DNA of 64,000 nt, taken from the NCBI GenBank assembly GCA_963767735.1, contig CAVYES010000005.1, positions 416,001-480,000 on the forward strand. Direction: 5' to 3'. Shown in pieces: positions 1 through 64,000 of the stretch. Below the pieces are notes generated by a model, which worked only from the letters and a program-made list of their open reading frames with translations, searched no databases and had not been told where the DNA came from. This stretch comes from Candidatus Bathyarchaeota archaeon. GTDB taxonomy: Archaea > Thermoproteota > Bathyarchaeia > Bathyarchaeales > Bathycorpusculaceae. Made by a program: the position numbers and the translations under genes. Numbering within the stretch: position 1 is the first letter of the stretch; every line of letters starts with the position of its first letter.

Positions 1-1
1 C

Positions 2-391
2 TCAGTCTCGGATTTTTACTCTATGATTCTCACGACGATAGCTTTAACAGGATTCGGCTTTACTGTTCCCGAAATTTTTGTTCTATTAGTGAAGTTTGGC
101 ATGGTAAAAACAAGCTTAATCGCAAAACACAGAGTTTGGTTCTATTTCATTCTTTACATAATTACGGCGATTATTACGCCCGATGGTGGACCTTTGGCAG
201 ATATTGCTCTCTTTATTCCCATGGCAGTGCTTTGGGAAGTTGCTCTGTTTATCGCCAAAAGATACGAAAAGGAGCCTCCAACATCACCGTCCGCAAGCAG
301 TTTTGATACATCAAAAAAATGCTCATACTGCGGGCAGACAATAGACGATTCCGATGTCTTTTGTAAACAATGCGGAAAATCCCAACAGTAG
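2..391 (+). CDS. tatC: Twin-arginine translocase TatC, C-terminal part (5'-truncated), with C-terminal zinc ribbon
   Basis: FTVPEIF..G...AIITPDGGP..IALFIPM.VLWE TatC-like C-terminus; CxxC..CxxC tail. Confidence 0.85.
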   Translation, partial: SVSDFYSMILTTIALTGFGFTVPEIFVLLVKFGMVKTSLIAKHRVWFYFILYIITAIITPDGGPLADIALFIPMAVLWEVALFIAKRYEKEPPTSPSASSFDTSKKCSYCGQTIDDSDVFCKQCGKSQQ

Positions 392-859
392 CATTTACAA
401 TGTTATGTTGGAGTGACTTTGGCAAAGCTAAATGGAGCGGCTGCTCAAGAGCATTTGGTTCATGTTGACTGGCCGTGCGGCTTGTGCGGTGCCAATGAGA
501 AGCGTTACGGAAAAAAGGGTTAAGAAGATTGCTGCGTAACTTTTGGTTGTTGTCTTTGTCTTTCAGGATAAGTGTTGGTCGCTGGATTTAGAGTAGCCTT
601 CATTATGAGAATATCCATTGTTGGGAGACATTTTGATGTGGGATTTCGTTTTTTGCTTCTCCGTAAAGTTGCTAAAGGGGATAGCGTTTATTAGTCTCGA
701 AAAACATCTTTAGCATACCCGACGGTTAGGGTGGAAGTCTTTGTTGCATCAAATCAAGCATGTGCTTGTTTGGATGTTGCAATGGCTTTGATGCTTATAG
801 TTCACCTTAAACGAGGGTTGAATAAAGTGTCCGGGTCAAATTGATGGAGGATTGTTCAA

Positions 860-1258
860 GTGGCGGGAAATAAAAAGACAATACTTGTTGTTGATGATGA
901 CAAATCGATACTTCGAACATTCACGCGTATTCTTCAAAAAAGCGGCTATGAAATTGATGTTGCGGAAACTGGAAAAGAAGCCATGGAAAAAGCAGAAAAT
1001 CACCATTTCGATTTAGCATTGGTTGATATCAGGCTTCCAGATATGGATGGCACAGATTTACTTGCCAAACTCAAAAAGCAATTACAGCATACCGTGAAAA
1101 TAATGATCACTGGTTTTCCATCTTTAGAAACAGGCGTTAAAGCGCTTGATGAAGGTGCAGATGCTTACTTGGTTAAACCTGTGAAACCTCAGGAACTATT
1201 GATGCTTCTAGACGAGAAACTGAAAAACCGGGAACCTCCCCCCGAAGCAACCACCTGA
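860..1258 (+). CDS. Stand-alone response regulator (receiver domain)
   Basis: ILVVDDD, DIRLPDMDG (phospho-Asp), ITG, GADAYLVKP. Confidence 0.95.
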   Translation: MAGNKKTILVVDDDKSILRTFTRILQKSGYEIDVAETGKEAMEKAENHHFDLALVDIRLPDMDGTDLLAKLKKQLQHTVKIMITGFPSLETGVKALDEGADAYLVKPVKPQELLMLLDEKLKNREPPPEATT

Positions 1259-1414
1259 GAAATTTGGTCGATAGCAACCGAACAACCTCAGAAATAAAAA
1301 TATTGCATTACCCGTTATTTTAACGGGCTCGGTGTTTTCAAAGACTTTAGACTAAATGCTCTTGCTATAAAGGTATTTTTTCAAAATGTTGTCAGGCTAT
1401 CCTTAGCTTCACAT

Positions 1415-2353
1415 TCAGCCTTCTGACAGGCTTTCAAGGTCTTGCACTATGTAGAAAAATGCCATCCAAGACCACTTGTCCCACCTGCGGATGCCTTCGC
1501 TCTTAACCTCCTTAACAGCCTGCCTATTGTTATCTGGCTCCTTACCGAAGAACAGTTTGCCGAAAACCTCAGCTGACCACACATCAATCGGGAAACCACC
1601 GTGGGGATTTATTATGTCGGCTGAATAGTCACCTATGCCTGGCAGTTCCAGAAGCTTCTTTTTTGCATCCTCAGGACTGAGCTTTTCCAGTTCCTGCAGC
1701 GTGGGGAAGCCTTCTTCCACAAGTTTCAACGCGAGCTCGATTATTCGTTTGGCTCTGTAGCCGACTTTGCATTCCTTTGCAAGCGCTGTGGGGTTAAGGC
1801 TCGCCAGCTTTTGCGGTAAAGGCCAGACGTAAACTGTTTTTTGGTCAAACTCTGCGGCGTCGCCGTAACTTTTTATCGTGCAGTCCATCATCTCGTTGCT
1901 TCTTTTGAGCGGAGCCATCTGAAGAAGTATCGCCAAAATTGCGTCGGGAAACACGTTGTCTCCTGACGATGTACTGTGCATGCCGTATAAGTCATCGACT
2001 ACGTACCTAAGAATCGAGTCTTCTCTTGCGAGTACATAGAACTCACGTAGATCATCGTCCGCTCCGATGCAGTGGATTAGCAGCTTTTTTATTTCGTCTT
2101 GCTTTTCTTCGGTGGGTTTGCTTTCTAAGAATATCCTTGCGATTATACGTGGATTGTTTGTTGTGCCTTTCGAGCTGAGCTTAAACCCGATGAGCGTATC
2201 ATCAAGGTGCATAGCAGTCCAAAGCGTTTTTCCGTCGTAGATTTCGAGAGGAGTGAACAGTGGCCAGCCGGCAGGTTTCCGAACTGAAAGATTAAAATTG
2301 TATGGAGAAACGGGTTTTATCTCGTAAGTTAACGAATGATTAAGGTTGACCGT
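1415..2353 (-). CDS. HhH-GPD DNA glycosylase (AlkA/Ogg-like); start and 3' end look damaged or non-canonical
   Basis: LLELPGIGDYSAD HhH motif and FPIDVW; frame open upstream of ATG 2212 to an ACG at 2353 behind GGAG. Confidence 0.8.
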   Translation of the reverse strand, partial: TVNLNHSLTYEIKPVSPYNFNLSVRKPAGWPLFTPLEIYDGKTLWTAMHLDDTLIGFKLSSKGTTNNPRIIARIFLESKPTEEKQDEIKKLLIHCIGADDDLREFYVLAREDSILRYVVDDLYGMHSTSSGDNVFPDAILAILLQMAPLKRSNEMMDCTIKSYGDAAEFDQKTVYVWPLPQKLASLNPTALAKECKVGYRAKRIIELALKLVEEGFPTLQELEKLSPEDAKKKLLELPGIGDYSADIINPHGGFPIDVWSAEVFGKLFFGKEPDNNRQAVKEVKSEGIRRWDKWSWMAFFYIVQDLESLSEG

Positions 2354-2457
2354 ACAGATCTCCTTTTTTCTTGCGTTAAACTAACCATTGTTCCACTTTT
2401 AGCTTCCTGAGGTTTTAAGAATTGCTGTTGTGGCGGGAATAAAGCATGAAAAGAATT

Positions 2458-5340
2458 TTACTCGAGGTATATCGCTGGCTGGCTGGGCATTGCCATTATT
2501 GATCGGTGCTTGGGGTCATAGAGTGCTTGGTCACATTCACTGTACACCGATACTTCAGCGTTGAAGCGCATCTTCAGAAAATCAAGGGCACTGTCTATGA
2601 TTTCTTTCTCGTTTACAGCCTTAATTTTTAGCATGTTTGCTTTGCGTTCGCTTGGCAGCTTTGTTAACGCCTTCATTATTCTTGGAACCAAGCTTGCGGT
2701 GTCCTTCATGTGCGGCTTTAGGTCCTTGTCAGCGGCAAATTCTTTCATTAACTCGTTAATCTTGGCCTCGCCAGCCACGCTTTTGTCTAAAATTTTTAGG
2801 TAAACCTGCCATTTCCATGGTGAAGCTGTGTAGTAGCATATGCGTTTGGGTGTAATCTTCATGGCTTTTAGGATATTGGCAGTGTCCGCCATGACGTCAA
2901 CTATTAGGTTCTCATGCTCTTCAGCAGCTACATCAACTTTTGAGGCATCAAACAGTGGCCATTTTGCAACGCTGATGAAGTCTGCCTCGCCTGTTTGGCT
3001 CCAAAGCTCCTCGCAAATGAAAGGAGCGAAAGGTGCAAGCATTTTAAGCCAAATTTTCACTGCTTCGAGCAGCGCTTTAGCGTCAGTGTTGCCTTTTCGT
3101 TGGATATACCAGCGCAGGTCATTCCAAGTTTCAAACAAGGCAATCTGCAGGGCGGTTCGGGTTTTAAGCTCATCTAAGCTGGCTGTAACATCCTTAATTC
3201 TTTGTTGAAGTTTACTTTGTAACCATCGTTCAAGTGTGGTGTCTTCTTCTTTTTTGGCTGAAGAGATTACTGCGCTTGCTAAACTGCATAATGCTTCAAA
3301 CTTGCCTTGCAAGTCACCTACGTTTTCCCCTCGCCAATCCGGGTCATCCATGCCCTCTGCACCCAGCAGAAGTGCGCTGCGGGTGGCGTCGGCGCCATAC
3401 TTTTCAACTGCTCCCTTCATTGTTATGAAGTTGCCTTTGCTCTTGTGCATTTGTTTGCCTTCAACCATGAGCATACCGTTTACTCCTATGGCTTTGGGCC
3501 AGTGTTCAGGCGGAAACAGGGCTGCATGGTGGAATATGCAGAAGGTCAAATGGTTTGGTACAAGTTCTTTAGCTGAGTTTCTTAGGTCAAAGGGGTACCA
3601 GTACAAGAATTCATTCCGCATCGCTTCAAGCAAAGAAACGTTTATTCTGGCTGCCTTTTGGAGTTCGCTGGAGTTGCCTTTGCCATAGAAGATATAGTCG
3701 AAAACTTCGGGCGTCAAAGCTTCGGGCTCTATATTGTTCTGTTTAATGTGTTTGTTTATGGTGTAGAACGCCATGTAAATTGTCGAATCGCTTAATGTCT
3801 CGATTATCCAGCCTATTCCCCACGGCAACGGCGTTCCGAAACCTGTGGTTCTGGCGCAAGCCCACTCTCTTAGCCAGTCTATAACAGTATAGAACGATTG
3901 TTTGGCCGAGTCAGGATAAATCGTCATTTGCGCCACGGCTTCCTTAGCTTTCGCCTTCCATTGTTGGTCGGAGTAGTTGAGGAACCACTGGTCAGAAAGT
4001 ATCTTTACTATGCACTGGGTCATGCATCGGCAAATCACTTGCTCGGGCAAATCGTACATGCTATCGGCGACGCCGAGCTTACGGAAATCAGCTATAAGCG
4101 TGTCTTTTATGTCTCTGACGGATTTTCCGGCGTAAGGTCCACAATTCTGCTTTAGCACTCCGCTGTGAAATTCTTTTTTGTATAATTGTTTTGTAGCCTC
4201 ATCTGCTTTCGCATCGTTCTGGTCTTTAATGCTCATTTGCTGAACTATTTCAACGGCTGGGTACTCGCCGAAACCCTCGACATTAATTATTGAGATAGGC
4301 TTAATCCGCTTAACGACTTCAGGGTCAACACCAAAATCCTTGAGAACCTCGGGCTTTTCCTGCAAATCCTTGAGTGCCAGCCAATCATAGGGTGCATGGG
4401 CGGGTACGCTGTAGACGACTCCTGTGGCAGTCTTCGGGTCAACAAACCAGCCTGGCAAAATAGGAAACTTGCCCTTCGTTATTGGGTTTTCGAAAATTTT
4501 GCCAATAAGCTCTTTACCTTTAAATGAGCGTTTTACTTGGATTTTCTTTTCTTGTTCTTTGAGTTTCTCAGCTGCTTCTTGGCTGATTATCCAGTTTTCG
4601 CCGTTGACGGATGCTTCGACGTATGTTACGTCAGGATTTATCCACATGTTTGTTATGCCGTAGATTGTTTCGGGACGAAACGTTGCCGCTGGCAAAAACG
4701 TTTTCTCGTCAAGTTTGTATTTTATTAACGTGTATTCTTCTGGAGTTACGCCTTCGCCGACTTGGCGGTCATGGTCTCCTGTTGGGCTTTGGTCTTTTGG
4801 GCACCACACTACAGGATGCGTTCCCCTTGTGACGTAGCCTTTTTCTTTGAGGTTTTTGTATTGCCACTCAATAAATTTCTGGAAAGTCGGCATTACAGTG
4901 GTGAATTCACGGCGCCAATCAACGGAGAAACCTATGCTTTTAACCGCTAAACGTCCTTCATTAGTATAATACTGAGCCATATACAAGGGATCAACAAACT
5001 TTTTGAGCTCTGACTCTGGAACGCCGTCAACTTCACGAAGGACCCGAATGAAGGCTTCGTCGCCTCTTGCTACACGTTGGCTGGCTCCCAGAAGCGGTTG
5101 CCCCGTCCAATGCCAAGCCCAAGGCCAAAGCACATTGTAACCTTGCATCCTCTTGAATCTAGCATAAGCGTCAACACGTGAAGCCGTGAATGTGTGCCCC
5201 ACATGCAGTGGTCCGTTCATGTATGGGAATGGAAAAGTCACCATTATCTTCTTTCTTTTCGGGTCTGGGTCAGCCTCAAAAATATGCGCGTTTTCCCATT
5301 TGGCTTGCCATTTCTGCTCGATTTGCTTGGTTTGGCTCAT
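2458..5340 (-). CDS. leuS: Leucine--tRNA ligase (archaeal type)
   Basis: FPYMNGPLHVGH (HIGH), QMHKSKGN (KMSKS-like), ATFRPET, editing domain, 960 aa. Confidence 0.97.
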   Translation of the reverse strand: MSQTKQIEQKWQAKWENAHIFEADPDPKRKKIMVTFPFPYMNGPLHVGHTFTASRVDAYARFKRMQGYNVLWPWAWHWTGQPLLGASQRVARGDEAFIRVLREVDGVPESELKKFVDPLYMAQYYTNEGRLAVKSIGFSVDWRREFTTVMPTFQKFIEWQYKNLKEKGYVTRGTHPVVWCPKDQSPTGDHDRQVGEGVTPEEYTLIKYKLDEKTFLPAATFRPETIYGITNMWINPDVTYVEASVNGENWIISQEAAEKLKEQEKKIQVKRSFKGKELIGKIFENPITKGKFPILPGWFVDPKTATGVVYSVPAHAPYDWLALKDLQEKPEVLKDFGVDPEVVKRIKPISIINVEGFGEYPAVEIVQQMSIKDQNDAKADEATKQLYKKEFHSGVLKQNCGPYAGKSVRDIKDTLIADFRKLGVADSMYDLPEQVICRCMTQCIVKILSDQWFLNYSDQQWKAKAKEAVAQMTIYPDSAKQSFYTVIDWLREWACARTTGFGTPLPWGIGWIIETLSDSTIYMAFYTINKHIKQNNIEPEALTPEVFDYIFYGKGNSSELQKAARINVSLLEAMRNEFLYWYPFDLRNSAKELVPNHLTFCIFHHAALFPPEHWPKAIGVNGMLMVEGKQMHKSKGNFITMKGAVEKYGADATRSALLLGAEGMDDPDWRGENVGDLQGKFEALCSLASAVISSAKKEEDTTLERWLQSKLQQRIKDVTASLDELKTRTALQIALFETWNDLRWYIQRKGNTDAKALLEAVKIWLKMLAPFAPFICEELWSQTGEADFISVAKWPLFDASKVDVAAEEHENLIVDVMADTANILKAMKITPKRICYYTASPWKWQVYLKILDKSVAGEAKINELMKEFAADKDLKPHMKDTASLVPRIMKALTKLPSERKANMLKIKAVNEKEIIDSALDFLKMRFNAEVSVYSECDQALYDPKHRSIMAMPSQPAIYLE

Positions 5341-5504
5341 GAAACTTCTGATTAAGCTATTGGCTATTAAGAGTTTTGCTTATGTGCGCTCTGTCTCTAA
5401 TTTTGGTGTGGTGATGGTTTGCGCAGAATAGTGTGCGTGCAGTAATTTTGTGTTCAGGCTGTTTTGGGTTGCTTTTTTCGTTTAGGGCTCAATTAGTTTG
5501 CAGG

Positions 5505-5570
5505 TTGTGTGCATTTTTGTGCAGATTTGTGTCGAATTGTGCGGATTTGTGCGGAATTGTGCCGGATTAT
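5505..5570. repeat. 10-bp-period tandem array (~6 units, WWTTGTGCRG)
   Basis: ttttgtgcag atttgtgtcg aattgtgcgg atttgtgcgg aattgtgccg. Confidence 0.85.
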
Positions 5571-5662
5571 TGAAGAGTCGCTCTGCGTGGTTTAGCGGCA
5601 AATTTTGAACAAGCCGTTCTAAGTTGCTTTTCTGTTTCAGAGCCTGAAACGTTTGCAGGTTG

Positions 5663-5750
5663 AGTCAACAAAAGTCAACAAAAGTCAACAAAAGTCAAAG
5701 AAAGTTAATAGATGTCAAAAAAAGTCAAGGAAAGTCAATAAAAGTTGAAG
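5663..5750. repeat. 10-bp-period tandem array (~9 units, AGTCAACAAA)
   Basis: agtcaacaaa x3 followed by degenerate copies. Confidence 0.9.
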
Positions 5751-6090
5751 CTTCAGAAAGGTTAAGCCAACGTTTTACAAGTTGGAAAGATCGAAAGTTC
5801 ATGATCAACTGGGTACTTAGCCTTAACGCACCATCAAAAAATATTTAGAGACAGAACTCTTTATGTGTTGAACGCTTCCTAATTTCCGCATGAGAATGCT
5901 CATTTCAAGTGGGTTTGTACAATTTTGTTTTAGTTTTTGAGCTGCAAAGATGAGGGAAGAGGAGGGTACTTTTTACACATGGGTTTCTTAGCTAAAAAGA
6001 ACGCATTTCTCCGAAGCAGAAACATGACAAACTTGAAAAAGTCGAAAAAGTCTTATGTACTTGGTTTCCACAATAGGGAAGTGATGAAGC

Positions 6091-6471
6091 ATGCAAGATA
6101 CTACAGAATCAAGAATTAAGCAGGATCTTTTTGTTGAAATCCAAAATTTAGAGCAAAATTACGTGGTGATTGAGAGTTTTCTTTCAGGAAAAGACTATGA
6201 TGCAATGGCGATTGGCATGGCAATTCAAGCTTTCAAAGACAGCTTAAGTCGAGCAAGCGCATTTGTTCTTGCCCTATACAACCTGAAAGGTAAACGAGTT
6301 AGCATTCCATGGGAACCCCTCTTCACAAGTCTGGATTATGCTTTAGCAACGATTGCGGTTTCTTCCTCTCCAAAGCAGAAAGCGGCGGTTAAAACCATAT
6401 TGTCTATGTCTGAAGAGCAAATTGGGCAGGTTCTCTCTTACTTTTCAGCTCTGAAAGAGTCGCTGAAATAA
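6091..6471 (+). CDS. Hypothetical helical protein
   Basis: 126-aa ORF, natural composition, ATG after GTGATGAAG. Confidence 0.7.
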   Translation: MQDTTESRIKQDLFVEIQNLEQNYVVIESFLSGKDYDAMAIGMAIQAFKDSLSRASAFVLALYNLKGKRVSIPWEPLFTSLDYALATIAVSSSPKQKAAVKTILSMSEEQIGQVLSYFSALKESLK

Positions 6472-6701
6472 GTAGAAATTATGTAGAAGCAGAAATAATT
6501 GGTTGTTTCTTTCGAGTATACTACCAATCATACACTTCGCCAAAGCAGTGGAAAAAAACGATCACGCCAACGAAAAAGGTGGCATCCGCAATAATTATGT
6601 CTGTGTCACTAAATTGATCATAAATTTTGATCTTGGCTGGGAAATGGGGTTTATGATTTAAATAATGAATTATTGTTAGCTTGGATAGAGGCGTACGTGT
6701 T

Positions 6702-7133
6702 ATGCTTGAACGTTTGATGCTTTACTCTGATGGAGGCGCAAGAGGAAACCCGGGACCAGCCGCCATCGCGTATCTTGCAGTAAATGAAGCAGGGCAGATC
6801 CTTAAGACAGATTCACGCTTCATCGGTGAAGCAACCAACAACCAGGCAGAGTACAAAGCGTTGATAGCGGCGTTAGAGTTCGCCGTGGTGTTCAAAGCCC
6901 AAGAAGTCACCTGCCACCTTGACAGCGAACTAGTTGGAAAACAGCTCAATGGCGAATACAGCGTGAAAAATCCGGAGCTGCGCAAACTATGGCATAAAAC
7001 CGTGGAATTGACGGCTGGCTTTAAGAAAATCTGTTTTGTTAACGTTCCAAGAACTAATCTCTACATTCAAAGGGCTGATGCTCTTGTGAATAAAACTTTA
7101 GATGAAGAACCCAAACCAAAAAAGCCCTTGTAG
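6702..7133 (+). CDS. rnhA: Ribonuclease HI family protein
   Basis: YSDGGARGNPG, TNNQAEY, DSELV, ADALVN. Confidence 0.93.
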   Translation: MLERLMLYSDGGARGNPGPAAIAYLAVNEAGQILKTDSRFIGEATNNQAEYKALIAALEFAVVFKAQEVTCHLDSELVGKQLNGEYSVKNPELRKLWHKTVELTAGFKKICFVNVPRTNLYIQRADALVNKTLDEEPKPKKPL

Positions 7134-7189
7134 CTAAAGTATTATATCAAGCCCTGCATTCGTAAGCATAAGGGACAAGGGGTGAGAAA

Positions 7190-7588
7190 GTGTTCGTTCA
7201 TGCCAGTATTCGTACTAGTAACATGGAGAAATCAATCGATTTTTACACCAGACTTCTTGGTCTTAAGGTGATGAGTCGCAGAGAGATTAAGCAGACTGAC
7301 GCTGAAATTGCTTTTCTTCAAGATGCAGAAGGCAAAGGCTGCACGCTTGAATTAACCTTCTACCGTAACCAAACCAATTTCAATCAACCTGATTATGAAA
7401 AAAGATTGTTTGACCATTTAGGCTTTGAAGTTGCAGACATGGATAAGGCTATTGCCGCTTTTCGGATGGAGAACGTGACGATTACTGATGAGCCCTTTAA
7501 GCTTGGAGCAAATGGGCCAGTAATTGCCTTTGTTGAAGATCCAGATGGAACGCTCATTGAGTTAATCGAGAGGAAAACTACAGGTTAA
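7190..7588 (+). CDS. VOC/glyoxalase (lactoylglutathione lyase-like) protein
   Basis: H..IRTSNMEKSIDFY, HLGFEV, FVEDPDGTLIELIE. Confidence 0.92.
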   Translation: MFVHASIRTSNMEKSIDFYTRLLGLKVMSRREIKQTDAEIAFLQDAEGKGCTLELTFYRNQTNFNQPDYEKRLFDHLGFEVADMDKAIAAFRMENVTITDEPFKLGANGPVIAFVEDPDGTLIELIERKTTG

Positions 7589-7883
7589 TCATAACTTCGT
7601 TGTTTTCAACTTTTAACTCGTACATTGGTTGTGGCTTTTTCGTTGGTCCTTTAGTAAAATTGCCTGTTTTAAGTTCATAGGTGGAGCCGTGGCAGGGGCA
7701 GATAACTGTTTCTCCTACAAGTTTTCCTTTCGATAATTGGCAACCTCTATGCATGCACTTATCGCCGAGGGCGTAGTAATTTCCATTTACGTTGGCGAGC
7801 AATATTTTTTGGTCGTTAACTGTTAAGCCCATCAGGCTATTTGGTTTTACATCGTTTATTGACGCTAACTTGACAAATCCCAT
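7578..7883 (-). CDS. Rieske [2Fe-2S] ferredoxin
   Basis: CMH ... CPCHGS. Confidence 0.93.
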   Translation of the reverse strand: MGFVKLASINDVKPNSLMGLTVNDQKILLANVNGNYYALGDKCMHRGCQLSKGKLVGETVICPCHGSTYELKTGNFTKGPTKKPQPMYELKVENNEVMINL

Positions 7884-7915
7884 AACATATCACCTCACAA
7901 AAACATTTTTTAAAG

Positions 7916-8443
7916 TTACTCGTAGAATCTTGGCCTAACTTTCTTACTGTACTCTTCCATAGCTTTGGCTCTTTCTTCTTCCTCTTTGTCTTTGGCTTCG
8001 GCCTCCTTTTCGGCGGGTTGAGCAACGGATTTATCAAAATCTCCATCGACATTTTTGTACGAGCCTTCAAGAGCAGTTACGTAAATTTTAAAATCGCCGA
8101 TCGCGCTTTCAGCCTGCCTATGCGAAGCATGCACCTGCTCAGAAACAAGAATTATCAAGTCTAACATACTCCGAAGAGTTTGCTTATCCGATTCTGGTGC
8201 ATGGTCGTAGTATCGTTGGAAGACACTTAAAAGATCCATAAACATTTCATCTATTTCTCTGGTCTCCCGTCTAAACACATTTTCAGAAGTAAGCGATTTA
8301 GTTTTCAGGTAAAGCATGAGATTCTTAAGAATAGCTGTATCACAACTGGACAAAACAAAAACCTCAGTTAAACTATGTTTAGTGACTGAATTATATTTTT
8401 TGGTATTGCGTTCAAAAGCATTAGCAGAGACTTTTTTTCTCAA
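7916..8443 (-). CDS. Hypothetical protein
   Basis: 175-aa ORF, helical, charged C-terminus; true start uncertain. Confidence 0.65.
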   Translation of the reverse strand: MRKKVSANAFERNTKKYNSVTKHSLTEVFVLSSCDTAILKNLMLYLKTKSLTSENVFRRETREIDEMFMDLLSVFQRYYDHAPESDKQTLRSMLDLIILVSEQVHASHRQAESAIGDFKIYVTALEGSYKNVDGDFDKSVAQPAEKEAEAKDKEEEERAKAMEEYSKKVRPRFYE

Positions 8444-8660
8444 TCATATAGTGCCAAGTGCTTATCGGTTACCCGCTTGTAGAGTGAGTAGGTGTTAAAT
8501 CCTTAATTAAAAACAACTTCACCAGCGGAATGGTCATGAAAGCACGATTTTGAGAGAAGAATAACTTTACTAAATTGTTGATAGTATGTAGCTGTTGTTT
8601 CTGGGGGGCAAATTCTGTTCTTTGTGTTTTGGGTTGCTTTTTTGGAACAGGCCTTAAATC

Positions 8661-8740
8661 AAGGTTAGGCTACGGTTAAAAACGGTTAATAGTGGTTAGT
8701 TCTGGTTTAAAACGGTTGTATTTGGTAGGAAAAGGTTTAT
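8661..8740. repeat. 10-bp-period tandem array (8 units with GGT(T) core)
   Basis: aaggttaggc tacggttaaa aacggttaat agtggttagt tctggtttaa aacggttgta tttggtagga aaaggtttat. Confidence 0.75.
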
Positions 8741-9019
8741 GCCACTAACACGTTCAGTAAACTTCAAAACAGCCATAAGGAAAGGAAATCGAACACAAAT
8801 CCCACACTCATCAGCATAAGACTTCCCGACGCTTACGTCCATGCAACTGCCAGAAAACTGAAAGCGAAGGTTTTGACCCCCGTTAGGCTTCAAGAATATT
8901 AATGATGCTGTTTTGATAAAATAGCTGTTCACATTCATAGGCATATAGAATTATTAGTTAACACCTAGTTATGCCAAAGCTTATAGGTAGCTTTCTAAAT
9001 AGCCAAGAATAGAAGCAAA

Positions 9020-10399
9020 TTGACAAACACAAAACAGAAATATTTCTGCCTCTCGATAACGTTGGGCTTACTTGCAGTGCTGCTTTTGCTTGTGGCAAGC
9101 AGTTTCTTTGTTTCCTCTGCAGCCGCATCCGCCCAAATTGAAGCATCTGGAAACGGACCCGTAATCATAGCAAACTTTAACGTTCCAGTAGATCCTGGCT
9201 CATCCACTTTTATGGCGCGCGTTGTCTCCACCGCTAAGGACCAGCATGCAGCCGCCATAGTCATCGAGATGAATACGCCTGGCGGATACCTCAGCGACAT
9301 GCTCGATATAATAACCTCCATCACGGATGCGAACGCTACAGGCATCCCGACTTACACATTTATCGTGCCTAACGGTCTTGGCGCTTCAGCTGGCAGTTAC
9401 ATAGCCATGGCAACAAACAGTATTCTGATGGGACCCGGCTCTGAGATAGGTCCAAGCACACCTATTGTAGTCGGCGGTACAGCGTTGGAGCAGAACCACA
9501 CTGAAGACGCAATGATAGAAACAATGGAGAGCCTTGCAACTGATTGGGGTCGCAACGTCACCGCAGTTTTCAACATGGTTTATGCTGATCAGGCATTTTC
9601 AACAAACCAAGCAGTGGCATTTCACGTAGTCGACGGCACAGCAAACTCACTCTCAGATGCGCTTAGCCTATGGGGTTTGTCTGGAAATCCTCAAGTGACT
9701 CTGAGTGAAAATCTCTACGAGCAGCTGCTCAGCGCTTTAAGCAACACCACTCTGGACGGCATCCTCTTCCTCATAGGAATCATTGCAGTTGTGATAGACT
9801 TTTTCCACCCCACAATACTGCTAACTATACTAGGCGTTATCGCTATAGTTGCTGGTTTAGTTGGGGCAGAAGTTGTGGGCGCCTCACTCTTAGGTATAAT
9901 TATACTAATCGTCGCAGCTGCATTGATAATTGCGGAGTTGAAACTCGGGCATGGATTTGCTCTTATAGCCGGCGTAGTCCTCGGTGCAGTCGGAATATAC
10001 TTATTATCTTTTAACTTGCCCTATTCGCCGTCGCCTTTTGGCGATATCGCGGTAATAGAGCTTAGTCTGCTTGTAGTTTTCGGGGTTCTCGCTGGCTTGT
10101 ACGTCAGGTGGGTAATTGGACCAATTAGGCGCCGCTCCAAACTTACAGGTCCAGAATACATTGTCGGCAAAATAGGAGTAACCACTACTGAGCTGAAGCC
10201 TAAAGGAGAAGTCAGGGTAGTTGGAGAAAACTGGCGCGCTGAATCTTTATCTGGAGACATCGCACAGGGCGAGCAAGTCAAAGTTAAAGCTTTAAAAGGC
10301 TTAGTAGTCATGGTTGAAAAAGTTCAAGAACAAAAAGTACAAGCACCAAACGATTCATCAACTCAAATCAGCTCTGATAAAGGCCCATCGTCTTCATAA
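9020..10399 (+). CDS. nfeD: NfeD-family membrane-bound ClpP-like serine protease
   Basis: Signal peptide, NTPGG, ASAGSYI, TM block, C-terminal OB domain (GEVRVVGENWRA). Confidence 0.9.
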   Translation: MTNTKQKYFCLSITLGLLAVLLLLVASSFFVSSAAASAQIEASGNGPVIIANFNVPVDPGSSTFMARVVSTAKDQHAAAIVIEMNTPGGYLSDMLDIITSITDANATGIPTYTFIVPNGLGASAGSYIAMATNSILMGPGSEIGPSTPIVVGGTALEQNHTEDAMIETMESLATDWGRNVTAVFNMVYADQAFSTNQAVAFHVVDGTANSLSDALSLWGLSGNPQVTLSENLYEQLLSALSNTTLDGILFLIGIIAVVIDFFHPTILLTILGVIAIVAGLVGAEVVGASLLGIIILIVAAALIIAELKLGHGFALIAGVVLGAVGIYLLSFNLPYSPSPFGDIAVIELSLLVVFGVLAGLYVRWVIGPIRRRSKLTGPEYIVGKIGVTTTELKPKGEVRVVGENWRAESLSGDIAQGEQVKVKALKGLVVMVEKVQEQKVQAPNDSSTQISSDKGPSSS

Positions 10400-10501
10400 T
10401 ATAAGCGGATCGCATTACCTTGTCCCTTTATCACACCTGTATTAGAAAATATCGCATAAGACCATTTTTCACCTAACAGTTGCGAAAGCCGTATAAGATA
10501 A

Positions 10502-11266
10502 TTGAAGCTAACCAAGTCTTTTATGGGGAATCTGAAGAAAACCTCAGCTATCCTAATTCTGCTCATTATAGTTCTTGCCATGTCAGCAGCCAATGCAGCC
10601 CACGCTCTTGGAGTAACTGCCACGGTGACGGTTGGAAACCTCCCTGGGGCAGTGGCTTATGATTCCGCCAAGGGAGAAATATTCGTAGCCAATGAGGGAG
10701 TCATATCTGGTACCAGCATGATTTCGGTCATATCGGACAGCGACAACGCGGTGGTTGCAACAATACCCGTTGGAGAAGGTCCCTATGGCGTTGCTTACAG
10801 TTCTGGCAAGGGCGAAATATTCGTAACCAATAATTACGACAACACGACCTCGGTCATATCGGACGGCAACAACACTGTAGTTGCGACCATACCCGTAGAA
10901 GCTCCCTTTGGCGTTGCTTACGATTCAGGCAAGGGCGAAATATTTGTAACCAATACTCTTTTCGAGCCTTCTCTTCTCAACCCTACCACCAATTTTATTT
11001 CCAACACGGTTTCGGTACTATCAGATTCCTCTGGCACATCTGCGTCTCCAACTCCAGCAACATCCGTGTCGCCAACGCCAACTGCACCAGAGTTCAACAC
11101 CGAGACCCTCATTTTAGAACTGTCAGTAATGGTAGCAGTGTCCTTTAGTGCGGTTGCATTGGCATATAAAAAATCGATCCGAACTATCTCTGATTCCAAG
11201 CAGACGAAAAAGTTGAGCTTAAACTCATCAGAAATAACAAATTTTAGGGACGAACCAGCGCGCTAA
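10502..11266 (+). CDS. Secreted YncE/YVTN beta-propeller protein with PEF-type C-terminal anchor
   Basis: Repeats of VATIPVG..P.GVAYDSGKGEIFVTN; PT-rich linker; PEF followed by TM helix. Confidence 0.85.
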   Translation: MKLTKSFMGNLKKTSAILILLIIVLAMSAANAAHALGVTATVTVGNLPGAVAYDSAKGEIFVANEGVISGTSMISVISDSDNAVVATIPVGEGPYGVAYSSGKGEIFVTNNYDNTTSVISDGNNTVVATIPVEAPFGVAYDSGKGEIFVTNTLFEPSLLNPTTNFISNTVSVLSDSSGTSASPTPATSVSPTPTAPEFNTETLILELSVMVAVSFSAVALAYKKSIRTISDSKQTKKLSLNSSEITNFRDEPAR

Positions 11267-11367
11267 CTTTTCATTTTGCCTGAGCCTTTGGAGACTTGTC
11301 GAAATACTTTTGCTTTATAGCCCACATTTACCCGCAGAGTTAATAACTAAAGAAAAGCATATTTAAG

Positions 11368-12855
11368 TTGGAGCACTTTAGGTTTTGGAGAGTAATAGCT
11401 ACATTGTCTGTTTCTTACAAGATTGACACTGAAGTTCCTCCCAGCTACTATCAAAAACTATTCGACTTCATATACGCGCAATATTTGACGCCTCAGAAGC
11501 AGCGTTTCTCCAATCTCTCCAAAGAAATAACTCCAAGCAGCAGCCGCATCTCCTACGTTGTCTTAGGCGCGCAGGGAAAACAAATATTGCGTGTGGAGAT
11601 TGTAGGCACTGACTCTGTGAACATGACCATAACGCCCTTGGAATCGCAGGTTTCCGAAGAAGTAATTGCGGAAGCCCGACAGGACGCGGTTATTGCTACG
11701 CAGATGTTTGAGGCAAAAGCCCGCAAAGCCACATGGTACTTCGCGTGGCAGGAAGGCGAAAAAATCGTTCCCGAAAAGGTTAAGCTTCACGAAAAAAGCT
11801 TCCAACGCATCTTTTTGGAAACCCAAGTTCTCCTCTCCTTCGTATTCATAACCTTAGGACTGGGATTATTCATTGTCGTTTACACGTATTATCACCAGTA
11901 TTTCTGGATCGCCCCGCTAATCCTGATCGCGTCACAATCCGTGTTTATTTTCTACTCTGACAGAATCATTGCCAGATCAGGCGACTGGACCATCACCAAA
12001 GACAATCCATTCATACATTTCTTGGAGTACCAGCCGCCTATCGGTTCATTGGGTACGCTTGACGACTACAAACAAGTCCCGCCCGAGCAACTGGTAGCTA
12101 TCAAAAAGGAAGTCTACGAAGAAATTATAGCTAAGCACGGAGCAATCGACTGCAACGAAGCGGAAAGCGTCTTCTCCAAATACAACGTATCCTGCAGACA
12201 GGGCAGTTTGTCAGCCAAAAAAATCAATGTCTACGAGCTAGTGAAGAAGGTGGCGGACCGCTTTGGCTACAAAGTACCTAAAATCGTCATTTCAAACACC
12301 ATGGTTCCCAACGCAGCCGCTTCAGGACCCAGCCCCAAACGAGGCATAGTCCTCATAACAACTGGTTTGCTTGTGCAGCTTGATGAACCTGAAGTCGTAA
12401 GCGTCTTGGGGCACGAGTTTGGTCACCTCAAGGGCAGAGATCCGCTTATCCTATTTGGATTATTAAGCGCAGAGTTCATATTTCGCTTCTACGTTTTGCT
12501 CGCGCTGTTCCCAGAAATATTTTTGTCTATACTGTTCTTCGTTTACTTTTTTGCAGTCATGACGCTCATATTCTTCATAGCCAAATTCTTCGAAGCCCGC
12601 GCTGACCTAACGTCTGCCATAATGATGGGGCAGCCCCAAGTCTTAGCGCACTCACTGGAAAAAATCGGTTTCCAGCGCCTCTTATTCGAACGCACACCCA
12701 GTTTCCGCCTCCAAGAATGGGTAGGATTAGACAGCCACCCCCCCATATACTGGCGAGTAGACCGCTTAGAAAAACTCACTGAACCCGTACAAGTCAAACA
12801 CCCTCTTATCCAATCCATCAAAGAAGTACTCAGCGGATTCCGCGCAACCCTATAA
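11368..12855 (+). CDS. M48 (HtpX-like) zinc metalloprotease with N-terminal extension
   Basis: [23 protein letters not shown]; start may be TTG 11404. Confidence 0.9.
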
Positions 12856-12892
12856 CCACCTACATTCAACATCTTTTATCAAGAACGTTTTT

Positions 12893-14857
12893 CTAAACGA
12901 TTGAATCTTGAGAGTTAACCTGATTCTCAGTTTTATTTGGTTCGTTGGGTTTCACGTTTTCACTGGTTTTTTGGTTCATCTGTCTTTTTTTCTTGGCGTA
13001 GACAAGCACTACTAAAAAGGTTGCAACTAAAAGAATTGTCAAGCCAACGTATGGAAATAGCGATCCGTTTTTATTAATTGTTTTTCCCTTGCTCGTTTGA
13101 GGTTGAACCAGATTACTAAAAGTGTTGACTGTCAAGTTTTTGAAAATTACGGCGTTATCTACGTTGTTTGTTATTAACATTACCATTTCATTGCTGTTAG
13201 TTGCGTTGTAAGGAGATACCGTGCTTTCGATAAGGGTGCCATTTGTATTGTATAAGTTAGCAGCTATTCCGTTGTCTGATATGGTTGCTGTGATGTTGTA
13301 CCATGCGTTTTCTTTTATGTCCTCAGAAGCGTTCATGAAACCCGTGTTGTATCCAACACTTTGTGTTATGTTAGACATTTCATAATCGTTTAGTGCACTA
13401 ACGTTTAAGCTGTAATTTCCGCTGTTATTTTGAAGGATGAAACAAAACTGATTGTTTATTGTTTGATTAAAATCGCTTGGCAACATTAGAGGCGCCAAGC
13501 CTTGTGGAATGTTTACAGGTATTGTCATTGTTTCCTTAGGTATCTGTATCGTTCTCATTTGGTTGATTCTTCCAAATCCCATCGTTTGTGTGCTTGCCGG
13601 AATTGTTATTGTTTCTGTTTGAACATTGGATCCCGTTTGCCCAGCTTGAAGTATAGTAAAATCGTAGCTGAAAGAAACAACTGTCCCTAATGGGATGTTA
13701 AGAAAATCGTTAACGCCTAGCAGTGGTTGGGCCACGTAAGATGCAAACGCTGCTTGCCCATAGATGTAGTTATAGCCGATGGCGTTAAACTGAACAAATG
13801 ATTCAGGACCGGCAAAAACTACAAGCGTTTCGCTGTCTGCACCGGCATAATTTGAAACGCCACTCCAACTTGTTCTGATATAGTACGTGCCTGATGAAGT
13901 GAAGTTCCATGTCAACATGTACCCGCCGCTGTCATTTGTTGCTGTGGTGAAATAATTATAGGCCGATCCGTTATTCACATATACAGAGACGTTTTCCATC
14001 GCGTATGTAGGTGAAATTGAACCTGAAATAGCAAGAGCACGCGGATTTTCTCCGATGCTTGATTGTATTTGAGACATATTAGCACTTGCCGGTTCCTGGG
14101 ACAGACCAATAGTTATAGATGAAGGAAGCATCGGAGTGTTCAAACTTGCTGAAACTTGTCCTGGAGATGATTGCTCAGTGCCATTAAGAGGAATAATGAC
14201 GGGCACTGACCCAGATAGGGATGCTGATTGGTCTCCAACTTTCCAGTCTTCAGCAGGGGTGCATTCAGCCGTCCAATAAGTTTTATTGTCATAGACGAAA
14301 TCGGTAGGTGCCATTCCAGCAGTATGAAAGACCGGCGTGTAGGGGAGATAAACTCCAACATTCATGTGACCGGGGGTTATGTCTATATAATGAATCAAAA
14401 CCACATCTAAGCCTCCAGCCATCATTATAGAAGCCGCAAGGAGCGACAACGCAACGCAATCTCCAGAATTGTTTACAAGAGTTTCAACCGGATATTCCGG
14501 TTCGTTAACAGCATACGGGATTTGGTGAACCAACGTTAACACCGCATCAGCGAACCGTTCGTCGCTGTAGGAGAGATTACTGGTGATGTTTTGAATGCTC
14601 TCCGCAATGGGTTCGACAGCTTGAGGCGTAACAAAATTTGCGTAATCACTATCGCTATTTACTGCATGGCTCATATTACCATAATAATCGTAGAGCGAAG
14701 GCGTTACTGAAACATACAGCCTATGGCTGAGGATCCCGTATTGAGCTTGAAAAGTACTGGTTTTTTCGCAGTTCGCTACTAAAGAGGTAGGCGTTATGAA
14801 GACCAGTAGAAAAATGCAAATCAGCACGATTATGGGTTTACGAAACTTAAAATACAT
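12893..14857 (-). CDS. Secreted, membrane-anchored protein with transglutaminase-like domain
   Basis: Signal peptide, YPVETL..GDC..H..ECT, many NxS/T sequons, C-terminal TM. Confidence 0.8.
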   Translation of the reverse strand: MYFKFRKPIIVLICIFLLVFITPTSLVANCEKTSTFQAQYGILSHRLYVSVTPSLYDYYGNMSHAVNSDSDYANFVTPQAVEPIAESIQNITSNLSYSDERFADAVLTLVHQIPYAVNEPEYPVETLVNNSGDCVALSLLAASIMMAGGLDVVLIHYIDITPGHMNVGVYLPYTPVFHTAGMAPTDFVYDNKTYWTAECTPAEDWKVGDQSASLSGSVPVIIPLNGTEQSSPGQVSASLNTPMLPSSITIGLSQEPASANMSQIQSSIGENPRALAISGSISPTYAMENVSVYVNNGSAYNYFTTATNDSGGYMLTWNFTSSGTYYIRTSWSGVSNYAGADSETLVVFAGPESFVQFNAIGYNYIYGQAAFASYVAQPLLGVNDFLNIPLGTVVSFSYDFTILQAGQTGSNVQTETITIPASTQTMGFGRINQMRTIQIPKETMTIPVNIPQGLAPLMLPSDFNQTINNQFCFILQNNSGNYSLNVSALNDYEMSNITQSVGYNTGFMNASEDIKENAWYNITATISDNGIAANLYNTNGTLIESTVSPYNATNSNEMVMLITNNVDNAVIFKNLTVNTFSNLVQPQTSKGKTINKNGSLFPYVGLTILLVATFLVVLVYAKKKRQMNQKTSENVKPNEPNKTENQVNSQDSIV

Positions 14858-15431
14858 ACAAACCCAACAAACTTTTTGACATCATTACACTTTAAATAAA
14901 ACGCGTAATAGAAGCGTTACGTTATTTATATTTTTTGTGTTTTGGTCTTTGGGCCAATCTTAGTTGAACTTTGGTCTTTTTTCAGAGAGCATATTTGTGA
15001 ACAAAAACGTTTGAGAAAAGAACTTCCTTTTGCGAATCATCCTTGTTCTGCCCCACCACAACTCACATGTTCTCTCATAAAAGAAAAGCTTCTCGCACAC
15101 TTCTACACACATTTCTTAAAAAAATTGTAGAGAAAAACATTTGCCAATGCGTTTTAGGTTTCGACAGCGCCTTTCAGGGGAAGCCTTCGCATCAACCTTA
15201 AATTTGTTAAGGCAGCCATTTAATTTACATTTCTCTTCGAAGCTAAATATTACTGCTTTGCAAACGGTACTCAAAAACGAAGACCTTTGAAAACTCGAAT
15301 TCAGACTAGTTTTAAAATTGCTAATGCATAAAAAAAATGGTTTGACACTCGGATAACATAAACTTACTGCGATTAAAAATGGTTTTCACAATTTAAAGCG
15401 CAAGCTCGCACAGGAAAAAACATAGCTTGTG

Positions 15432-15806
15432 TTATTCAAATTTCTTGCCACATTTTTGGCAGTATTGGGCATCAATATTTCTTTTTGCTCCACAGTTTAG
15501 ACAAGCACCCGGATTTGCTGTGGGCAGTTGTTTCTCTGCGTCTTTTATTTTCTCTCTGATTTGCCGTTCTGCGATGTAACCTGTAATCAGCAGAACAATT
15601 CCAGCAATTAATACAGGAATGGCGTAATTTTGATAGGGAGTAAAAGCTAAACCAATCTGACCAATCAAGGTAGTTTTATAGTACAAATATCCATAAAGAC
15701 CCAATAAAAGAAAAAGCCCGCCGAAAACATAGCCAAATGAGCTAACTATTCTCCAATTCTGATGAGTCAAATGTAATCTTTTGTCGCGATTCGCATTCGT
15801 TTTCAT
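15432..15806 (-). CDS. Two-TM membrane protein with C-terminal zinc ribbon
   Basis: Two hydrophobic helices, CLNCG..YCQKCG. Confidence 0.8.
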   Translation of the reverse strand: MKTNANRDKRLHLTHQNWRIVSSFGYVFGGLFLLLGLYGYLYYKTTLIGQIGLAFTPYQNYAIPVLIAGIVLLITGYIAERQIREKIKDAEKQLPTANPGACLNCGAKRNIDAQYCQKCGKKFE

Positions 15807-16046
15807 CTAATTCATCACTATGTATCCGTATGAGCTTTTACTAGGCTGAAGAAAAAATCGATTTATACATGTTTGCTTTTTCGAGAGGCAAAATGCAGTT
15901 TTCAGTCCAAAGCGGTTTTTCCAAGTCAGTGCTTTGTTCAAAGAATCTTATTTTCTTATCATAACTTTTAGCTGATAGTTTCAGGTTTATTAGATTCCAC
16001 TAAGCGCTAATGATTTTTTCATTAACTTTACTACAAGAGATTTTAG

Positions 16047-16119
16047 TAGCCCGGGAGAGATTCGGACTCTCGTCGGCGGGTCCAAAGCCCGCTATGCTTG
16101 ACCACTACACCACCGGGCT
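16047..16119 (-). tRNA. tRNA-Gln (UUG)
   Basis: 73-nt cloverleaf; anticodon arm GCGGG-CT-TTG-GA-CCCGC. Confidence 0.95.
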
Positions 16120-16422
16120 GCAGTCTTTTTTATTGTTGATGCTGAGTTTTAGGACATTTTTTATCCTAATAAGCGTTCTTCATAAGAAATGAGGGTTGGC
16201 ATTTTGTATTTCATTAACATTTTCTTTATGCTAATCTCCATATGCCATGTGTGGATGGTGTATAAATTTGTTAGATAAACTGTGCAATAACTTTATTAAG
16301 ACCACAAAGCTTAAATAAAAGTGGTATTCCATACCTTAGTCTGCGCGGGCCGGATGTACTGTTTTTCTAGCCAGATTGGCCTATAGTGACGGTTCTACGC
16401 ATGTTCCAAAGGAGTAGAAAAA

Positions 16423-17361
16423 ATGAGCAAAAAAGAAACTAAAACACAAACGCGCTTGTCTGACAAGTGCGCAGAGTGCGGTAGCGAAAACCTAGTTCAC
16501 GATTACGACACCGGAGAAACCGTTTGCGGAGACTGCGGCTTAGTTTTGTACGAGCAAATGATGGACAAAGGACCCGAATGGCGCGCTTTTACTCAAGAGG
16601 AGAAAGCGTCAAGAAGCCGAGTTGGAGTTCCCACATCATACTCTGTTCATGACAAAGGCTTATCCACGGCCATCAGCCAAGTGGACCGAGACGCATTCGG
16701 AAGAAAACTACCGCTATCCACAAGGCTGCAAATGTGGCGCCTTAGAAAATGGCAAATACGCAGTCGAGTACACTCATCTGTCGACCGAAACCTAGCTCAA
16801 GCAATGGCAGAACTCGATCGTCTCTCCGACAAAGTTTACATTCCACCACCAATCAAAGAAAAAGCCGCTGTAATTTACCGAAAAGCCTTAGACAAAGGCC
16901 TTGTTCGGGGCAGATCAATTGCCGCTATAGCCGCTGCTGCACTTTATGCTGCTTGCCGCGGAAGCGGAACACCGCGTACTTTGCGGGAAATTGCTGAAGC
17001 TAGTCTTGTCGATAAGAAGGACGTCGCAAGATGCTACAGGCTATTACTGCGTGAGCTTGATGTTCACATGCCTATTGCTGACCCACTTACTTACGTGTCT
17101 AAAATCGCTGAAAAAACTGGAATTTCAGGCAAGACACAGGGTGCTGCCATCCAAATTCTCAGGGAGGCTAGACGCAAACGTGCTGCTGCCGGAAAAGACC
17201 CGATGGGCTTAGCTGCTGCCGCCTTATACATTGCTTGCTTGCAGAACAACGAGAAAAAGACCCAAAAAGACATCGCTGAAGCCGCCGGCGTAACTGAAGT
17301 AACAGTTCGCAACCGTTACAAAACGCTTAAGAAACAATTGAACCTTGAATTGCCAGATTAA
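16423..17361 (+). CDS. tfb: Transcription initiation factor IIB
   Basis: Zn ribbon, GPEWRAF, two cyclin folds, GVTEVTVRNRY. Confidence 0.97.
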   Translation: MSKKETKTQTRLSDKCAECGSENLVHDYDTGETVCGDCGLVLYEQMMDKGPEWRAFTQEEKASRSRVGVPTSYSVHDKGLSTAISQVDRDAFGRKLPLSTRLQMWRLRKWQIRSRVHSSVDRNLAQAMAELDRLSDKVYIPPPIKEKAAVIYRKALDKGLVRGRSIAAIAAAALYAACRGSGTPRTLREIAEASLVDKKDVARCYRLLLRELDVHMPIADPLTYVSKIAEKTGISGKTQGAAIQILREARRKRAAAGKDPMGLAAAALYIACLQNNEKKTQKDIAEAAGVTEVTVRNRYKTLKKQLNLELPD

Positions 17362-17591
17362 ACATTTTCTTTAGATGAAGAATCAGTTTCTTCTTTTTCT
17401 TTTTCAAGCGTCATAACAACGGTTCCAGTGTACCCACAATTTTCACAGTAATACTGTTCGCCCGTTAACCAAACACTCAGATTGCTCGTCAACTTTAACT
17501 TTGGACTACAACATCTCGGACAATAAATCTGCGTTCTTTTACGATGCTTAATCGATTTGAATACTTCGCGAACGTCATCTAGCTTTTTCAT
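17358..17591 (-). CDS. Small zinc-ribbon protein
   Basis: CPRC..Y.CENCGY.G. Confidence 0.75.
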   Translation of the reverse strand: MKKLDDVREVFKSIKHRKRTQIYCPRCCSPKLKLTSNLSVWLTGEQYYCENCGYTGTVVMTLEKEKEETDSSSKENV

Positions 17592-17620
17592 TAAATTGCA
17601 CCATTGTTATTGACTCGCGT

Positions 17621-17929
17621 TTATTGGACTTCGATATTTTCTGTGGGGTAACCCATTTTGATTAAGAATTCGCGTATTCTGTCTCTGTGGTCGCCTTGAA
17701 GCATAATTTGGCCGTTTTTGCTGGTCCCCCCGCATGCACAGTACGTTTTTAGTTTTTGTGCAACATTTGCCAAGTTTATGTTTTTATCTTCCATGCCGTC
17801 GATAACGGTGGTTGGTCTACCAAATTTACGTGTTTCAAGCCTAACGCGTATTCTCTGCTGCTCTTTTTCGATTTCTCCACAAACGCATAAGTCCTTTGGA
17901 AGCCCGCATGTTGAACAAACTTCAGCCAT
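17621..17929 (-). CDS. Translation initiation factor aIF1/SUI1
   Basis: CSTCGLPKDLCVC, LKTYCACGG, LQGDHR. Confidence 0.93.
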   Translation of the reverse strand: MAEVCSTCGLPKDLCVCGEIEKEQQRIRVRLETRKFGRPTTVIDGMEDKNINLANVAQKLKTYCACGGTSKNGQIMLQGDHRDRIREFLIKMGYPTENIEVQ

Positions 17930-18353
17930 GACACTCAACAGTGAATTAGCATCTGCAATATATAAAAGTTTCAAATCCACCCTGGCAACTTTCTTAGGTT
18001 ACTTTCATGTAGCGCCACTAGTAACCGCTTTAAAGCTTGGTCACTTAGCAGCAAAGCAGAAACTTGCACTGAATCGCAAAATTGCCATTTATTCATTCAT
18101 ATGGGCGTGCGCCAAGAAATGAGAAACTATAATTCAGCATGTTGCGAGGGCTAGTTTGTTTTCTCTGCTGATACTTTTACGCTTACCCCCGAGTTTGCTG
18201 CTTCTTTTACTTCTTCTAGCGTCAAAGTGTAAGATGCTCAGAAATTCTAAAGTGGAGGCGCCAATCAGGATTTTCGTATGTTGACGCTCCCGATTACCTT
18301 CGGGAAAATGCCCATCCGAGTTTATGCCATATAACATGCTAAGGTGACGAGAG

Positions 18354-19145
18354 TTGATACAAGAACAAACCTTTTGTGTATGTGAACCAGAAAAATGCGA
18401 TACCTTCCTGTTCATGAGCAAAAAACTCGGGATGGAAGTATTGCACCCTGGCGGGCTTCAAGCCACGAAACTAATGGCTGAGAAATGTAAAATCTCCCGT
18501 GACATGACCATCCTGGATGCGGGTTGCGGCAGCGGAAGCAGCAGCATTTTTCTGGCTAGGCGGTACGGTTGCCGAGTCGTCGGAATAGATGTTGACCCAA
18601 CCGCTCTAATGAAGGCACACGAAAAAGCATGCAGCAAGAATCTGCTCGACAGGGTTGCCTTCAGGCTTGCGGACTTGAATTCATTGTCACTTCAAGACAA
18701 CATGTTCGACGGAGCGATCTTCCAGGCTTCATTGATTTTCTGCGAAAAAGCCCGTGTGTTGCATGAAGTTAGCCATAAGATTCGTTCTGGCGGTTTCTTG
18801 GGTGCCGTCGAGTTGGCTTGGAAGGTAAAGCCTCCAGGCGAGATTTTAGCGAAAGTGAAAGGTATTCTTTGCGAAGCAGTCGTCAACGCTGAGTCTCATG
18901 ATGACTGGAATGCGTTGTTTGAGCGCTCAGGCCTTGATGTTAAAAGCAGCGAAATGCATGATTTGGATTTTGGCTTTCGTTTTATGCTAACTAATGAAGG
19001 CCTTTTCTCGACTATGCGGATAGCTTCAAAGTGCATTTTCAAACAAGAAGCGCGTAATAAGACTCGGGCGATAACAAACCTTTTCAAGGAAACAGAGGCA
19101 TACTTAGGATACGGCATCTACGTGTCCAGGAAACCAGCAAGTTGA
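18354..19145 (+). CDS. Class I SAM-dependent methyltransferase
   Basis: HPGG, ILDAGCGSG, VVGID. Confidence 0.9.
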   Translation: MIQEQTFCVCEPEKCDTFLFMSKKLGMEVLHPGGLQATKLMAEKCKISRDMTILDAGCGSGSSSIFLARRYGCRVVGIDVDPTALMKAHEKACSKNLLDRVAFRLADLNSLSLQDNMFDGAIFQASLIFCEKARVLHEVSHKIRSGGFLGAVELAWKVKPPGEILAKVKGILCEAVVNAESHDDWNALFERSGLDVKSSEMHDLDFGFRFMLTNEGLFSTMRIASKCIFKQEARNKTRAITNLFKETEAYLGYGIYVSRKPAS

Positions 19146-19765
19146 TAGAGGCAGTTCTTAACATACGAATCCCCGAACTTTGGGTCACACCAGTAACTGA
19201 GAAGTACGACGCGGAAGTTTCCTGCCAAATAGGCGGGCACTCTACGAAGACTGGTTGGGGCATCGTTACCATCAAAGGAGACGACAACATCATAGACAAA
19301 ATGGTGGAGGAAATAAGGAATCATTCGTCTGTCGGCAGAGTTGAAGTCAAGGACCGCCAGCCAGGTATGGTTTCGCTTCTGGTGGATGTGGTTCGATGTC
19401 GAGCGTGTAGGGTGCTCATCACTTCTAAAGCCTTCATGGTGTATCCAGTAGATATCAGAAAGGGAAGAATGAAGTGGCTCCTCATTACAGACACGAACAA
19501 AACAGTGGGAAAACTCTCTGAAGTGCTCAAACAGGTTGACTGCGACGTCAAACTCGAAAGAATAACCCTCCTAAGCGACAAAGGCGTTCTCACCAACAGG
19601 CAGGAAGAAACCATTCAAGTAGCCTTCGCGTCAGGATACTTCGACTTTCCACGGAAGATAGGCGGCCAGAAACTGGCGAACCAGTTGGGCGTGTCCGTCT
19701 CAACTCTTTCCGAGGTGATGAGGGCTGCTCAGCGCCGCATATTCGCCGAATACCTTCAAACCTGA
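19142..19765 (+). CDS. Bacterio-opsin-activator-type HTH regulator
   Basis: LTNRQ..AF.SGYFDFPR..LA.QLGVS.STLSE. Confidence 0.9.
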   Translation: MIEAVLNIRIPELWVTPVTEKYDAEVSCQIGGHSTKTGWGIVTIKGDDNIIDKMVEEIRNHSSVGRVEVKDRQPGMVSLLVDVVRCRACRVLITSKAFMVYPVDIRKGRMKWLLITDTNKTVGKLSEVLKQVDCDVKLERITLLSDKGVLTNRQEETIQVAFASGYFDFPRKIGGQKLANQLGVSVSTLSEVMRAAQRRIFAEYLQT

Positions 19766-19835
19766 GCTCGACGCACTAAACACCATGACTTCTAACCTAA
19801 GCGGTCCATCAAGAGCCGGTCGCATATGCCAGTGG

Positions 19836-20672
19836 CTAGTTTGTTTTCAATGCAGATACCTTTACACTTACCACAGAGTTTGCCGCTTCTCTTACTTCCG
19901 CTAGCGACATATCCAAACTCTTAACGATTTCTTGAGTTGCAGATTCGCTTATAATATATTCGAGCGGATACGTCTTTTCTTCAATTACTCTTACTTCCCG
20001 GAAACCAGCGCTTCGGATCAGTTCAAGGTATTTCTCTTTGATTTCCGCGCCTGAAATGCATCCTGCATAGGCTTCAACGTTTTCGCGTATGGATTTCGGC
20101 AGCCCTCTTAAGAGAACTATGTCCGAAACCATCAATCGCCCCTTAGGGGAAAGCACTCTGAAGGCTTCTTCAAAAACTCGCTTCTTATTTGGCGAGAGAT
20201 TGATTACGCAATTTGAGATTATAACATCAACCGAATTATCTGCAGCTGGAAGATTCTCGATTTCTCCAAGTCTGAACTCAACGTTTGTATATTTTCCTTT
20301 TCTCGCGTTCGCTCTTGCCTTGTCGATCATTTCAGGAGTCATATCTACGCCTATTACTTTGCCATTCTTGCCCACTTTATTGGCTGCCAAGAAACAGTCA
20401 AAGCCTGCTCCTGCACCCAGGTCAAGAACTGTCTCTCCCTCTTTTAGCGACGCCAACGCAGTTGGATTGCCACAGCCAAGACCCAGATTTGCTCCCTCGG
20501 GAACAGCGGTCATTTCATCTTCACTGTAGCCTATCATGTTGCTTACTTCCTTGCTGGTGGCTGAGCAACAGCTAATTGGCGACGCGCAACAAGAGCCATT
20601 GGTTTTGGCAACTTTTGCGTAGCGGTTTCTAACAAGTTTTTTAATTTTTTCTTCCTTCATAAAATCAATCAA
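19836..20672 (-). CDS. arsM: Arsenite methyltransferase
   Basis: NLGLGCGNP, LDLGAGAGFD, ISNCVINL, AGCISGA. Confidence 0.93.
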   Translation of the reverse strand: MIDFMKEEKIKKLVRNRYAKVAKTNGSCCASPISCCSATSKEVSNMIGYSEDEMTAVPEGANLGLGCGNPTALASLKEGETVLDLGAGAGFDCFLAANKVGKNGKVIGVDMTPEMIDKARANARKGKYTNVEFRLGEIENLPAADNSVDVIISNCVINLSPNKKRVFEEAFRVLSPKGRLMVSDIVLLRGLPKSIRENVEAYAGCISGAEIKEKYLELIRSAGFREVRVIEEKTYPLEYIISESATQEIVKSLDMSLAEVREAANSVVSVKVSALKTN

Positions 20673-20920
20673 GCCTCTTGTTCAATTGCACCTTTAATCA
20701 TGGGACCAATCGTTTTGCTTACCGCACCAGCTAACCTTTCAGCCTTAATCATCATAATGCAACACACTACGCCTTCTTTCTCCCAAGCCACAACAGCTAT
20801 CTTATCGTTAGGCTTGAAGTTCGCCTTCTCTCTAAGATCCTTAGGCAAAACAATTTGCCCTTTGATATCAATTGTTACAACTGCATCAATTCTACAGGCA
20901 TCGCAATCACAAGCACTCAT
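20669..20920 (-). CDS. AbrB-fold protein (HgcAB-associated-type family)
   Basis: Cys-rich N-terminus, VVTIDIKGQIVLPKDLREKA. Confidence 0.8.
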   Translation of the reverse strand: MSACDCDACRIDAVVTIDIKGQIVLPKDLREKANFKPNDKIAVVAWEKEGVVCCIMMIKAERLAGAVSKTIGPMIKGAIEQEA

Positions 20921-21099
20921 CCTAATCACCTTGACAAGAATAAATAATGTTATATTATTTAAATATTTCTTATTTTTCAGAAAAATCTTGAAAGTTTCCT
21001 CCACTTAATAAAATGAAGAAAATGAGAAAAGTCTTATTGATAAGCAAACATAGAAGTTTAGGAAAAATCATTTCCTCTGTCTCCATTCATCATCTCATA

Positions 21100-21429
21100 C
21101 TAGCTGCAGGTCATGTGCTCAAAAACCTCTTTCGTGAGAGCATCCACAAGTTCTGGCGTCAAGTCATCTGCAACATCATAAATTCTTTGGTCAACAATCG
21201 AGTACATTCGTTTGGTTCCATCCTTTCGGCATCTAACTATTCCCGCGTCTTTGAGGATTTTTAGGTGACGTGAAACTAGAGGTTGAATGAGGTTTAAATG
21301 TGGAACAATTTCGCATACACACTTTTCGCCATCCCGCAAAAATGAAAGTATTTCAAGTCTGATTGGATCGGAGAGCGCATGGAAAACTATTGATTTGAAA
21401 CGATTCTGATTTTCCACTTTTGCAGACAT
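21100..21429 (-). CDS. arsR: ArsR/SmtB transcriptional repressor
   Basis: FHALSDPIRLEIL, CVCE, VSRHLKILK. Confidence 0.92.
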   Translation of the reverse strand: MSAKVENQNRFKSIVFHALSDPIRLEILSFLRDGEKCVCEIVPHLNLIQPLVSRHLKILKDAGIVRCRKDGTKRMYSIVDQRIYDVADDLTPELVDALTKEVFEHMTCS

Positions 21430-21468
21430 GAATTACGTTAGAGTCAATAACAATATTTAAAAGTTGCT

Positions 21469-21792
21469 ATGAATAAGAAAACAGGCAATAAGGCGACAAA
21501 CATGGCCCAAGAAACCTGGCACGGAATCCCCCGAAGCAAAATACCTTGGTACCCAACAATCGACTATGAAAAATGCGTAAGCTGCGGAAAATGCGTAGAT
21601 TACTGTAAACTTGGAACATATGAAATAGAGGAGAAAAACGGAAACAAGAGACCGACAGTCAAAAACCCAAACAACTGCGTAGTACTCTGTAACGGTTGCG
21701 ACGCTATATGCCCCACTGGCGCGATCAAACACCCCTCGAAAACAGAGACCCGACAAATAATCAGAAAGTTGCGAGAAAAACCTTCCAGGTAA
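21469..21792 (+). CDS. 4Fe-4S dicluster ferredoxin
   Basis: CVSCGKCVDYC and CVVLCNGCDAICP. Confidence 0.88.
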   Translation: MNKKTGNKATNMAQETWHGIPRSKIPWYPTIDYEKCVSCGKCVDYCKLGTYEIEEKNGNKRPTVKNPNNCVVLCNGCDAICPTGAIKHPSKTETRQIIRKLREKPSR

Positions 21793-21798
21793 AAGGGC

Positions 21799-22878
21799 AT
21801 GTGCGTACCTACTTCACAACCTAAACCTCACCTTTCATTGTTGAGCAAATTCCTTACCGTCTGGATATTTTTAGCCATGGCACTCGGGGTCGCAATTGGC
21901 TACATTTATCCGAAGGTATCCAGCGCCATAGGCTCTCTAAGCATCGGAACCACCTCAATACCCATAGCGATAGGCCTGATTTTGATGATGTACCCTCCGC
22001 TTGCAAGAGTACGCTATGAAGACCTAAAAAAAGTGGTGACAGCTAAAGGCTCAAAAACCATGCTCACCGAGTCGCTTACTCTAAACTGGGTAATAGGACC
22101 CTTGTTGATGTTTGTTTTAGCCTGGGTGTTCCTCGGTGCCTATCCTGACCTGCGAAACGGCATAATCCTCATCGGTATAGCACGATGCATCGCCATGGTT
22201 ATTGTATGGAATAACCTTGCAGAAGGCGACAATGAATGGACCGCCATACTGGTCGCAATAAACTCCATTTTCCAAATAATAATGTACTCTGTTCTAGCGT
22301 ACTTCTACATAACTATAGCGAGCTCTTGGATTTCAGGCTCAGGGCAAGTCGTCAACATTTCCCTAATACAAGTAGCAGAGTCAGTGGTCATCTACTTAGG
22401 AATCCCCTTCTTCGCAGGAATCCTAACCCGATACTACTTCTTAAAAGCCAAAGGAAAAGAATGGTACGATCACAAACTAATGCACAATCTAAGCCACCTC
22501 TCACTGATCGCGTTGCTCTTCACAATTGTGGTCATGTTCTCACTCAAGGGGCAATACATAGTAAGTCTGCCGTTGGATGTTGTAAGAGTCGCCATTCCGC
22601 TCTTAGTCTACTTTGTAATAATGTTCTCATTAGCATTCGCTATAGGGCACTACTCTAAACTGGGTTACAAAAGAACAACCTCGCTCTCTTTCACCGCTGC
22701 CAGCAACAACTTTGAATTAGCCATAGCCGTAGCCGTCGCTGTTTTTGGTTTAGCTTCTCAAGAAGCCTTTGCAGCAGTTATAGGACCACTAATTGAGGTG
22801 CCAGTTATGATAAGTTTAGTGAACGTCGCTCTCTGGATAAGAAAGAAATATTATGCGGATAAGGAGAATGAAGGATGA
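21799..22878 (+). CDS. acr3: ACR3 arsenite efflux transporter
   Basis: [29 protein letters not shown]. Confidence 0.95.
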
Positions 22879-23279
22879 AAAAAATATTATTTGTCTGTGT
22901 AGAAAATGCAGGCAGAAGCCAAATAGCAGAGGCCTTCGCCAACAAGTACGGAAAAAACAAATTTACCATTTCAAGTGCTGGGAGCAAACCCGCTGATAAA
23001 GTTAATCCAGTGGTCGTTGAGGCATTAAAAGAAAAAGGCATTGACATCTCGCAAAATAAGCCCAAGAAACTTACTTTCCAGATGGCCAAAGACTCAGACT
23101 TTATTATAACAATGGGTTGTAATGAACAAGGGATATGCCCTGGACAATTCCTCAAACCAACAGCTGATTGGAAACTTGATGACCCAAAGGGAAAATCTAT
23201 CGAGAAAGTAAGAGAAATCAGAGATGATATTGAGAACAGAGTCCAGAAACTGATAGCTGAAGAAAGCAACAGTAATTAA
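22875..23279 (+). CDS. arsC: Arsenate reductase (LMW-PTP family)
   Basis: [10 protein letters not shown]-loop, C..CP, DP. Confidence 0.9.
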
Positions 23280-23296
23280 ATCCTGGAGACACAAAT

Positions 23297-23473
23297 TTGA
23301 AAATATATGTAGGTCTGAAAGAAAAAACTAAGCCTGCAATATTTGAATCGGAAACAGAACCAAACAGGAAGACTTACCCTCAATATGATATCATTTACGG
23401 TCCTTTCAAATCAAAAGAAGATGCGGAAAAATACGTCACAACAATGGGTGAACTCGCCTGCGGGGACAGCTAA
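23297..23473 (+). CDS. 58-aa protein with SPOR-like motif (below ORF-track cutoff)
   Basis: TTG after GGAG; MKIYVG...YGPFKSKEDAEKY...ACGDS. Confidence 0.6.
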   Translation: MKIYVGLKEKTKPAIFESETEPNRKTYPQYDIIYGPFKSKEDAEKYVTTMGELACGDS

Positions 23474-23498
23474 AATTTTTCAGACTTGGTGAGACCCG

Positions 23499-23828
23499 AT
23501 GAGTGAAGGCCCAATTAGAATTAGAAGCTGGGACGAATTCAAACGTTTAGTCAGTGAAAAGAAGCCCGCCTCATTAGTGTACGTCCTTGAACAAAATGCC
23601 CTCTCACCAAACAAGGAACTAACCAGCCTAAGAATCATAATGCTCCACGATATGCGTTACTACATTTTCCTTGACTTTCCAAAAGGGGACAAGTTGAGAG
23701 AAACAGGAATTCCTTTACACAAGGATAACAAGGGAATTCTTAATTTGGATGAAGACGAAGTCAAGGTTATTTTGAAGAAGCAGTTTGAGAAAGAGAAGAT
23801 AGACGTTTTTTCTTTCTGGACCACTTAA
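23499..23828 (+). CDS. Hypothetical protein
   Basis: 109-aa ORF with GGTGA ribosome-binding site. Confidence 0.7.
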   Translation: MSEGPIRIRSWDEFKRLVSEKKPASLVYVLEQNALSPNKELTSLRIIMLHDMRYYIFLDFPKGDKLRETGIPLHKDNKGILNLDEDEVKVILKKQFEKEKIDVFSFWTT

Positions 23829-23899
23829 AAAGGCGAAACAACATATGTCTATAAAGAATATATTGATGGTCTTTTTATATTCCAAAGGAATCGTTTGGA

Positions 23900-24379
23900 G
23901 TGAGTTGTATGGCTAAAACTAAAGTCTTGTTTTTGTGCACTCATAATTCAGCTCGATCACAGATAGCTGAAGGATTGCTCAGACACCTTTATGGTGATAA
24001 GTATGAGGTTTTTAGCGCTGGAACAAATCCTACCAAGGTGAATCCCTTAGCCATCAAAGTTATGGCTGAGATAGGGATAGATATTTCTGGGCAATACTCT
24101 AAAAACCTCGATGTTTTCAAAGATGACGATATCGACCTGGTTGTATCAGTCTGCCGCGGCGACTCAAAAATAAATTGTGCCATTTGCGCCTCTCCGATAG
24201 TTATGGGCAGGCCTGAATTGATTAGGTCAAGATTGCCCCGAGCAAAAGATTATTTGGATAACCCCTTTGCAGACCCAGCCGAAGTCGAGGGAACGGAAGA
24301 AGAAAAACTAGCCGCCTTCCGTCGAACAAGAGATGAAATGAAAAAGTGGATAATCGAGAAGTTTAGTTTAACGGAGTGA
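23900..24379 (+). CDS. arsC: Arsenate reductase (LMW-PTP family), paralog 2
   Basis: CTHNSARSQ. Confidence 0.88.
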   Translation: MSCMAKTKVLFLCTHNSARSQIAEGLLRHLYGDKYEVFSAGTNPTKVNPLAIKVMAEIGIDISGQYSKNLDVFKDDDIDLVVSVCRGDSKINCAICASPIVMGRPELIRSRLPRAKDYLDNPFADPAEVEGTEEEKLAAFRRTRDEMKKWIIEKFSLTE

Positions 24380-24386
24380 GCATGCA

Positions 24387-24821
24387 ATGCAAAAGACCAA
24401 AGTCATTTTCTTATGCACGGGAAATAAGGCGCGAAGCCAAATGGCTGAAGCATTTCTGAGGAAATATGCTGGTGATCATTTTGAAGTTTACAGTGCAGGT
24501 TTCAATCCTGAACCTATTCACCCCTACACTTTTCAGGTGATGAGAGAGCTGGGATATGACTTAAGTGGGCAACATTCCAAGGACTTGGCTCAATATCTTG
24601 GGAAGGAAAATTTTGGGATAGTTATAACGTTATGTCAGAAAGCAGAAGAGGACTGCCCCACCTTTCCAGGTGTATCCACAAGGCTATTTTGGCCCGTCGA
24701 AGACCCAGCGGCATTTCAAGGAACAGAAGAGCAAGAATTAGCCAAATTTCGAGAAGTCAGAGACCAAATAAACGAAAAGATAAAAACTTGGCTTAAAGAA
24801 AGAGGCATAACAGAAAACTGA
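24387..24821 (+). CDS. arsC: Arsenate reductase (LMW-PTP family), paralog 3
   Basis: CTGNKARSQ, LC..CP.FPG, DPA. Confidence 0.9.
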   Translation: MQKTKVIFLCTGNKARSQMAEAFLRKYAGDHFEVYSAGFNPEPIHPYTFQVMRELGYDLSGQHSKDLAQYLGKENFGIVITLCQKAEEDCPTFPGVSTRLFWPVEDPAAFQGTEEQELAKFREVRDQINEKIKTWLKERGITEN

Positions 24822-24911
24822 AAACCTCAAGATAACCATTCACCCTTTATCGCCCCGAAAAATTGGAAGAACACACATAATCGGGTTGAATTATATCAAT
24901 TCACTCTCTCT

Positions 24912-26205
24912 TTAGAGACCTGTTGAAATGGATGCCGTGAGCGCAGATTGTTTAATGCCTTTTTTTCTAAATGCAATTGCCGTAACGATTATAACTAAAA
25001 CAATGATTACGGCCGCTGCTAGATAGATAATTTCTGCTGGAAATGACGTAGCTGGCAGAGTGTGTGCTGAGAAAGCATATGCATTATGATCCCAAGAGCC
25101 TACGTAAACGCGGCCATCAACTATTGCAGGTGAAGAACTCACCCCGCCACCCGTTGCATAATTCCATATTTTTGCACCCGTAACTGAGTCAAAACAGTAG
25201 ACGTTGTGGTCCCATGATCCTATGTAGATATAACCGCCTGCGACTGCAGGAGAGGAGTCCACCTCGCCACCGGTTGTGTAGTTCCAAATTTTGTCTCCAG
25301 TTAAAGCGTCAAGACAATAAACACTATTATTGCCTTCGGATCCAATATAGACGTAACCGTTAGCAACTGCGGGAGAAGAGCCTCCTATTCCTCCAGTTAC
25401 GCGGTTCCACACTTTTGTGCCGGTTGATGCATTAAGACAATAAACGTTACCGTCTTCGGATCCTATGTAGATGTAACCGTTAGCAACTGCGGGAGAAGAC
25501 TCCACCACACCTCCAGTTGTATAGCTCCATATTTTGTCTCCAGTTAAAGCGTCAAGACAATAGACGTTATTGTTTGTAGACCCTATGTAGACGAATCTAC
25601 CGACGAGTGCAGGAAGACTCCACAAGACCCCCAGTCTTGTAGCTCCATACTTTTGTGCCAGTTGAAGCGTTAATGCAATAAATATTGCCGTCCCAAGACC
25701 CTACATAGATGTAGCCGCCGACAACTGCAGGAGAAGACTCAACAGTATTTCCGGTTGTGAAATTCCACACTTTAGCGCCAGTAGAAGCGTTAAGGCAATA
25801 AATATTGTGGTCATAAGAACCTACATAAACGAAGCCACCAGCAACTGCGGGAGAAGAGCCTATCGGTCCTCGGGTTGCGTAATTCCATATTTTTGTGCCG
25901 GTCAACGCGTTAAGGCAGTAGATAGTCCCATCATCAGATGGCATGTAGATGCAGCCATTGGCAACTGCGGGAGAAGAGCCTATGGGTTCTCGGGTTGTGT
26001 AGTTCCATAATTGAACTAAGGAAATTGCTGTAAGTGTGCTGGTTGAGTAGCCGGTGTGAGATAAATCATGATGAAACATTGGCCATTCATCTGGGGAAGA
26101 ACTGGCGAAGCTCAAGTCTGGCTGCATAAAACAAGAGAATAAGATTAGAAATAGGGTAATGAGACTGAAAAGCATTCGCTCAGGTTTTTTCATTTCGAGG
26201 ATCAT
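24912..26205 (-). pseudogene. PQQ-like (BamB-type) beta-propeller surface protein split by a frameshift near 25610
   Basis: The SSPAVA.G.VYVGS.D repeat continues across two overlapping frames; signal peptide in one ORF, TM anchor in the other. Confidence 0.85.
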
Positions 26206-26391
26206 CCTGAAGCACAGAATTAGATTGCATATTTAATTTCTTAGCTGTATAAGGCTGTCGGCCAATTCTGATTAACCATCTTCCAAAAATTAAGCCCCCT
26301 TCAGGAAGGGTTTCTTTATTGTGCTCGAAGCGAAGGAAAAACGTATTACAATCATGAAGTTTGGTCGTGTTCGCGTTTTTTCTTAGTAGCT

Positions 26392-26565
26392 TTAAGCCTG
26401 AGCAATTGCGTTTCGTAGTAATTTCGCTGTTTTGATCAACACGTTGACTTGTTTTTCTGTTAGATGTTCAACTTTTTGATTCTCAAGGCTTTGGACATAT
26501 TCGTCTAACGCCTTGGCTGCTTTATCTCCGCGCAACGTGCTGCTATCGCATATATTAACTGTCAA
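26392..26565 (-). CDS. Possible 57-aa hypothetical protein
   Basis: TTG-start ORF MTVNICDSSTLRGDKAAKALDEYVQSL... Confidence 0.45.
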   Translation of the reverse strand: MTVNICDSSTLRGDKAAKALDEYVQSLENQKVEHLTEKQVNVLIKTAKLLRNAIAQA

Positions 26566-26893
26566 TATTTATCGCCAAATAGCCATACGCCAAACCTCAA
26601 CATAACCTTTTCAAACGGTACTCAGAACAACTGTAGTACAATTGAGCAAATTAGATTGACAAAAAGACGCAATTGCAGATAATAAACTGCTGAACTTTAA
26701 CAATAAAATGTCAAAGTGGTTGTAGCCGTGTAGCACAAAACAATTTTTTATCTCGTCACATGAAAAAATCCTACTACTCCACTTGATTTAATCTCGTTGA
26801 AAAGTTCGCCTTAGTCATGCGCAATGTTTCCTGTTTAACTGCTTGTCCATTTTTTCCCAACGCGCTTTTTCATTGCTACTGAGGTTACTTTTT

Positions 26894-27943
26894 TCATTTT
26901 GGTTGTTGCTGTGAGATGCAGTGAATTGCCCCAAACCCACATATCAAGTCAACACAGTTTACGCCTACGACTTTTCTTTTCGGGAATAGTTCTTGCAGAA
27001 TAGATAACGCGAGCTTGTCGTTTTCTGATTCAAAGATTGGTACTAAAACTCTCTTGTTTCCTATGTAGAAGTTTGTGTAGCTTGCGGGAAGCCTTTTTTT
27101 GTTACACTCGACTTTTCCAGGCATTGGCAGCTTGACGATGTTTAGTTTCTTGCCGTCTTGATCGTTGGACTGGCACAGTATTTCATAATTTTTTCTTAAA
27201 ACGTCTGCATTTTCATCGTTGCCCTCTTCATAAGCGCACACAACCGTCGTCGGGTTAACAAACCGTGCAAGATCGTCCACATGACCATCCGTATCATCTC
27301 CAGCAATGCCGCATCTTAACCAAATGACATGAGTTGCCCCAAGATACTCTTGCAAGAATTTCTCGATTTTTTCTTTGCTAAGGTCAGGATTTCTGTTCTT
27401 ATTTAATAGACACTGTTCAGTCGTAAGCAGAGTCCCTTTTCCATTGACATCTATGGATCCGCCTTCCAAAACTATGCCCGGCTCAAAACATTTCAAGCCC
27501 ATCTGGTGGTTAATTAGGTGAGTGATTTGCCTATCTTTTAAGAGTTCTTCGTATTTTTCTCCCCAAGAATTAAAAATCCAGTGCACCATTGCTAACTCTT
27601 GATTCCTGTTCCTGACAAATATCGGACCGTAATCTCTAAACCAAACATCCGCATAATCAAATTCAAAAAAACGTATTCTACTTAAATCAATCTCTCTTTT
27701 CTCAAACAAACTTGTTATCTTTTTCTTCATGACTTCATCTTTCACAAGAAGATTAACGAATTCATCCTCATGAAGTAGCTTCACGATTTGAACGTAAGTT
27801 TCCTCGACTTTCTCGACGCCCGACGTAAACGTTGTAGGATCATGCGGCCACGCTAACCATACTGCCTCATGCTTAACCCATTCTGCGGGCATGCTGTATC
27901 CAAGTTCGGCGGGAGTCCCCTTTGTAGTGTTTTCAATATTCAT
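26894..27943 (-). CDS. aguA: Agmatine deiminase
   Basis: MPAEW, WFRDYGP, EGGSI, DTDGHVD, GAIHCISQQ. Confidence 0.95.
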   Translation of the reverse strand: MNIENTTKGTPAELGYSMPAEWVKHEAVWLAWPHDPTTFTSGVEKVEETYVQIVKLLHEDEFVNLLVKDEVMKKKITSLFEKREIDLSRIRFFEFDYADVWFRDYGPIFVRNRNQELAMVHWIFNSWGEKYEELLKDRQITHLINHQMGLKCFEPGIVLEGGSIDVNGKGTLLTTEQCLLNKNRNPDLSKEKIEKFLQEYLGATHVIWLRCGIAGDDTDGHVDDLARFVNPTTVVCAYEEGNDENADVLRKNYEILCQSNDQDGKKLNIVKLPMPGKVECNKKRLPASYTNFYIGNKRVLVPIFESENDKLALSILQELFPKRKVVGVNCVDLICGFGAIHCISQQQPK

Positions 27944-28860
27944 TACTGTGCCTCAGAATTTTTTTCGGATAGTTTATCGTAGGTGTCTGGTCGCCGATTT
28001 TTTAGGAACCCCCAGCCTTCTTGAATTTCTTTATTTTTACTAAGATCCACCTTGACAACCAGCACTTCCTCCTCGGTATCGCTGGCTTCTTTTAGCACTT
28101 TTCCAAAAGAGTCACAGACGAATGAACCGCCCCAAAACTTTAGTTGCCCTTCCTCGCCTACCCTATTCACAGCCGCAACATGAACCCCGTTCATTATGGC
28201 GTTGGCACGTTGCACTGTTTTCCAAGCATCATGCCAGTTCCCGTCCGATGAAGTATAGCCTTTAATCCAGCCAATCGCTGTGGGGTAGAAAATGATTTCT
28301 GCGCCCTTGAGTGCGTTGATTCTGGCTGGTTCAGGGAACCATTGGTCGTAGCAGATAAGTACGCCTACACATGCATACTGAGTTTTGTACACCGAGTACC
28401 CCGTGTTGCCTTGATCAAAATAGTTTTTTTCGTAGAACAGAGGGTCATGAGGTAGGTGCACCTTGCGGTAGGAACCCGAGATTTCGCCGTTCGCATCAAT
28501 TATCACAGCTGAGTTGTAGTATTTTCCGTTTGAGCTTTTTTCGAAGATAGGCGCAATTATAACGATCTTCTTTTTTTTCGCCAGCTCCGAGAAAGCTCTT
28601 GTTGATTCTCCTGGAATCGTTTCAGCTAATTCACTGACATCCTTTTTTTCTTCTTGCGGAAAATACTTGGTTCTATACAGTTCTTGAAGACAAACAATTT
28701 GAGCTCCCTTGCGTGAAGCCTCTTCAATTCTTTTAATAGTCTTATTCAAGTTTATGGCAACGTCATCTGAAACAATCGTCTGAATAAGACCAATAATGAC
28801 GATTTTTCTTTTTTCTTCTGTGGCCACAGCCTTTGGGTATGTAATGTCCGTCGAAATCAT
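27943..28860 (-). CDS. aguB: N-carbamoylputrescine amidase (nitrilase superfamily)
   Basis: LQEL, YRKVH, ICYDQWFPE; coupled to aguA. Confidence 0.88.
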   Translation of the reverse strand: MISTDITYPKAVATEEKRKIVIIGLIQTIVSDDVAINLNKTIKRIEEASRKGAQIVCLQELYRTKYFPQEEKKDVSELAETIPGESTRAFSELAKKKKIVIIAPIFEKSSNGKYYNSAVIIDANGEISGSYRKVHLPHDPLFYEKNYFDQGNTGYSVYKTQYACVGVLICYDQWFPEPARINALKGAEIIFYPTAIGWIKGYTSSDGNWHDAWKTVQRANAIMNGVHVAAVNRVGEEGQLKFWGGSFVCDSFGKVLKEASDTEEEVLVVKVDLSKNKEIQEGWGFLKNRRPDTYDKLSEKNSEAQ

Positions 28861-29052
28861 TGTGTTTCCTTAATTGCAACTACGTTGCTGGATGTAATAA
28901 CTTTTTTGAACCTAAACTGGAACATTAAGTCAGATCGTAAAAGTTTTTTAGTTGATCAAGGCGAAATTTATGCGTCCCAGTTTACTGATATATATTTTAT
29001 TTAGGAACCCTTAATTTCGTGGTTATTCCTACTAGTTAATGGTTCTGTTTTT

Positions 29053-30315
29053 TTGGGTAAAAAACAAGATGTTACGCTGAAACCGCAACTTTCCCTGTTT
29101 GAGGCTATAGCCACTGGTCTAGCTGCAATCCTTGGCGCAGGCATATTCGCAGTTATAGCTCCTGCTGCCGGTCTAGCTGGACCTGCAATACTTGTTTCTT
29201 TTTGCATTGCAGCGTTCGTGGCGCTTTGCAACGCACTCTCGTCCGTTCAGTTAGCAGCTGCATTTCCTCGCTCAGGAGGCACTTACGAGTTTGGACGCCG
29301 CATGCTAGGCGAAAGATGGGGCTTCATTGCTGGTTGGATGTTTCTGGTCGCGAACACTGTCGGGCCAGGTGTGAGCGCTTTGGCATTTGGTAGTTACCTT
29401 AGCGCTGTATGGCCAGCTATTCCCATGCGCATCGCGGCAATCGGCATTGCCACGGTTATAATTGTGCTTGATGCCTTGGGTATTCGCAGGTCAGTACGCA
29501 TAACCAGTGTAATAGTTATTTTATCTATTGCTTCATTGTTAGCTGTTGCTATAATTGGGCTGCCTTCAGCTCATTTATCTAATTTTCTGCCGTTTGCTCC
29601 AGGAGGAGTTATCGGCGTTCTGCGTGCAACTGGATTGCTTTTCTTTGCCTACACAGGATACAGCCGAATCGCGACACTAGTGGAAGAAGTGAGAAATCCA
29701 AAAAGAACCATTCCAAAAGCCTCGATGATAGCTCTGGGCACGGTTGCTTTACTTTATCTGTTTGTTGCTGGAACAGCAATTGCAGTCTTAGGCGCATCCA
29801 GAGTTGCCAGCTCATCTTCGCCTTTAGAAGCCATGATGATTGCTGTTGGAAGCGGCTTTGGCGTGGCTTTGGTTGCTGGAGGCGCTTTGCTTACCACATT
29901 CAACGAAGGACTTTCTGACCTTTTAGGTGTCTCCCGGGTTGCCTTTGCAATGGGCAGAGAAAGCGATTTACCTCAAGGATTAGCAAAAATGGGCGAGGAT
30001 AAGAACCCTTGGAGAAGTGTAATCTTTGTGGGTGCTATAACTTTGGTGGTTGCTGCTTTTGCCCCGTTAGAAACTGCTGTTGCTGTGTCCAGTTTTGGAA
30101 CCTTACTTTACTACTCCATAACTAACGTTTCTGCACTCAAGCTGCCTGGTGCTCAGCGCCGTTTTCCCCGTCCTCTCGCGGTAGCGGGGCTTATTGGCTG
30201 CTTGGGATTAGCTTTTTTACTCCCACCAGAATATGTTGCAATTGGTTTGGTGATTCTCGCGTTTGGTTTAGCCTTTCGTTTTGTGCGCCAAAGAATTCAG
30301 CGGCAAAATAAATAA
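29053..30315 (+). CDS. APC-family amino acid/polyamine permease
   Basis: ILGAGIF, FPRSGG.Y, FAYTGY, ~12 TM. Confidence 0.92.
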   Translation: MGKKQDVTLKPQLSLFEAIATGLAAILGAGIFAVIAPAAGLAGPAILVSFCIAAFVALCNALSSVQLAAAFPRSGGTYEFGRRMLGERWGFIAGWMFLVANTVGPGVSALAFGSYLSAVWPAIPMRIAAIGIATVIIVLDALGIRRSVRITSVIVILSIASLLAVAIIGLPSAHLSNFLPFAPGGVIGVLRATGLLFFAYTGYSRIATLVEEVRNPKRTIPKASMIALGTVALLYLFVAGTAIAVLGASRVASSSSPLEAMMIAVGSGFGVALVAGGALLTTFNEGLSDLLGVSRVAFAMGRESDLPQGLAKMGEDKNPWRSVIFVGAITLVVAAFAPLETAVAVSSFGTLLYYSITNVSALKLPGAQRRFPRPLAVAGLIGCLGLAFLLPPEYVAIGLVILAFGLAFRFVRQRIQRQNK

Positions 30316-30383
30316 GCGTGTCAAGGCATTTTGAAGAAAAGTTTCTTAAAGCATCTTTGCAATAAGGAATAAGGGTTATTGGG

Positions 30384-30842
30384 ATGCTTCAGACAAGCTT
30401 GGATGATTTGGATAAGCGCATACTTAAGTTGTTGCAATTTAACGGTCGGCTTTCATTTGCAGATCTTAGCCGTGAACTAGATGTCGCTGAAGCTACGGTT
30501 AGATTTCGGGTTAGCCGGCTTGTAAGTAACGGTGTCATAACTAGATTTGCAGCTTTGCTTAATCCAGCTAAAGTTGGTATGAAAGTTAGCGGCGCAATCT
30601 TGCTCAAAATTGATCCAGCCTTCTTGGAAGAAGCCTGCAAGCAACTAGTTTCATTTAGCGAAACGCAATACCTGTTTCAAAGCACTGGTGAATACGATGT
30701 GGTTTCGGTGATTGTGGCCCGAGACATGGAACATCTTAATAGCTTGATAAAGAAAACCAAGATCATTCCAGGGGTAAAAGATGCACGAGTATCAGTTACA
30801 ACAAGATTTTTGAAATTTGACCCCAGTATCATCTTGCTATAA
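30384..30842 (+). CDS. Lrp/AsnC transcriptional regulator
   Basis: LDDLDKRIL HTH, TGEYD. Confidence 0.92.
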   Translation: MLQTSLDDLDKRILKLLQFNGRLSFADLSRELDVAEATVRFRVSRLVSNGVITRFAALLNPAKVGMKVSGAILLKIDPAFLEEACKQLVSFSETQYLFQSTGEYDVVSVIVARDMEHLNSLIKKTKIIPGVKDARVSVTTRFLKFDPSIILL

Positions 30843-31009
30843 TCTAATCCAGCTACACCAGGGCTTCGGTTTTCTTGCTGAATCCGCAAGAATTTTCGCT
30901 TAATGCTAAGTTTTCCGTAAGGTTAATAGATAGAGCATTGTAACCTAATGTGGGAAAAGAGCTAAGTCCTAAAGGATAAGCAACCGCTTCAAAAATCAAA
31001 CTTGGTGAA

Positions 31010-31567
31010 ATGGTGAAAGAGAATACAAACCAGAATAAAGACGAAAAATTCGAAAATTCGGAACCAAAGCCGGATTCGCATTATTTTAAAATGTCATCGC
31101 CTTTAAGCCTCGACGAAACTGACAGAACAATACTGCAGATACTTCAAGATGACTTTCCCATTGTACAAGAACCTTGGCTTGAAATAAGCAATAGACTCAA
31201 CGTCAGCGAAGGCGAAGTTATATCGCGTTTAAAGCGTCTCATTGAAGCAGGTGCCATCGTAAAGATAGGTCCAGTCTTTGATGGTTCAAGAATCGGTTTA
31301 AAGGCAGCTACTTTAATCGCAATGAAGGTACCGAAAAACAAAGTAAATGATGTTGCACGCGTCATAAACGAGTATGATAACGTTTCCCACAATTACGAAC
31401 GTGAGAATGAATATAATGTGTGGTTTACTCTTGCAGCGTCAAGCAACAGCGAATTAGCCATGATACTGAGCGACATAAAGCAAAAAACGGGCATGACCGA
31501 CTTTGACGTTCTTGACTTGCCCACCATTCGCCGCTTTAAAATAAACGTACATTTCCAGCTAACCTAA
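31010..31567 (+). CDS. ahbA: Siroheme decarboxylase alpha subunit
   Basis: LQDDFP, VSHNYER, NVWFTL; gene context. Confidence 0.85.
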   Translation: MVKENTNQNKDEKFENSEPKPDSHYFKMSSPLSLDETDRTILQILQDDFPIVQEPWLEISNRLNVSEGEVISRLKRLIEAGAIVKIGPVFDGSRIGLKAATLIAMKVPKNKVNDVARVINEYDNVSHNYERENEYNVWFTLAASSNSELAMILSDIKQKTGMTDFDVLDLPTIRRFKINVHFQLT

Positions 31568-31591
31568 ACAAATTTTTAAGGTGAAAGAAAC

Positions 31592-32122
31592 TTGGATGAA
31601 ATTGACCGTAAACTTTTAGCTGGCATGGAAAAAGGCATCCCTTTGACAGCAGAGCCCTTCAAAGAAATAGCACTCCAATTAGGAATCACATCGGATGAAG
31701 TGGTTACTCGCTTAAGTAATCTTAAAGAGAAAGGCATGATCAGGCGGTTTGGGGCTTCATTAAAACCTAGCAACATCGGTTTCTTGGCAAATGCCCTTGT
31801 GGCTTGGAAGGTGCCTGAAAACCGCGTTCAAGAAATCGGAGCATCTTTGTCAAAATACCGAGAAATCTCCCATTGCTACGAGCGTAAAGTTGTCAATGGA
31901 AGATGGGATTACAATCTTTACACGGTTATACACGGAAAAGAACGAGAAGTTGTTCAACGTATGGTTAAGGAAATCTCAGGTGAAATCGAAATAAACGAAT
32001 ACAAAATACTGTACAGTACAAGAGACCTAAAAAGAAATGTCAGCACTGGCAACTTCGTTGAGGCTCCAGCAGAAGCTTCTTCGATGTTTTCAGAAAAATT
32101 TCAGGAGATGAATGATCCATGA
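31592..32122 (+). CDS. ahbB: Siroheme decarboxylase beta subunit
   Basis: IRRFGA, ISHCYER, YNLYTVIHG. Confidence 0.85.
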   Translation: MDEIDRKLLAGMEKGIPLTAEPFKEIALQLGITSDEVVTRLSNLKEKGMIRRFGASLKPSNIGFLANALVAWKVPENRVQEIGASLSKYREISHCYERKVVNGRWDYNLYTVIHGKEREVVQRMVKEISGEIEINEYKILYSTRDLKRNVSTGNFVEAPAEASSMFSEKFQEMNDP

Positions 32123-33267
32123 ATAATATTACAAAGCTTTGGTGTGGCATTCCAGGTTCGATGGATCACTTACGATATGGCGCTGAAACTCACCAAAAAC
32201 CAGTTGTTGTTTGGAATACTACACGGCGTTGTAACCTCAATTGTGTGCACTGCTATTCTAAATCCGAGAATAAGATTTACAGCAACGAATTAACAACCGG
32301 TGAAGCCAAAGTTTTTGTGAAAGACCTAGCGGATTTCGGTGTTAAGGTACTGCTGTTTTCCGGTGGAGAACCCCTGCTTAGGGGCGACCTTTTTGAAGTT
32401 GCGCGTTACGCTTCTGATCAAGGTTTAAGAGCAGTGCTATCTACAAACGGCACACTAATTACAGAGGCTGTGGCGCAGCAATTGAAAAATGCCGGGTTCT
32501 CTTACGTAGGAATTAGTTTAGACGGCATAGGTGAAACTAACAACAAGTTTAGAGGCAAAAAAGAAGCCTTCGAGATGGCAGTTAAAGGAATTCGGAACTG
32601 CCTTAAAGCCGAGGTTAAGACGGGTTTACGCTTTACCGTCACAGCATATAATTTCAAGGATCTTCCAGAAATTTTTGAACTCATCGAAGCGGAAGGAATC
32701 CCTCGAGTATGCCTTTATCACTTGGCATACGTTGGACGGGGAACCGAAATTACAAAAGACGACCTAACACATGAACAGACACGAGAGTTCATGGATTACG
32801 TTTTAAAGAAAGCCGAGACTTTCCACAAAAAAGCCTTAAACACTGAAATCTTAACCGTTGATAACCACGCGGATGCCGCCTATCTGTACCTTAAACTGAA
32901 AGAGAAGGACCCGAAAAAAGCTGCAGAAGCGCTCCCGCTTCTAAAATTAAATGGCGGTAACAGCTCGGGCACAGGGATAGCCTGCGTTGATTTTAATGGG
33001 TATGTTCATCCAGATCAATTCTGGCAACATTATTCACTTGGCAATATACGCGACCGTAAATTCAGCCAAATATGGAGTGACGACTCTGAACCGCTGCTTC
33101 GAGCTCTCAGAAACAGAAAAAGTCACCTTCACGGCAAGTGTACAGAATGCCAATTTCTCGACATCTGTAACGGCAACCTCAGAGTTAGAGCGGAAGCAGT
33201 TTATGGAGATGTATGGGCATCTGACCCCGCCTGCTACTTAACTCCGCAAGAAATAAGACCCAATTAG
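32119..33267 (+). CDS. ahbC: Radical SAM/SPASM Fe-coproporphyrin III synthase
   Basis: VVVWNTTRRCNLNCVHCY, YHLAYVGRG, HPDQFW. Confidence 0.88.
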   Translation: MNNITKLWCGIPGSMDHLRYGAETHQKPVVVWNTTRRCNLNCVHCYSKSENKIYSNELTTGEAKVFVKDLADFGVKVLLFSGGEPLLRGDLFEVARYASDQGLRAVLSTNGTLITEAVAQQLKNAGFSYVGISLDGIGETNNKFRGKKEAFEMAVKGIRNCLKAEVKTGLRFTVTAYNFKDLPEIFELIEAEGIPRVCLYHLAYVGRGTEITKDDLTHEQTREFMDYVLKKAETFHKKALNTEILTVDNHADAAYLYLKLKEKDPKKAAEALPLLKLNGGNSSGTGIACVDFNGYVHPDQFWQHYSLGNIRDRKFSQIWSDDSEPLLRALRNRKSHLHGKCTECQFLDICNGNLRVRAEAVYGDVWASDPACYLTPQEIRPN

Positions 33268-33279
33268 AAGGTATACAGC

Positions 33280-34326
33280 GTGAGCGCAACCGACAAATCG
33301 CACTCTTCTGAAATGCATGAGGTTGCGCCGAGAGTTGTGGCTTGGGAGTCTACGCGCGCCTGCAATTTTGCGTGTGTCCACTGCAGGGCTGAAGCGCAAA
33401 AAGAGCCTGATCCTAAACAACTCACAACCCAAGAAGCCCTCAATTTGGTGGATCAAATCGCCGAGTTATGTAAGCCCGTGTTCATTATAAGTGGCGGTGA
33501 TCCTCTTCAGAGGAAAGATATCTTTGAAATTGCCTCATACGCTTCCGGTTTAGGTTTGAGAGTAGTTATGTCTCCAAGCGGCAGCAACTTGACCGCAGAC
33601 ACATTTGAAAAAATGAAGGCTGCTGGCGTAAAGATGATTTCACTTAGCCTTGACGGTTCTAACGCGGAAGTGCATGATAATTTCAGGCAGGTTGCTGGCG
33701 CTTTCAATTTGGCTATGAAGAATATGTCGTTGGCTCGTCAAAGCGGATTTGCTTTTCGCATCAACACAACTGTCACCCAACATAACCTCGATGACCTCTT
33801 CAACATTCAAAAGGTAGCCTCCGAAATGGGAGCGCGTGAATGGGACGTCTTCATGCTGGTGCCGACGGGTCGCGGAAAAGTGAAGATGGAAATAACGCCA
33901 GATCAATACGAAGCGACCATCCAGTCTATCTATAAAGCGAGCCTCACCTCGCCAATTCCAATCAAAATGACCTGCGCACCCCAGTACATGAGAGTTATCG
34001 CCCAGCAGCAAAAAGAAAACCGCCAACCCCACGCAGGCGGCAGAGGATGCATGGCTGGCAACGGGTTTTGTTTTATCTCACACGTCGGAGAAGTCTTCGG
34101 CTGCGGCTTCCTCCCAATCTCAGCCGGCGACATCAGGCAACAAAAATTTAAGCAAATCTATCAGCAATCACCTTTGTTTGTTCAGCTGCGGAATCACGAG
34201 TCGCTTAAAGGAAAATGCGGCATGTGCGAGTATAAGGCGTTGTGCGGCGGTTGCCGTGCAAGGGCATTATCCATACACAAAGACTACTTAGAAGAAGAGC
34301 CCTACTGCATTTTCAAACCCAAATAG
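33280..34326 (+). CDS. ahbD: Radical SAM/SPASM haem b synthase
   Basis: WESTRACNFACVHCRA, LVPTGRG, TCAP, GGCRARA. Confidence 0.88.
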   Translation: MSATDKSHSSEMHEVAPRVVAWESTRACNFACVHCRAEAQKEPDPKQLTTQEALNLVDQIAELCKPVFIISGGDPLQRKDIFEIASYASGLGLRVVMSPSGSNLTADTFEKMKAAGVKMISLSLDGSNAEVHDNFRQVAGAFNLAMKNMSLARQSGFAFRINTTVTQHNLDDLFNIQKVASEMGAREWDVFMLVPTGRGKVKMEITPDQYEATIQSIYKASLTSPIPIKMTCAPQYMRVIAQQQKENRQPHAGGRGCMAGNGFCFISHVGEVFGCGFLPISAGDIRQQKFKQIYQQSPLFVQLRNHESLKGKCGMCEYKALCGGCRARALSIHKDYLEEEPYCIFKPK

Positions 34327-34597
34327 AATTCTGAAATCCTGCAGTAATCAGATCGTCAAGGAAGAAAAAGCTCGAATGTGACGTTAGTAATTTCGCTTCG
34401 TCACGCAGCCAACATAGCCAATTCGAGACGAGATTTGGCTTTGGTTTTCTTGGCTTTCTCTTCTTTGGGCTCTGCAAGTTTCGCAAGGTCCGATGGTACC
34501 ATATTTGGTAAGCAACACATAGTCTTTCACAAAAATAATACTGTGAATTATTCTTAAGTATATGTGGTTGTCATAATGGAGCCACACCTTTGTTCAC

Positions 34598-34610
34598 ATT
34601 AAATTTTAAT
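34598..34610 (+). repeat. 13-bp flanking direct repeat ATTAAATTTTAAT (putative target-site duplication, left)
   Basis: Identical in the same orientation at 43080-43092. Confidence 0.8.
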
Positions 34611-34895
34611 CAAAAAAAAAATAATTGCTTTGTTGATTCCTCATGGAACGATACGAGCATGACCCCAAGAGCCCTCAGGGTTCTGCGCTTCGGAATGACG
34701 AACCATTGCCACTTCGCGCATGTGTTTTTTTTGATTCAGGGCATGCCAGAAAGAACACTGAGCACGTCAAGAAAGGTAGTATATCCTCAGTTCATTAGTA
34801 ATTACTCTCACTTATCATACACTACCTTTGTTTAATTATCATACACTACCTTTGTTCATAACGCCTAACTAAAGAAATTAGGGATATGTGAGGCT
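34611..34895 (+). repeat. Left terminal inverted repeat (285 bp)
   Basis: Reverse complement of 42795-43079; both yield the same shadow peptide in the ORF track. Confidence 0.95.
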
Positions 34896-35649
34896 ATTAA
34901 GGAAGGCTGACTTGTCGTTGAGTTCTGGGCAAGTCTTAAATCTGAATAGCAAAGAAAGTAGGATAGAGGAAATAAAAACGGAATCAGAAAAAAAGCAATC
35001 AGAAAAAGGCAACTGGGAAAAAACAGCTATTATTATTAGCATAATAAGCTTAATCGTTTCAACGAGTTTGACAGCCGTTATAGCATATACCAGTTATCAA
35101 GTAATAGAAAAGGCTGATAATATAGAAAATAACAGCCTTTTGCTACAAATAATGCAAAATGGCTATACCCCAAAAATTTCTGTGAGTAATCCCCAAATTG
35201 TTGTTCTTCAACAAGAAAATAGCTTATTTGATAATTGGACTTCACCCACTGAATGCTATGGGTGGGTAAATGGTTCAATTAATATCATGACTCCTCAAGT
35301 TGGAACAGTATCCATTAGCATAAGTAATTTCTCAATAAGCGACGATTATTCATACCTCTTACCAGAAAAAACAAATTTAACGATTGTTGAGCCAGTTCCT
35401 TCTTATTATCCCCAAGGTATCAATGATGTATATAATGTAGGTGAGGGTTTAACTGGATACAATTTTAGCCTTCCAATAGAAGCTTCATTTTATCCAAACC
35501 CTGAAAAACTACCTGTCAATACTGACTCTATTTTTCCTATCGGATATCTGCTTCTTAAAGCAAATTTTATCCCTCAAGCGACAAACTTCATACCACAAAC
35601 AGAATATTTTTCGGTAAATATCTTTGTTGACGTAAAGAATTATCCTTGA
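34888..35649 (+). CDS. Membrane-anchored extracellular protein (element cargo)
   Basis: N-terminal TM, beta-rich domain with many NxS/T sequons; true start probably near 34978. Confidence 0.7.
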   Translation: MRLLRKADLSLSSGQVLNLNSKESRIEEIKTESEKKQSEKGNWEKTAIIISIISLIVSTSLTAVIAYTSYQVIEKADNIENNSLLLQIMQNGYTPKISVSNPQIVVLQQENSLFDNWTSPTECYGWVNGSINIMTPQVGTVSISISNFSISDDYSYLLPEKTNLTIVEPVPSYYPQGINDVYNVGEGLTGYNFSLPIEASFYPNPEKLPVNTDSIFPIGYLLLKANFIPQATNFIPQTEYFSVNIFVDVKNYP

Positions 35650-35854
35650 GAGATTCCAGAGTGCATTAAACGGTTAGGGCTATTACCGAGTACATTCAAG
35701 GGTTAGCGCGCTAAGAAAGGCTTGCGATTCGAGGATTCCATTCCTTTATTTCTTCTCGCAAATATTTGGCGTGTGCGTATTGTTTTCAAATTCATAAACC
35801 ATAATTCCATGTGACTTTCAAATTGTACTTTGAAGATAGCGAAGAAGGACTGAG

Positions 35855-36133
35855 CTTAAAACGAAACCCGAGTTATATACTTGCGTTAGTTGCGGAAAGA
35901 ATCATTTAAAATTATCAGAGATTGTTTGGATGAAAGAATATGAAGATGGAGACATTGACTTATCAACTGTTAGATGTGTGTCATGCCATGCGCGATTCTT
36001 GCCTACTACTTTGGTAGGTAAACTTCCTGAAGATGTTTTAAAAACTATAGACAAACCCCTCAAGAAATATGGCAAGAGAGTCAACCGTAATTACGACAGA
36101 AGAACCGTTAGACGAGCGCTGAAGAAGTCGTAA
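35855..36133 (+). CDS. Small zinc-finger protein with two CVSC motifs and basic tail
   Basis: Frame open upstream of ATG 35930: YTCVSCGKNH...RCVSCHARF; start codon unclear. Confidence 0.5.
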   Translation, partial: LKTKPELYTCVSCGKNHLKLSEIVWMKEYEDGDIDLSTVRCVSCHARFLPTTLVGKLPEDVLKTIDKPLKKYGKRVNRNYDRRTVRRALKKS

Positions 36134-36144
36134 TAGCGCGCTAT

Positions 36145-37185
36145 TCAGGAAGGGACTAACGTAGCTATCCTCGGATTCCAATCAGGTATTTCCTCTCGCA
36201 AGTATTTAGCAAACAGCAAGGCTTCTTCAGCTATCAGCGTCTCTACCTCTTGTCTTTTCCCTACTTTAATCCTCGGGATTTCTACTTTGCTCCTGAAGAA
36301 AAGGCTTAAACTTTTCAGGAACTCGTCATTTTTCGCTCCGTTCAAATATTGTCTCTTGCCTTTTCTATTATTTGAGAAGGCTTCCTCTCTAAGCACGAAG
36401 TCCTTTTCTTTAAGGATTGATGCGTACTGAATAACGAAGTCGTCTACCAAAAATCTGTACAGCTCCTCAAAGTCACACACTAAGGAGGGCTTACCAAACT
36501 GCAAGCTGTGCAGAAAGCCCAAGTATGGTTCAAGCTTAGCTTTGATTAGCGCGGTATGAACGCGCCAAGATAAAACCGTGTAGGCGAGGTCAAGCAGATT
36601 GTTCGTTTTGTCATACGCTTTAAACGTCGTTCTGTTCTTAGGTCTCATGTACTCAGGGAAAAGCTCGAATATTTGCTGGAAGTATTGAGAAGCGCAATGC
36701 CCTTCGATGTTTGTTAAGGTATGCCTGAGGGTACTCAATGATTTAGCTTCTGCGTTCTTTACCTGCTCGTAACAAAAAGGGTCGAGCCTGTGCAAACCGT
36801 ATTTGCTGAGCAGGCTATCCTGTCCTCTTAGCTTGCCAATAAGAAACGCTTTCGCTATGTCAAACGACTTACCACTGGTAAAGGCTTGATACTGAGACAG
36901 CCGATTAAGGACATGAGAAGAATTGTCCAAGCCTACCAGAACGCCTACCGCGTGACCTCTCGCGGTTTCTACAATAAGGTCTATTCCAAAATAACAGCAA
37001 GTAACCAGCGCTCCGCTGCTGACCGCGTTACCTGAACGGATTTCTATTTCACCTATCGTGTTCATGTTTAGCGGGTATTTTCTTTTGTTGCCTTTGAAAT
37101 CCCGAACGAACAGGCAACCTTCTTCTCTGCCCAAAAAATAGCCCGAGCTATCTAAATTTAATTTCTCAGTTTTCGTTCCTTTCAC
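36145..37185 (-). CDS. cas1: Stand-alone Cas1 integrase (casposase-like)
   Basis: NIEG, NNLLDLAY, LEPYLGFLH, LVCDFEELYR.LVD motifs; GGAGGAGG ribosome-binding site. Confidence 0.93.
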   Translation of the reverse strand: MKGTKTEKLNLDSSGYFLGREEGCLFVRDFKGNKRKYPLNMNTIGEIEIRSGNAVSSGALVTCCYFGIDLIVETARGHAVGVLVGLDNSSHVLNRLSQYQAFTSGKSFDIAKAFLIGKLRGQDSLLSKYGLHRLDPFCYEQVKNAEAKSLSTLRHTLTNIEGHCASQYFQQIFELFPEYMRPKNRTTFKAYDKTNNLLDLAYTVLSWRVHTALIKAKLEPYLGFLHSLQFGKPSLVCDFEELYRFLVDDFVIQYASILKEKDFVLREEAFSNNRKGKRQYLNGAKNDEFLKSLSLFFRSKVEIPRIKVGKRQEVETLIAEEALLFAKYLREEIPDWNPRIATLVPS

Positions 37186-37622
37186 GCTCTATCCTCCTCC
37201 TTAATAGGGTATATAGTAAAGGGGAGCTATTTTAGCTTTAAACGTCAAAAGGGCTTATTTTTAGCCATATTAGCCGTTTTAGGCGCAATATTGTGGCTAT
37301 TTAGGAGCTCGTAGCCTTAAGCTACGAAAAGGCTTTATATAGTATATAAGGAGGGTTGGACTTTTTAAACTATTTTTAAGCTCTAAACGTAAAATGACTT
37401 AAAATTCTTCCCCTATTAGCTATATTCATGTTTAAAATAGGCTTATTAGGATAAATTAAGCCCGATTTGTAGACTTCATGGATTTTGAAAAAAGATTTTT
37501 TAACTTGTTTATTTAAAAACGCGGGTATATACTACGAATTTAAGTATTAACGTATAAAAGCCTAAAATAGAACGAACCGAACGTAGAGGTTATAGATAGC
37601 CCGAATTTAGGAGATTAGGGAT

Positions 37623-38493
37623 ATGTCAAAGACAATAGGGCTTGAACCAATTGAAGAAATTCCTGAGATATTCCCTGTACTCAGGGTTTGTCAAGAACAA
37701 GAAAAGACCCGTATCGGCTTTGATTATGGCGCATCCAGAGAGGGCTAAGAGCACGGAGACTCTCAAGTTCGAAGGTCTTGGGATACTTTACATGACCGAT
37801 TTGACCCACTATGGTCTTATGGAAGAGCTAAAAGACATGCCAGCCGACAAAAGAGAAGCGTTGCATCATCTCGTAATACCTGATTTGGAGAAACTCCGAA
37901 CAAGAGGAAAGAGCGTCAGGGAAGAACTTATGTCTTGCTTTAGGGACTTGACCGAGGAGGGCTTGGGAAGAATGCATACGGGAAAGATAAACGTAAACTT
38001 TGACCCTCCCGTTGTTATGGGCGTTATAGCCTGCACCACTCCAGAAGACATAGGCGACAGGAGAAGCATACTCAGGAACGTAACATTCCTGTCCAGATTT
38101 ATTCCCTTTACTTACGATTACTCAGACCAAATGAAGATAGACATACTTAATTTCGTTGAAAAAGAGGATGAATTGACCGAAAGAAAAGACCAAATAATCG
38201 GAAAGGTGGCAAGAGTCGAATTGCCAGAGAGTTTGGCGGGCGAATTGACAACCTATGCAATTTATCTCGCACATAGAATACAGAAATTCGCTTCTACAAA
38301 ATCTGTAGACGGGAAAGACAGCCTGTTTGGAGTTAGGGCGAAAGAGAACCTTATGACGCTGTTAAAGAGCATAGCGTTGTACAACGGAAACAGAACGGTG
38401 GAGAAGGAAGACTTGAAAGAACTAATGCACCTCTACAAGTACATGAACTTCAATTTTAGGGAGATGGATGACAGAATATTCGGAGGTGAGTGA
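37623..38493 (+). CDS. AAA+ (MCM-like) ATPase with divergent Walker motifs; probable frameshift near 5' end
   Basis: AHPERAKS, HLVIPD, IACTT, LSRF Arg finger, GVR sensor 2, TVEKEDL. Confidence 0.7.
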
Positions 38494-38893
38494 GATTGGA
38501 CACAATTCCTGGGCGCGAATTTATGGGGATATTCATGCGAACAAGTATTACATAGACATGAAAGGCGCATACACTCGTGAGGAAATTAATAGAAGGGTCG
38601 AAGCTGCAGAAAAAGCTGCGCTATACCTCGGTCGTCGAGGAGACCTCGACCCTCAAACTGTCCGACAAAGGATAGCCCGTCTGGCGAAATTAAGAAAGGC
38701 TGACATCGGAAGCCGCGCCATCTCGGAAGCGCGAAGGCATCCTGACGGAATGGTAAACCTGACGCTGCATTACGGGCGTGATAAAGCCTTCGGCATGAGA
38801 ATTGACCGCATGCAACGCCTTAGGAGATTGGAAAAGACGCGAAGAGCGGAAAGGATGGAAAGGATGCGGAAAGCAAGGTTCGACAGAGGTTGA
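38468..38893 (+). CDS. Arg-rich basic hypothetical protein
   Basis: Overlaps both neighbours; strongly basic C-terminus. Confidence 0.65.
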   Translation: MTEYSEVSEIGHNSWARIYGDIHANKYYIDMKGAYTREEINRRVEAAEKAALYLGRRGDLDPQTVRQRIARLAKLRKADIGSRAISEARRHPDGMVNLTLHYGRDKAFGMRIDRMQRLRRLEKTRRAERMERMRKARFDRG

Positions 38894-39198
38894 AAGAAAT
38901 GGTTGACGTAAGCACGCTCTTAATTTCTATGGTAACGGGATTATTCGCTGGAATAGGAACGACTGTCGGAACTTACTTGGCAAACAAGCATCTCGTCGAG
39001 AACATGAAGAAATTAGAGAAGGCTGCAGTCGAAGCCATAAGAGCACCGTTGTTCCAAGCAGAACGCAACGCGGAACCCTTATACCCTAAAGGGTATTCCC
39101 AAAGACGCATCAGGAATACCCGTAGTAAATTCCCTTATCACGTTACTCGCCCAGAAAAGCGCGGTCATCCCCGTAAGGTTATTGAACACACTCGATAG
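38890..39198 (+). CDS. Small protein with N-terminal Gly-rich TM helix
   Basis: LLISMVTGLFAGIGTTVGTYLA. Confidence 0.65.
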   Translation: MKEMVDVSTLLISMVTGLFAGIGTTVGTYLANKHLVENMKKLEKAAVEAIRAPLFQAERNAEPLYPKGYSQRRIRNTRSKFPYHVTRPEKRGHPRKVIEHTR

Positions 39199-39224
39199 AG
39201 TACGCTTTAGGTTGGTGTCAAGTT

Positions 39225-39383
39225 TTGGACTTATTCGGAAGTGCTATAGCGATAGCGCTTATCCTTGTATTTTTCATCATGGCGCTTGGGTATATCGGCT
39301 TTGATAGAGTAGGGCAAGCCCTTCGCTCGCTCTGGGAAGCCTTTAGTGCAATATGGGTTATTCTTTTTGGAACATCCCCGTAA
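39225..39383 (+). CDS. 52-aa membrane protein (not in ORF track)
   Basis: GGTG site + TTG; MDLFGSAIAIALILVFFIMALGYIGFDRVGQALRSLWEAFSAIWVILFGTSP. Confidence 0.65.
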   Translation: MDLFGSAIAIALILVFFIMALGYIGFDRVGQALRSLWEAFSAIWVILFGTSP

Positions 39384-39399
39384 AGGCAGATGCGAGATT

Positions 39400-39534
39400 T
39401 TGCTTAAAAGGTTGGAACATACTCGGAAGAGTATAGCCGAATGGGGAAAACGAAATGAAATAGAAAGCCTGATTGTAGTCGTCGTACCCGTCGCGGTTTT
39501 TATCGTGGTAATTTTCTTGGCGAAATGGTTGTGA
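39400..39534 (+). CDS. 44-aa membrane protein with C-terminal TM helix
   Basis: MLKRLEHTRKSIAEWGKRNEIESLIVVVVPVAVFIVVIFLAKWL. Confidence 0.6.
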   Translation: MLKRLEHTRKSIAEWGKRNEIESLIVVVVPVAVFIVVIFLAKWL

Positions 39535-39540
39535 GTCCTT

Positions 39541-39684
39541 ATGGACATATCCAGCATATTCGGTACATTACTCGGGGCAGGCATTCTTGTTGCTTTCATA
39601 ATCTACGTTATGGTGAAGATAGGAATTTTGGGCAGGTTCGTTCGCGCTGTTAGCTCGCTCTTGCATTTAATATTCGGGGATTAA
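39541..39684 (+). CDS. 47-aa membrane protein (not in ORF track)
   Basis: MDISSIFGTLLGAGILVAFIIYVMVKIGILGRFVRAVSSLLHLIFGD. Confidence 0.65.
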   Translation: MDISSIFGTLLGAGILVAFIIYVMVKIGILGRFVRAVSSLLHLIFGD

Positions 39685-39686
39685 CA

Positions 39687-39959
39687 ATGCCACAGAAATA
39701 CTGGATAAAAGAAAAACTTGGATGTAATGAGCGGTGGGATTGTTCTCGCTGCGCAAAAATGCTGTCTTGTCTGGATAAGGCTATGGGAAAGCCAGATTGC
39801 GAAGAGCCCGAAGCAGAAGTAGAAACGAAGCCTAAAGAAACAACCCCAAAGAATAAACCCAGAAAGGAACCTGACAGCGATTTTAAAAAGTCACGAGGTT
39901 GCAAACGGGTTATTAAATGCAATTGCTGTAGGGAATTTTTCGTTAACTGCTTTCCTTAA
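39687..39959 (+). CDS. Small Cys-rich, charged protein
   Basis: C..CSRC..C cluster; starts 2 bp after the previous stop. Confidence 0.55.
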   Translation: MPQKYWIKEKLGCNERWDCSRCAKMLSCLDKAMGKPDCEEPEAEVETKPKETTPKNKPRKEPDSDFKKSRGCKRVIKCNCCREFFVNCFP

Positions 39960-40130
39960 TGAATGAGGAGGTGATAAGGATGGCAAAAGCACCAAAAAGA
40001 AACCCGAAAAGAAACATGTAAGTGAACCAAGCGAAAGCTCCTCAAAGGCTTAGGGTTTTCCATTCGGGAATACCCAAAGAACTTTTGGGAATACCCTGTA
40101 GGGTAAAACCCCAAGGCTCAGAATGAAGGC

Positions 40131-40213
40131 GCTCCTCACCTAAGCGCGTACTCAGAGTAGCCATTGCTGCCAGCTATTCGGTACTGCGCAGTCGCGCTTG
40201 GAGCGTGAGGAGC
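40131..40213. other. Long imperfect stem-loop
   Basis: Nested pairings GCTCCTCAC/GTGAGGAGC, AAGCGCG/CGCGCTT, GAGTAGC/GCTATTC. Confidence 0.65.
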
Positions 40214-40377
40214 CGAGGTTTCGCTTAGGTTTTTCCACATCCTCGTTGAAAGATGCGGCTCAAGGTTTTCTCACCTCGTCTTTCAAGCCTTCCTGAAATG
40301 CCCCTTACTGAGAAATCTGTGTCCCTCACTACATATAACACTAAGAAGTCTTAAATCTGAAATAATACTATGACTAA

Positions 40378-40728
40378 ATGGTGAATGTTATGAGTAGAAT
40401 ACCAGAATTTGAAATAAAGGATAGCGAAAACTTCAAAATCATTTACTCTACAGGTGTATTTGGCGGTCTTGCGCCAAATGACGGAAGAATGGTTTTGTAT
40501 ATAGATTTGCTGAAAACAAAACCAGTTAGAGGAGAACCTGGAAAGGAAGAACTTGACAAAATTGTTAGGGAAAGGGAAGTTGAAATTCACCTGTCACCAG
40601 CAACTTGGAAAAGTATTGCAAAATGGATGACCGCGCATGTAGAGCAACTTGAAAAAGTTTATGGAAAAATACCTGAAGAACCAAAAAGTATCATTCCACA
40701 AACACAATCTGGAAATCCTATCGTTTAG
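40378..40728 (+). CDS. DUF3467-like protein (cargo)
   Basis: IYSTGVFGG...EIHLSPATWKSIAKWM pattern; TATA-like TTAAAT at 40351. Confidence 0.65.
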   Translation: MVNVMSRIPEFEIKDSENFKIIYSTGVFGGLAPNDGRMVLYIDLLKTKPVRGEPGKEELDKIVREREVEIHLSPATWKSIAKWMTAHVEQLEKVYGKIPEEPKSIIPQTQSGNPIV

Positions 40729-40738
40729 ATGGTCTTTT

Positions 40739-41299
40739 TTGAGTTTCAAAGTTTATATTTCTTCTGACTGCAACGACACGTTCTTTGTTAACAATGTACT
40801 TGGAGTTAACAATGTACTTGGAGCGATTCAAGAGAAAAGTGAAGAAATTCGCAACGCTATAGGCATAGAAATCCATCCAATCTATCCACCAAGACAAGCC
40901 ACAACTGGGATGACTGTTGAAGATAAGATAGCCCAAATAAGAGATTCGGCTTTAGTTATTATGAACATTACTCCAAGAATCATTGCAACTGAGTATGTTG
41001 TTAATTCTGGTGTTCTTATAGAATATGGGATTGTATTAGGTTTAGGCATAGCTGATAATCTCTGCATCCTATGTAATCAAGAATTTGAAAGAGCCCGACT
41101 GTCGCCGATTTTTCATGGTCATGACATTTAACAATTCATACAGACTACTGAAGGAACAGAATTAAAAAACATCATAAAAAATATTCTAAGTAATCACATC
41201 GCCAAGATTGTCCAAAGAAGCAGCCAACTTGCTCAAAGTGATAGGATTAAGCAAGATTTCATAGAAGAGCAAATAAGGTCAGCGAGCAACGCCACATAA
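40739..41299 (+). pseudogene. Nucleoside 2-deoxyribosyltransferase/TIR-like protein interrupted by an in-frame TAA at 41129
   Basis: KVYISS..IRDSALVIMNIT..NSGVLIEYGI; same frame stays open 56 codons past the stop. Confidence 0.6.
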
Positions 41300-41516
41300 C
41301 GGGAGTCATAAAAAGTCAGATTGTTGGGATTCTTGGATTCCTGTCTTTCCGTTCGTTTATCGAATACTTCGCAAACAACAGAGCCTCTTCACTAAGGCTT
41401 CACCATACCATTTTTGTTCTGCTTACGCAGAACCTCTTTTCGGGTCTACCCTTCTCCCGCCCTTACTGCACTACACGCGCTAAAGGGTACGCCTTCCTGA
41501 ACAACGCTTTTAGCGT

Positions 41517-42062
41517 TTACTGAAAAACCAGAGGTAGTATTTTTGCGCCTTGTGGTATTACAAGTGGTTTTACGTCATTGATGATGTTAGCTGTCTTAGC
41601 CTCTATAGGAGTTAAAGTCTTTGCTTCGAGAAACATCTCTTTGACTTTATCCGAATCAAGTTTCGAGTTTGCGACAATAATGTCAGTTATTAGTTTTTGG
41701 TCTCGTTCAATGCTCAGTAAGCCCTCTTTGATTTGTTTTTCATCAAATCTCGCTTGCTGTAATATGTTCAAAGCTACGCCATGAAATAGAAATGATGAGT
41801 TTGGAACAGCATATCTTTCGGTACCAGCTAATAATACAATATTGGCGATTGAGTCAACTATCCCGATATTGAACGTTATAGTTTTTATTGGAAGCGACTT
41901 GATGTAGTTGAATAATGTAATTCCACTGTTTGTCGCTCCTCCAGGTGAAGACAGCATTAGACAAACCTCTTTTTCACCTATGTTTACTTGTTCTGCCAAG
42001 ACACTCATTAGAGTTTGAGAAGTCTTACCATCGATTCCTGCGTGGAAATTAATAAACAACAT
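41517..42062 (-). CDS. ClpP-like serine protease (cargo)
   Basis: LSSPGG, VDSIA, FLFHG, LTPIEA. Confidence 0.85.
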   Translation of the reverse strand: MLFINFHAGIDGKTSQTLMSVLAEQVNIGEKEVCLMLSSPGGATNSGITLFNYIKSLPIKTITFNIGIVDSIANIVLLAGTERYAVPNSSFLFHGVALNILQQARFDEKQIKEGLLSIERDQKLITDIIVANSKLDSDKVKEMFLEAKTLTPIEAKTANIINDVKPLVIPQGAKILPLVFQ

Positions 42063-42190
42063 TGGATTAGCTCCTTATTCTACTTTGAATTGCCTTTGCA
42101 TATAAGTTTATGCACTACCCGATACCGTAAAGTTACCCATAACAAACCTTAAGCCAACTTCTTCTAATACCGTCTTTCGAGGGATTAAGG

Positions 42191-42700
42191 ATGCCCAATG
42201 AAGAAATCAACAAAACAAAACAGAAAATTATAGAATGGTTAAAGGAAGAGGGATTCTCGGCAGAAGAAAAACAAGACCCAAATGCTTACTTTAATATTCA
42301 AGCAACAAAAGGCAGAATAAATGTGAACATTATCCAAAACCCACCTTTCAATGATAGTATCTTCATTGGTGGAAACATCGCCGTTGCTCCAGAACAACAA
42401 GCGCTTCTGAAATCAAGGAGTCGAGATAAAAGGGAAGATTTCATTTGGGATTTACAAATGAGCCTCGCAGCGAACAATGAATTAGGCGATTTTGCGCTAA
42501 AACCCAATCCACCTGACGATATACAAACCATTTTTGTTTCCTCTCGGAGAATCTACTATGATGAACTGACTAAAGGGAAACTCTTTACTTCAATCAATAT
42601 TGTCATGAAAAACATCATATTGACTATTTGGAAACTGCAAAAATTTGTTGGAATGCATATGCCCAAAACGCCTGCAACAAAGCAAGATTATTCTACGTAA
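42191..42700 (+). CDS. DUF2299-like hypothetical protein (cargo)
   Basis: IIEWLKEEGF, FIWDLQ, IYYDELTK pattern. Confidence 0.65.
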   Translation: MPNEEINKTKQKIIEWLKEEGFSAEEKQDPNAYFNIQATKGRINVNIIQNPPFNDSIFIGGNIAVAPEQQALLKSRSRDKREDFIWDLQMSLAANNELGDFALKPNPPDDIQTIFVSSRRIYYDELTKGKLFTSINIVMKNIILTIWKLQKFVGMHMPKTPATKQDYST

Positions 42701-42794
42701 AGTAATGCCCTTTCTTTCTTAATTGATAGAATACCTGAAGGTCTTCTTCTTTCTTTAGGTGGTACACATTCTTCAGGTTGCTGAATGCCTGAAC

Positions 42795-43079
42795 AGCCTC
42801 ACATATCCCTAATTTCTTTAGTTAGGCGTTATGAACAAAGGTAGTGTATGATAATTAAACAAAGGTAGTGTATGATAAGTGAGAGTAATTACTAATGAAC
42901 TGAGGATATACTACCTTTCTTGACGTGCTCAGTGTTCTTTCTGGCATGCCCTGAATCAAAAAAAACACATGCGCGAAGTGGCAATGGTTCGTCATTCCGA
43001 AGCGCAGAACCCTGAGGGCTCTTGGGGTCATGCTCGTATCGTTCCATGAGGAATCAACAAAGCAATTATTTTTTTTTTG
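42795..43079 (-). repeat. Right terminal inverted repeat (285 bp)
   Basis: Reverse complement of 34611-34895. Confidence 0.95.
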
Positions 43080-43092
43080 ATTAAATTTTAAT
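43080..43092 (+). repeat. 13-bp flanking direct repeat ATTAAATTTTAAT (right)
   Basis: Identical to 34598-34610. Confidence 0.8.
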
Positions 43093-43459
43093 CCAACCAA
43101 CCAACGAAAAAGTAAGGAAAAGTTAGACCTTTTTGAAAAGGTTGCAGGTGTTACTCAGTTCGGCATAGGCATATCACATAAGGTTAAGGTATAGTATGTG
43201 TAGTATCGGAATCGAGTAAACACTCAAAACTATGGAAAAAATAAGAAAAAATAAAGGAAAAAGAGATAAGGGTTCTGGTAACTTCGTTGGATAGTTTTTC
43301 GGTGTAAACTGTCTTGGGATATTTTTCTCGGTGTTAAGTTTCATGGGACACTTGTTTATGTGTTAATTTATATATATATATATAGATTATTAAGAGAAGC
43401 TATATTAGCTCCCCAATGGATACTCTCTGCTTCCGAACATAAGTAGAGGTGAAAAAAGA

Positions 43460-43648
43460 ATGCTTTCAAGAGATTGCGATGGCTGCTCAATGCTTAAGGC
43501 ATGCAGTGTACGATACAAAAAAACTTTAAAAGGTGACAAAGTCTACTGCCCAGACGGAACAGCACACCTGATTGACTGTGACAGCATAAAGCAAAGCACC
43601 GATATAATCTGTGTCTTTGAAGCGAGTCAATTAATCGAAAAAACTTAA
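43460..43648 (+). CDS. Small Cys-rich hypothetical protein
   Basis: GAGGTGA site; CDGC..C..YCPDG..H. Confidence 0.65.
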   Translation: MLSRDCDGCSMLKACSVRYKKTLKGDKVYCPDGTAHLIDCDSIKQSTDIICVFEASQLIEKT

Positions 43649-43833
43649 AGATTAGCGACTAAACAGAAAAACTGAAAAAAAATCAAAAAACCATAATTGC
43701 CCCTTAAGCTGTTTTTGCAGCGTTTTGTATTAGTGTTTTCCATTTGTTTTCGCCTTCGATTGTTATTTCACATGCTCACTCGGAGTTTTGCCGTCTAAGG
43801 CTTCTGTGCGGTTTTTTAGTGATTTAAAACCTT

Positions 43834-44058
43834 TCAGCGGAAAACCGTGCAGTCATTTGCTTCTCTCATCGTTAACCCGTGTTTGAGGGCAAAATTAGTT
43901 AAGAGGGTTTTTTCGCTGTTTCCGACAAGCCATTTAACGTGTAGTTCCCAATCTTGCGATTTTTCAGCCTGTACTGTATACACTATAGGTGTGCCTTTCA
44001 CCGTTTCAAAGATAACCAACAACTCATCAAGTATTGAAAGAGCCTCTTCTCTATTCAT
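43834..44058 (-). CDS. Small hypothetical protein (MxREEA family)
   Basis: Similar to 45362-45613. Confidence 0.65.
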   Translation of the reverse strand: MNREEALSILDELLVIFETVKGTPIVYTVQAEKSQDWELHVKWLVGNSEKTLLTNFALKHGLTMREANDCTVFR

Positions 44059-44184
44059 AATCCGCAATATATGCGGAACTAATTTAAAGATTTTTGGAAT
44101 GCGGTTAAAAAAAATTACTTCTCAGCGTGGAATTGCAATTTTCTATCTTGTATCACACTCAAGCGCGCGCAACTATTAAATTGC

Positions 44185-44355
44185 TCATTCTTTTGCCTCA
44201 ATGATTAATCGCCAATCTGTTATCGTAAGCTCTAGGTGTTGTCCATCATTCCAGCCTAATTCGTTGACTGCCTCTTCTGGAATGACTATTACATGTTTGT
44301 ATTGACGTTTGTCCTTGTCCTTGTAATCAAGTTGCTTCTGGAGTTTAGATTTCAT
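44185..44355 (-). CDS. AbrB/MazE-like 56-aa protein
   Basis: KHVIVIPEEAVNELGWNDGQHLEL; GAGG site. Confidence 0.7.
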   Translation of the reverse strand: MKSKLQKQLDYKDKDKRQYKHVIVIPEEAVNELGWNDGQHLELTITDWRLIIEAKE

Positions 44356-44596
44356 TTTTGGGATTCCTCAAATTTGTAAATCAAGAGGAAACAAATACGT
44401 GATAGGGTACATTCTTTTTCTTTAACCAACAATGTTTACTTCCAGCTTCAATTGTTAAACATGAAAAGCTATTATGAAGGTTTGTGGGCACAAAAAGAGG
44501 CAACAAACGTTCAGAATCACAAATAGACGAATTTTTACATCAAAAATAAAGTAAGTCTTAAATCTGCGCGTCGCGCAGTTGAAAATTTACCATTTA

Positions 44597-44950
44597 TTAT
44601 GTCGATTTGACAAACGAGCTTTTTTCCTTAACTGAGTGTAGGTATACCTGTGGAATTTTATAGCTGATGGTGTTTGCGTAATTTTTTTGACTGGTACACA
44701 CCTCAACGCTAATTTCTTTATCATCTGAATCTTCCGAAGGATTACTAACAAAGAGTATGTCCATGTTTCCTATACGAAAGTGTAAGTGAGCTCCTTTAGC
44801 TTTCTCTAATAATAAAATTACTGTATTCATTTGTTGCTGGCTCAAGCCTAATGCTATCCGAATATCATCTAGAAAAGTAATTATATTCTTTGCAGATGCG
44901 GTAACCAAAGGAGATTTTTCCTTCAACATTCTAATCATCCGTGAGGTCAC
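44597..44950 (-). CDS. Hypothetical protein
   Basis: 117-aa ORF. Confidence 0.5.
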   Translation of the reverse strand: MTSRMIRMLKEKSPLVTASAKNIITFLDDIRIALGLSQQQMNTVILLLEKAKGAHLHFRIGNMDILFVSNPSEDSDDKEISVEVCTSQKNYANTISYKIPQVYLHSVKEKSSFVKST

Positions 44951-45233
44951 GTTTCACAGTGTTTTCAATTTAAGCTTTATGAAGTTGAGATTAATTACGG
45001 AATCGCATCCTTTGAATTTATTTCCACAGTAATTCTAATAGGTGTCTTATTGAATTCTCCTTGCAAATCCACAGTGTACCTTGTCCCATTTCGTCTTTTT
45101 GTCTCTTGTGGTTATTAAGCGCGGCGCGCTGAAAACATATATCCAAATTGGATGCGTTCTATTGTTGCGACAAGATGTTACACCAAATACTAATATCGTC
45201 ATGAAGCAAGACTTAAGGTGAGGCGTCATCCGA

Positions 45234-45359
45234 GTGGCTGAATGCCCTTACTGCCATAATGAAGTTTCTAAAACTCAGGCTAAATTACAGAACAGCTTCT
45301 TCACAATCGAAACCTTCACATGTGATAGATGCGGAAGAAGATTCACTGTAACAAAATAA
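45234..45359 (+). CDS. 41-aa zinc-finger protein
   Basis: MAECPYC...FTCDRCGRRF after GGTGAGG. Confidence 0.65.
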   Translation: MAECPYCHNEVSKTQAKLQNSFFTIETFTCDRCGRRFTVTK

Positions 45360-45361
45360 CT

Positions 45362-45613
45362 CTATTCTGTTTTTTTGGGTTTGTAGACTATTACTTCGCC
45401 TTTCTCTTCTCGCACAGCTAAGTTATGTGATTTAGCGATATGGACAATCTGTTCTTTGACTGAGCCATCTGATAACATTGTAATACATATTTGATAGCCT
45501 TCTGAGGTTGGGTCACCTATTTTCGATAACTTTAGGTTAAAGGAGTTTGACCCCATGTGTTCACCTAAATTCAGGATTTCTTTATAGATAGCGACTGCTT
45601 CCTCTCTCTTCAC
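45362..45613 (-). CDS. Small hypothetical protein (MxREEA family)
   Basis: MKREEAVAIYKEIL...IAKSHNLAVREE. Confidence 0.65.
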   Translation of the reverse strand: MKREEAVAIYKEILNLGEHMGSNSFNLKLSKIGDPTSEGYQICITMLSDGSVKEQIVHIAKSHNLAVREEKGEVIVYKPKKTE

Positions 45614-45710
45614 GTGCTTCCCCAAGTTCGCTACCTGCGTACAAACTATTAAACTTGTGTAGCTGTAAACGTCCAGCAACAGAGCGGCTGCTATATTCAA
45701 ATCAAGCGCG

Positions 45711-46812
45711 CTGGCTTGTCCCTTAATTAAGTAAACGTTTATTTTTGAGTTGGGGCCTCGTTTCAAATGAGTTACGTCCAAGCTTAGGAGGTGACCCCAA
45801 GCGGGACAAGATGAACACGAGACCCTAGAAACCCTCTTCAGAAACGTAGACTTAAGTTTTGCTAAAGCAGCCTTACTCGACTGCTTCCATTCCGATGGTC
45901 CAGGAAGACCCCCCAGAAACCCAATGGGACTTTTCAGAACCTTCATCGTTATGCGCATGAAGGGCGTTCGCAGCCTAAGAGAAATGACCAGACTACTCGA
46001 CGCAGACCCAAGACTTAGACGATTGTGCCTCATCAAACCAGCCGAAAAAGGTTACCCACGAAGCGTTCTCAGCAGGTTCATCCGCAAAGTTGGAGAAATC
46101 CGCCTCATTAACATAATAGACGAGAAAGTTGTTAAGCTCTCGAAACACAGCAGTGCAAGAGACGTTGATTCCATTTTTGATGCTTCCTTTATAGATGCGT
46201 GGAGTACACGTGATCCACTGGACAACCAGACCGGCTATTCAGACAAGGAAGCCAGAGTCGGACGCGCAGGCAGATCATTCGGACTCGGCTACAAGCTGCA
46301 CTTAGCTATCGATTCTGCGACTATGCTTCCTTTAGCCTGCATTTTTGCTTCGGCTAATCAGAACGAGCAGAAACACTCATTGAACCTGCTGGAGAAGACC
46401 AAGCTGATTCTCAAGCAGTCTGAGGCTAAATTGAGAAGTGTGATAGCTGACAGCCAGTACAGCGACGGCAAACTCAGAGACGCTGTCGACGCTGCGGTGA
46501 TACCGTATCGTTCAAACCAGAAACGGGACGTTAAGGGCTTGCTGAGAGTGGACAAGAAGTTTCGAGCCTATGGACCGGAAGAACAGAAGAAGGAGTACCA
46601 CAAAAGACCTCATGTAGAGGCAGTCTACAGCTTCCTAAAGACACAGTACAGCCTAACCGTCAATAAAGTAAGAGGCTTAGGCAACGTAGCTTCATATGCG
46701 CTCTTTAGCATTCTATGCTTAGTTCTGAACCGAGAGGCGGCAGAAAACTTCGGAAGATACGATAAAGCAGTCTCACCAACATACTTCAACACGTAATATC
46801 GGGACAAGGCAG
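45711..46812 (+). mobile_element. Insertion sequence (IS5/IS1182-like DDE)
   Basis: IRs CTGGCTTGTCCC / GGGACAAGGCAG, flanked on both sides by CGCG. Confidence 0.85.
45924..46796 (+). CDS. DDE transposase; 5' region appears disrupted
   Basis: FDAS, GYKLH, ADSQY, R..VE..S.LK; frame open upstream (GPGRPP) but ATG 45767 meets a TAG and a frame break. Confidence 0.85.
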   Translation: MGLFRTFIVMRMKGVRSLREMTRLLDADPRLRRLCLIKPAEKGYPRSVLSRFIRKVGEIRLINIIDEKVVKLSKHSSARDVDSIFDASFIDAWSTRDPLDNQTGYSDKEARVGRAGRSFGLGYKLHLAIDSATMLPLACIFASANQNEQKHSLNLLEKTKLILKQSEAKLRSVIADSQYSDGKLRDAVDAAVIPYRSNQKRDVKGLLRVDKKFRAYGPEEQKKEYHKRPHVEAVYSFLKTQYSLTVNKVRGLGNVASYALFSILCLVLNREAAENFGRYDKAVSPTYFNT

Positions 46813-47189
46813 CGCGGGGTAACTTTTCTTATATTTTTTACCCCTAATGCCATTATTTTAATTAATTTACGAGGGGTAACTTTTACTGAACTTCTTACTC
46901 CTCATACCAATACCTAACTACAATATACCTTAGTGACCTATCAAAAGTCTTTACCTAACGTTATTTTTTTTTATTAAAATTTAATCCCACATGCATTTCA
47001 GCAATTTTACTTCGAACACCAAGCCATATGTTGCGAGCGCGCGAATATATATTTTTCAATTTTTGGCTGTGATTATGCACATACACCGTTTTCACATTCT
47101 TCATAAAGTCTTCTTCTCATCCTTAACACAAATCTTAACAAAGAAAAGATGTGAGAGGTTGAAAACGATTAAGACGGCTACGACTTAAG

Positions 47190-47483
47190 CTAAGAGTGGG
47201 GTGCCGTGAGCATTTTGGTGGCTTCTGCCTCTGTCCAAGCCTTCATCGTCATCGTGCGGATGTTTCCCATGCTGCCTGTGCACAAAAGAATTGCCGCCAT
47301 ATCTTCATCTTTGGGAATTTCAACAAAAAGCACAAAATCATATTTTCCCATGGTTGTGAAGAACTTCATTTTTCCGCCAGCTTTTTCAATCATTTCTCTG
47401 GCTGCTTTGACTCTTTCCGGAGATTCTGTCACGTTTTTTATACCCTGTTCGGTCCAGTTTCCAAGAATAATAAAATTCGACAA
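47190..47483 (-). CDS. GYD-domain protein
   Basis: WTEQGIKN, MGKYD, GNIRT.T. Confidence 0.85.
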   Translation of the reverse strand: MSNFIILGNWTEQGIKNVTESPERVKAAREMIEKAGGKMKFFTTMGKYDFVLFVEIPKDEDMAAILLCTGSMGNIRTMTMKAWTEAEATKMLTAPHS

Positions 47484-47601
47484 AAATAATCACCAATATA
47501 ACTTTGGAAAATTGACTATAAAAGTGTTCTGACCATCAGGAAACAATGGAAACTAACAGTACGTTGAGCTTTGTATTTCTCCGGGAACGCTTAATTTTGG
47601 T

Positions 47602-47892
47602 TCATTTTTTTTTGGTTTGTTTAGGTACATAATCAAAGAATTTTTCAATAGTATCTTCAGAGGTCCATTCCGAGCGCATTCGCGTTTTCTTTTCAGCCCT
47701 GCGCAGCTCGGAGAGTAGCATGCGGTTTAAGTCTCTAGCGTTTTCGCCTTTGAATTCAGCGTTGACCTCGAACCCGTCGGCGGTTGGTTTGATGGAGCTG
47801 TTGTTGCCAACTACTCGTTCTAACACTGGTTTTATAGCTGAGGGATTAGCGCTGCTCACTTGTGCAGACAGCTTGAATTTTCTCTCGGACAA
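47602..47892 (-). CDS. Hypothetical protein
   Basis: 96-aa ORF with GAGG site. Confidence 0.7.
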   Translation of the reverse strand: MSERKFKLSAQVSSANPSAIKPVLERVVGNNSSIKPTADGFEVNAEFKGENARDLNRMLLSELRRAEKKTRMRSEWTSEDTIEKFFDYVPKQTKKK

Positions 47893-47913
47893 AAATTGTC
47901 GATCCTCTTCAGT

Positions 47914-48117
47914 TTACATGGGTTTAATGTGCGTGAGTCTTTCCGAATGTAATTGTCCTCCCGTTGCCCAATTGCTCTTTGGCGCCTCATAAATAACGAT
48001 CTCGACTGCCTCCCTGCGAACCCCTAAATCTTCAAAAACCTTAGTTATCCCTTCGACTGTTTTCTTCTTATTCTCAAGGGTCATGCCTTCCCAAACAGAA
48101 ACCTGAACTATTGGCAT
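47914..48117 (-). CDS. 4-oxalocrotonate tautomerase family protein
   Basis: N-terminal Pro, NWATGG. Confidence 0.9.
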   Translation of the reverse strand: MPIVQVSVWEGMTLENKKKTVEGITKVFEDLGVRREAVEIVIYEAPKSNWATGGQLHSERLTHIKPM

Positions 48118-48531
48118 TTCATTTTACCTCAAATTAACACATTCTTCGTTTCCCTAATTAATGTATTCTCAATGACAGTGAAGCTGAAACCAGGTGCAGT
48201 GCAACTACCACAAAATCATTTATTCTTGTGTTTTTTCTGCATTAAAAAAACAGGCTTTTCTATGTTGAAAAGCATCATTCTACATTCAAAGTGCCGGTCT
48301 TCGTTCTATGCACATTTATGTTGAATCATATTTGAAGCATATTAGAAGCATCTAGTAGACCGGGTAGGTAGGTTGTGCACACACAAATACCTCAAGACAA
48401 AAAACGAACGCTGAATACATATCCTCCTGAAAATTCTAAACATCAAGCTTTCCTGAAAGTTTGTCACTATTTAAATATAGAAAGCTATTTTCATATTCCA
48501 GCAAATAACTAACAATCTAGGCGCAACTTGG

Positions 48532-49563
48532 ATGGAAAGAAAAGATTACTTAGAAACTCCGGTTAAGCACATAAAAATAAACGGTACGCTAACAGTTGAC
48601 CAGTTGATGCAGCAGTTCAAAAACTCAGGTGCCTTAGGCGCTGGAAGACTTTCCACGGCATGTGACATTTATGAGAAGATGCTCAAGGATAAAGATTGCA
48701 CGGTATTCTTGGCGCTTTCAGGTGCAGTTGTGCCTGCGGGCATGCGTACGTTAATCACTGACTTAATAAGAAAAAGGTTTGTCGATGTGATTGTCAGCAC
48801 GGGCGCATGCATGGTTCATGACGCCATAGAAGCTGTCGGTGGACATCATTACAAGGGAACATGGGCAGTCAACGACAACGAACTCTACAAGTACCACGTA
48901 TTTCGCATTTACGATATTTTTGTTCCCGAAGAAGACTACGTTAAGTTAGACTTCAAACTGTCAGAAATGTACGATGACATTGCATTAGAACACAAAGGAG
49001 AAAGCTTAGCTTCAAACGAGTTCAGCTGGGAAATCGGCAAACGCCTAATCGACCCAAACTCCATACTGCGAGCCGCCTACGAAGAGAACGTGCCCATTTT
49101 CTTGCCGTCCGTTCGTGACTCAGAATTTGGCTTCATCCATTGGCTTCACGCAGCCCAGAAAAACGGTAAGCCTGTGCTTCAGGTTGACGCTTTCAAAGAT
49201 GTGCCAACTATATGCGGCATCAGCGCGAAATCACCCAAAAACGGGATGATAGTTATCGGCGGCGGAGTCCCACGCAACACTATTCAATCATCGGTGTTAG
49301 CGTCAAAGAAAGGCTTAGATTACGCTGTGGTAATCACTCTGGACCGTCCTGAAACAGGCGGCTTATCTGGCTCTACATTGGAGGAGACGGTGAGTTGGGG
49401 GAAAATGAAGGGCGGAGCAGACCATGTTACGGTTATTGGTGAAGCATTGATGGTTTTCCCGTTTCTGGTTGCTTCCGTAACCGAACGATTAGGAATGGGC
49501 TTCAAGCGCAACCCTGTTTCGCTGCTTAGAAAAACCAGCAAGCCAAGGAAGCAAAAATCATGA
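48532..49563 (+). CDS. dys: Deoxyhypusine synthase family protein
   Basis: SGAVVPAG, RIYDIF, GGGVP, GGLSGS..E.VSWGK. Confidence 0.9.
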   Translation: MERKDYLETPVKHIKINGTLTVDQLMQQFKNSGALGAGRLSTACDIYEKMLKDKDCTVFLALSGAVVPAGMRTLITDLIRKRFVDVIVSTGACMVHDAIEAVGGHHYKGTWAVNDNELYKYHVFRIYDIFVPEEDYVKLDFKLSEMYDDIALEHKGESLASNEFSWEIGKRLIDPNSILRAAYEENVPIFLPSVRDSEFGFIHWLHAAQKNGKPVLQVDAFKDVPTICGISAKSPKNGMIVIGGGVPRNTIQSSVLASKKGLDYAVVITLDRPETGGLSGSTLEETVSWGKMKGGADHVTVIGEALMVFPFLVASVTERLGMGFKRNPVSLLRKTSKPRKQKS

Positions 49564-49778
49564 GCGGTAACGAAGCTGGAAAATACTGCGGCAACTGCGA
49601 CGGCCACAACTCATACGATTACCCCACCAAAGTTTTCTGCTCAACCCGCCACGCTCAAAACAAAAACCCCATAGTTGACACCCTGTGGTACTGCAGTGAC
49701 TGGAATAAGATTAGCCAAGACTGTTACTGTGTCCGAGAAGCATTAAAGAAAAACGGCAACGAAACAACGCAACGTTAA
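49560..49778 (+). CDS. Small Cys-rich protein
   Basis: CGNCDGH..C..H..C..CYC; overlaps dys stop. Confidence 0.7.
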   Translation: MSGNEAGKYCGNCDGHNSYDYPTKVFCSTRHAQNKNPIVDTLWYCSDWNKISQDCYCVREALKKNGNETTQR

Positions 49779-49814
49779 AGTTATAATAGTGAAGCATGTT
49801 TTGGTGTTGGTTGA

Positions 49815-49887
49815 AGCCCGGTGGTGTAGTGGTCAAGCATAGGGGCCTCTGGAGCCTCTGACGAGAGTCCGAATCTCTCCCGGGCTA
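49815..49887 (+). tRNA. tRNA-Gln (CUG)
   Basis: 73-nt cloverleaf; anticodon arm GGGGC-CT-CTG-GA-GCCTC. Confidence 0.95.
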
Positions 49888-51632
49888 CTTTGTCCCAGGC
49901 GTGAATTCATACTTTTTTGACCTTGACTCTCGCAAATTTCTTTGATCATCTGTTGCTTTAAAACAGCCGTTAGTTGTGTCAGTTGAGTTTGTTCTAGTTG
50001 AGCTCGGTCTATGACTGTTATGTTGGATTGGGATAGTGCTTCTCTTGACATGACTTGGTCGGGGTTAAGTCCCCATGCGCGAATCATTTCTTTGAGGGCT
50101 TCAAGTTTGTTTAGGCGAGTTTTCGGTTTTATGCTTAGTCCTGAGGAGATGTATACGCCGCGGAGGTATTCTATGCCTTTCATGCGTATGTCGTGATAAG
50201 TGCTGATTGTGTGCCCCATCATGTATTCGATGTAATCGGTTTGAATGCTAAGTGATGCTAGTTGCGTGCGGAAGTATTTGCGAATGCTGTGAGCTCTTAG
50301 GTCATAGCGTCTTCCTCGAGGGTTGCTGGTGACTAGTCCTGCTTTGACGTAGAGGTTGTGGACAACTGAGTGAATTCTGCCTGTTGTTATTGATTTGGCA
50401 AGGTTGCTTTGTCCATCGCGTATTAATGGTGAGTTGTCGTGGATAATTTCTGGGTGTTTTCGTCCTGTTGGGCTGCCTTGTCTTCGTAAGTCCAAGTAGG
50501 CTTTGAGATATTCGGCTGCTTCCTGGTTTAGGAATGTGTCGTAGTCGTGATATTTGCCCTTGGTTATCTCTGATTCGACATGTACGTGGATTGGGATTAT
50601 GCCTTTTTCTAGGTCGCGTTTGACATGGCGATACTGCAGCTTGGATAGAGTGCCGATGCGAAATCCGCCTAACGCCAGTAGCGATATTATTACCCGTTCG
50701 CGTAGATCGGCTAAGTCGAGCATTTTTTGCAGCTCGTCAGGTGCTGGTGCTCTGTCTTCGTAGATGCTTCTTTTACTCAGATTGTATGGAAGTTCAAGTT
50801 TTAGTCCGTTGCAGCGGAATAATGCTTTGACGCCTTTAACGTGATTGCTTATGGTTCCTGGTGCCAAGTTTTCGGCTTGCAGGTTGGCGACGAAGTCATC
50901 TAGCATTCGGCTGGTCTGCGAAAGAGCTTTTGGTTTTGGGTCGCCGTCTTGGTCTTGGCAGGCTTTGACAAGTTGGTCGGGTTGGGTGTTTGTCCATAGG
51001 CTGAATCGGTGGACGCCGTAGATGTATTGGTAGAGGGTTGCTGGGCTTCCTGTTCTGTGACGTAAGAGGTGTTTTGCTAGTTCTATAGTCGTGGTGTTTT
51101 GGAAGGTTAAGGTTACGAGGCTTGGCATTCTGGTTAGTAATGCGTCGATTATGTATTGTTGGAGTTTTTTGTCTGCGGCTGTCTCTGCTTCAGGCAAGGT
51201 GAGAGTTAGTGGTTTTTGCAGTTTGTGACCTCGGGAGCTCTCCGTTATAATTACGGTTTTCATTTGTTTGCTCCCGTTCCTGTTTTTGTTTGGAGTTTTT
51301 CGCTTCTTTGGCTGAAGCGCATACTCTGCTTTACCTGTAGTTTCTTGAGAATTTAAGTGCCACTTTAAACTTTCTTGTAGTGGTAGCTTGCGGATTTCGA
51401 TGATGCAGCTCTTTAAAATAATTAGTCCGTTGCTTTGACCGCTGCATAGTTCAGCGTTGGGCATTGTTCTGTCGTGCTCGACGAGAATTATTTCGCTGTT
51501 TTCTTTCGATAACCAGCCGATGGTTTCCCTCTGCATTGCTTCTTCCATGGGTTGCTGAATGTTTTTGAAGAGAACGTGATCTTTATAGCGGATATAAACG
51601 GGTGAACCCAAGGAAAAAGCAAGAGAAGTCAC
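49833..51632 (-). CDS. Tyrosine integrase (possible internal start 51263), C-terminus overlapping the tRNA
   Basis: GFRIGTL, TKGK, HSIRKYF, YMMGH, TY motifs. Confidence 0.92.
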   Translation of the reverse strand: MTSLAFSLGSPVYIRYKDHVLFKNIQQPMEEAMQRETIGWLSKENSEIILVEHDRTMPNAELCSGQSNGLIILKSCIIEIRKLPLQESLKWHLNSQETTGKAEYALQPKKRKTPNKNRNGSKQMKTVIITESSRGHKLQKPLTLTLPEAETAADKKLQQYIIDALLTRMPSLVTLTFQNTTTIELAKHLLRHRTGSPATLYQYIYGVHRFSLWTNTQPDQLVKACQDQDGDPKPKALSQTSRMLDDFVANLQAENLAPGTISNHVKGVKALFRCNGLKLELPYNLSKRSIYEDRAPAPDELQKMLDLADLRERVIISLLALGGFRIGTLSKLQYRHVKRDLEKGIIPIHVHVESEITKGKYHDYDTFLNQEAAEYLKAYLDLRRQGSPTGRKHPEIIHDNSPLIRDGQSNLAKSITTGRIHSVVHNLYVKAGLVTSNPRGRRYDLRAHSIRKYFRTQLASLSIQTDYIEYMMGHTISTYHDIRMKGIEYLRGVYISSGLSIKPKTRLNKLEALKEMIRAWGLNPDQVMSREALSQSNITVIDRAQLEQTQLTQLTAVLKQQMIKEICESQGQKSMNSRLGQSSPGEIRTLVRGSRGPYA

Positions 51633-51666
51633 TATGTAACCTCGCGTTCCAGATTAAGTTTGGGTT

Positions 51667-52185
51667 TTAAAGGGAGCTCTTCTTTTGATCTGCATTGACG
51701 TAGTCAATCTTTTTGGGTCTTATTTTTCTGTAGACATTCATGAATGCGTATATGGCGCCTTCCCAGAAAGCATCAGGAGCATCTGATGGGTAAGCTATGC
51801 TGTTGTCTCGGCAAAAACCACCCATCATGTGTTGCATTCCTCTTATTGCTCGATATATTGTGACGGGAGAAGGCGAAGGTGAATCGGCAGATACGATGCC
51901 TTCTCCGATCTCCGAAATGGTTCCGCTCACATGTGGATACCATGTGTCAAATTCTTTCAGAGACATTTTTGGCGCTATCTGGTAGAAAAGTATCTGGCCT
52001 TGTTTGTAGGCTTCATTGCTTTCTGCTTTAAGCTTTTCAAGCAGTGATGCTATGTCTATATGGCTGCGCGTATCTATGTAATCTATGACTGCTTTTCGGC
52101 AGATTTCGGACCAGTTTACTTCAGGATATTTTTCCATGTTTGCGGCTATTTCATCGGAGAGATAAATTGTTACATTTTTGGGGAT
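51667..52185 (-). CDS. Ribbon-helix-helix-type DNA-binding protein
   Basis: PKNVTIYLSDEI..PEVNWSEICRKAV; frame begins at ATC after GGAGG. Confidence 0.7.
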   Translation of the reverse strand: MPKNVTIYLSDEIAANMEKYPEVNWSEICRKAVIDYIDTRSHIDIASLLEKLKAESNEAYKQGQILFYQIAPKMSLKEFDTWYPHVSGTISEIGEGIVSADSPSPSPVTIYRAIRGMQHMMGGFCRDNSIAYPSDAPDAFWEGAIYAFMNVYRKIRPKKIDYVNADQKKSSL

Positions 52186-52279
52186 TTTTGATTCCTCCGT
52201 TATCTGAATGCATACTGCACAGTCTTATGATATAAAGTATTCTGTGTATTCTGTGGGTAAATGTCTTTTCTGAAAATGT

Positions 52280-52519
52280 TCAATGCATCGATTGTACAAT
52301 CTCGCTGAACAAGTTGAATTCCGCTAAATCATCAACAGTCTCATTTGAAATCCCGCGTAAAAGCAATGCTTTTCGAGTCATCTTTATTCTGCTCTTCACT
52401 TGTCGTTTTCTTCGCCGGAAGTACTCAATCCTGTGTGCTGGGCAGCAGTAGCGTGCTTTCAGACTTTTAGCTGAAAAGGGCTTGAAGCAGTATATGCATA
52501 GTCTCTCGCGTTGAACCAT
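52280..52519 (-). CDS. Small zinc-finger protein
   Basis: CIYC.KPF..ARYCC.AHR, basic tail. Confidence 0.65.
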   Translation of the reverse strand: MVQRERLCIYCFKPFSAKSLKARYCCPAHRIEYFRRRKRQVKSRIKMTRKALLLRGISNETVDDLAEFNLFSEIVQSMH

Positions 52520-53170
52520 ATCTAAGCCTTAAAAATACAATGATGCTAAGCAGATTAGAATCTTATTGACAAGCAAATAGCAAAATTGTTACATTAGCCA
52601 CTCTGTCATATCCCCATTTACCCGCTGCGTAGAAGGAAATATGTAACGGTTTTTTTGAGAGGCATATTCAGCTGGTTTTAGCGGTTTTTCTCTTGAAGAA
52701 ATCTCAAAGTGCTTGTAACTATTCTTTCAGTTAATATGACTACCCCCCGTTTCATGACAAATGCTGCCAAAGTGATGTAACGATTTTTTCACTTGGGGGA
52801 TGCAGCCCCTATAATAGTGCAAAAAGGTGCAAAAGTTCTGTGACGCTTCTTTAGAAAAATGTTCTTCCGCTAGTTCCAAAACAAATTTTAGGTTAAGGGT
52901 TCGGGTTACTGAGAAAAACTGTTGAGTTGTTCTGTTGATTTTTCAGTGTGCACCTGATTAAATAGAGTCTTCTAAAATTGTGGACGAACTACGTGTTAAA
53001 ATAGGCGGTTATTAACGTGGTGCCTTCTGGGATTTCGGGTATTGAGCAGGTGACAAAAAGTTTATTTAGTGACCGATATTGTGTTCTAATCAATGGTTAA
53101 AGCATGTGTAAATTTGTCTTCTTTATGCGGTTTTTCCGCTGAAAACGTTGATTTGTAGGGATGGAAAAGC

Positions 53171-53818
53171 TTGGAAAACGAACATTTTCCTGGAATAAGC
53201 GAATTAATGGACTTTCAGCTCCCCCGTAAGCAGTGTTTCAGCAACAAAGCAGGCCATTTTAATGCAAACAAGGCATCTTATCGCAAGGTTTCGGTCTATA
53301 CTAAGAGTATGAAGCGATACTTGAAGGAGAGAGAGCGAAGACGGCAGGTGCGGCTTCTCGCTGAAGCGGGGCATACGCAAAAGCAAATCGCGAGTGAGCT
53401 GGGTGTTTCTACTCGGACCATTAAACGAGACTGGAATAAAATACATTCATACGTTAAAGGTCAAACCCGCAAAGAGATTAGACAAGTTGTAGATGAGCGG
53501 CAAGCAGAGTTTGAGCGGCGGTACGAAGGATTAACTGCCAATGAAGAGCTTAAGCTTCTAAAACAAGATATTAAGGAAGCGTCTAAGATGGCACGAGCAT
53601 TGCAAGGAAGCACAAGGCGAAGAGAGTTGAAACAGCAAACCTTTCGGCAATTAGATTACACTTTTGATCTCGACCACCTGACAACTGACGGTTTTCCACG
53701 TGTAATGGCTCCCCCTGACGGCTGCACTCAACTTTCGAGAGGGCTTATCAAAATGCAGTTTTACGCCTTGAAAAACGGAGAAAAAAGAGAACTCCTCAAC
53801 ATCAGCATTTCAAAGTAG
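53171..53818 (+). CDS. HTH domain protein
   Basis: GHTQKQIASELGVSTRTIKRD. Confidence 0.8.
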   Translation: MENEHFPGISELMDFQLPRKQCFSNKAGHFNANKASYRKVSVYTKSMKRYLKERERRRQVRLLAEAGHTQKQIASELGVSTRTIKRDWNKIHSYVKGQTRKEIRQVVDERQAEFERRYEGLTANEELKLLKQDIKEASKMARALQGSTRRRELKQQTFRQLDYTFDLDHLTTDGFPRVMAPPDGCTQLSRGLIKMQFYALKNGEKRELLNISISK

Positions 53819-54181
53819 GCTGCTTATCCTTTCCACTAAGGTCTCGATATTTAACTTCTACATGGTTAATCTAACGATATTGATCTTCTCGGAAAATAAA
53901 CTTGGGACATCATTATTTTAGGTCACCAAATACACTAGTGGAGCCTTAAATAGTTGGTTCAGCAATCATGGCAAATTCCGTATAGTCTTGGCGTTTTTCC
54001 CGGGCTTTTTTCTCTAGCACAAAGTTCGGAACGATATTTACTATTTTTTAGCTCATTTTAGTCAGGTTGGTTACTCAAAAGAAATCGACTTCTGACCTAA
54101 AATATATATAGAAAACTTCCCGCAATTTAATAAAGATATAAATTAAGACATTCGATACATCTACCCGGGATTGAAGGCTAT

Positions 54182-56260
54182 TTGAAAGTGGAATCGGTGC
54201 GAAAAGCAAGACAGACTACTTTTCAAAGAGGTTCCACAATGAACGCAGCAATTGTTAGAGCTAACTTGAAAGCTCCAACAAATCTAAAGACCATTTTTCA
54301 AGACATTAGAAATCATTTGGCAGGAATGGCAACTGGTATTACTAGGGATGAAGCATTAGCTCAAGAAATAATCTATCTTCTTTTCTGTAAAATATATGAT
54401 GAAATGAAAACTTTACCAACTGAAAAAGTCACTTTTCAGTTCTTTGCAGACGATTCCTCAACTCATGTTAAGGAAAGGGTAATAAGTTTATTCGAAACGA
54501 AGGTTAAAACTGAATATTCCGACGTCTTTCACACAGATGACCACATAAATCTTGACGAAGAGTCCCTTACTTATGTTGTCAAAAAACTACAAAATCTTTG
54601 TATTAATGATGCTGAAAGGGACGTTATTACCGAAGCATTTGAAGTATTTATTGGGCCAGCTCTCAGAGGCGGGGAAGGGCAGTTTTTTACACCTCTTAAT
54701 GTAATAAAAATGATGGTGGAAATGCTTAATCCGGCAGTTGGAGAATCATTAATTGATCCCGCCTGTGGCAGCGGAGCTATTTTAGTTTCAGCATTGGATA
54801 AGGTGTGGTCAGCTTTTGACGTAAGCAATCTATTGCGTGATTTGCCAACTGAAGCGATGACGATTGAAAAGAAGAAGGCAGCAGGTTATCTCGTAGGTAT
54901 AGATAAAGATAGATTTCTTGCGAGAGTAACAAGAGCCTATATGGCTATAGTTGGTGATGGGCGGAGAGGCGTTTTTTGCGAAAATAGCTTGGAAATTCCT
55001 TCTTGTTGGCATCAGGAAACTCAAGAAAGAGTGAAGTTGGGTGGATTCGATATTGTTGCAACCAATCCGCCACATGGTTCAAAAATTCAAGTCAAAGGCA
55101 AAAGAGTTTTGGAACAATACGATCTAGCAAAAATCTGGAAAAAAGATAAAGACTCAAAAAAATGGTCAATTTCTGGTCTGACGAAAGACGTTCAGTCTCC
55201 TCAAGTCCTTTTCATTGAACGTTGTCTTCAGCTCCTCAAGCCTGGAGGACGAATGGGAATAATTCTCCCAGAGAGTTTGTTTGGAAGTTCACTTCACGGA
55301 TACATAATGGCTTGGCTTAGAGAAAGGGCAAAGTTCATAGCCTTGGTTTCCATGCCAGAAGAACTATTTCAACCATACACTCATAATAAGACATGTGTGG
55401 CTATTATCGAAAAAACAACCGCTAACTATGACTACCCTATATTCATGGCAGTTGCAGATTGGTGTGGTCATGATTCAAGAGGTAACCCAGTTCCTTATGA
55501 TGACACCTCCAAGATAACTGAAAAATTCAAAGAATTTCAATCAAATCCCGACGACTTCATTAATGGTAAACTAGGCTTTGTCCACAATCTATCCAAAATA
55601 AAAGGAGAAATTTTTGTTCCAAAGTATTATGATCCTGAAATAGATCAGGAATTAGAGAATCTTGGACGAACTCACGATTTATTAGAAATAGGACAACTCG
55701 TCAAGGAAAAGGTTATAACAGTTTCAACAGGGGTAGAAATTGGTAGGCTTTCTTATGGAACGGGTACTATACCGTTTGTTCGAACTTCTGACATTAGTAA
55801 TTGGGAACTGAAAATTGATCCAAAACATGGTGTCAGTAAAGAAATTTATGAAGAAAATGTCTCAAAAGCAGATGTTAAAGAGCATGACATATTGATGGTG
55901 AGAGATGGAAGTTATCTGATTGGAACAGTCTGCATGATAACAAAATTTGATACCAAGATTCTATTTCAAAGCCATATCTGTCGATTACGCATAACCAAAC
56001 CTGGTGTTCTTTCTCCTTTCTTATTGCTTGTTGCATTGAATTCCCCAATAGTCAAAAAACAAATAAGGGCGAAACAGTTTACCCAAAACATCATTGATTC
56101 TCTGGGGAACAGAGTAATGGAACTGATAATTCCAATCCCTAAAGATAGCAACCTAAGAGCTTTTTTGACAAGTGAAGCTCAAAGAGTTGTTGAAGAAAGG
56201 GCAAAACTTAGAGAGAAGGCGCGGCAGCTCTCAACACAAGTGATGGGGCAATTAGATTAA
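54182..56260 (+). CDS. N6-adenine DNA methyltransferase (HsdM-like) fused to a TRD/HsdS-like domain
   Basis: GQFFTP, DPACGSG, TNPPHG, C-terminal IPFVRTSDI..IIPIP. Confidence 0.9.
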   Translation: MKVESVRKARQTTFQRGSTMNAAIVRANLKAPTNLKTIFQDIRNHLAGMATGITRDEALAQEIIYLLFCKIYDEMKTLPTEKVTFQFFADDSSTHVKERVISLFETKVKTEYSDVFHTDDHINLDEESLTYVVKKLQNLCINDAERDVITEAFEVFIGPALRGGEGQFFTPLNVIKMMVEMLNPAVGESLIDPACGSGAILVSALDKVWSAFDVSNLLRDLPTEAMTIEKKKAAGYLVGIDKDRFLARVTRAYMAIVGDGRRGVFCENSLEIPSCWHQETQERVKLGGFDIVATNPPHGSKIQVKGKRVLEQYDLAKIWKKDKDSKKWSISGLTKDVQSPQVLFIERCLQLLKPGGRMGIILPESLFGSSLHGYIMAWLRERAKFIALVSMPEELFQPYTHNKTCVAIIEKTTANYDYPIFMAVADWCGHDSRGNPVPYDDTSKITEKFKEFQSNPDDFINGKLGFVHNLSKIKGEIFVPKYYDPEIDQELENLGRTHDLLEIGQLVKEKVITVSTGVEIGRLSYGTGTIPFVRTSDISNWELKIDPKHGVSKEIYEENVSKADVKEHDILMVRDGSYLIGTVCMITKFDTKILFQSHICRLRITKPGVLSPFLLLVALNSPIVKKQIRAKQFTQNIIDSLGNRVMELIIPIPKDSNLRAFLTSEAQRVVEERAKLREKARQLSTQVMGQLD

Positions 56261-56280
56261 TGTCTGCCTCAAATCATTGA

Positions 56281-57393
56281 TTATTTGTTTAGGTATTTTT
56301 CATAATTCTTCCATATCTTTGAAATTAATTCTCTTGTTTCATTCAAAGAAAGGCTTCCTTGAATACGGTTGCCATTTGCCGAGAGCCAACTAATGTTTTG
56401 TGCCGTATGACCCACCTTTGGGTCATCAGTAATCATCTTAAGTGGATTTAAATGTCCTACGTGAAAGTTGGATCTCCCATGAAATGGACTTAAAACTTCT
56501 TTCTCAAATTCCGCGAATTGAAGCGCGCTCAAAGTAACTGGACACCTTGCTGTTTCTCTATAATCAGAAATTAATTCTTCTTTTTTCAACAGATTACGTA
56601 ACTCCGAAGGAAATCCTTCAAAACAACATAATTGCGATATTAGTTCTCGTTCTATTTCAAGGCAGGTCTGTCTAAAGGCAAAATGTACAGACTCCGGATG
56701 AACTTCCCATCGTTTCTCTCTATTTGTCTTATGCTTTCCGGTCTGAACCCTATCGGTAAGATATGCTTTAACCTTGATTTTGTCTTTCAATATAAAAGAA
56801 AATAATTTAGCCTTTGGGTTCTTTTTTGCGTTAAGTAGAATTTCTCTCAGACGTAACGTTTTCTGATACTTCTCAGCCCATATCCATGAGATATTCTCGG
56901 GACAATGGATATTTTGAAGCGATTTATTTCTGGCTGGAGAATCTACATAATCAAAAGGTATTTCATAGGGCAACACATTGTATTTTTCGAACAATTTTAA
57001 CAATCTTACCACTCCCGGGTCACCAATAGCAGACTTAAGGTCGTTTATCGACTTCAACCAGATTTTTAAACAATTTTCAAATGTGGAAAATCGGGGATCT
57101 GAGTCATCGAATCTTTCCTGTTTTTTTCCTTTTGAAATTTTTATTGCCCATCTGACTTCCATCTTTGTTGAGGATATATCGTCGTTAACAAGTTCAATCA
57201 AGAAGATATTTCTTACAAGACTTGTGATTACATATCTATAGGTGGATTGACCGAGTTTCTCTTTTGTTGAAGAAAGTATTTCTGAGCTGGATTGGTATTT
57301 TTCCAAAAAACTGTGTACCTGCTCAAACATCTCTTTTCCGCTGAACCTCTTTTTCTCTGTCAATTCTTGAAGAGACCGTTTCATTCGTTCCAA
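56281..57393 (-). CDS. Putative HNH-type restriction endonuclease
   Basis: RCPVT..FHVGHLNP..H...N.......N; convergent with the MTase. Confidence 0.7.
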   Translation of the reverse strand: MERMKRSLQELTEKKRFSGKEMFEQVHSFLEKYQSSSEILSSTKEKLGQSTYRYVITSLVRNIFLIELVNDDISSTKMEVRWAIKISKGKKQERFDDSDPRFSTFENCLKIWLKSINDLKSAIGDPGVVRLLKLFEKYNVLPYEIPFDYVDSPARNKSLQNIHCPENISWIWAEKYQKTLRLREILLNAKKNPKAKLFSFILKDKIKVKAYLTDRVQTGKHKTNREKRWEVHPESVHFAFRQTCLEIERELISQLCCFEGFPSELRNLLKKEELISDYRETARCPVTLSALQFAEFEKEVLSPFHGRSNFHVGHLNPLKMITDDPKVGHTAQNISWLSANGNRIQGSLSLNETRELISKIWKNYEKYLNK

Positions 57394-57441
57394 CTACTTC
57401 CTGCCCCTTCAGTGCTGTAACGGAATCGATACAAATTGATA

Positions 57442-57468
57442 GTTACCAGATAGTGGAAAGTTGGTAAC
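57442..57468. promoter_or_regulatory. Inverted-repeat operator candidate GTTACCA-N13-TGGTAAC
   Basis: Lies between the divergent nuclease and wHTH genes. Confidence 0.5.
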
Positions 57469-57520
57469 CAACTGGTCACAAGTCATATACCTAATGCTCA
57501 CCAAACTGATTGCGAGACAA

Positions 57521-57784
57521 ATGGATTGGAGTGACTACGGTTACATCATTGCGAGCAACTATCGAGTAAAAGTAATTAAGGCCCTTTTGTTGCATCCGAA
57601 AACACCCAAACAGCTTTCCTTAGAGACTCAAATAGGCATCACCCATGTAAGTAGAACGATTAAGGAACTATCTTTGCGCGAATTAGTTTTTTGCTCAAAT
57701 CCTAAAGACTTGAAAGGTAAGGTCTTTGGTCTTACCGATAAAGGCAGAGAATTAGCTGTAGTAATCGCAAAAGATGATAATTAA
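57521..57784 (+). CDS. Winged-helix (MarR/ArsR-like) regulator
   Basis: SNYRVKVI..PKTP..HVSRTIKEL..LTDKG. Confidence 0.85.
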   Translation: MDWSDYGYIIASNYRVKVIKALLLHPKTPKQLSLETQIGITHVSRTIKELSLRELVFCSNPKDLKGKVFGLTDKGRELAVVIAKDDN

Positions 57785-58379
57785 TAATAAACGGTTTATT
57801 CAAGAAGTGAAAACTAAGTATTTAAAATGGCTTTGCGAATATTTCACCTTATTCCATTAAAACTTTTATTCAGAAAGGCTTCCCTTTTTTCATAAATTGT
57901 AAATTTTTTCTTAAGTAAAGAGTCAATGTAGAATGGGTGAGTGTTTTGGATCTCTATCAGATTCAGGTTTATCTCGGGAAAGCTGGGAAGAAAGAGCGCA
58001 GAATAATTTTGTGCCGAGAAAGAATTAAATTAATGATAAAAGACAACTCTTGGCAGGAAAAATCACTTCAACGCAATTCAGCAAGCGATTACATCGGCAA
58101 GATACTACGTTGCACAAAAAAATTCAAAAAGACATTTCCCTAAATCCTTAAAATGATATGTAAATATTTGGACAATGAAAAGCAACTGAGGCGGAATGAA
58201 GACGGAGATTAATGTGGATAGATTGCGCCGATCTTTAAATTTCATAGTTCTCGGTTCTGGAGACAGTGTTTCAATTAATATCGGGTGCAAAGGGTAAATA
58301 GCACTTTTGCTTGTGATTTTGGCTTTGAAGAAAAGAAACTTTCAAAGATTGTTTAGATATTTTCTAACGCTAAATACAG

Positions 58380-61300
58380 TTAACAATTAAACGTCTTATT
58401 TACAAGATCCTTTATTTCGTTAGAATTTATTCCACCTTTTTCCGTGTCCTTGGTAACTATCAAAATTCCTCGTTTTCCTTTGCCTTCTTCTATCGGAAGA
58501 ATACCTTGAGACGTATACCATTCAAGTTTCTTTTTCCACTTCTTCCGATAATTCTCTTCATAGTACATTCCTAGATGTTCCCAAAGATATAATTGACCAG
58601 ATTCATCTTCAATGGTGAAATCTGGATATCGGACTAGACCATCGTCACCAATGAACTGCTTTTCATATGAATACCTAATGTGTTCCGAGTCTAAGTTGTC
58701 GGCAATTATTACTTCGGACTTTGACCTAACAGTCTCTCCACGTCTTGTGCGATGGATTAAGCTATCTTCGAAGAAACGATCTTCAACCAAAACCAAATCT
58801 GGATCTTGGAATAGATTTGTATATCGTCTTGCTGTTTCTGAAAAGGTTTCTGAAGAGTATTTCTTAAATTCACTCCAGTTTCCTTGGTGAAGTATAACCA
58901 AACGATCTCGTTGGCGAGTTAAGGCAGTATAGAGTAATTCTCTGGAAAGCAATTTGCAATGATTCGGCAGAATAAGAAAACAAATATTGAATTCGCTTCC
59001 TTGAGATTTATGAACAGTGATTGCATACGCTAATTCGAGGGGTGGGTTTTCTTCGTCGCCGAAATCTGAACCCTTAAAAGAATAACTGAAGTTGGGTTGC
59101 GATGAAAACTCAACATTTACTGGTAAAGGTCCAGACCATTTATCATACTTTCCTCTAAACTTTCCCACAACAGTTCCTATTTCCCCGTTGGCAACATACT
59201 GCAAAGCATCTTCTTTAGGCCAGACAGAAAATCGCCTATGATTAAAAGTGTTAATTACTTTGTCGCCGTAAACTATCCTATCGGGCCCCAACGGTTTCGG
59301 TATGGACTTTTTTCGAAAATCATATGCGAGATCGATGGTGCGAGAACGGAATTGTTTCTGCACAAGTCTATTAATATCCCTAACTCCGTAAGTATTACCT
59401 TTAACAGGCGAAAGAATTTGCCACTTTTCAGCCCAGTTCGAGCAACCATTATTAAAATAAACATACTGCCCGCTTTGCTTGCCTCCAAGTGACACCTCAA
59501 AATGGATACTATCCGAAGAATTAACCAAATTTAGTTCTTTGACTAAAACCTCAAGAATTTTTTCGAAAATCTCATTTTCAGTATCCCATTGAGACATTGA
59601 GAGATGTTGAAGCAAATTGGTTCCATTGATATCATTGAATATTTCGTCTCCTCCCGGGCCTAAGTCTCGACCGCTATACCAATCAGCGAGCTCTAAATCT
59701 TCGCGCCTTTTTCCTACTTGGCGGCGGCGCACAGTTAATTCAGCATAAGCCGAACCAACTTTTGGAAAAGTAGTTTCTATGTTTTGGGGGGTACAAAGAG
59801 CTATTATATCAACAAAAGGTCGTCCGGCTCCAATTGGCGGAAGCTGTCTTGGATCTCCGACTAAAACATAACGATCAACACCAGTGAGGGAATCAAAAAG
59901 TGCAGCAAGCATCTCTTCCGTAAGCATTGAAGCTTCATCAACAACCACTGTCTTATAGTCTTCAACTGGCTCCGCTTCCGATAACTTATAAATCCCCGTG
60001 TTTTCATCGAAACGTCTTGAGGGGCGAAGGAACTGTGCAATAGTTTGTGCCGGAAGACCAGTTGCTTGTTGCATCTTTACTCTAGCTTTCCCAGTTGGAG
60101 CTAACAATAAAATTCCGCCTGCATTGATTTCAGGGTGATGACATAACGTAGAAACCACCAATTTTGTTTTCCCTGTGCCTGCAGGACCTATTAAAACTGA
60201 AAGTCGGCTTTCACCTAACTCTTTTAAAGCCGCAACTTTCTCCTCTCTTGCATGTTTTTCGTCTTGATTATCTGCTGCTTGAACACCTTTTTCTTTCAAC
60301 TCTCCGTTTAGCATCTGAGACCAAACCTTAAGCGATCCCTTTGCCAGACTATTCCTGCTACCGCCAATTCTCTTTTTAACAGTTTTTCGTATTATACTAT
60401 CCATTTGAGATAATCTATTCAATTGGTAAGCACGTTTGCCATCTTTCATTTTGGCCAAAGAAACAATAGGATCGAACTTATCATCAAGCACAGCGAGCAA
60501 ATCCTCGTCGATTGGACAAATAGGATCGAGATCGCTGTCGCGAATATAATTTATTACTTGGGATTGTGGAAGCAAAGTATGGCCTTCAAGAGCAGAGTTC
60601 TCTAACGTATTGACGATTAAAGCCCTGACTCTGCGCCAATCTGTTGCATCATTTATCAAAGATGGTTCAGGAATTGGATGTTTTGAGCGAACTATCTTAT
60701 CAGGGAATAAACCGTGATCAATTGTTGCTAAACTGATAGGAGATTGTGAATATCTGTCAAGTTCGAATAGAAGATAAGGGTTACGTAATAAGTCAGAATC
60801 TGAACAATCAATTCCTGATTTATTTCTATCTTCTTTCACGTAAAATCTAGTCGCTTGTTCTGAATTAAGCTCAAAACGACTAAGTAGCTTCAGCAAAGAT
60901 TTTCTTTGGTCTGGAAGATTCTTCCACTTTAATTGAAGCGATAAAGAGATCTGTGGCGAAACTTCATCTGACAGTAATTGTGGATGACAAAATACTTGAT
61001 TAACAAGCGGCCAAGGATCTTCATTTTCATCAATTTTCGAAAATATTTCTTCAGCAACAAAATACGATTGCTGGACGCCAAAGGCGCTTAAGGCTGCACC
61101 TAAGCCTGGACAGGGACCTCGCCTTGTCCACAGCTCAATAAGCCGATCATTAATCCATTTAAATTGGCCATCAAAATGGCCCTCAACTTTTTCGGATATT
61201 TTTCTCAAGGAATTAGCACAAGATAAAAGAGCACTAATAGCGGCATCATGTGTAACGTGTTCAGTTGCATAAGAAAACTCCTCATGGCGATCGTTCGGAG

Positions 61301-62102
61301 CGTATGCAACATAGCCAGCAGGGTTTATGGATTCGTCTTTTTCAGCTGCCGCAAGAATGGCTTGATATGGCAAAATAAAGCCGTCTTTAAAATCTGGCCT
61401 GATTGAATGTTGAATAGAGTGGTCCCAAATCAGGCATCGAAGGCCTTTGGTGCCATCGTTTTTGTATTCTTCCGAATTTCCCACATGCAAGACTCGACCA
61501 ACGCCTATCAAAACTCGTCTATTATCGTCAGAAAGAGGCGTTTGTTTAGCATAAAAAAAACAGAGAGATTTTTCTGGTTTGACGTAGCTAAAGAAGTAGT
61601 CAAGCAAAGGCTTTTGGTTTCTGTAATCCTGAACCCATGTTGTGTCAAACCCCAAATCAGGTTCCAAATCTTGGTTGCATTCAAGTTTAAATTCTTCAGA
61701 TAACTTCCATGCTGTTTTAGTGTTTACCCATCTGAACGGTATTGCTGGCGCAGAAAAAGGGGGATGTCGAAACTGTGTGGGAAGTATATGTTTATGTTGA
61801 GTGCTGGTTTTAGTATATGGGTGGCTAACTGTGCGGGTATATTCAAAAGGTGCCATAAAACATCCTCGTTCGCTCACGCAAGCAGGCCAATTATTTTCAT
61901 CTAATTCTTGCAGTGATTTTGCTGCATTAATTTGCTCTTTTGTTTCATCTTTTTTATCGCGAATTCTATCTAGAGCTAAGCAAGCAACGTTTTCTTTTGG
62001 TTTGTTACAAACGTTCCCGGCCCAACCTAAGTCATGCCAAGGAATACGAATCGAGATATGCTTGAGAATTTTGCCTTTTTCTGCTGTTGAACCAGATTTC
62101 AC
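58380..62102 (-). CDS. RecD-like SF1 helicase with C-terminal PD-(D/E)xK nuclease
   Basis: GPAGTGKT, VDEASM, GDPRQLPP, TVHKSQGSE, RSKSE..YPDF..WEHLG. Confidence 0.92.
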   Translation of the reverse strand: MKSGSTAEKGKILKHISIRIPWHDLGWAGNVCNKPKENVACLALDRIRDKKDETKEQINAAKSLQELDENNWPACVSERGCFMAPFEYTRTVSHPYTKTSTQHKHILPTQFRHPPFSAPAIPFRWVNTKTAWKLSEEFKLECNQDLEPDLGFDTTWVQDYRNQKPLLDYFFSYVKPEKSLCFFYAKQTPLSDDNRRVLIGVGRVLHVGNSEEYKNDGTKGLRCLIWDHSIQHSIRPDFKDGFILPYQAILAAAEKDESINPAGYVAYAPNDRHEEFSYATEHVTHDAAISALLSCANSLRKISEKVEGHFDGQFKWINDRLIELWTRRGPCPGLGAALSAFGVQQSYFVAEEIFSKIDENEDPWPLVNQVFCHPQLLSDEVSPQISLSLQLKWKNLPDQRKSLLKLLSRFELNSEQATRFYVKEDRNKSGIDCSDSDLLRNPYLLFELDRYSQSPISLATIDHGLFPDKIVRSKHPIPEPSLINDATDWRRVRALIVNTLENSALEGHTLLPQSQVINYIRDSDLDPICPIDEDLLAVLDDKFDPIVSLAKMKDGKRAYQLNRLSQMDSIIRKTVKKRIGGSRNSLAKGSLKVWSQMLNGELKEKGVQAADNQDEKHAREEKVAALKELGESRLSVLIGPAGTGKTKLVVSTLCHHPEINAGGILLLAPTGKARVKMQQATGLPAQTIAQFLRPSRRFDENTGIYKLSEAEPVEDYKTVVVDEASMLTEEMLAALFDSLTGVDRYVLVGDPRQLPPIGAGRPFVDIIALCTPQNIETTFPKVGSAYAELTVRRRQVGKRREDLELADWYSGRDLGPGGDEIFNDINGTNLLQHLSMSQWDTENEIFEKILEVLVKELNLVNSSDSIHFEVSLGGKQSGQYVYFNNGCSNWAEKWQILSPVKGNTYGVRDINRLVQKQFRSRTIDLAYDFRKKSIPKPLGPDRIVYGDKVINTFNHRRFSVWPKEDALQYVANGEIGTVVGKFRGKYDKWSGPLPVNVEFSSQPNFSYSFKGSDFGDEENPPLELAYAITVHKSQGSEFNICFLILPNHCKLLSRELLYTALTRQRDRLVILHQGNWSEFKKYSSETFSETARRYTNLFQDPDLVLVEDRFFEDSLIHRTRRGETVRSKSEVIIADNLDSEHIRYSYEKQFIGDDGLVRYPDFTIEDESGQLYLWEHLGMYYEENYRKKWKKKLEWYTSQGILPIEEGKGKRGILIVTKDTEKGGINSNEIKDLVNKTFNC

Positions 62103-62274
62103 GATTAAATCACCAGTGGTGCAAACTACTGATTTCTGAACAAGTGATATAATTGATTTTGCATATGAACCTAAAAGATTAAAACTAAAAATTTTGAATT
62201 CGTAATCTGCTAAAATTCAACTCTGATTTATTGAAATTCTAAATACTAGAAGAGACAACAACAGTCCGATTAAG

Positions 62275-64000
62275 ATGTCAGAAATTCCTCGCTTTGTTGA
62301 AGGACAAAACGTTTTGTACTTAGGAACAAACAAAGTTGGAACTGTAAACAAAGTAATCAAAGGCTCACGAAGCTATCAATACAAAATAACAATAGATGGA
62401 AAGGTACAAGTCGTCGGCGAACGGTTCCTAGAACCTGCAGTGGACACTGAAGAAAACATAATTGAAGATTTCACTGCTGGAAAACTCGGCAATCATGAGG
62501 AGTATAGACTATTTCAAACATGGCTACGCCTTTCAAGACCAATCGAAAGCAACCTATACAGTTACCTCGGAAGCAAAACAATTTTCAATCCACACCAATT
62601 CAAACCTCTCCTAAGATTCCTTTCACCTAACTCTGAAGAGAGGCTTTTCATCGCAGATGAAGTTGGAGTCGGGAAAACCATCGAAGCCGGCATAATTATA
62701 AAGGAAATGATGGCTCGTAACAGAATAGATTATAGGTCGCCCATCCTAATAGTTTGTCCTGTTTCTTTGGGACCAAAATGGGTTAAAGAAATGAAGGAAA
62801 GGTTTTCCTACCAATTTCACCTTCACGACGGAAACTCTTTAAAAAACATGTTAAAAACAACAATAAGAGAGGGAATTGTCCCTCAAGGATACACTTTCTC
62901 AATAGCTGGTTTGCAGCTCTTACGGCGAGAAGAATACATAACTTTGTTAAACGAACTTGATTCAAGAAGAAATACCCCCGTTTTTTCTCTAGTAATAATT
63001 GACGAAGCCCATCACCTTCGTAACTCGGAGACAGATAGTAATGAACTCGGCAACATTTTGAGTCGGATGACAGAAATGATGCTAATGCTTTCAGCGACTC
63101 CACTGAATCTAAAGAACGAAGACCTCTTCAACCAGATGCACATTTTAAACGAAGCGCAATTTCCTGACCCAACTACCTTTGAAACCATGCTTGTTCCAGT
63201 CGTGTCACTGAACCGAATTAGTCAATTAATAACAGAAAATGAGACAAATAAAGCTGAAAAAATACTTGAAGCGCTTGAACAGTTGAGGTTAGACCCTCTG
63301 GGGAAAACAATTCTTTCACACCCAAACGTTAAAGACTTTACGTGCCGACTGGAAAATCCAGCTCCTTTTTCAACAGAAGAAATAACTTACTTCCAGCGTA
63401 CTTTCACCTCCTTGAGCCCGTTATTTTACTCTTTTACTCGAACCAGAAAAAGAGAAGCACTCGATCACCAAATTATTAGAGAAGTTCACGAATTGCCAAT
63501 TACATTGACTCCACTGGAACAACAGTTCTCAGAAAATGCATTGAAGTTAATTGAACAGTATTACGCTTCTTTGGAAAATGAAGATCTTCCAATGGGTTTT
63601 ATCATGAACATTTACCAAAGAATGGTTAGCAGTTGCATTCCAGCATTGATACAATATCTGAAATGGATGGTTAGGGCCACGAAAATTCTCGATATAGAGC
63701 GGAAAAACCTTGAGGATTTTGAAGACGACACAGAAATCGAAACAACAGATATTAACATAGATTTTAGCCAAAAACTTTCAAATTTATTAGATGGAGCAAA
63801 GGAAATAGAAAGCGTCGACAGCAAGTATTCACAATTCAGGTTAATGATTCAAAAAGTTCTCGCAAATCCTGAAACTCCTCAAACGATGGTTTTTTCTTTC
63901 TTCGTTAGAACTCTCGAATACTTGAAGAAACGACTCATCGAGGACGGCTTCACAGTAGAAGTAATTCATGGCGAAGTTCCGATGCAGAGCCAAAACGGAG
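62275..64000 (+). CDS. SNF2-family helicase, 3'-truncated by the window (absent from ORF track)
   Basis: Open frame from ATG 62275: ADEVGVGKT, IIDEAHH, LSATP. Confidence 0.92.
   Translation, partial: MSEIPRFVEGQNVLYLGTNKVGTVNKVIKGSRSYQYKITIDGKVQVVGERFLEPAVDTEENIIEDFTAGKLGNHEEYRLFQTWLRLSRPIESNLYSYLGSKTIFNPHQFKPLLRFLSPNSEERLFIADEVGVGKTIEAGIIIKEMMARNRIDYRSPILIVCPVSLGPKWVKEMKERFSYQFHLHDGNSLKNMLKTTIREGIVPQGYTFSIAGLQLLRREEYITLLNELDSRRNTPVFSLVIIDEAHHLRNSETDSNELGNILSRMTEMMLMLSATPLNLKNEDLFNQMHILNEAQFPDPTTFETMLVPVVSLNRISQLITENETNKAEKILEALEQLRLDPLGKTILSHPNVKDFTCRLENPAPFSTEEITYFQRTFTSLSPLFYSFTRTRKREALDHQIIREVHELPITLTPLEQQFSENALKLIEQYYASLENEDLPMGFIMNIYQRMVSSCIPALIQYLKWMVRATKILDIERKNLEDFEDDTEIETTDINIDFSQKLSNLLDGAKEIESVDSKYSQFRLMIQKVLANPETPQTMVFSFFVRTLEYLKKRLIEDGFTVEVIHGEVPMQSQNG

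Follow-up and report, generated by a model that had tools for sequence, protein, structure and literature searches.

A probable non-self-synthesizing casposon flanked by a short palindromic sequence in a Bathyarchaeia-centred Cas1 clade

Family 1 casposons, those of Thaumarchaeota, were reportedly described by Krupovic and colleagues in 2014. According to passages of Wang et al. (2021, PMC8464041), the family 1 casposase of Ca. Nitrosopumilus koreensis has no HTH domain and a sequence-specific target-site duplication (TSD) of 13 bp. In those passages and others from PMC6563490, family 1 resembles the element family described here in its HTH-less Cas1, 13-bp TSD, terminal inverted repeats (TIRs) and habit of inserting in tandem at a single target; it differs in encoding a protein-primed PolB (PF03175 in locus L123 of the present dataset), which our family lacks save for one locus discussed below, and in inserting at gene ends such as that of EF-2 rather than at an AT-rich palindrome. 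Family 2 (Aciduliprofundum boonei, Methanosarcina mazei) likewise shares Cas1-only integration, TIRs, TSDs of 14-15 bp and a site preference, whereas its casposase carries a C-terminal HTH and its elements encode an RNA-primed PolB, an HNH nuclease and two HTH proteins, none of which is found in our element. Passages of PMC10359463 further describe mini-casposons that contain no polymerase gene and move in vivo if provided with Cas1. CRISPR adaptation, in which Cas1-Cas2 places spacers at the leader-proximal repeat, also employs a Cas1 integrase and duplicates a partly palindromic repeat at each insertion, giving arrays with identical repeats. In contrast to the present system, it comprises Cas2, a leader, crRNA processing and an effector, and differs in its inserts (30-40-bp spacers versus 0.4-17 kb with their own ends) and repeats (24-40 versus 13-15 bp).

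In the available passages of Salgado et al. (2022, PMC9755687), "family 5 casposases" from hot-spring metagenomes were proposed as non-self-replicative transposons, comprising six sequences with one PolB-bearing contig among them. As portrayed there, family 5 shares with our family a solo Cas1 with its catalytic residues kept and no C-terminal HTH, a prevailing lack of PolB, and highly variable small hypothetical genes; its members are archaeal, with Thermoproteota/Crenarchaeota labels, and TIRs occur on some contigs. Family 5 sequences from the portion of the supplement available have long motifs in common with the consensus of our 15-member Cas1 alignment (compared by eye only), and Cas1_1219 of that study is labelled Levybacterales, as is locus L067 of our family. 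Our clade thus appears, on sequence grounds, to be the family 5 of 2022. Since this PolB-less family, the same Cas1 family by eye, had already been proposed, the distinct class of element put forward in the original prediction is not new. The main text as available never uses "TSD" and has "target site" a single time, among the references, and we found no palindromic target, arrays, AAA+ gene or Bathyarchaeia host in passages of its text and supplement; nor did the literature searched hold a precedent for a conserved palindromic target, tandem arrays separated by 13-mers, or an AAA+ core.

Within a window of 64,000 nucleotides from a Candidatus Bathyarchaeota genome, base-by-base comparison of the arms delimited an intact element of 8,469 bp between outer TIR edges. 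The features of the element and its surroundings are as follows:

34598..34610, left 13-bp target-site duplication, ATTAAATTTTAAT, identical to 43080-43092, central base included
34611..34895, + strand, left TIR, 285 bp, starting CAAAAAAAAAATAATTGC, 285/285 complementary to the right TIR
34769..34856, three 21-nt subterminal motif copies inside the left TIR (34769-34789 inverted; 34812-34832 and 34836-34856 direct)
34888..35649, + strand, 253-aa ORF, cargo or unknown, no family match
36145..37185, - strand, Cas1 homologue (putative casposase), 346 aa, PF01867 E 2e-46, TIGR00287 E 2e-44
37642..38493, + strand, 283-aa AAA+ ATPase with MCM-like fold, AAA+ core only; Walker A A30-K36-S-T, Walker B D81-x-E83
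38468..38893, + strand, 141-aa Arg/Lys-rich protein after the ATPase, with same-position homologues in loci L025 and L031
38890..39198, + strand, 102-aa ORF with hydrophobic N-terminus, no family
40378..40728, + strand, 116-aa protein, weak DUF3467 match (E 4e-5, below cut-off)
40649..41131, + strand, 160-aa ORF, weak nucleoside 2-deoxyribosyltransferase-like match, below cut-off
41517..42062, - strand, ClpP-like serine protease, 181 aa, cargo, PF00574 E 3.6e-16
42191..42700, + strand, DUF2299 protein, 169 aa, cargo, E 9.5e-24
42795..43079, - strand, right TIR, 285 bp, base-by-base match; flank junction spanned by a short contig of run X3
43080..43092, right 13-bp duplication, ATTAAATTTTAAT
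43093..43221, + strand, solo end of another same-system element, outside the present one, CCAACCAACCAACG..., recurring in other genomes of the genus
46973..46985, third 13-mer copy, with central A, inside the same 13.2-kb island

The predicted TIRs, direct repeats and element length were all recovered exactly, with a perfect 13-mer on both sides. A repeat search of the window returned longer inverted arms of 305 nt (34598-34902 and 42788-43092; 99% complementary), because the flanking 13-mer is palindromic except at its central base; since T occupies the centre of both copies on the + strand, they constitute a direct repeat rather than a continuation of the TIRs. Eight exact copies of the 13-mer or its complement occur in the genome, against ~0.5 expected from composition. 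The same search found the trio of 21-nt motifs mirrored in the right TIR at 42834-42921, and these are candidate protein-binding sites. With regard to misassembly of the inverted repeat, the junction of right TIR, 13-mer and flank and both TIR/interior junctions were covered at >=99% by short contigs, confirming three of four, and the left outer junction (34569-34607) was bridged by no short contig of the four public runs, which belong to one study and possibly share their source with the assembly.

The element is inserted at the 13-mer bordering the solo end listed above, within a 13.2-kb island absent from the two closest genomes. At the corresponding locus, close relatives have ~73 bp without the 13-mer, and at the locus of a second element of the same genome they have only the half-site GATTAAAA. 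Two of the checks that had been suggested came back empty: for neither element did relatives show an unoccupied site bearing one 13-mer, and the short contigs of the four runs included none joining the flanks of the first element, as an excised form would. Likewise, no further copy of the first element was seen in 60 genomes of the genus or, by exact matching, in metagenome contigs. The recent activity originally read from the matching TIRs was overstated, the only evidence for it being perfect TIRs and absence from the closest relatives.

In the 15-member Cas1 alignment, E161, H226 and D238 were invariant and E241 nearly so; the E/H/D/E tetrad of the predicted solo cas1 is thus kept, and the protein has no extra C-terminal domain. 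Among the 11 ORFs of the element scanned, cas1 is the only recombinase-like gene, and none matched PolB, Cas2, Cas4, a transposase or an integrase. A CRISPR-like tandem array was also lacking within 30000-50000, so that the absences noted at the outset (cas2, cas4, array, other recombinase, DNA polymerase) all held. The three PF00136 PolB matches of the genome lie on contigs C2 and C6, with none on C5.

More than 120 homologues were identified at >=54% identity to the window Cas1, and the same Cas1 clade was recovered at 78 genomic loci, 75 of them titled Bathyarchaeia or Bathyarchaeota. Twenty-six elements of 3.9-17.5 kb could be delimited, with cas1 the only gene common to all, which bears out a widespread class of compact Cas1 elements as opposed to a lone deletion product. 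In tblastn searches with four PolB queries across 1.19 Mb, PolB adjoined cas1 in one of the 78 loci (L073) and in none of the 26 delimited elements, contrary to the possibility that all relatives carry PolB; at a further locus (L087) the hit was a host PolB outside the element. Also, no PolB was found among 60 scanned proteins, including all five of >=500 aa.

Of the 26 elements, 22 lie between exact direct repeats of 12-15 bp (13 bp in nine, 15 bp in ten, 14 bp in two and 12 bp in one), all being variants of G-ATTAAA-N-TTTAAT-C, and TIRs of up to ~300 bp directly abut the flanking repeats; many elements are as short as 3.9-4.6 kb and have TIRs of 100-140 bp that match perfectly or nearly so. 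Across the 78 loci the 13-mer occurs in 38 exact copies (reversed control: 0) and in 59 copies with at most one mismatch (control: 8), preceded by G in 30/38 and followed by C in 31/38 of the exact copies. In 13 loci the 13-mer is present both left and right of cas1, and in 10 of these the two nearest copies agree at every position, the central base too. Same-system elements also stand in tandem arrays with single 13-mers between units and inserts of 0.4-17 kb. The second element of the same genome has only Cas1 in common with the first (50% identity) and different TIRs (CCCCAAACCC...), with the same 13-mer duplicated. The family thus seems to be large, barely described and Bathyarchaeia-centred, inserting at one short palindromic sequence. 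A palindromic direct repeat is also expected from site-specific recombination at a shared core, and is not unique to transposition.

Phylogenetic reconstruction recovered the Cas1 clade as monophyletic (support 100/100) and grouped it with thaumarchaeal family 1 casposases, its nearest Cas1 group, and locus L128 (UFBoot 97, SH-aLRT 92). The clade is separate from 20 Cas1 of the phylum presumed to be CRISPR-type, a label assigned from Pfam scores in every case but the genome's own locus on contig C10, where gene neighbourhood was used. The phylogenetic check suggested originally thus favoured a casposase affiliation, in a tree whose sampling leaves out casposase families 2-4, the published family 5 sequences and Cas1-solo group 1. 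The clade has a long stem, stems of ~1.2 substitutions per site separate it from the family 1 group, and the tree joins long branches. By comparison, the tree of PMC9755687, in the passages available, places family 5 near I-A Cas1 in an "outgroup", away from the casposases.

We consider it likely that the element is a non-self-synthesizing casposon whose sole recombinase is a Cas1 homologue, within a Bathyarchaeia-centred clade that is apparently family 5. Each catalytic step we infer by analogy with characterised casposases: Cas1 multimers would bind the 3' ends of the TIRs, recognise the palindrome G-ATTAAA-N-TTTAAT-C and attack its two strands with an offset of 13 bp, and host gap repair would then duplicate the 13-mer. 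Every insertion would regenerate the target on both sides, which would account for side-by-side elements with single 13-mers between them. Having no polymerase of its own, the element would be copied passively with the chromosome and would need host polymerases after excision. The rest of its genes (those for the ClpP-like protease, the DUF2299 and DUF3467-like proteins and others) are cargo.

It is very unlikely that the element is instead a recent PolB-loss deletion derivative of a classical PolB-encoding casposon, now non-autonomous or dead. The PolB of L073 (634 aa; PF00136 E 2.5e-30) lies 26 bp downstream of a cas1 nested within the window's own 13-row Cas1 subclade, so PolB loss in that lineage is possible, and the PolB-bearing contig of family 5 points the same way. 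Against this, PolB is nearly absent beside cas1 across the family, L073 has no detected TIR pair or 13-mer, and its position deep among PolB-less loci makes one gain far more parsimonious than dozens of losses; the many 3.9-4.6-kb elements with intact or near-intact TIRs moreover imply mobility without PolB. Alternatively, the 13-mers might be att cores at which a circle integrates by site-specific recombination (attP x attB), Cas1 being a passenger or serving another purpose. The repeats are indeed direct and sequence-specific, many unrelated elements share them unchanged, and arrays of units with one conserved site between them recall integron cassettes. We nevertheless judge this highly improbable, given that no tyrosine or serine recombinase or DDE transposase was found in our element or in most delimited elements, and that the lone tyrosine integrase (L065, 1/26) sits in one of the four elements without an exact flanking direct repeat. 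Long TIRs abutting the repeats and cas1 as the only universal gene also argue against it, and 13-15 bp fits known casposase duplications (13 bp in family 1, PMC8464041; 15 bp in A. boonei, PMC9939771, as given in passages of these papers).

A third reading takes this Cas1 for a CRISPR adaptation gene that has strayed or is degenerating, with the inverted repeats an unrelated artefact of assembly or duplication; we regard it as extremely unlikely. The generic Cas1 profile score (TIGR00287, 151.8 bits), the ranking of solved structures by sequence (CRISPR Cas1 proteins first, 7cr6 at E 8e-17, and the M. mazei casposase 6opm behind them at E 1e-10) and the unbridged left junction would be consistent with it. 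However, cas2, cas4 and an array are absent nearby, and the CRISPR-Cas locus on contig C10 (37-nt repeat) has a Cas1 of its own, 27% identical to that of the element. Furthermore, the pattern of Cas1, TIRs and duplication recurs in more than 20 independent assemblies, independent short contigs confirm three of four junctions, and the clade, monophyletic on its long stem, lies outside the CRISPR-type rows.

Under the casposon interpretation, the likeliest helpers would be two proteins whose genes diverge from cas1, the MCM-like AAA+ ATPase and the 141-aa basic protein; they may act as a helicase or loader in replication of the excised form or, alternatively, regulate the target or assembly in the manner of TnsC, MuB or IstB. 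The predicted fold of the ATPase matches MCM AAA+ domains with Z of 14-15.6, followed by Cch of SCCmec (Z 10.7), SaPI Rep (Z 9.5) and TnsC (Z 7.7-8.1, core only). An invariant R152 lies within an SRF motif. The protein had no Pfam MCM match and, unlike MCM, is without an N-terminal OB/DNA-binding domain. The gene is syntenic with cas1 in L031, L027, L028 and other loci. Of the original proposal that an MCM-like ATPase replaces PolB, the fold (Z 15.6) stands, while replacement would be conjecture; the search for other loci combining cas1, ATPase and TIRs located the ATPase in 16 of 78 related loci besides the window, which is not family-wide, and it is therefore no general stand-in for PolB. 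Other family members have different small-gene modules. The window ATPase also has Ala at the family-consensus Gly preceding the Walker A lysine, a substitution that may have weakened it.

The window contains, as originally predicted, an 8,469-bp element encoding Cas1, bounded by terminal inverted repeats (TIRs) and flanked by 13-bp direct repeats.

Principal features of the Cas1 element
34598-34610 and 43080-43092: copies of the 13-mer ATTAAATTTTAAT, abutting both TIRs on the outside
34611-34895 and 42795-43079: TIRs, perfect over 285 of 285 positions
36145-37185, (-) strand: cas1, 346 aa (PF01867, E 2e-46; TIGR00287, E 2e-44)
37642-38493: AAA+ ATPase, 283 aa, predicted fold MCM-like

Base-by-base comparison placed the first mismatch between the TIRs at position 286. 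The 13-mer is a perfect palindrome except for its central base; since this base is T on the forward strand in both copies (13/13 match), the copies are direct repeats, and we infer that they arose by target-site duplication (TSD). The same near-palindromic character explains why a repeat search of the window drew longer inverted arms (34598-34902 and 42788-43092; 305 nt, 99% complementary). Without mismatch, the 13-mer or its complement is found eight times in the genome holding the window (3.04 Mb, 10 contigs), against approximately 0.5 expected from base composition. Four public runs from a single study, which may be the source of the assembly, provided short contigs (2-4x depth) that covered the right junction of TIR, 13-mer and flank and both junctions of TIR and interior at 99% identity or more; none of them bridged the left outer junction, and none joined the two flanks, a result that is uninformative on excision.

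TIGR00287 aligned to residues 10-332 of the 346-residue Cas1, leaving no space for an additional domain. Across an alignment of 15 Cas1 sequences of this family, E161, H226 and D238 are invariant and E241 nearly so; these residues correspond to the expected positions of the Cas1 catalytic tetrad, in agreement with the intact motifs noted earlier. The absence of cas2, cas4, an array, a second recombinase and a polymerase was likewise borne out: the 11 scanned ORFs of the element gave no match to family B DNA polymerase (PolB), Cas2, Cas4, DDE transposase or tyrosine/serine recombinase, and no CRISPR-like array was found in the window between 30000 and 50000. Remaining genes encode a ClpP-like protease, a DUF2299 protein, a protein with a weak DUF3467 match, and several family-less ORFs. 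Matches of the ClpP-like protein to phage head-maturation proteases were not counted as a sign of a virus, given the lack of capsid or terminase genes and a length of only 8.5 kb. Neither PHROGs nor PADLOC had a match for the ATPase or the conserved small proteins c1-c5, and an Rfam search of window positions 33000-48500 returned only a sub-threshold snoRNA match.

Judged by the casposon criteria of Krupovic et al. 2014, the element possesses a Cas1 with four catalytic residues, TIRs and a 13-bp direct repeat, and lacks the element-encoded PolB of a self-synthesizing transposon. It also lacks the adjacent cas2, often accompanied by cas4, and the nearby array of a CRISPR-Cas adaptation module. 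A separate, complete-looking CRISPR-Cas locus is present in the same genome (contig C10:223-5061, L009), with an array (37-nt repeat GTTTCAATCCTTGTTTTGTTGGATTAGCTTTTTGGAC) adjoining the cas cluster; its 317-aa Cas1 is 27% identical to that of the element and unrelated to the transposon clade. Three PF00136 matches were identified in this genome, on contigs C2 and C6, the window being on C5; PF03175 gave no match in a profile search of this genome in which the profile missed its controls too. There is good support for the core of the earlier interpretation: an element mobilised by Cas1, lacking PolB, and bounded by TIRs and a TSD.

To place this Cas1, we reconstructed a 44-row tree (LG+C20+F+G4) comprising 17 members of its family, five thaumarchaeal sequences (one beside a PF03175 pPolB, one beside EF-2, one beside an OLD nuclease), two unclassified sequences, and 20 presumed CRISPR-type sequences of the same phylum, labelled by Pfam score alone except for the C10 locus. 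All family members form one clade (100/100), whose stem measures 1.2 substitutions per site. Rather than nesting among the presumed CRISPR rows, it groups with five family-1 casposases and the Cas1 of locus L128 (UFBoot 97, SH-aLRT 92), at a node where long branches meet; quick trees returned the same grouping with values of 89 and 91. A sequence search against solved structures ranked a CRISPR Cas1 (E 8e-17) ahead of the Methanosarcina mazei casposase (E 1e-10). The tree, which omits casposases of families 2-4, published family-5 sequences and Cas1-solo group 1, appears to link the clade to family-1 casposases, and the published family-5 tree differs. Locus L128 (G308:C5, 9004-11639), from a genome of the family coded f17, encodes a 407-aa Cas1 branching with the family-1 casposases; its cas1 overlaps a 475-aa ORF lacking a family match, and no PolB-sized ORF is nearby.

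In the available text of Krupovic et al. 2014 (PMC4046053), casposons are defined by Cas1 together with PolB, and an inactivated Cas1-solo group 1 is set aside; members of this group, from Methanomicrobiales, have incomplete catalytic residues and are vertically inherited. In contrast, the present family has a conserved tetrad and is patchy, multi-copy, and associated with TIRs and TSDs. Families 1-4 are all described with PolB in the text available to us of two papers from 2016 and 2019 and a 2023 review (PMC4779613, PMC6563490, PMC9939771). The distinct class originally predicted is not new: Salgado et al. (2022, PMC9755687) proposed such a group, family 5, on the basis of six sequences from hot springs. 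As described there, family 5 has conserved catalytic residues, no HTH, PolB in one member only, and >50% identity among most of its sequences; five contigs of the set, not all of family 5, had TIRs, and the family-5 members were “suggested to function as non-self-replicative transposons”. In its main text, “TSD” does not occur and “target site” occurs once, in the reference list. The present family shares with family 5 the absence of PolB in most members, the lack of a C-terminal HTH, and TIRs. Family-5 sequences in the portion of the supplement compared by eye share long motifs with the consensus of our 15-sequence alignment, and one is labelled Levybacterales, like our family locus L067; on both grounds we provisionally treat the element as a member of the proposed family 5. 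A family-1 casposase without an HTH makes a sequence-specific 13-bp TSD (Wang et al. 2021, PMC8464041, in the text available), and, as described in the accessible text of Gehlert et al. 2023 (PMC10359463), polymerase-less mini-casposons translocate in vivo. A literature search outside subscription journals found nothing on Bathyarchaeia Cas1 transposons, the 13-mer target or arrays of it. This thinly described family gains a host clade (Bathyarchaeia), a measure of its size, a 13-15-bp palindromic target, simple-repeat TIR ends, 13-mer arrays, a recurrent MCM-like AAA+ gene as candidate accessory ATPase, and the family-1 tree link.

The element's Cas1 returned 1,798 database matches, the best 120 of which are at least 54% identical (~343 aa), and a scan of one genome per species identified 78 loci with related Cas1 proteins. 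Record titles assign 75 of the 78 loci to Bathyarchaeia or Bathyarchaeota, and the other three to Acidobacteriota, Levybacteria and an “uncultured archaeon”; several genomes carry three or four Cas1 copies. Self-comparison revealed inverted repeats around cas1 in many loci, and 26 elements of 3.9-17.5 kb could be delimited, including the window's element and a second one in the same genome. On clustering their 255 ORFs, Cas1 was the only gene common to all 26; five clusters of family-less small proteins, each in 7-11 of the elements, make up two alternative modules. Cargo includes AIPR, Schlafen/AlbA_2, a CAP12/Pycsar TIR-domain protein, an N6/N4 methylase and an HNH protein. One 17.5-kb contig (L080, 1-17506), whose two ends are the arms of a 163-bp inverted repeat (99%), encodes a family Cas1, AIPR, HNH and methylase; it could be a complete, separately assembled element or an extrachromosomal linear form.

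PolB was absent from the 60 element proteins scanned, which include all five of 500 aa or more. A tblastn search with three PolBs of the window's genome and one casposon pPolB against all 78 loci (1.19 Mb) was positive in only two: at L087, a host-like PolB lies at the locus edge, outside the element, and at L073 (10001-12965), a 634-aa PolB (PF00136, E 2.5e-30) lies 26 bp downstream of cas1. Thus PolB stands beside cas1 in one locus of 78, contrary to the alternative that all relatives carry it and the window's element is a deletion derivative. In a 64-row family tree, L073 is nested inside the window's 13-row subclade; given this position and the rarity of PolB, a single gain is more parsimonious than many losses. 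Neither TIRs nor 13-mers were detected at L073, where PolB and cas1 adjoin GmrSD and type I restriction genes. Taken together, the 78 loci at one genome per species and >1,700 protein matches represent a large clade of Cas1 transposons that dispenses with a polymerase.

The original prediction further held that an MCM-like ATPase replaces PolB. The 283-aa protein has no match in Pfam, NCBIfam, PHROG or PADLOC (none to Pfam MCM at E 0.1), and none of its 48 homologues is annotated. An alignment of 29 sequences contains a Walker A-like A30-x4-[G/A]-K36-S-T, D81-x-E83, and an invariant R152 inside an SRF motif, which we take to resemble the MCM arginine finger. An AlphaFold model built from this alignment (mean pLDDT 84.5, pTM 0.85) matched MCM subunits best in Foldseek (E 3e-8, TM 0.53-0.60). 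An independent structure search of 48,161 chains placed nine MCM entries at the top (Z 14.0-15.6; 218-249 residues aligned, rmsd 3.8-4.6), the best with Z 15.6 and rmsd 3.8 over 247 residues, followed by RavA (13.4), BchI (12.5), BrxL, ComM, the SCCmec helicase Cch (10.7) and SaPI Rep (9.5). Alignment was to the AAA+ part of the MCMs alone (chain ranges ~290 to 650), and the predicted fold is MCM-like in its AAA+ core; MCM helicases have in addition an N-terminal OB-fold/zinc DNA-binding domain and an MCM sequence signature, both of which this protein lacks. In relatives its gene again stands beside cas1, and the next gene encodes a homologue of the element's 141-aa basic protein. tblastn detected the ATPase in 16 of the 78 loci, so that it is better described as an accessory gene that recurs than as a substitute for PolB throughout the family. 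The proposed exchange is partly supported: the MCM-like fold stands, and general replacement of PolB does not.

Of the 26 delimited elements, 22 lie between direct repeats that match exactly, with a length of 13 bp in nine cases, 15 bp in ten, 14 bp in two and 12 bp in one. Two of the remaining elements are truncated at a contig end and a third has repeats differing at a single position; the fourth, L065, which encodes a tyrosine integrase, has no repeat. Most repeats are variants of G-ATTAAA-N-TTTAAT-C.

Copies of the 13-mer ATTAAANTTTAAT in the 78 loci, with reversed control
Exact: 38 copies; reversed control 0
At most one mismatch: 59 copies; reversed control 8

The base following the 13-mer is C in 31 of 38 copies and the preceding base G in 30 of 38. 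In 13 loci cas1 is flanked by 13-mers on both sides, and in 10 of these the nearest pair is identical, centre included. This palindromic 13-15-bp target is common to Cas1 proteins only ~45-65% identical. The second element of the window's genome, of ~5.3 kb (C5 ~32264-37571; L007 8266-13572), has 20-bp TIRs, CCCCAAACCCAAACCCAAAC, quite unlike those of the first and shares with it only Cas1 (50% identity), but the 13-mer duplicated on its two sides, GTTAAAATTTAAT, is the same. Inverted B12-binding radical SAM paralogues stand on either side of this second element, inside a 158-bp inverted repeat pair. TIR ends in the family resemble simple repeats (CTTTCTCTCTCT, CCCAAACCCAAACCC, CCAACCAACC, CCCACACACAC, TCCTTCCTTCC). 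A short, defined target for a putative Cas1-only integrase may be of practical interest for site-specific DNA insertion, and the window's element, with its perfect TIRs, represents an apparently intact one for biochemistry.

Comparison with the two closest genomes (flanking genes 88-89% identical) revealed that ~73 bp take the place of window 34324-47587 (13.2 kb), a composite island comprising the element, a solo element end, an IS-type DDE transposase (45924-46796) and a third 13-mer (46973-46985). As the ~73-bp stretch contains no 13-mer, the genomes searched offer no clean pre-insertion site, and the element likely entered a pre-existing island, at a 13-mer bordering another element's end. 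At the locus of the second element, relatives keep the right flank and have only GATTAAAA where the window's genome has the 13-mer, the left flank of the latter being rearranged. Two exact searches of metagenome contigs, one using the left flank together with its 13-mer and the other a piece of the TIR, gave zero matches each; 60 genomes of the genus held no other copy of the element, short repeats alone being matched, and viral contigs contained no relative of its Cas1. Recent activity, as originally proposed, is suggested by the perfect 285-bp TIRs and lineage-specific presence. Right of the element, window 43373-43631 (with a Cys-rich 62-aa ORF at 43460-43648 containing CxxC) and 43710-43812 are short repeats with many copies in the genus, a query holding them matching 57 of 61 genomes at ~70-88% identity; the former may be a MITE or a small gene of high copy number. 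A 599-aa tyrosine integrase ORF (49833-51632, (-) strand) overlaps tRNA-Gln(CTG) at 49815-49888, which suggests another integrated element right of the island.

Beyond the duplicated 13-mers, the sequence usually continues into the end of another element of this kind. To the right of the window's element, the flank starts with CCAACCAACCAACG, an end repeated in other genomes of the genus, and the solo CCAACCAACC end has no mate within the window. Runs of 13-mers spaced 0.05-4.4 kb apart occur in five loci (L087, L102, L098, L026 and L070). Summed counts of the 13-mer in 61 genomes of the genus reach 261, versus 55 for the reversed control, with 0 to 31 clustered copies per genome. In genome G071 (L154, C31:7500-14000, and L155, C15:11500-17500), one run places five sites in 3.6 kb and another four in 3 kb; units of 391-1597 bp between 13-mers have C-rich left ends and G-rich right ends that do not match each other.

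Tandem insertion of casposons into a regenerated target is described in the available text of earlier reports (PMC4779613, PMC6563490), and it can account for part of these arrays. Units with mismatched ends could be recombinants between neighbours, decayed elements, or else DNA captured without proper TIRs. Capture of this kind belongs to a broader model, which we advance as speculative and rather unlikely: polymerase-less Bathyarchaeia Cas1 would recognise one short palindrome and regenerate it each time it inserts, giving heterogeneous units of 0.4 to 17 kb, many with just minimal ends, C-rich and G-rich, that do not match, between identical 13-15-bp repeats, as a living intermediate between a casposon TSD and a CRISPR array. 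The CRISPR adaptation machinery has been proposed to descend from casposons, and 13-mer-separated arrays bear on the possible origin of CRISPR repeats from casposon target sites. Were the model true, repeat-insert-repeat architecture could come from Cas1 alone, before Cas2, leaders and effectors, and Cas1 of this family may capture DNA other than dedicated transposons.

Elsewhere in the window's genome, at C4:130527-139354 (L008 5528-14355), two inverted repeats of 133 nt (77%), separated by 8.6 kb, enclose two 13-mers (C4:132991 and 135776) and 115 bp that are 75% identical to part of the TIR of the window's element. This region may be an older, Cas1-less relative of that element.

Follow-up and report, generated by a model that had tools for sequence, protein, structure and literature searches.

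The window analysed here, a stretch of 64,000 nucleotides, holds a Cas1 element from a Bathyarchaeia genome, 8.5 kb long and bounded by terminal inverted repeats (TIRs). The left TIR starts at 34598 and the right TIR ends at 43092. The element consists of a core around an intact casposase gene and of two modules on either side:

34598-34902: left TIR, 305 nt, 99% complementary to 42788-43092
34888-35649, + strand: module L1 cargo ORF, 253 aa, putative start, G+C 0.32-0.35
34931-34946, + strand: promoter-like box AAGTCTTAAATCTGAA before the first cargo gene, repeated at 40346
35657-35706, + strand: copy of a genome-wide intergenic repeat, with 88-97% matches on contigs C4, C5, C6 and C8
35930-36133, + strand: module L2 cargo ORF, 67 aa, convergent with cas1, no family match
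36145-37185, - strand: cas1 (casposase), 346 aa, intact (PF01867, E 2.2e-46; TIGR00287, E 2.4e-44)
37642-38893, + strand: core partners, proteins of 283 and 141 aa, divergent from cas1
40346-41131, + strand: module R1, with a promoter-like box, a DUF3467-like ORF (40378-40728) and a 160-aa ORF
41517-42700: module R2, with a ClpP-like ORF (41517-42062, - strand) and a DUF2299 ORF (42191-42700, + strand)
42787-43092: right TIR, with motif copy b6 (GCCTGAACAGCC, minus 3 nt) at its inner edge

The element has a Cas1 homologue and TIRs, as casposons do. Two other casposon features, a target duplication and a family B polymerase, were not found: the flanks 34558-34597 and 43093-43132 have no direct repeat in common, and no polymerase match was obtained with 13 ORFs against Pfam and 10 ORFs against NCBIfam. 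None of the 13 ORFs scanned matches Cas2, and no element ORF has an IntI-type tyrosine recombinase domain in Pfam or NCBIfam. The right flank, 43093-43217, is similar to the outer TIR of a related locus (L057), so that the true element ends may differ from those assigned. TIR-bearing relatives measure only 3.4-6.4 kb. The left TIR contains a 21-nt direct repeat in two copies (34812 and 34836) and one inverted variant (34769). Outside the TIRs these repeats are not enriched (16 matches versus 14.3 expected).

The outer modules differ from the core in composition and gene content. G+C steps at about 36.1 and 40.3 kb separate a core of 0.43-0.50 from surroundings of 0.33-0.39. Of 71 related loci, 13 have a tblastn match to the 283-aa core protein and 15 to the 141-aa one, in the same divergent order, and the intergenic stretch 37323-37569 is 79% identical to that of L061. 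The 10 non-core ORFs, by contrast, occur in none of the 71 loci, and the search for a homologous element sharing these modules found none. The 253-aa ORF of L1 has no family match in Pfam or NCBIfam; the profile matches of R2 are PF00574 (E 3.6e-16) and PF10061 (E 9.5e-24). The box AAGTCTTAAATCTGAA, allowing up to 2 mismatches, has about 30 copies in the genome, nearly all of them 20-40 nt upstream of ORF starts.

A short motif recurs near the module borders, where two 3' remnants of cas1 genes are also found:

34893-34906, - strand: motif copy b1, left TIR inner edge, a vestigial cas1 stop codon (+ strand TTA, 34897-34899) with last codons
35711-35790, - strand: cas1 3' remnant A, aa ~323-343 and TAG stop (E 0.0035, 71% identity, 24-aa open frame)
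36132-36153, - strand: palindrome AATAGCGCGCTATT and motif copy b3, whose TCA (36145-36147) represents the TGA stop of cas1
40118-40297, + strand: predicted strongly folding stretch, in whose basal stem a motif-like word (40118-40131) pairs with b4
40287-40297, + strand: motif copy b4, where G+C changes from core to module R1
41319-41432, - strand: cas1 3' remnant C, aa 306-343 with one in-frame TGA (E 0.025)
41491-41504, + strand: motif copy b5, CCTTCCTGAACAAC, all 14 nt of which recur in the subterminal word of a solo TIR on contig C4

On the + strand, b1 reads CTATTAAGGAAGG at 34894-34906 and b3 reads CTATTCAGGAAGG at 36141-36153; GCCTTCCTGAA occurs at 40287-40297 (b4) and at 41491-41501 (b5), and CCTGAACA at 41496 and 42788. 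Left copies are TTCAGGAAGG-like and right copies are CCTTCCTGAA. The first-pass annotation had located copies at 34894, 36141, 40287, 41491, 41496 and 42788, and every position and orientation was recovered. It had also given the core 10-bp inverted ends of its own. The pair exists, since the opposite orientation of left and right copies turns 36144-36153 and 40288-40297 into inverted repeats, but by our arithmetic such a pair is expected many times by chance in 7.9 kb.

Whether the recurrence of the motif exceeds chance varies with the null model applied. CCTTCCTGAA occurs 13 times in the genome (3,044,997 bp), and three of these copies lie in the 8.5-kb element, where 0.036 are expected. GCCTTCCTGAA with at most one mismatch has eight matches in the window versus 1.62 expected (0 of 100 shuffles reach eight), and four of the eight fall within the element. 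A degenerate 13-mer with one ambiguous base gives two matches versus 0.24 expected, a count reached by 2 of 100 shuffles, and CTATT[AC]AGGAAGG is found genome-wide only twice, both times within the element. The word was, however, picked after being seen, and 63% of 300 Markov shuffles of the element interior hold some 10-mer, low-complexity words excluded, with at least three copies (mean 0.96 such words); in 50% of the shuffles such a 10-mer also reaches four copies once those with one mismatch are included. CCTGAACA alone is unremarkable: the genome holds 138 copies, and 0.39 would be expected within the element. The copy at 26300, beyond the element, is part of a small palindrome of its own (CCCTTC..GAAGGG), and no casposon feature was noticed alongside. 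Copies b1 and b3 are real on independent evidence of where they lie. Judged by position alone, b4 and b5 (40287 and 41491; 11 nt each) may be relics or coincidence.

The evidence on b1 and b3 concerns the end of the casposase gene. When aligned to the left TIR edge, the element's own cas1 tail scores z 4.7, and none of 300 shuffles is as good. Copies b1 and b3 are alike over 14 nt only (13/14), the length of a casposon target duplication. In the metagenomic relative L081, whose cas1 is 60% identical to that of the element, the cas1 stop (1393-1395) provides the first base of a 69-nt stretch 81% identical to the inner TIR, which makes the left TIR inner edge a vestigial gene end. Homology between the two TIRs stops within the motif, at 34902/42788. 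The C4 solo TIR, although diverged (73-75% identity), retains CCTTCCTGAACAAC at the same subterminal position, and next to it comes the promoter box also seen at the element's left end. The palindrome TAGCGCGCTA has six copies in the 3.04-Mb genome. Two of these lie in the element (at 35704 and near 36132), both directly 3' of a cas1 stop. A cas1 tail at the TIR edge is not general: among 22 edges from 11 other elements, only the right edge of L087 comes near (7/300 shuffles). These alignments identify the motif with the casposase stop codon and last codons, together with a few bases linking them to the inner TIR end.

A Cas1 search of the element's own genome located the two remnants, at 35717-35779 (A) and 41319-41432 (C). 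Both adjoin module borders. Remnant A takes in b2 (35712-35722), a degenerate copy of the motif, together with the palindrome TAGCGCGCTA at 35704-35713. It matches the cas1 ends of L061/L062 in 51 of 61 nt (84%), including 26 of the last 27 nt with the TAG stop, versus 36 of 47 nt (77%) for the element's own cas1, and 8 of 103 foreign cas1 ends score above the own gene; the grouping with L061 is based on 61 nt. For remnant C, 57 of the 103 foreign ends outscore the element's own, and the cas1 genes of L015/L043 and L018/L047 end in sequence 76-79% identical to it over 67-75 nt. As both are closer to the cas1 of other lineages than to the element's own, they are not target duplications, and these comparisons show A and C to be of foreign origin. 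TIR-like sequence was sought after the internal motif copies. None of 16 comparisons reaches z 3, the best being b5 against C4 (z 2.4, 11/300 shuffles), so that simple nesting of whole casposons is not visible. Of the marks of a mosaic or nested transposon, the element carries foreign transposase-gene fragments (A and C) and, in the 16 comparisons, shows no significant internal TIR remnants.

We lean towards the view that the element is a mosaic assembled from several related casposons, and that the motif copies are mostly scars of these mergers rather than parts of a Cas1-built cassette array. The proposed history is as follows. (i) In the ancestral layout of the element's TIR lineage, cas1 would have run straight into the TIR, a layout apparently kept in L081. 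Since the TIR is inverted, the same junction word would then stand at both inner TIR edges, facing outward. (ii) Four low-G+C modules, each with what seem to be ordinary host-type promoter boxes, now part the conserved core (cas1 and the genes for the 283-aa and 141-aa proteins) from the TIRs. (iii) Pieces were probably joined by recombination or nesting of casposons meeting at one locus, followed by deletion. (iv) Leftovers of casposon ends persist at the module borders, namely two 5'-truncated foreign cas1 tails, a GC-rich palindrome placed after each cas1 stop and the junction word in short copies. The cas1/TIR junction may be the sole site where added DNA spares both the gene and the transposition signal. 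If the junction tolerates extra DNA, stacking there would reflect tolerance rather than a dedicated insertion machine. Of the stepwise cargo gain that the first-pass annotation had proposed, the modular, multi-step character stands, as does the coincidence of some borders with the motif; the G+C steps, the distribution of the ORFs over the 71 loci and the left limit of conservation all agree with it. On the left, relatives are conserved up to the cas1 stop codon; on the right, conservation ends at about 38,850, 1.4 kb short of b4. Together with the right-hand mismatch, the origin of the motif in the cas1 stop region, the position of the 35712 copy in a foreign tail and the affinities of remnant C argue against its other proposal, that Cas1 duplicates the motif as an insertion signal, much as in spacer acquisition or integrons.

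The junction word could instead be a preferred casposase target, into which one or more modules inserted with duplication of 11-14 bp each time, giving repeat-module-repeat. The copies on each side are all oriented alike, duplication would restore the cas1 stop as in elements that target gene 3' ends, and direct repeats can be paired at 34893-34906/36140-36153 (13/14), at 40287/41491 (11/11) and, ignoring a 3-nt gap, at 41491/42787 (13/14). Published casposon target duplications have a median of 15 bp (PMC4046053). The sizes of the first two pairs (14 and 11 nt) fit such values, so that one or two casposase insertions are possible. This reading is nevertheless unlikely. The middle left copy belongs to a foreign cas1 tail of at least 60 nt rather than a short duplication, the inserted segments lack both inverted ends and significant TIR-like sequence, the element's own ends show no duplication, the repeated-word null is not beaten, and flank duplications in relatives are inconsistent, measuring by eye 4 nt in L043, 5 nt in L053 and 9 nt in L051. 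A stronger form, in which gene end and GC palindrome make up a true attachment site and the casposase inserts modules or casposon pieces with 11-14 bp duplicated each time, would turn the element into a growing cassette platform. This is very unlikely; if true, it would represent a living intermediate between transposon integration and the building of repeat-spacer arrays.

It is also conceivable, if quite unlikely, that only b1 and b3 are related and that the words at 40287 and 41491, like the 8-mer at 42788, arose by chance or belong to unrelated local hairpins. The shuffle result and the genome-wide frequency of CCTGAACA speak for this. Copy b4 is the 3' arm of the 180-nt folding stretch; the predicted fold of 40040-40300 has z -3.67, with 0 of 200 shuffles folding equally well, no homologues of 40118-40297 were found, and contigs from runs X1, X2 and X7 span b4 unchanged. 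The loop of a small hairpin, CGCTAAAG...CTTTTAGCG, contains b5. Against coincidence, if the word is regarded as fixed by the cas1 stop, it has 10 copies elsewhere in 3.04 Mb, so that about 0.026 are expected in the remaining 7.9 kb versus two seen (Poisson estimate ~3e-4). Moreover, b4 and b5 are both non-coding, lie at module borders and are oriented like the right TIR edge, and b5 has 14 nt in common with the C4 solo TIR. The least probable alternative makes the word and the palindrome TAGCGCGCTA a putative working site, for binding of the casposase or a regulator or as a bidirectional terminator, kept where modules need it. Tail and palindrome also occur 3' of the cas1 stop in L084/L115 at a protein identity of only 54%, the palindrome is rare in the genome, and two motif-like words, separated by 20 nt, occur in the C4 solo TIR. 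Most relatives, however, have a different tail and no palindrome, and the better candidates for binding the casposase, the 21-nt TIR repeats, show no enrichment beyond the TIRs.

The CRISPR adaptation module is regarded as descended from casposons, yet how these take up and exchange genes is poorly known. Like the element, they carry a Cas1 homologue between long TIRs and element-specific cargo, and occur in several related copies per genome, with dead remnants beside live ones (PMC4779613 and PMC6563490). Tandem casposons and solo TIRs are documented there for Methanosarcina and Nitrosopumilus. The published definition was built on PolB in all casposons (PMC4046053); the element differs in having neither PolB among the 13 ORFs scanned nor a target duplication. 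Unlike known decayed casposons, it has its relics inside one TIR pair, and these are cas1 3' ends rather than TIRs. In the casposon literature consulted, no description of such internal gene-end relics was found.

Integron cassette arrays similarly stack genes of unrelated function beside a recombinase gene, with a short recurring border word. Their attC sites are imperfect palindromes spanning 57-141 bp. The element has neither a tyrosine recombinase nor such palindromes: its copies are 10-14 nt long and in two orientations, only b4 lies in a significant fold, its modules have their own promoter-like boxes, and the word that recurs is the end of the recombinase gene itself. Both the acquisition of CRISPR spacers and target duplication by casposons depend, like the element, on a Cas1-family enzyme, and casposon duplications match its 11-14-nt flanking direct repeats in size. 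Instead of the regular 25-40-bp repeats and short spacers of a CRISPR array, the element shows a 10-14-nt unit at 1.2-4.1 kb spacing; its units measure 1.2-4 kb, not ~30 bp, and one copy is a foreign gene fragment. Elements integrating into the ends of tRNA or protein genes (attL/attR) leave arrays of displaced gene 3' ends, which resemble it in having one-orientation 3' remnants of a single gene, foreign DNA after each and the intact gene terminal. The likeness is in layout only, since here the gene is the element's own recombinase and there is no such integrase.

As the element shows for this polymerase-less Bathyarchaeia family, cargo accumulates between the casposase gene and the terminal repeat, and borders retain datable scraps of other casposase genes. 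The junction offers a concrete place to test passive growth, by recombination and tolerance, against growth made by the casposase; if the passive account holds, the element would represent ordinary transposon decay in an unusual family. 5'-Truncated cas1 tails may serve as a simple marker of past casposon activity in archaeal genomes. They are common in the host's order. Partial rows make up 17 of 49 cas1 matches, 16 of these 17 extend to aa 340 or further, and N-terminal-only rows are absent from the 49, two rows cut by contig ends aside. Of 14 rows retrieved, 12 are true fragments, and in 6 of these 12 a terminal-palindrome word follows 0.1-1.4 kb downstream.

All of the coordinates in the first-pass annotation fall within a single mobile element (34598–43092) of a 3.04-Mb genome with 43% G+C (source genome G000, with contigs C4, C5, C6 and C8; window G000:C5:416001-480000). 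Terminal inverted repeats (TIRs) enclose an intact casposase gene, which encodes a homologue of Cas1. A six-frame Cas1 search of the same genome returns two extra minus-strand C-terminal fragments within the element. These are termed remnant A (cas1 3' piece 35711–35790) and remnant C.

Features of the casposon-like element (window coordinates)
34598–34902 and 42788–43092: TIRs, 305 nt, 99% identical
36145–37185, minus strand: intact cas1, 346-aa Cas1 homologue (PF01867, E 2.2e-46; TIGR00287, E 2.4e-44)
35717–35779, minus strand: Cas1 match of remnant A, aa 323–343, 71% identity, E 0.0035
41319–41432, minus strand: Cas1 match of remnant C, aa 306–343, one TGA, E 0.025
near the right end: ORFs with other family matches, namely ClpP-like, DUF2299 and DUF3467-like (the last scoring under the Pfam threshold)

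The element is casposon-like in its working, with two of four tested defining features present (Cas1 and TIRs) and two, a polymerase and a target duplication, not found. Family searches of the 13 element ORFs gave no match to a DNA polymerase or Cas2. The published definition (PMC4046053) assumes PolB in every casposon, and polymerase-less casposons were not described among the matches listed in the literature search. In the literature searched, no paper combined casposons with Bathyarchaeia, and one review combined them with Bathyarchaeota. Small, TIR-bounded, polymerase-less copies of 3.4–6.4 kb occur in several genomes of the order. The element belongs with the TIR-bounded Cas1 elements of Bathyarchaeia that lack family B polymerase (related Cas1 loci L043, L045, L048, L050–L053, L057 and L084); complete relatives in this family reach only that size range and have a conserved core of cas1, 283-aa and 141-aa genes in common. 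The element is not an integron, as recombinase and attC-like sites are both missing from it, and it differs from a CRISPR-like array in unit size and regularity. In layout, the stacked gene-end remnants come closest to those that integrative elements leave behind at tRNA genes, except that the gene concerned is the element's own recombinase.

Every copy of the subterminal motif reported in the first-pass annotation was confirmed in position and orientation. The expected enrichment over the genome background holds for one word but not for the other. The 10-mer CCTTCCTGAA is strongly enriched, with 13 copies in 3.04 Mb, three of them within the 8.5-kb element against 0.036 expected; the left 13-mer has no other copy in the genome. 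By contrast, CCTGAACA is a common genome word and the post hoc null is not beaten: some 10-mer with at least three copies appears in 63% of 300 Markov shuffles of the element interior. Because the word was chosen post hoc, after sighting, and repeats are frequent in shuffles, the statistics are undecided by themselves. The deciding evidence is the sequence context to which each copy belongs.

The copy at 36141–36153 consists of the last cas1 codons, the TGA stop (TCA at 36145–36147 on the plus strand) and the opening bases of a 14-nt palindrome, AATAGCGCGCTATT. On the left, the copy at 34894 sits where the TIR ends on its inner side, and TIR homology ends within it (34902/42788). As the TIR is inverted, motif copies face outwards at both ends. 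The element's own cas1 tail resembles the left TIR edge (z 4.7; 0 of 300 shuffles equal). In a metagenomic locus, L081, whose cas1 is 60% identical to that of the element, a 69-nt stretch with 81% identity to the element's inner TIR begins at the TAA stop (1393–1395); this cas1 runs directly into the TIR. The source genome also has a diverged solo TIR, on contig C4 (73–75% identity, no partner), which carries CCTTCCTGAACAAC at the same subterminal position. Judged from such alignments, the motif represents a casposase gene end at a former TIR junction. The meaning of the left-hand copies, as cas1 gene end and TIR edge, can on this basis be regarded as settled, and that of the right-hand copies is uncertain. 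Tested on 11 other elements, the wider rule that the TIR edge includes the cas1 tail found no support.

Remnant A ends in a degenerate motif copy (35712–35722), followed by the palindrome core TAGCGCGCTA; two of the six copies of this core in the genome lie after the stops of remnant A and intact cas1. Compared with the cas1 ends of relatives L061 and L062, remnant A is identical at 51 of 61 positions, and 26 of the last 27 nt match, TAG stop included. The corresponding figure for the element's own cas1 is 36 of 47. Among 103 distinct cas1 ends collected, foreign ends outscore the own cas1 in 8 cases for remnant A and in 57 for remnant C. Both remnants are parts of other casposase genes and not target duplications. 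No description of internal cas1-tail relics was found in the passages of the casposon literature consulted.

The first-pass annotation had proposed an array of gene cassettes, built stepwise by the casposase with duplication of the motif. This mechanism is mostly unsupported; casposase-made insertion at the motif word may account for one or two steps, with low probability. The pairs 34893–34906/36140–36153 and 40287/41491 are direct repeats around 1.2-kb inserts. Likeness is limited to 14 nt in the first pair (13/14) and to 11 nt for each copy in the second, and such lengths are those of casposon target duplications, for which PMC4046053 gives a median of 15 bp. The tail-plus-palindrome also recurs after the cas1 of L084 and L115, at just 54% protein identity, a hint of some constraint. 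Insertion by the casposase nevertheless leaves the foreign cas1 tails unexplained, the inserts show no supporting inverted ends, and neither relatives nor reads add support. Cargo borders were expected to coincide with the motif in relatives. The border of conservation does so on the left but not on the right: DNA-level conservation extends from the cas1 stop (36153–36173) to near 38,850, 1.4 kb before the copy at 40287, and the left coincidence is trivial because the motif is the gene end. Read contigs bridge the copy at 40287 as in the window in X1, X2 and X7 (three sequencing runs, two studies) and that at 41491 in X1 alone. Among the junctions listed from read contigs, no alternative junction occurs at the motif; the best runs held at most one-third of sampled words, on short low-depth contigs, and possibly include the source sample. 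Apparent joints in run X7 (34957>35671 and 35706>34931, shorter side 28 nt) are due to other copies of an intergenic repeat plus a promoter box, and an 'opposite strands' joint in run X5 (34891>42726) is the TIR itself.

A close Cas1 homologue is found in 31 of 201 genomes sampled from the order. 5'-truncated cas1 tails are frequent in the order. Partial rows make up 17 of the 49 cas1 hits, with 16 of the 17 extending to aa 340 or further; two contig-end cuts excepted, no N-terminal-only row is present among the 49. The 14 partial hits fetched comprise 12 real fragments and two frameshifted full genes, and a terminal-palindrome word lies 0.1–1.4 kb downstream in 6 of the 12. Extra cas1 tails adjoin intact elements at six loci (L045, L052, L067, L083, L084 and L114). 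A second casposon on the same contig shares 50% Cas1 identity and no cargo with the element. For other casposons, PMC4779613 and PMC6563490 record tandem insertion, decay and solo TIRs. Given an order rich in such elements, frequent tails and these documented events, the element is probably a mosaic. Several casposons would have met, recombined or nested, and then lost parts, leaving a composite now enclosed by a single near-identical TIR pair. The cas1/TIR junction may gather DNA because insertion there harms neither gene nor end signal. TIR-like sequence after the internal motif copies was significant in 0 of 16 tests, so that no whole nested casposons are visible; apparent TIR-like sequence after the copies at 40287 and 41491 was rejected as not significant. 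When DNA across the family was searched for the TIR, three partial homologues came up (genomes G310, G295 and G297), whose inner edges border differing DNA; the G310 contig ends 25 nt inside. Three viral-contig matches to an 18-nt TIR word are attributed to chance, with no further homology.

The base composition is 0.43–0.50 G+C over 36.15–40.3 kb, the divergent promoter region excepted, and 0.32–0.39 in four outer stretches. Across 71 related loci (3 genomic and 68 metagenomic), the recurring genes are cas1 and those for the 283-aa (13 loci) and 141-aa (15 loci) proteins, whose divergent order never varies; the ten remaining element ORFs do not recur. The DUF3467 and DUF2299 cargo genes have homologues in 2 and 11 other genomes, respectively, none with cas1, a TIR word or the motif within 1.5 kb. 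Most relatives at 60–68% identity have a conserved small ORF that begins some 10 nt downstream of the cas1 stop and is missing from the element; its product starts MRIRVP/MKIRIP-like (L058, L061–L080 and others). A 16-nt direct repeat, AAGTCTTAAATCTGAA (34931 and 40346), was rejected as a shared module scar. It arises because the modules starting at these positions both open with a promoter-like box found about 30 times genome-wide ahead of ORFs. The box (34931–34946, 40346–40361; consensus GATAAGTCTTAAATCTG(A/C)A) lies 20–40 nt upstream of many ORF starts and probably serves the organism as its strong promoter, of BRE/TATA type. Another repeat, 35657–35706, is not casposon-specific but one copy of a genome-wide intergenic repeat of about 45 nt at gene ends (also C5:170822, C4:330961, C6:474259 and C8:41143); some copies have the promoter box 23 nt on, in the style of a terminator-plus-promoter spacer. 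The 21-nt TIR repeat core ACTACCTTTSTT shows no enrichment at module borders and was discarded as a border signal.

Family ends (34598–34611, 43079–43092 and others) have in common a short AT palindrome of the TTAAATTTTAA or TAAAGTTTTA type, beside which many relatives carry telomere-like runs of CCCAAAC or CAACAA repeats. The right flank (43093–43217) matches the outer portion of L057's long inverted repeat at 63% identity (E 9e-5), with related copies at C6:331218-331283 and C4:136408-136459; nothing corresponds to it on the left side. This would place the element's right end further out, or else make the flank a relic of another casposon next to it. In the second casposon on the contig (L007, G000:C5:28674-39238), the outer inverted repeat measures 158 nt and terminal-palindrome words form an inner pair (L007 8266 and 13540); three of the ORFs, of 330–540 aa, are paralogues. 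At L114, two cas1 3' fragments (5219–5490 and 8120–8394) form an outward-facing 275-nt inverted repeat (85%), 2.6 kb apart; the pair looks like a small non-autonomous element with casposase gene ends as terminal repeats.

A hairpin at 40118–40297 (fold z −3.67; 0 of 200 shuffles as good) has no Rfam family match, and no homologue was found. An exact 19-nt repeat at 40787–40823, 18 nt start to start, is an in-frame tandem duplication within a 160-aa cargo ORF. The inner TIR end 34864–34889 (AGAAATTAGGGATATGT) is 81% identical over 26 nt to 37601–37626, just upstream of the 283-aa start; a shared regulatory or ribosome-binding word may account for this. GGGAATACCC, as such or as its complement, occurs four times in two pairs about 1 kb apart (39079–39135 and 40052–40108), with five matches against 1.8 expected, a number reached in 3 of 100 shuffles. 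The element may use these copies as iterons or operator sites.
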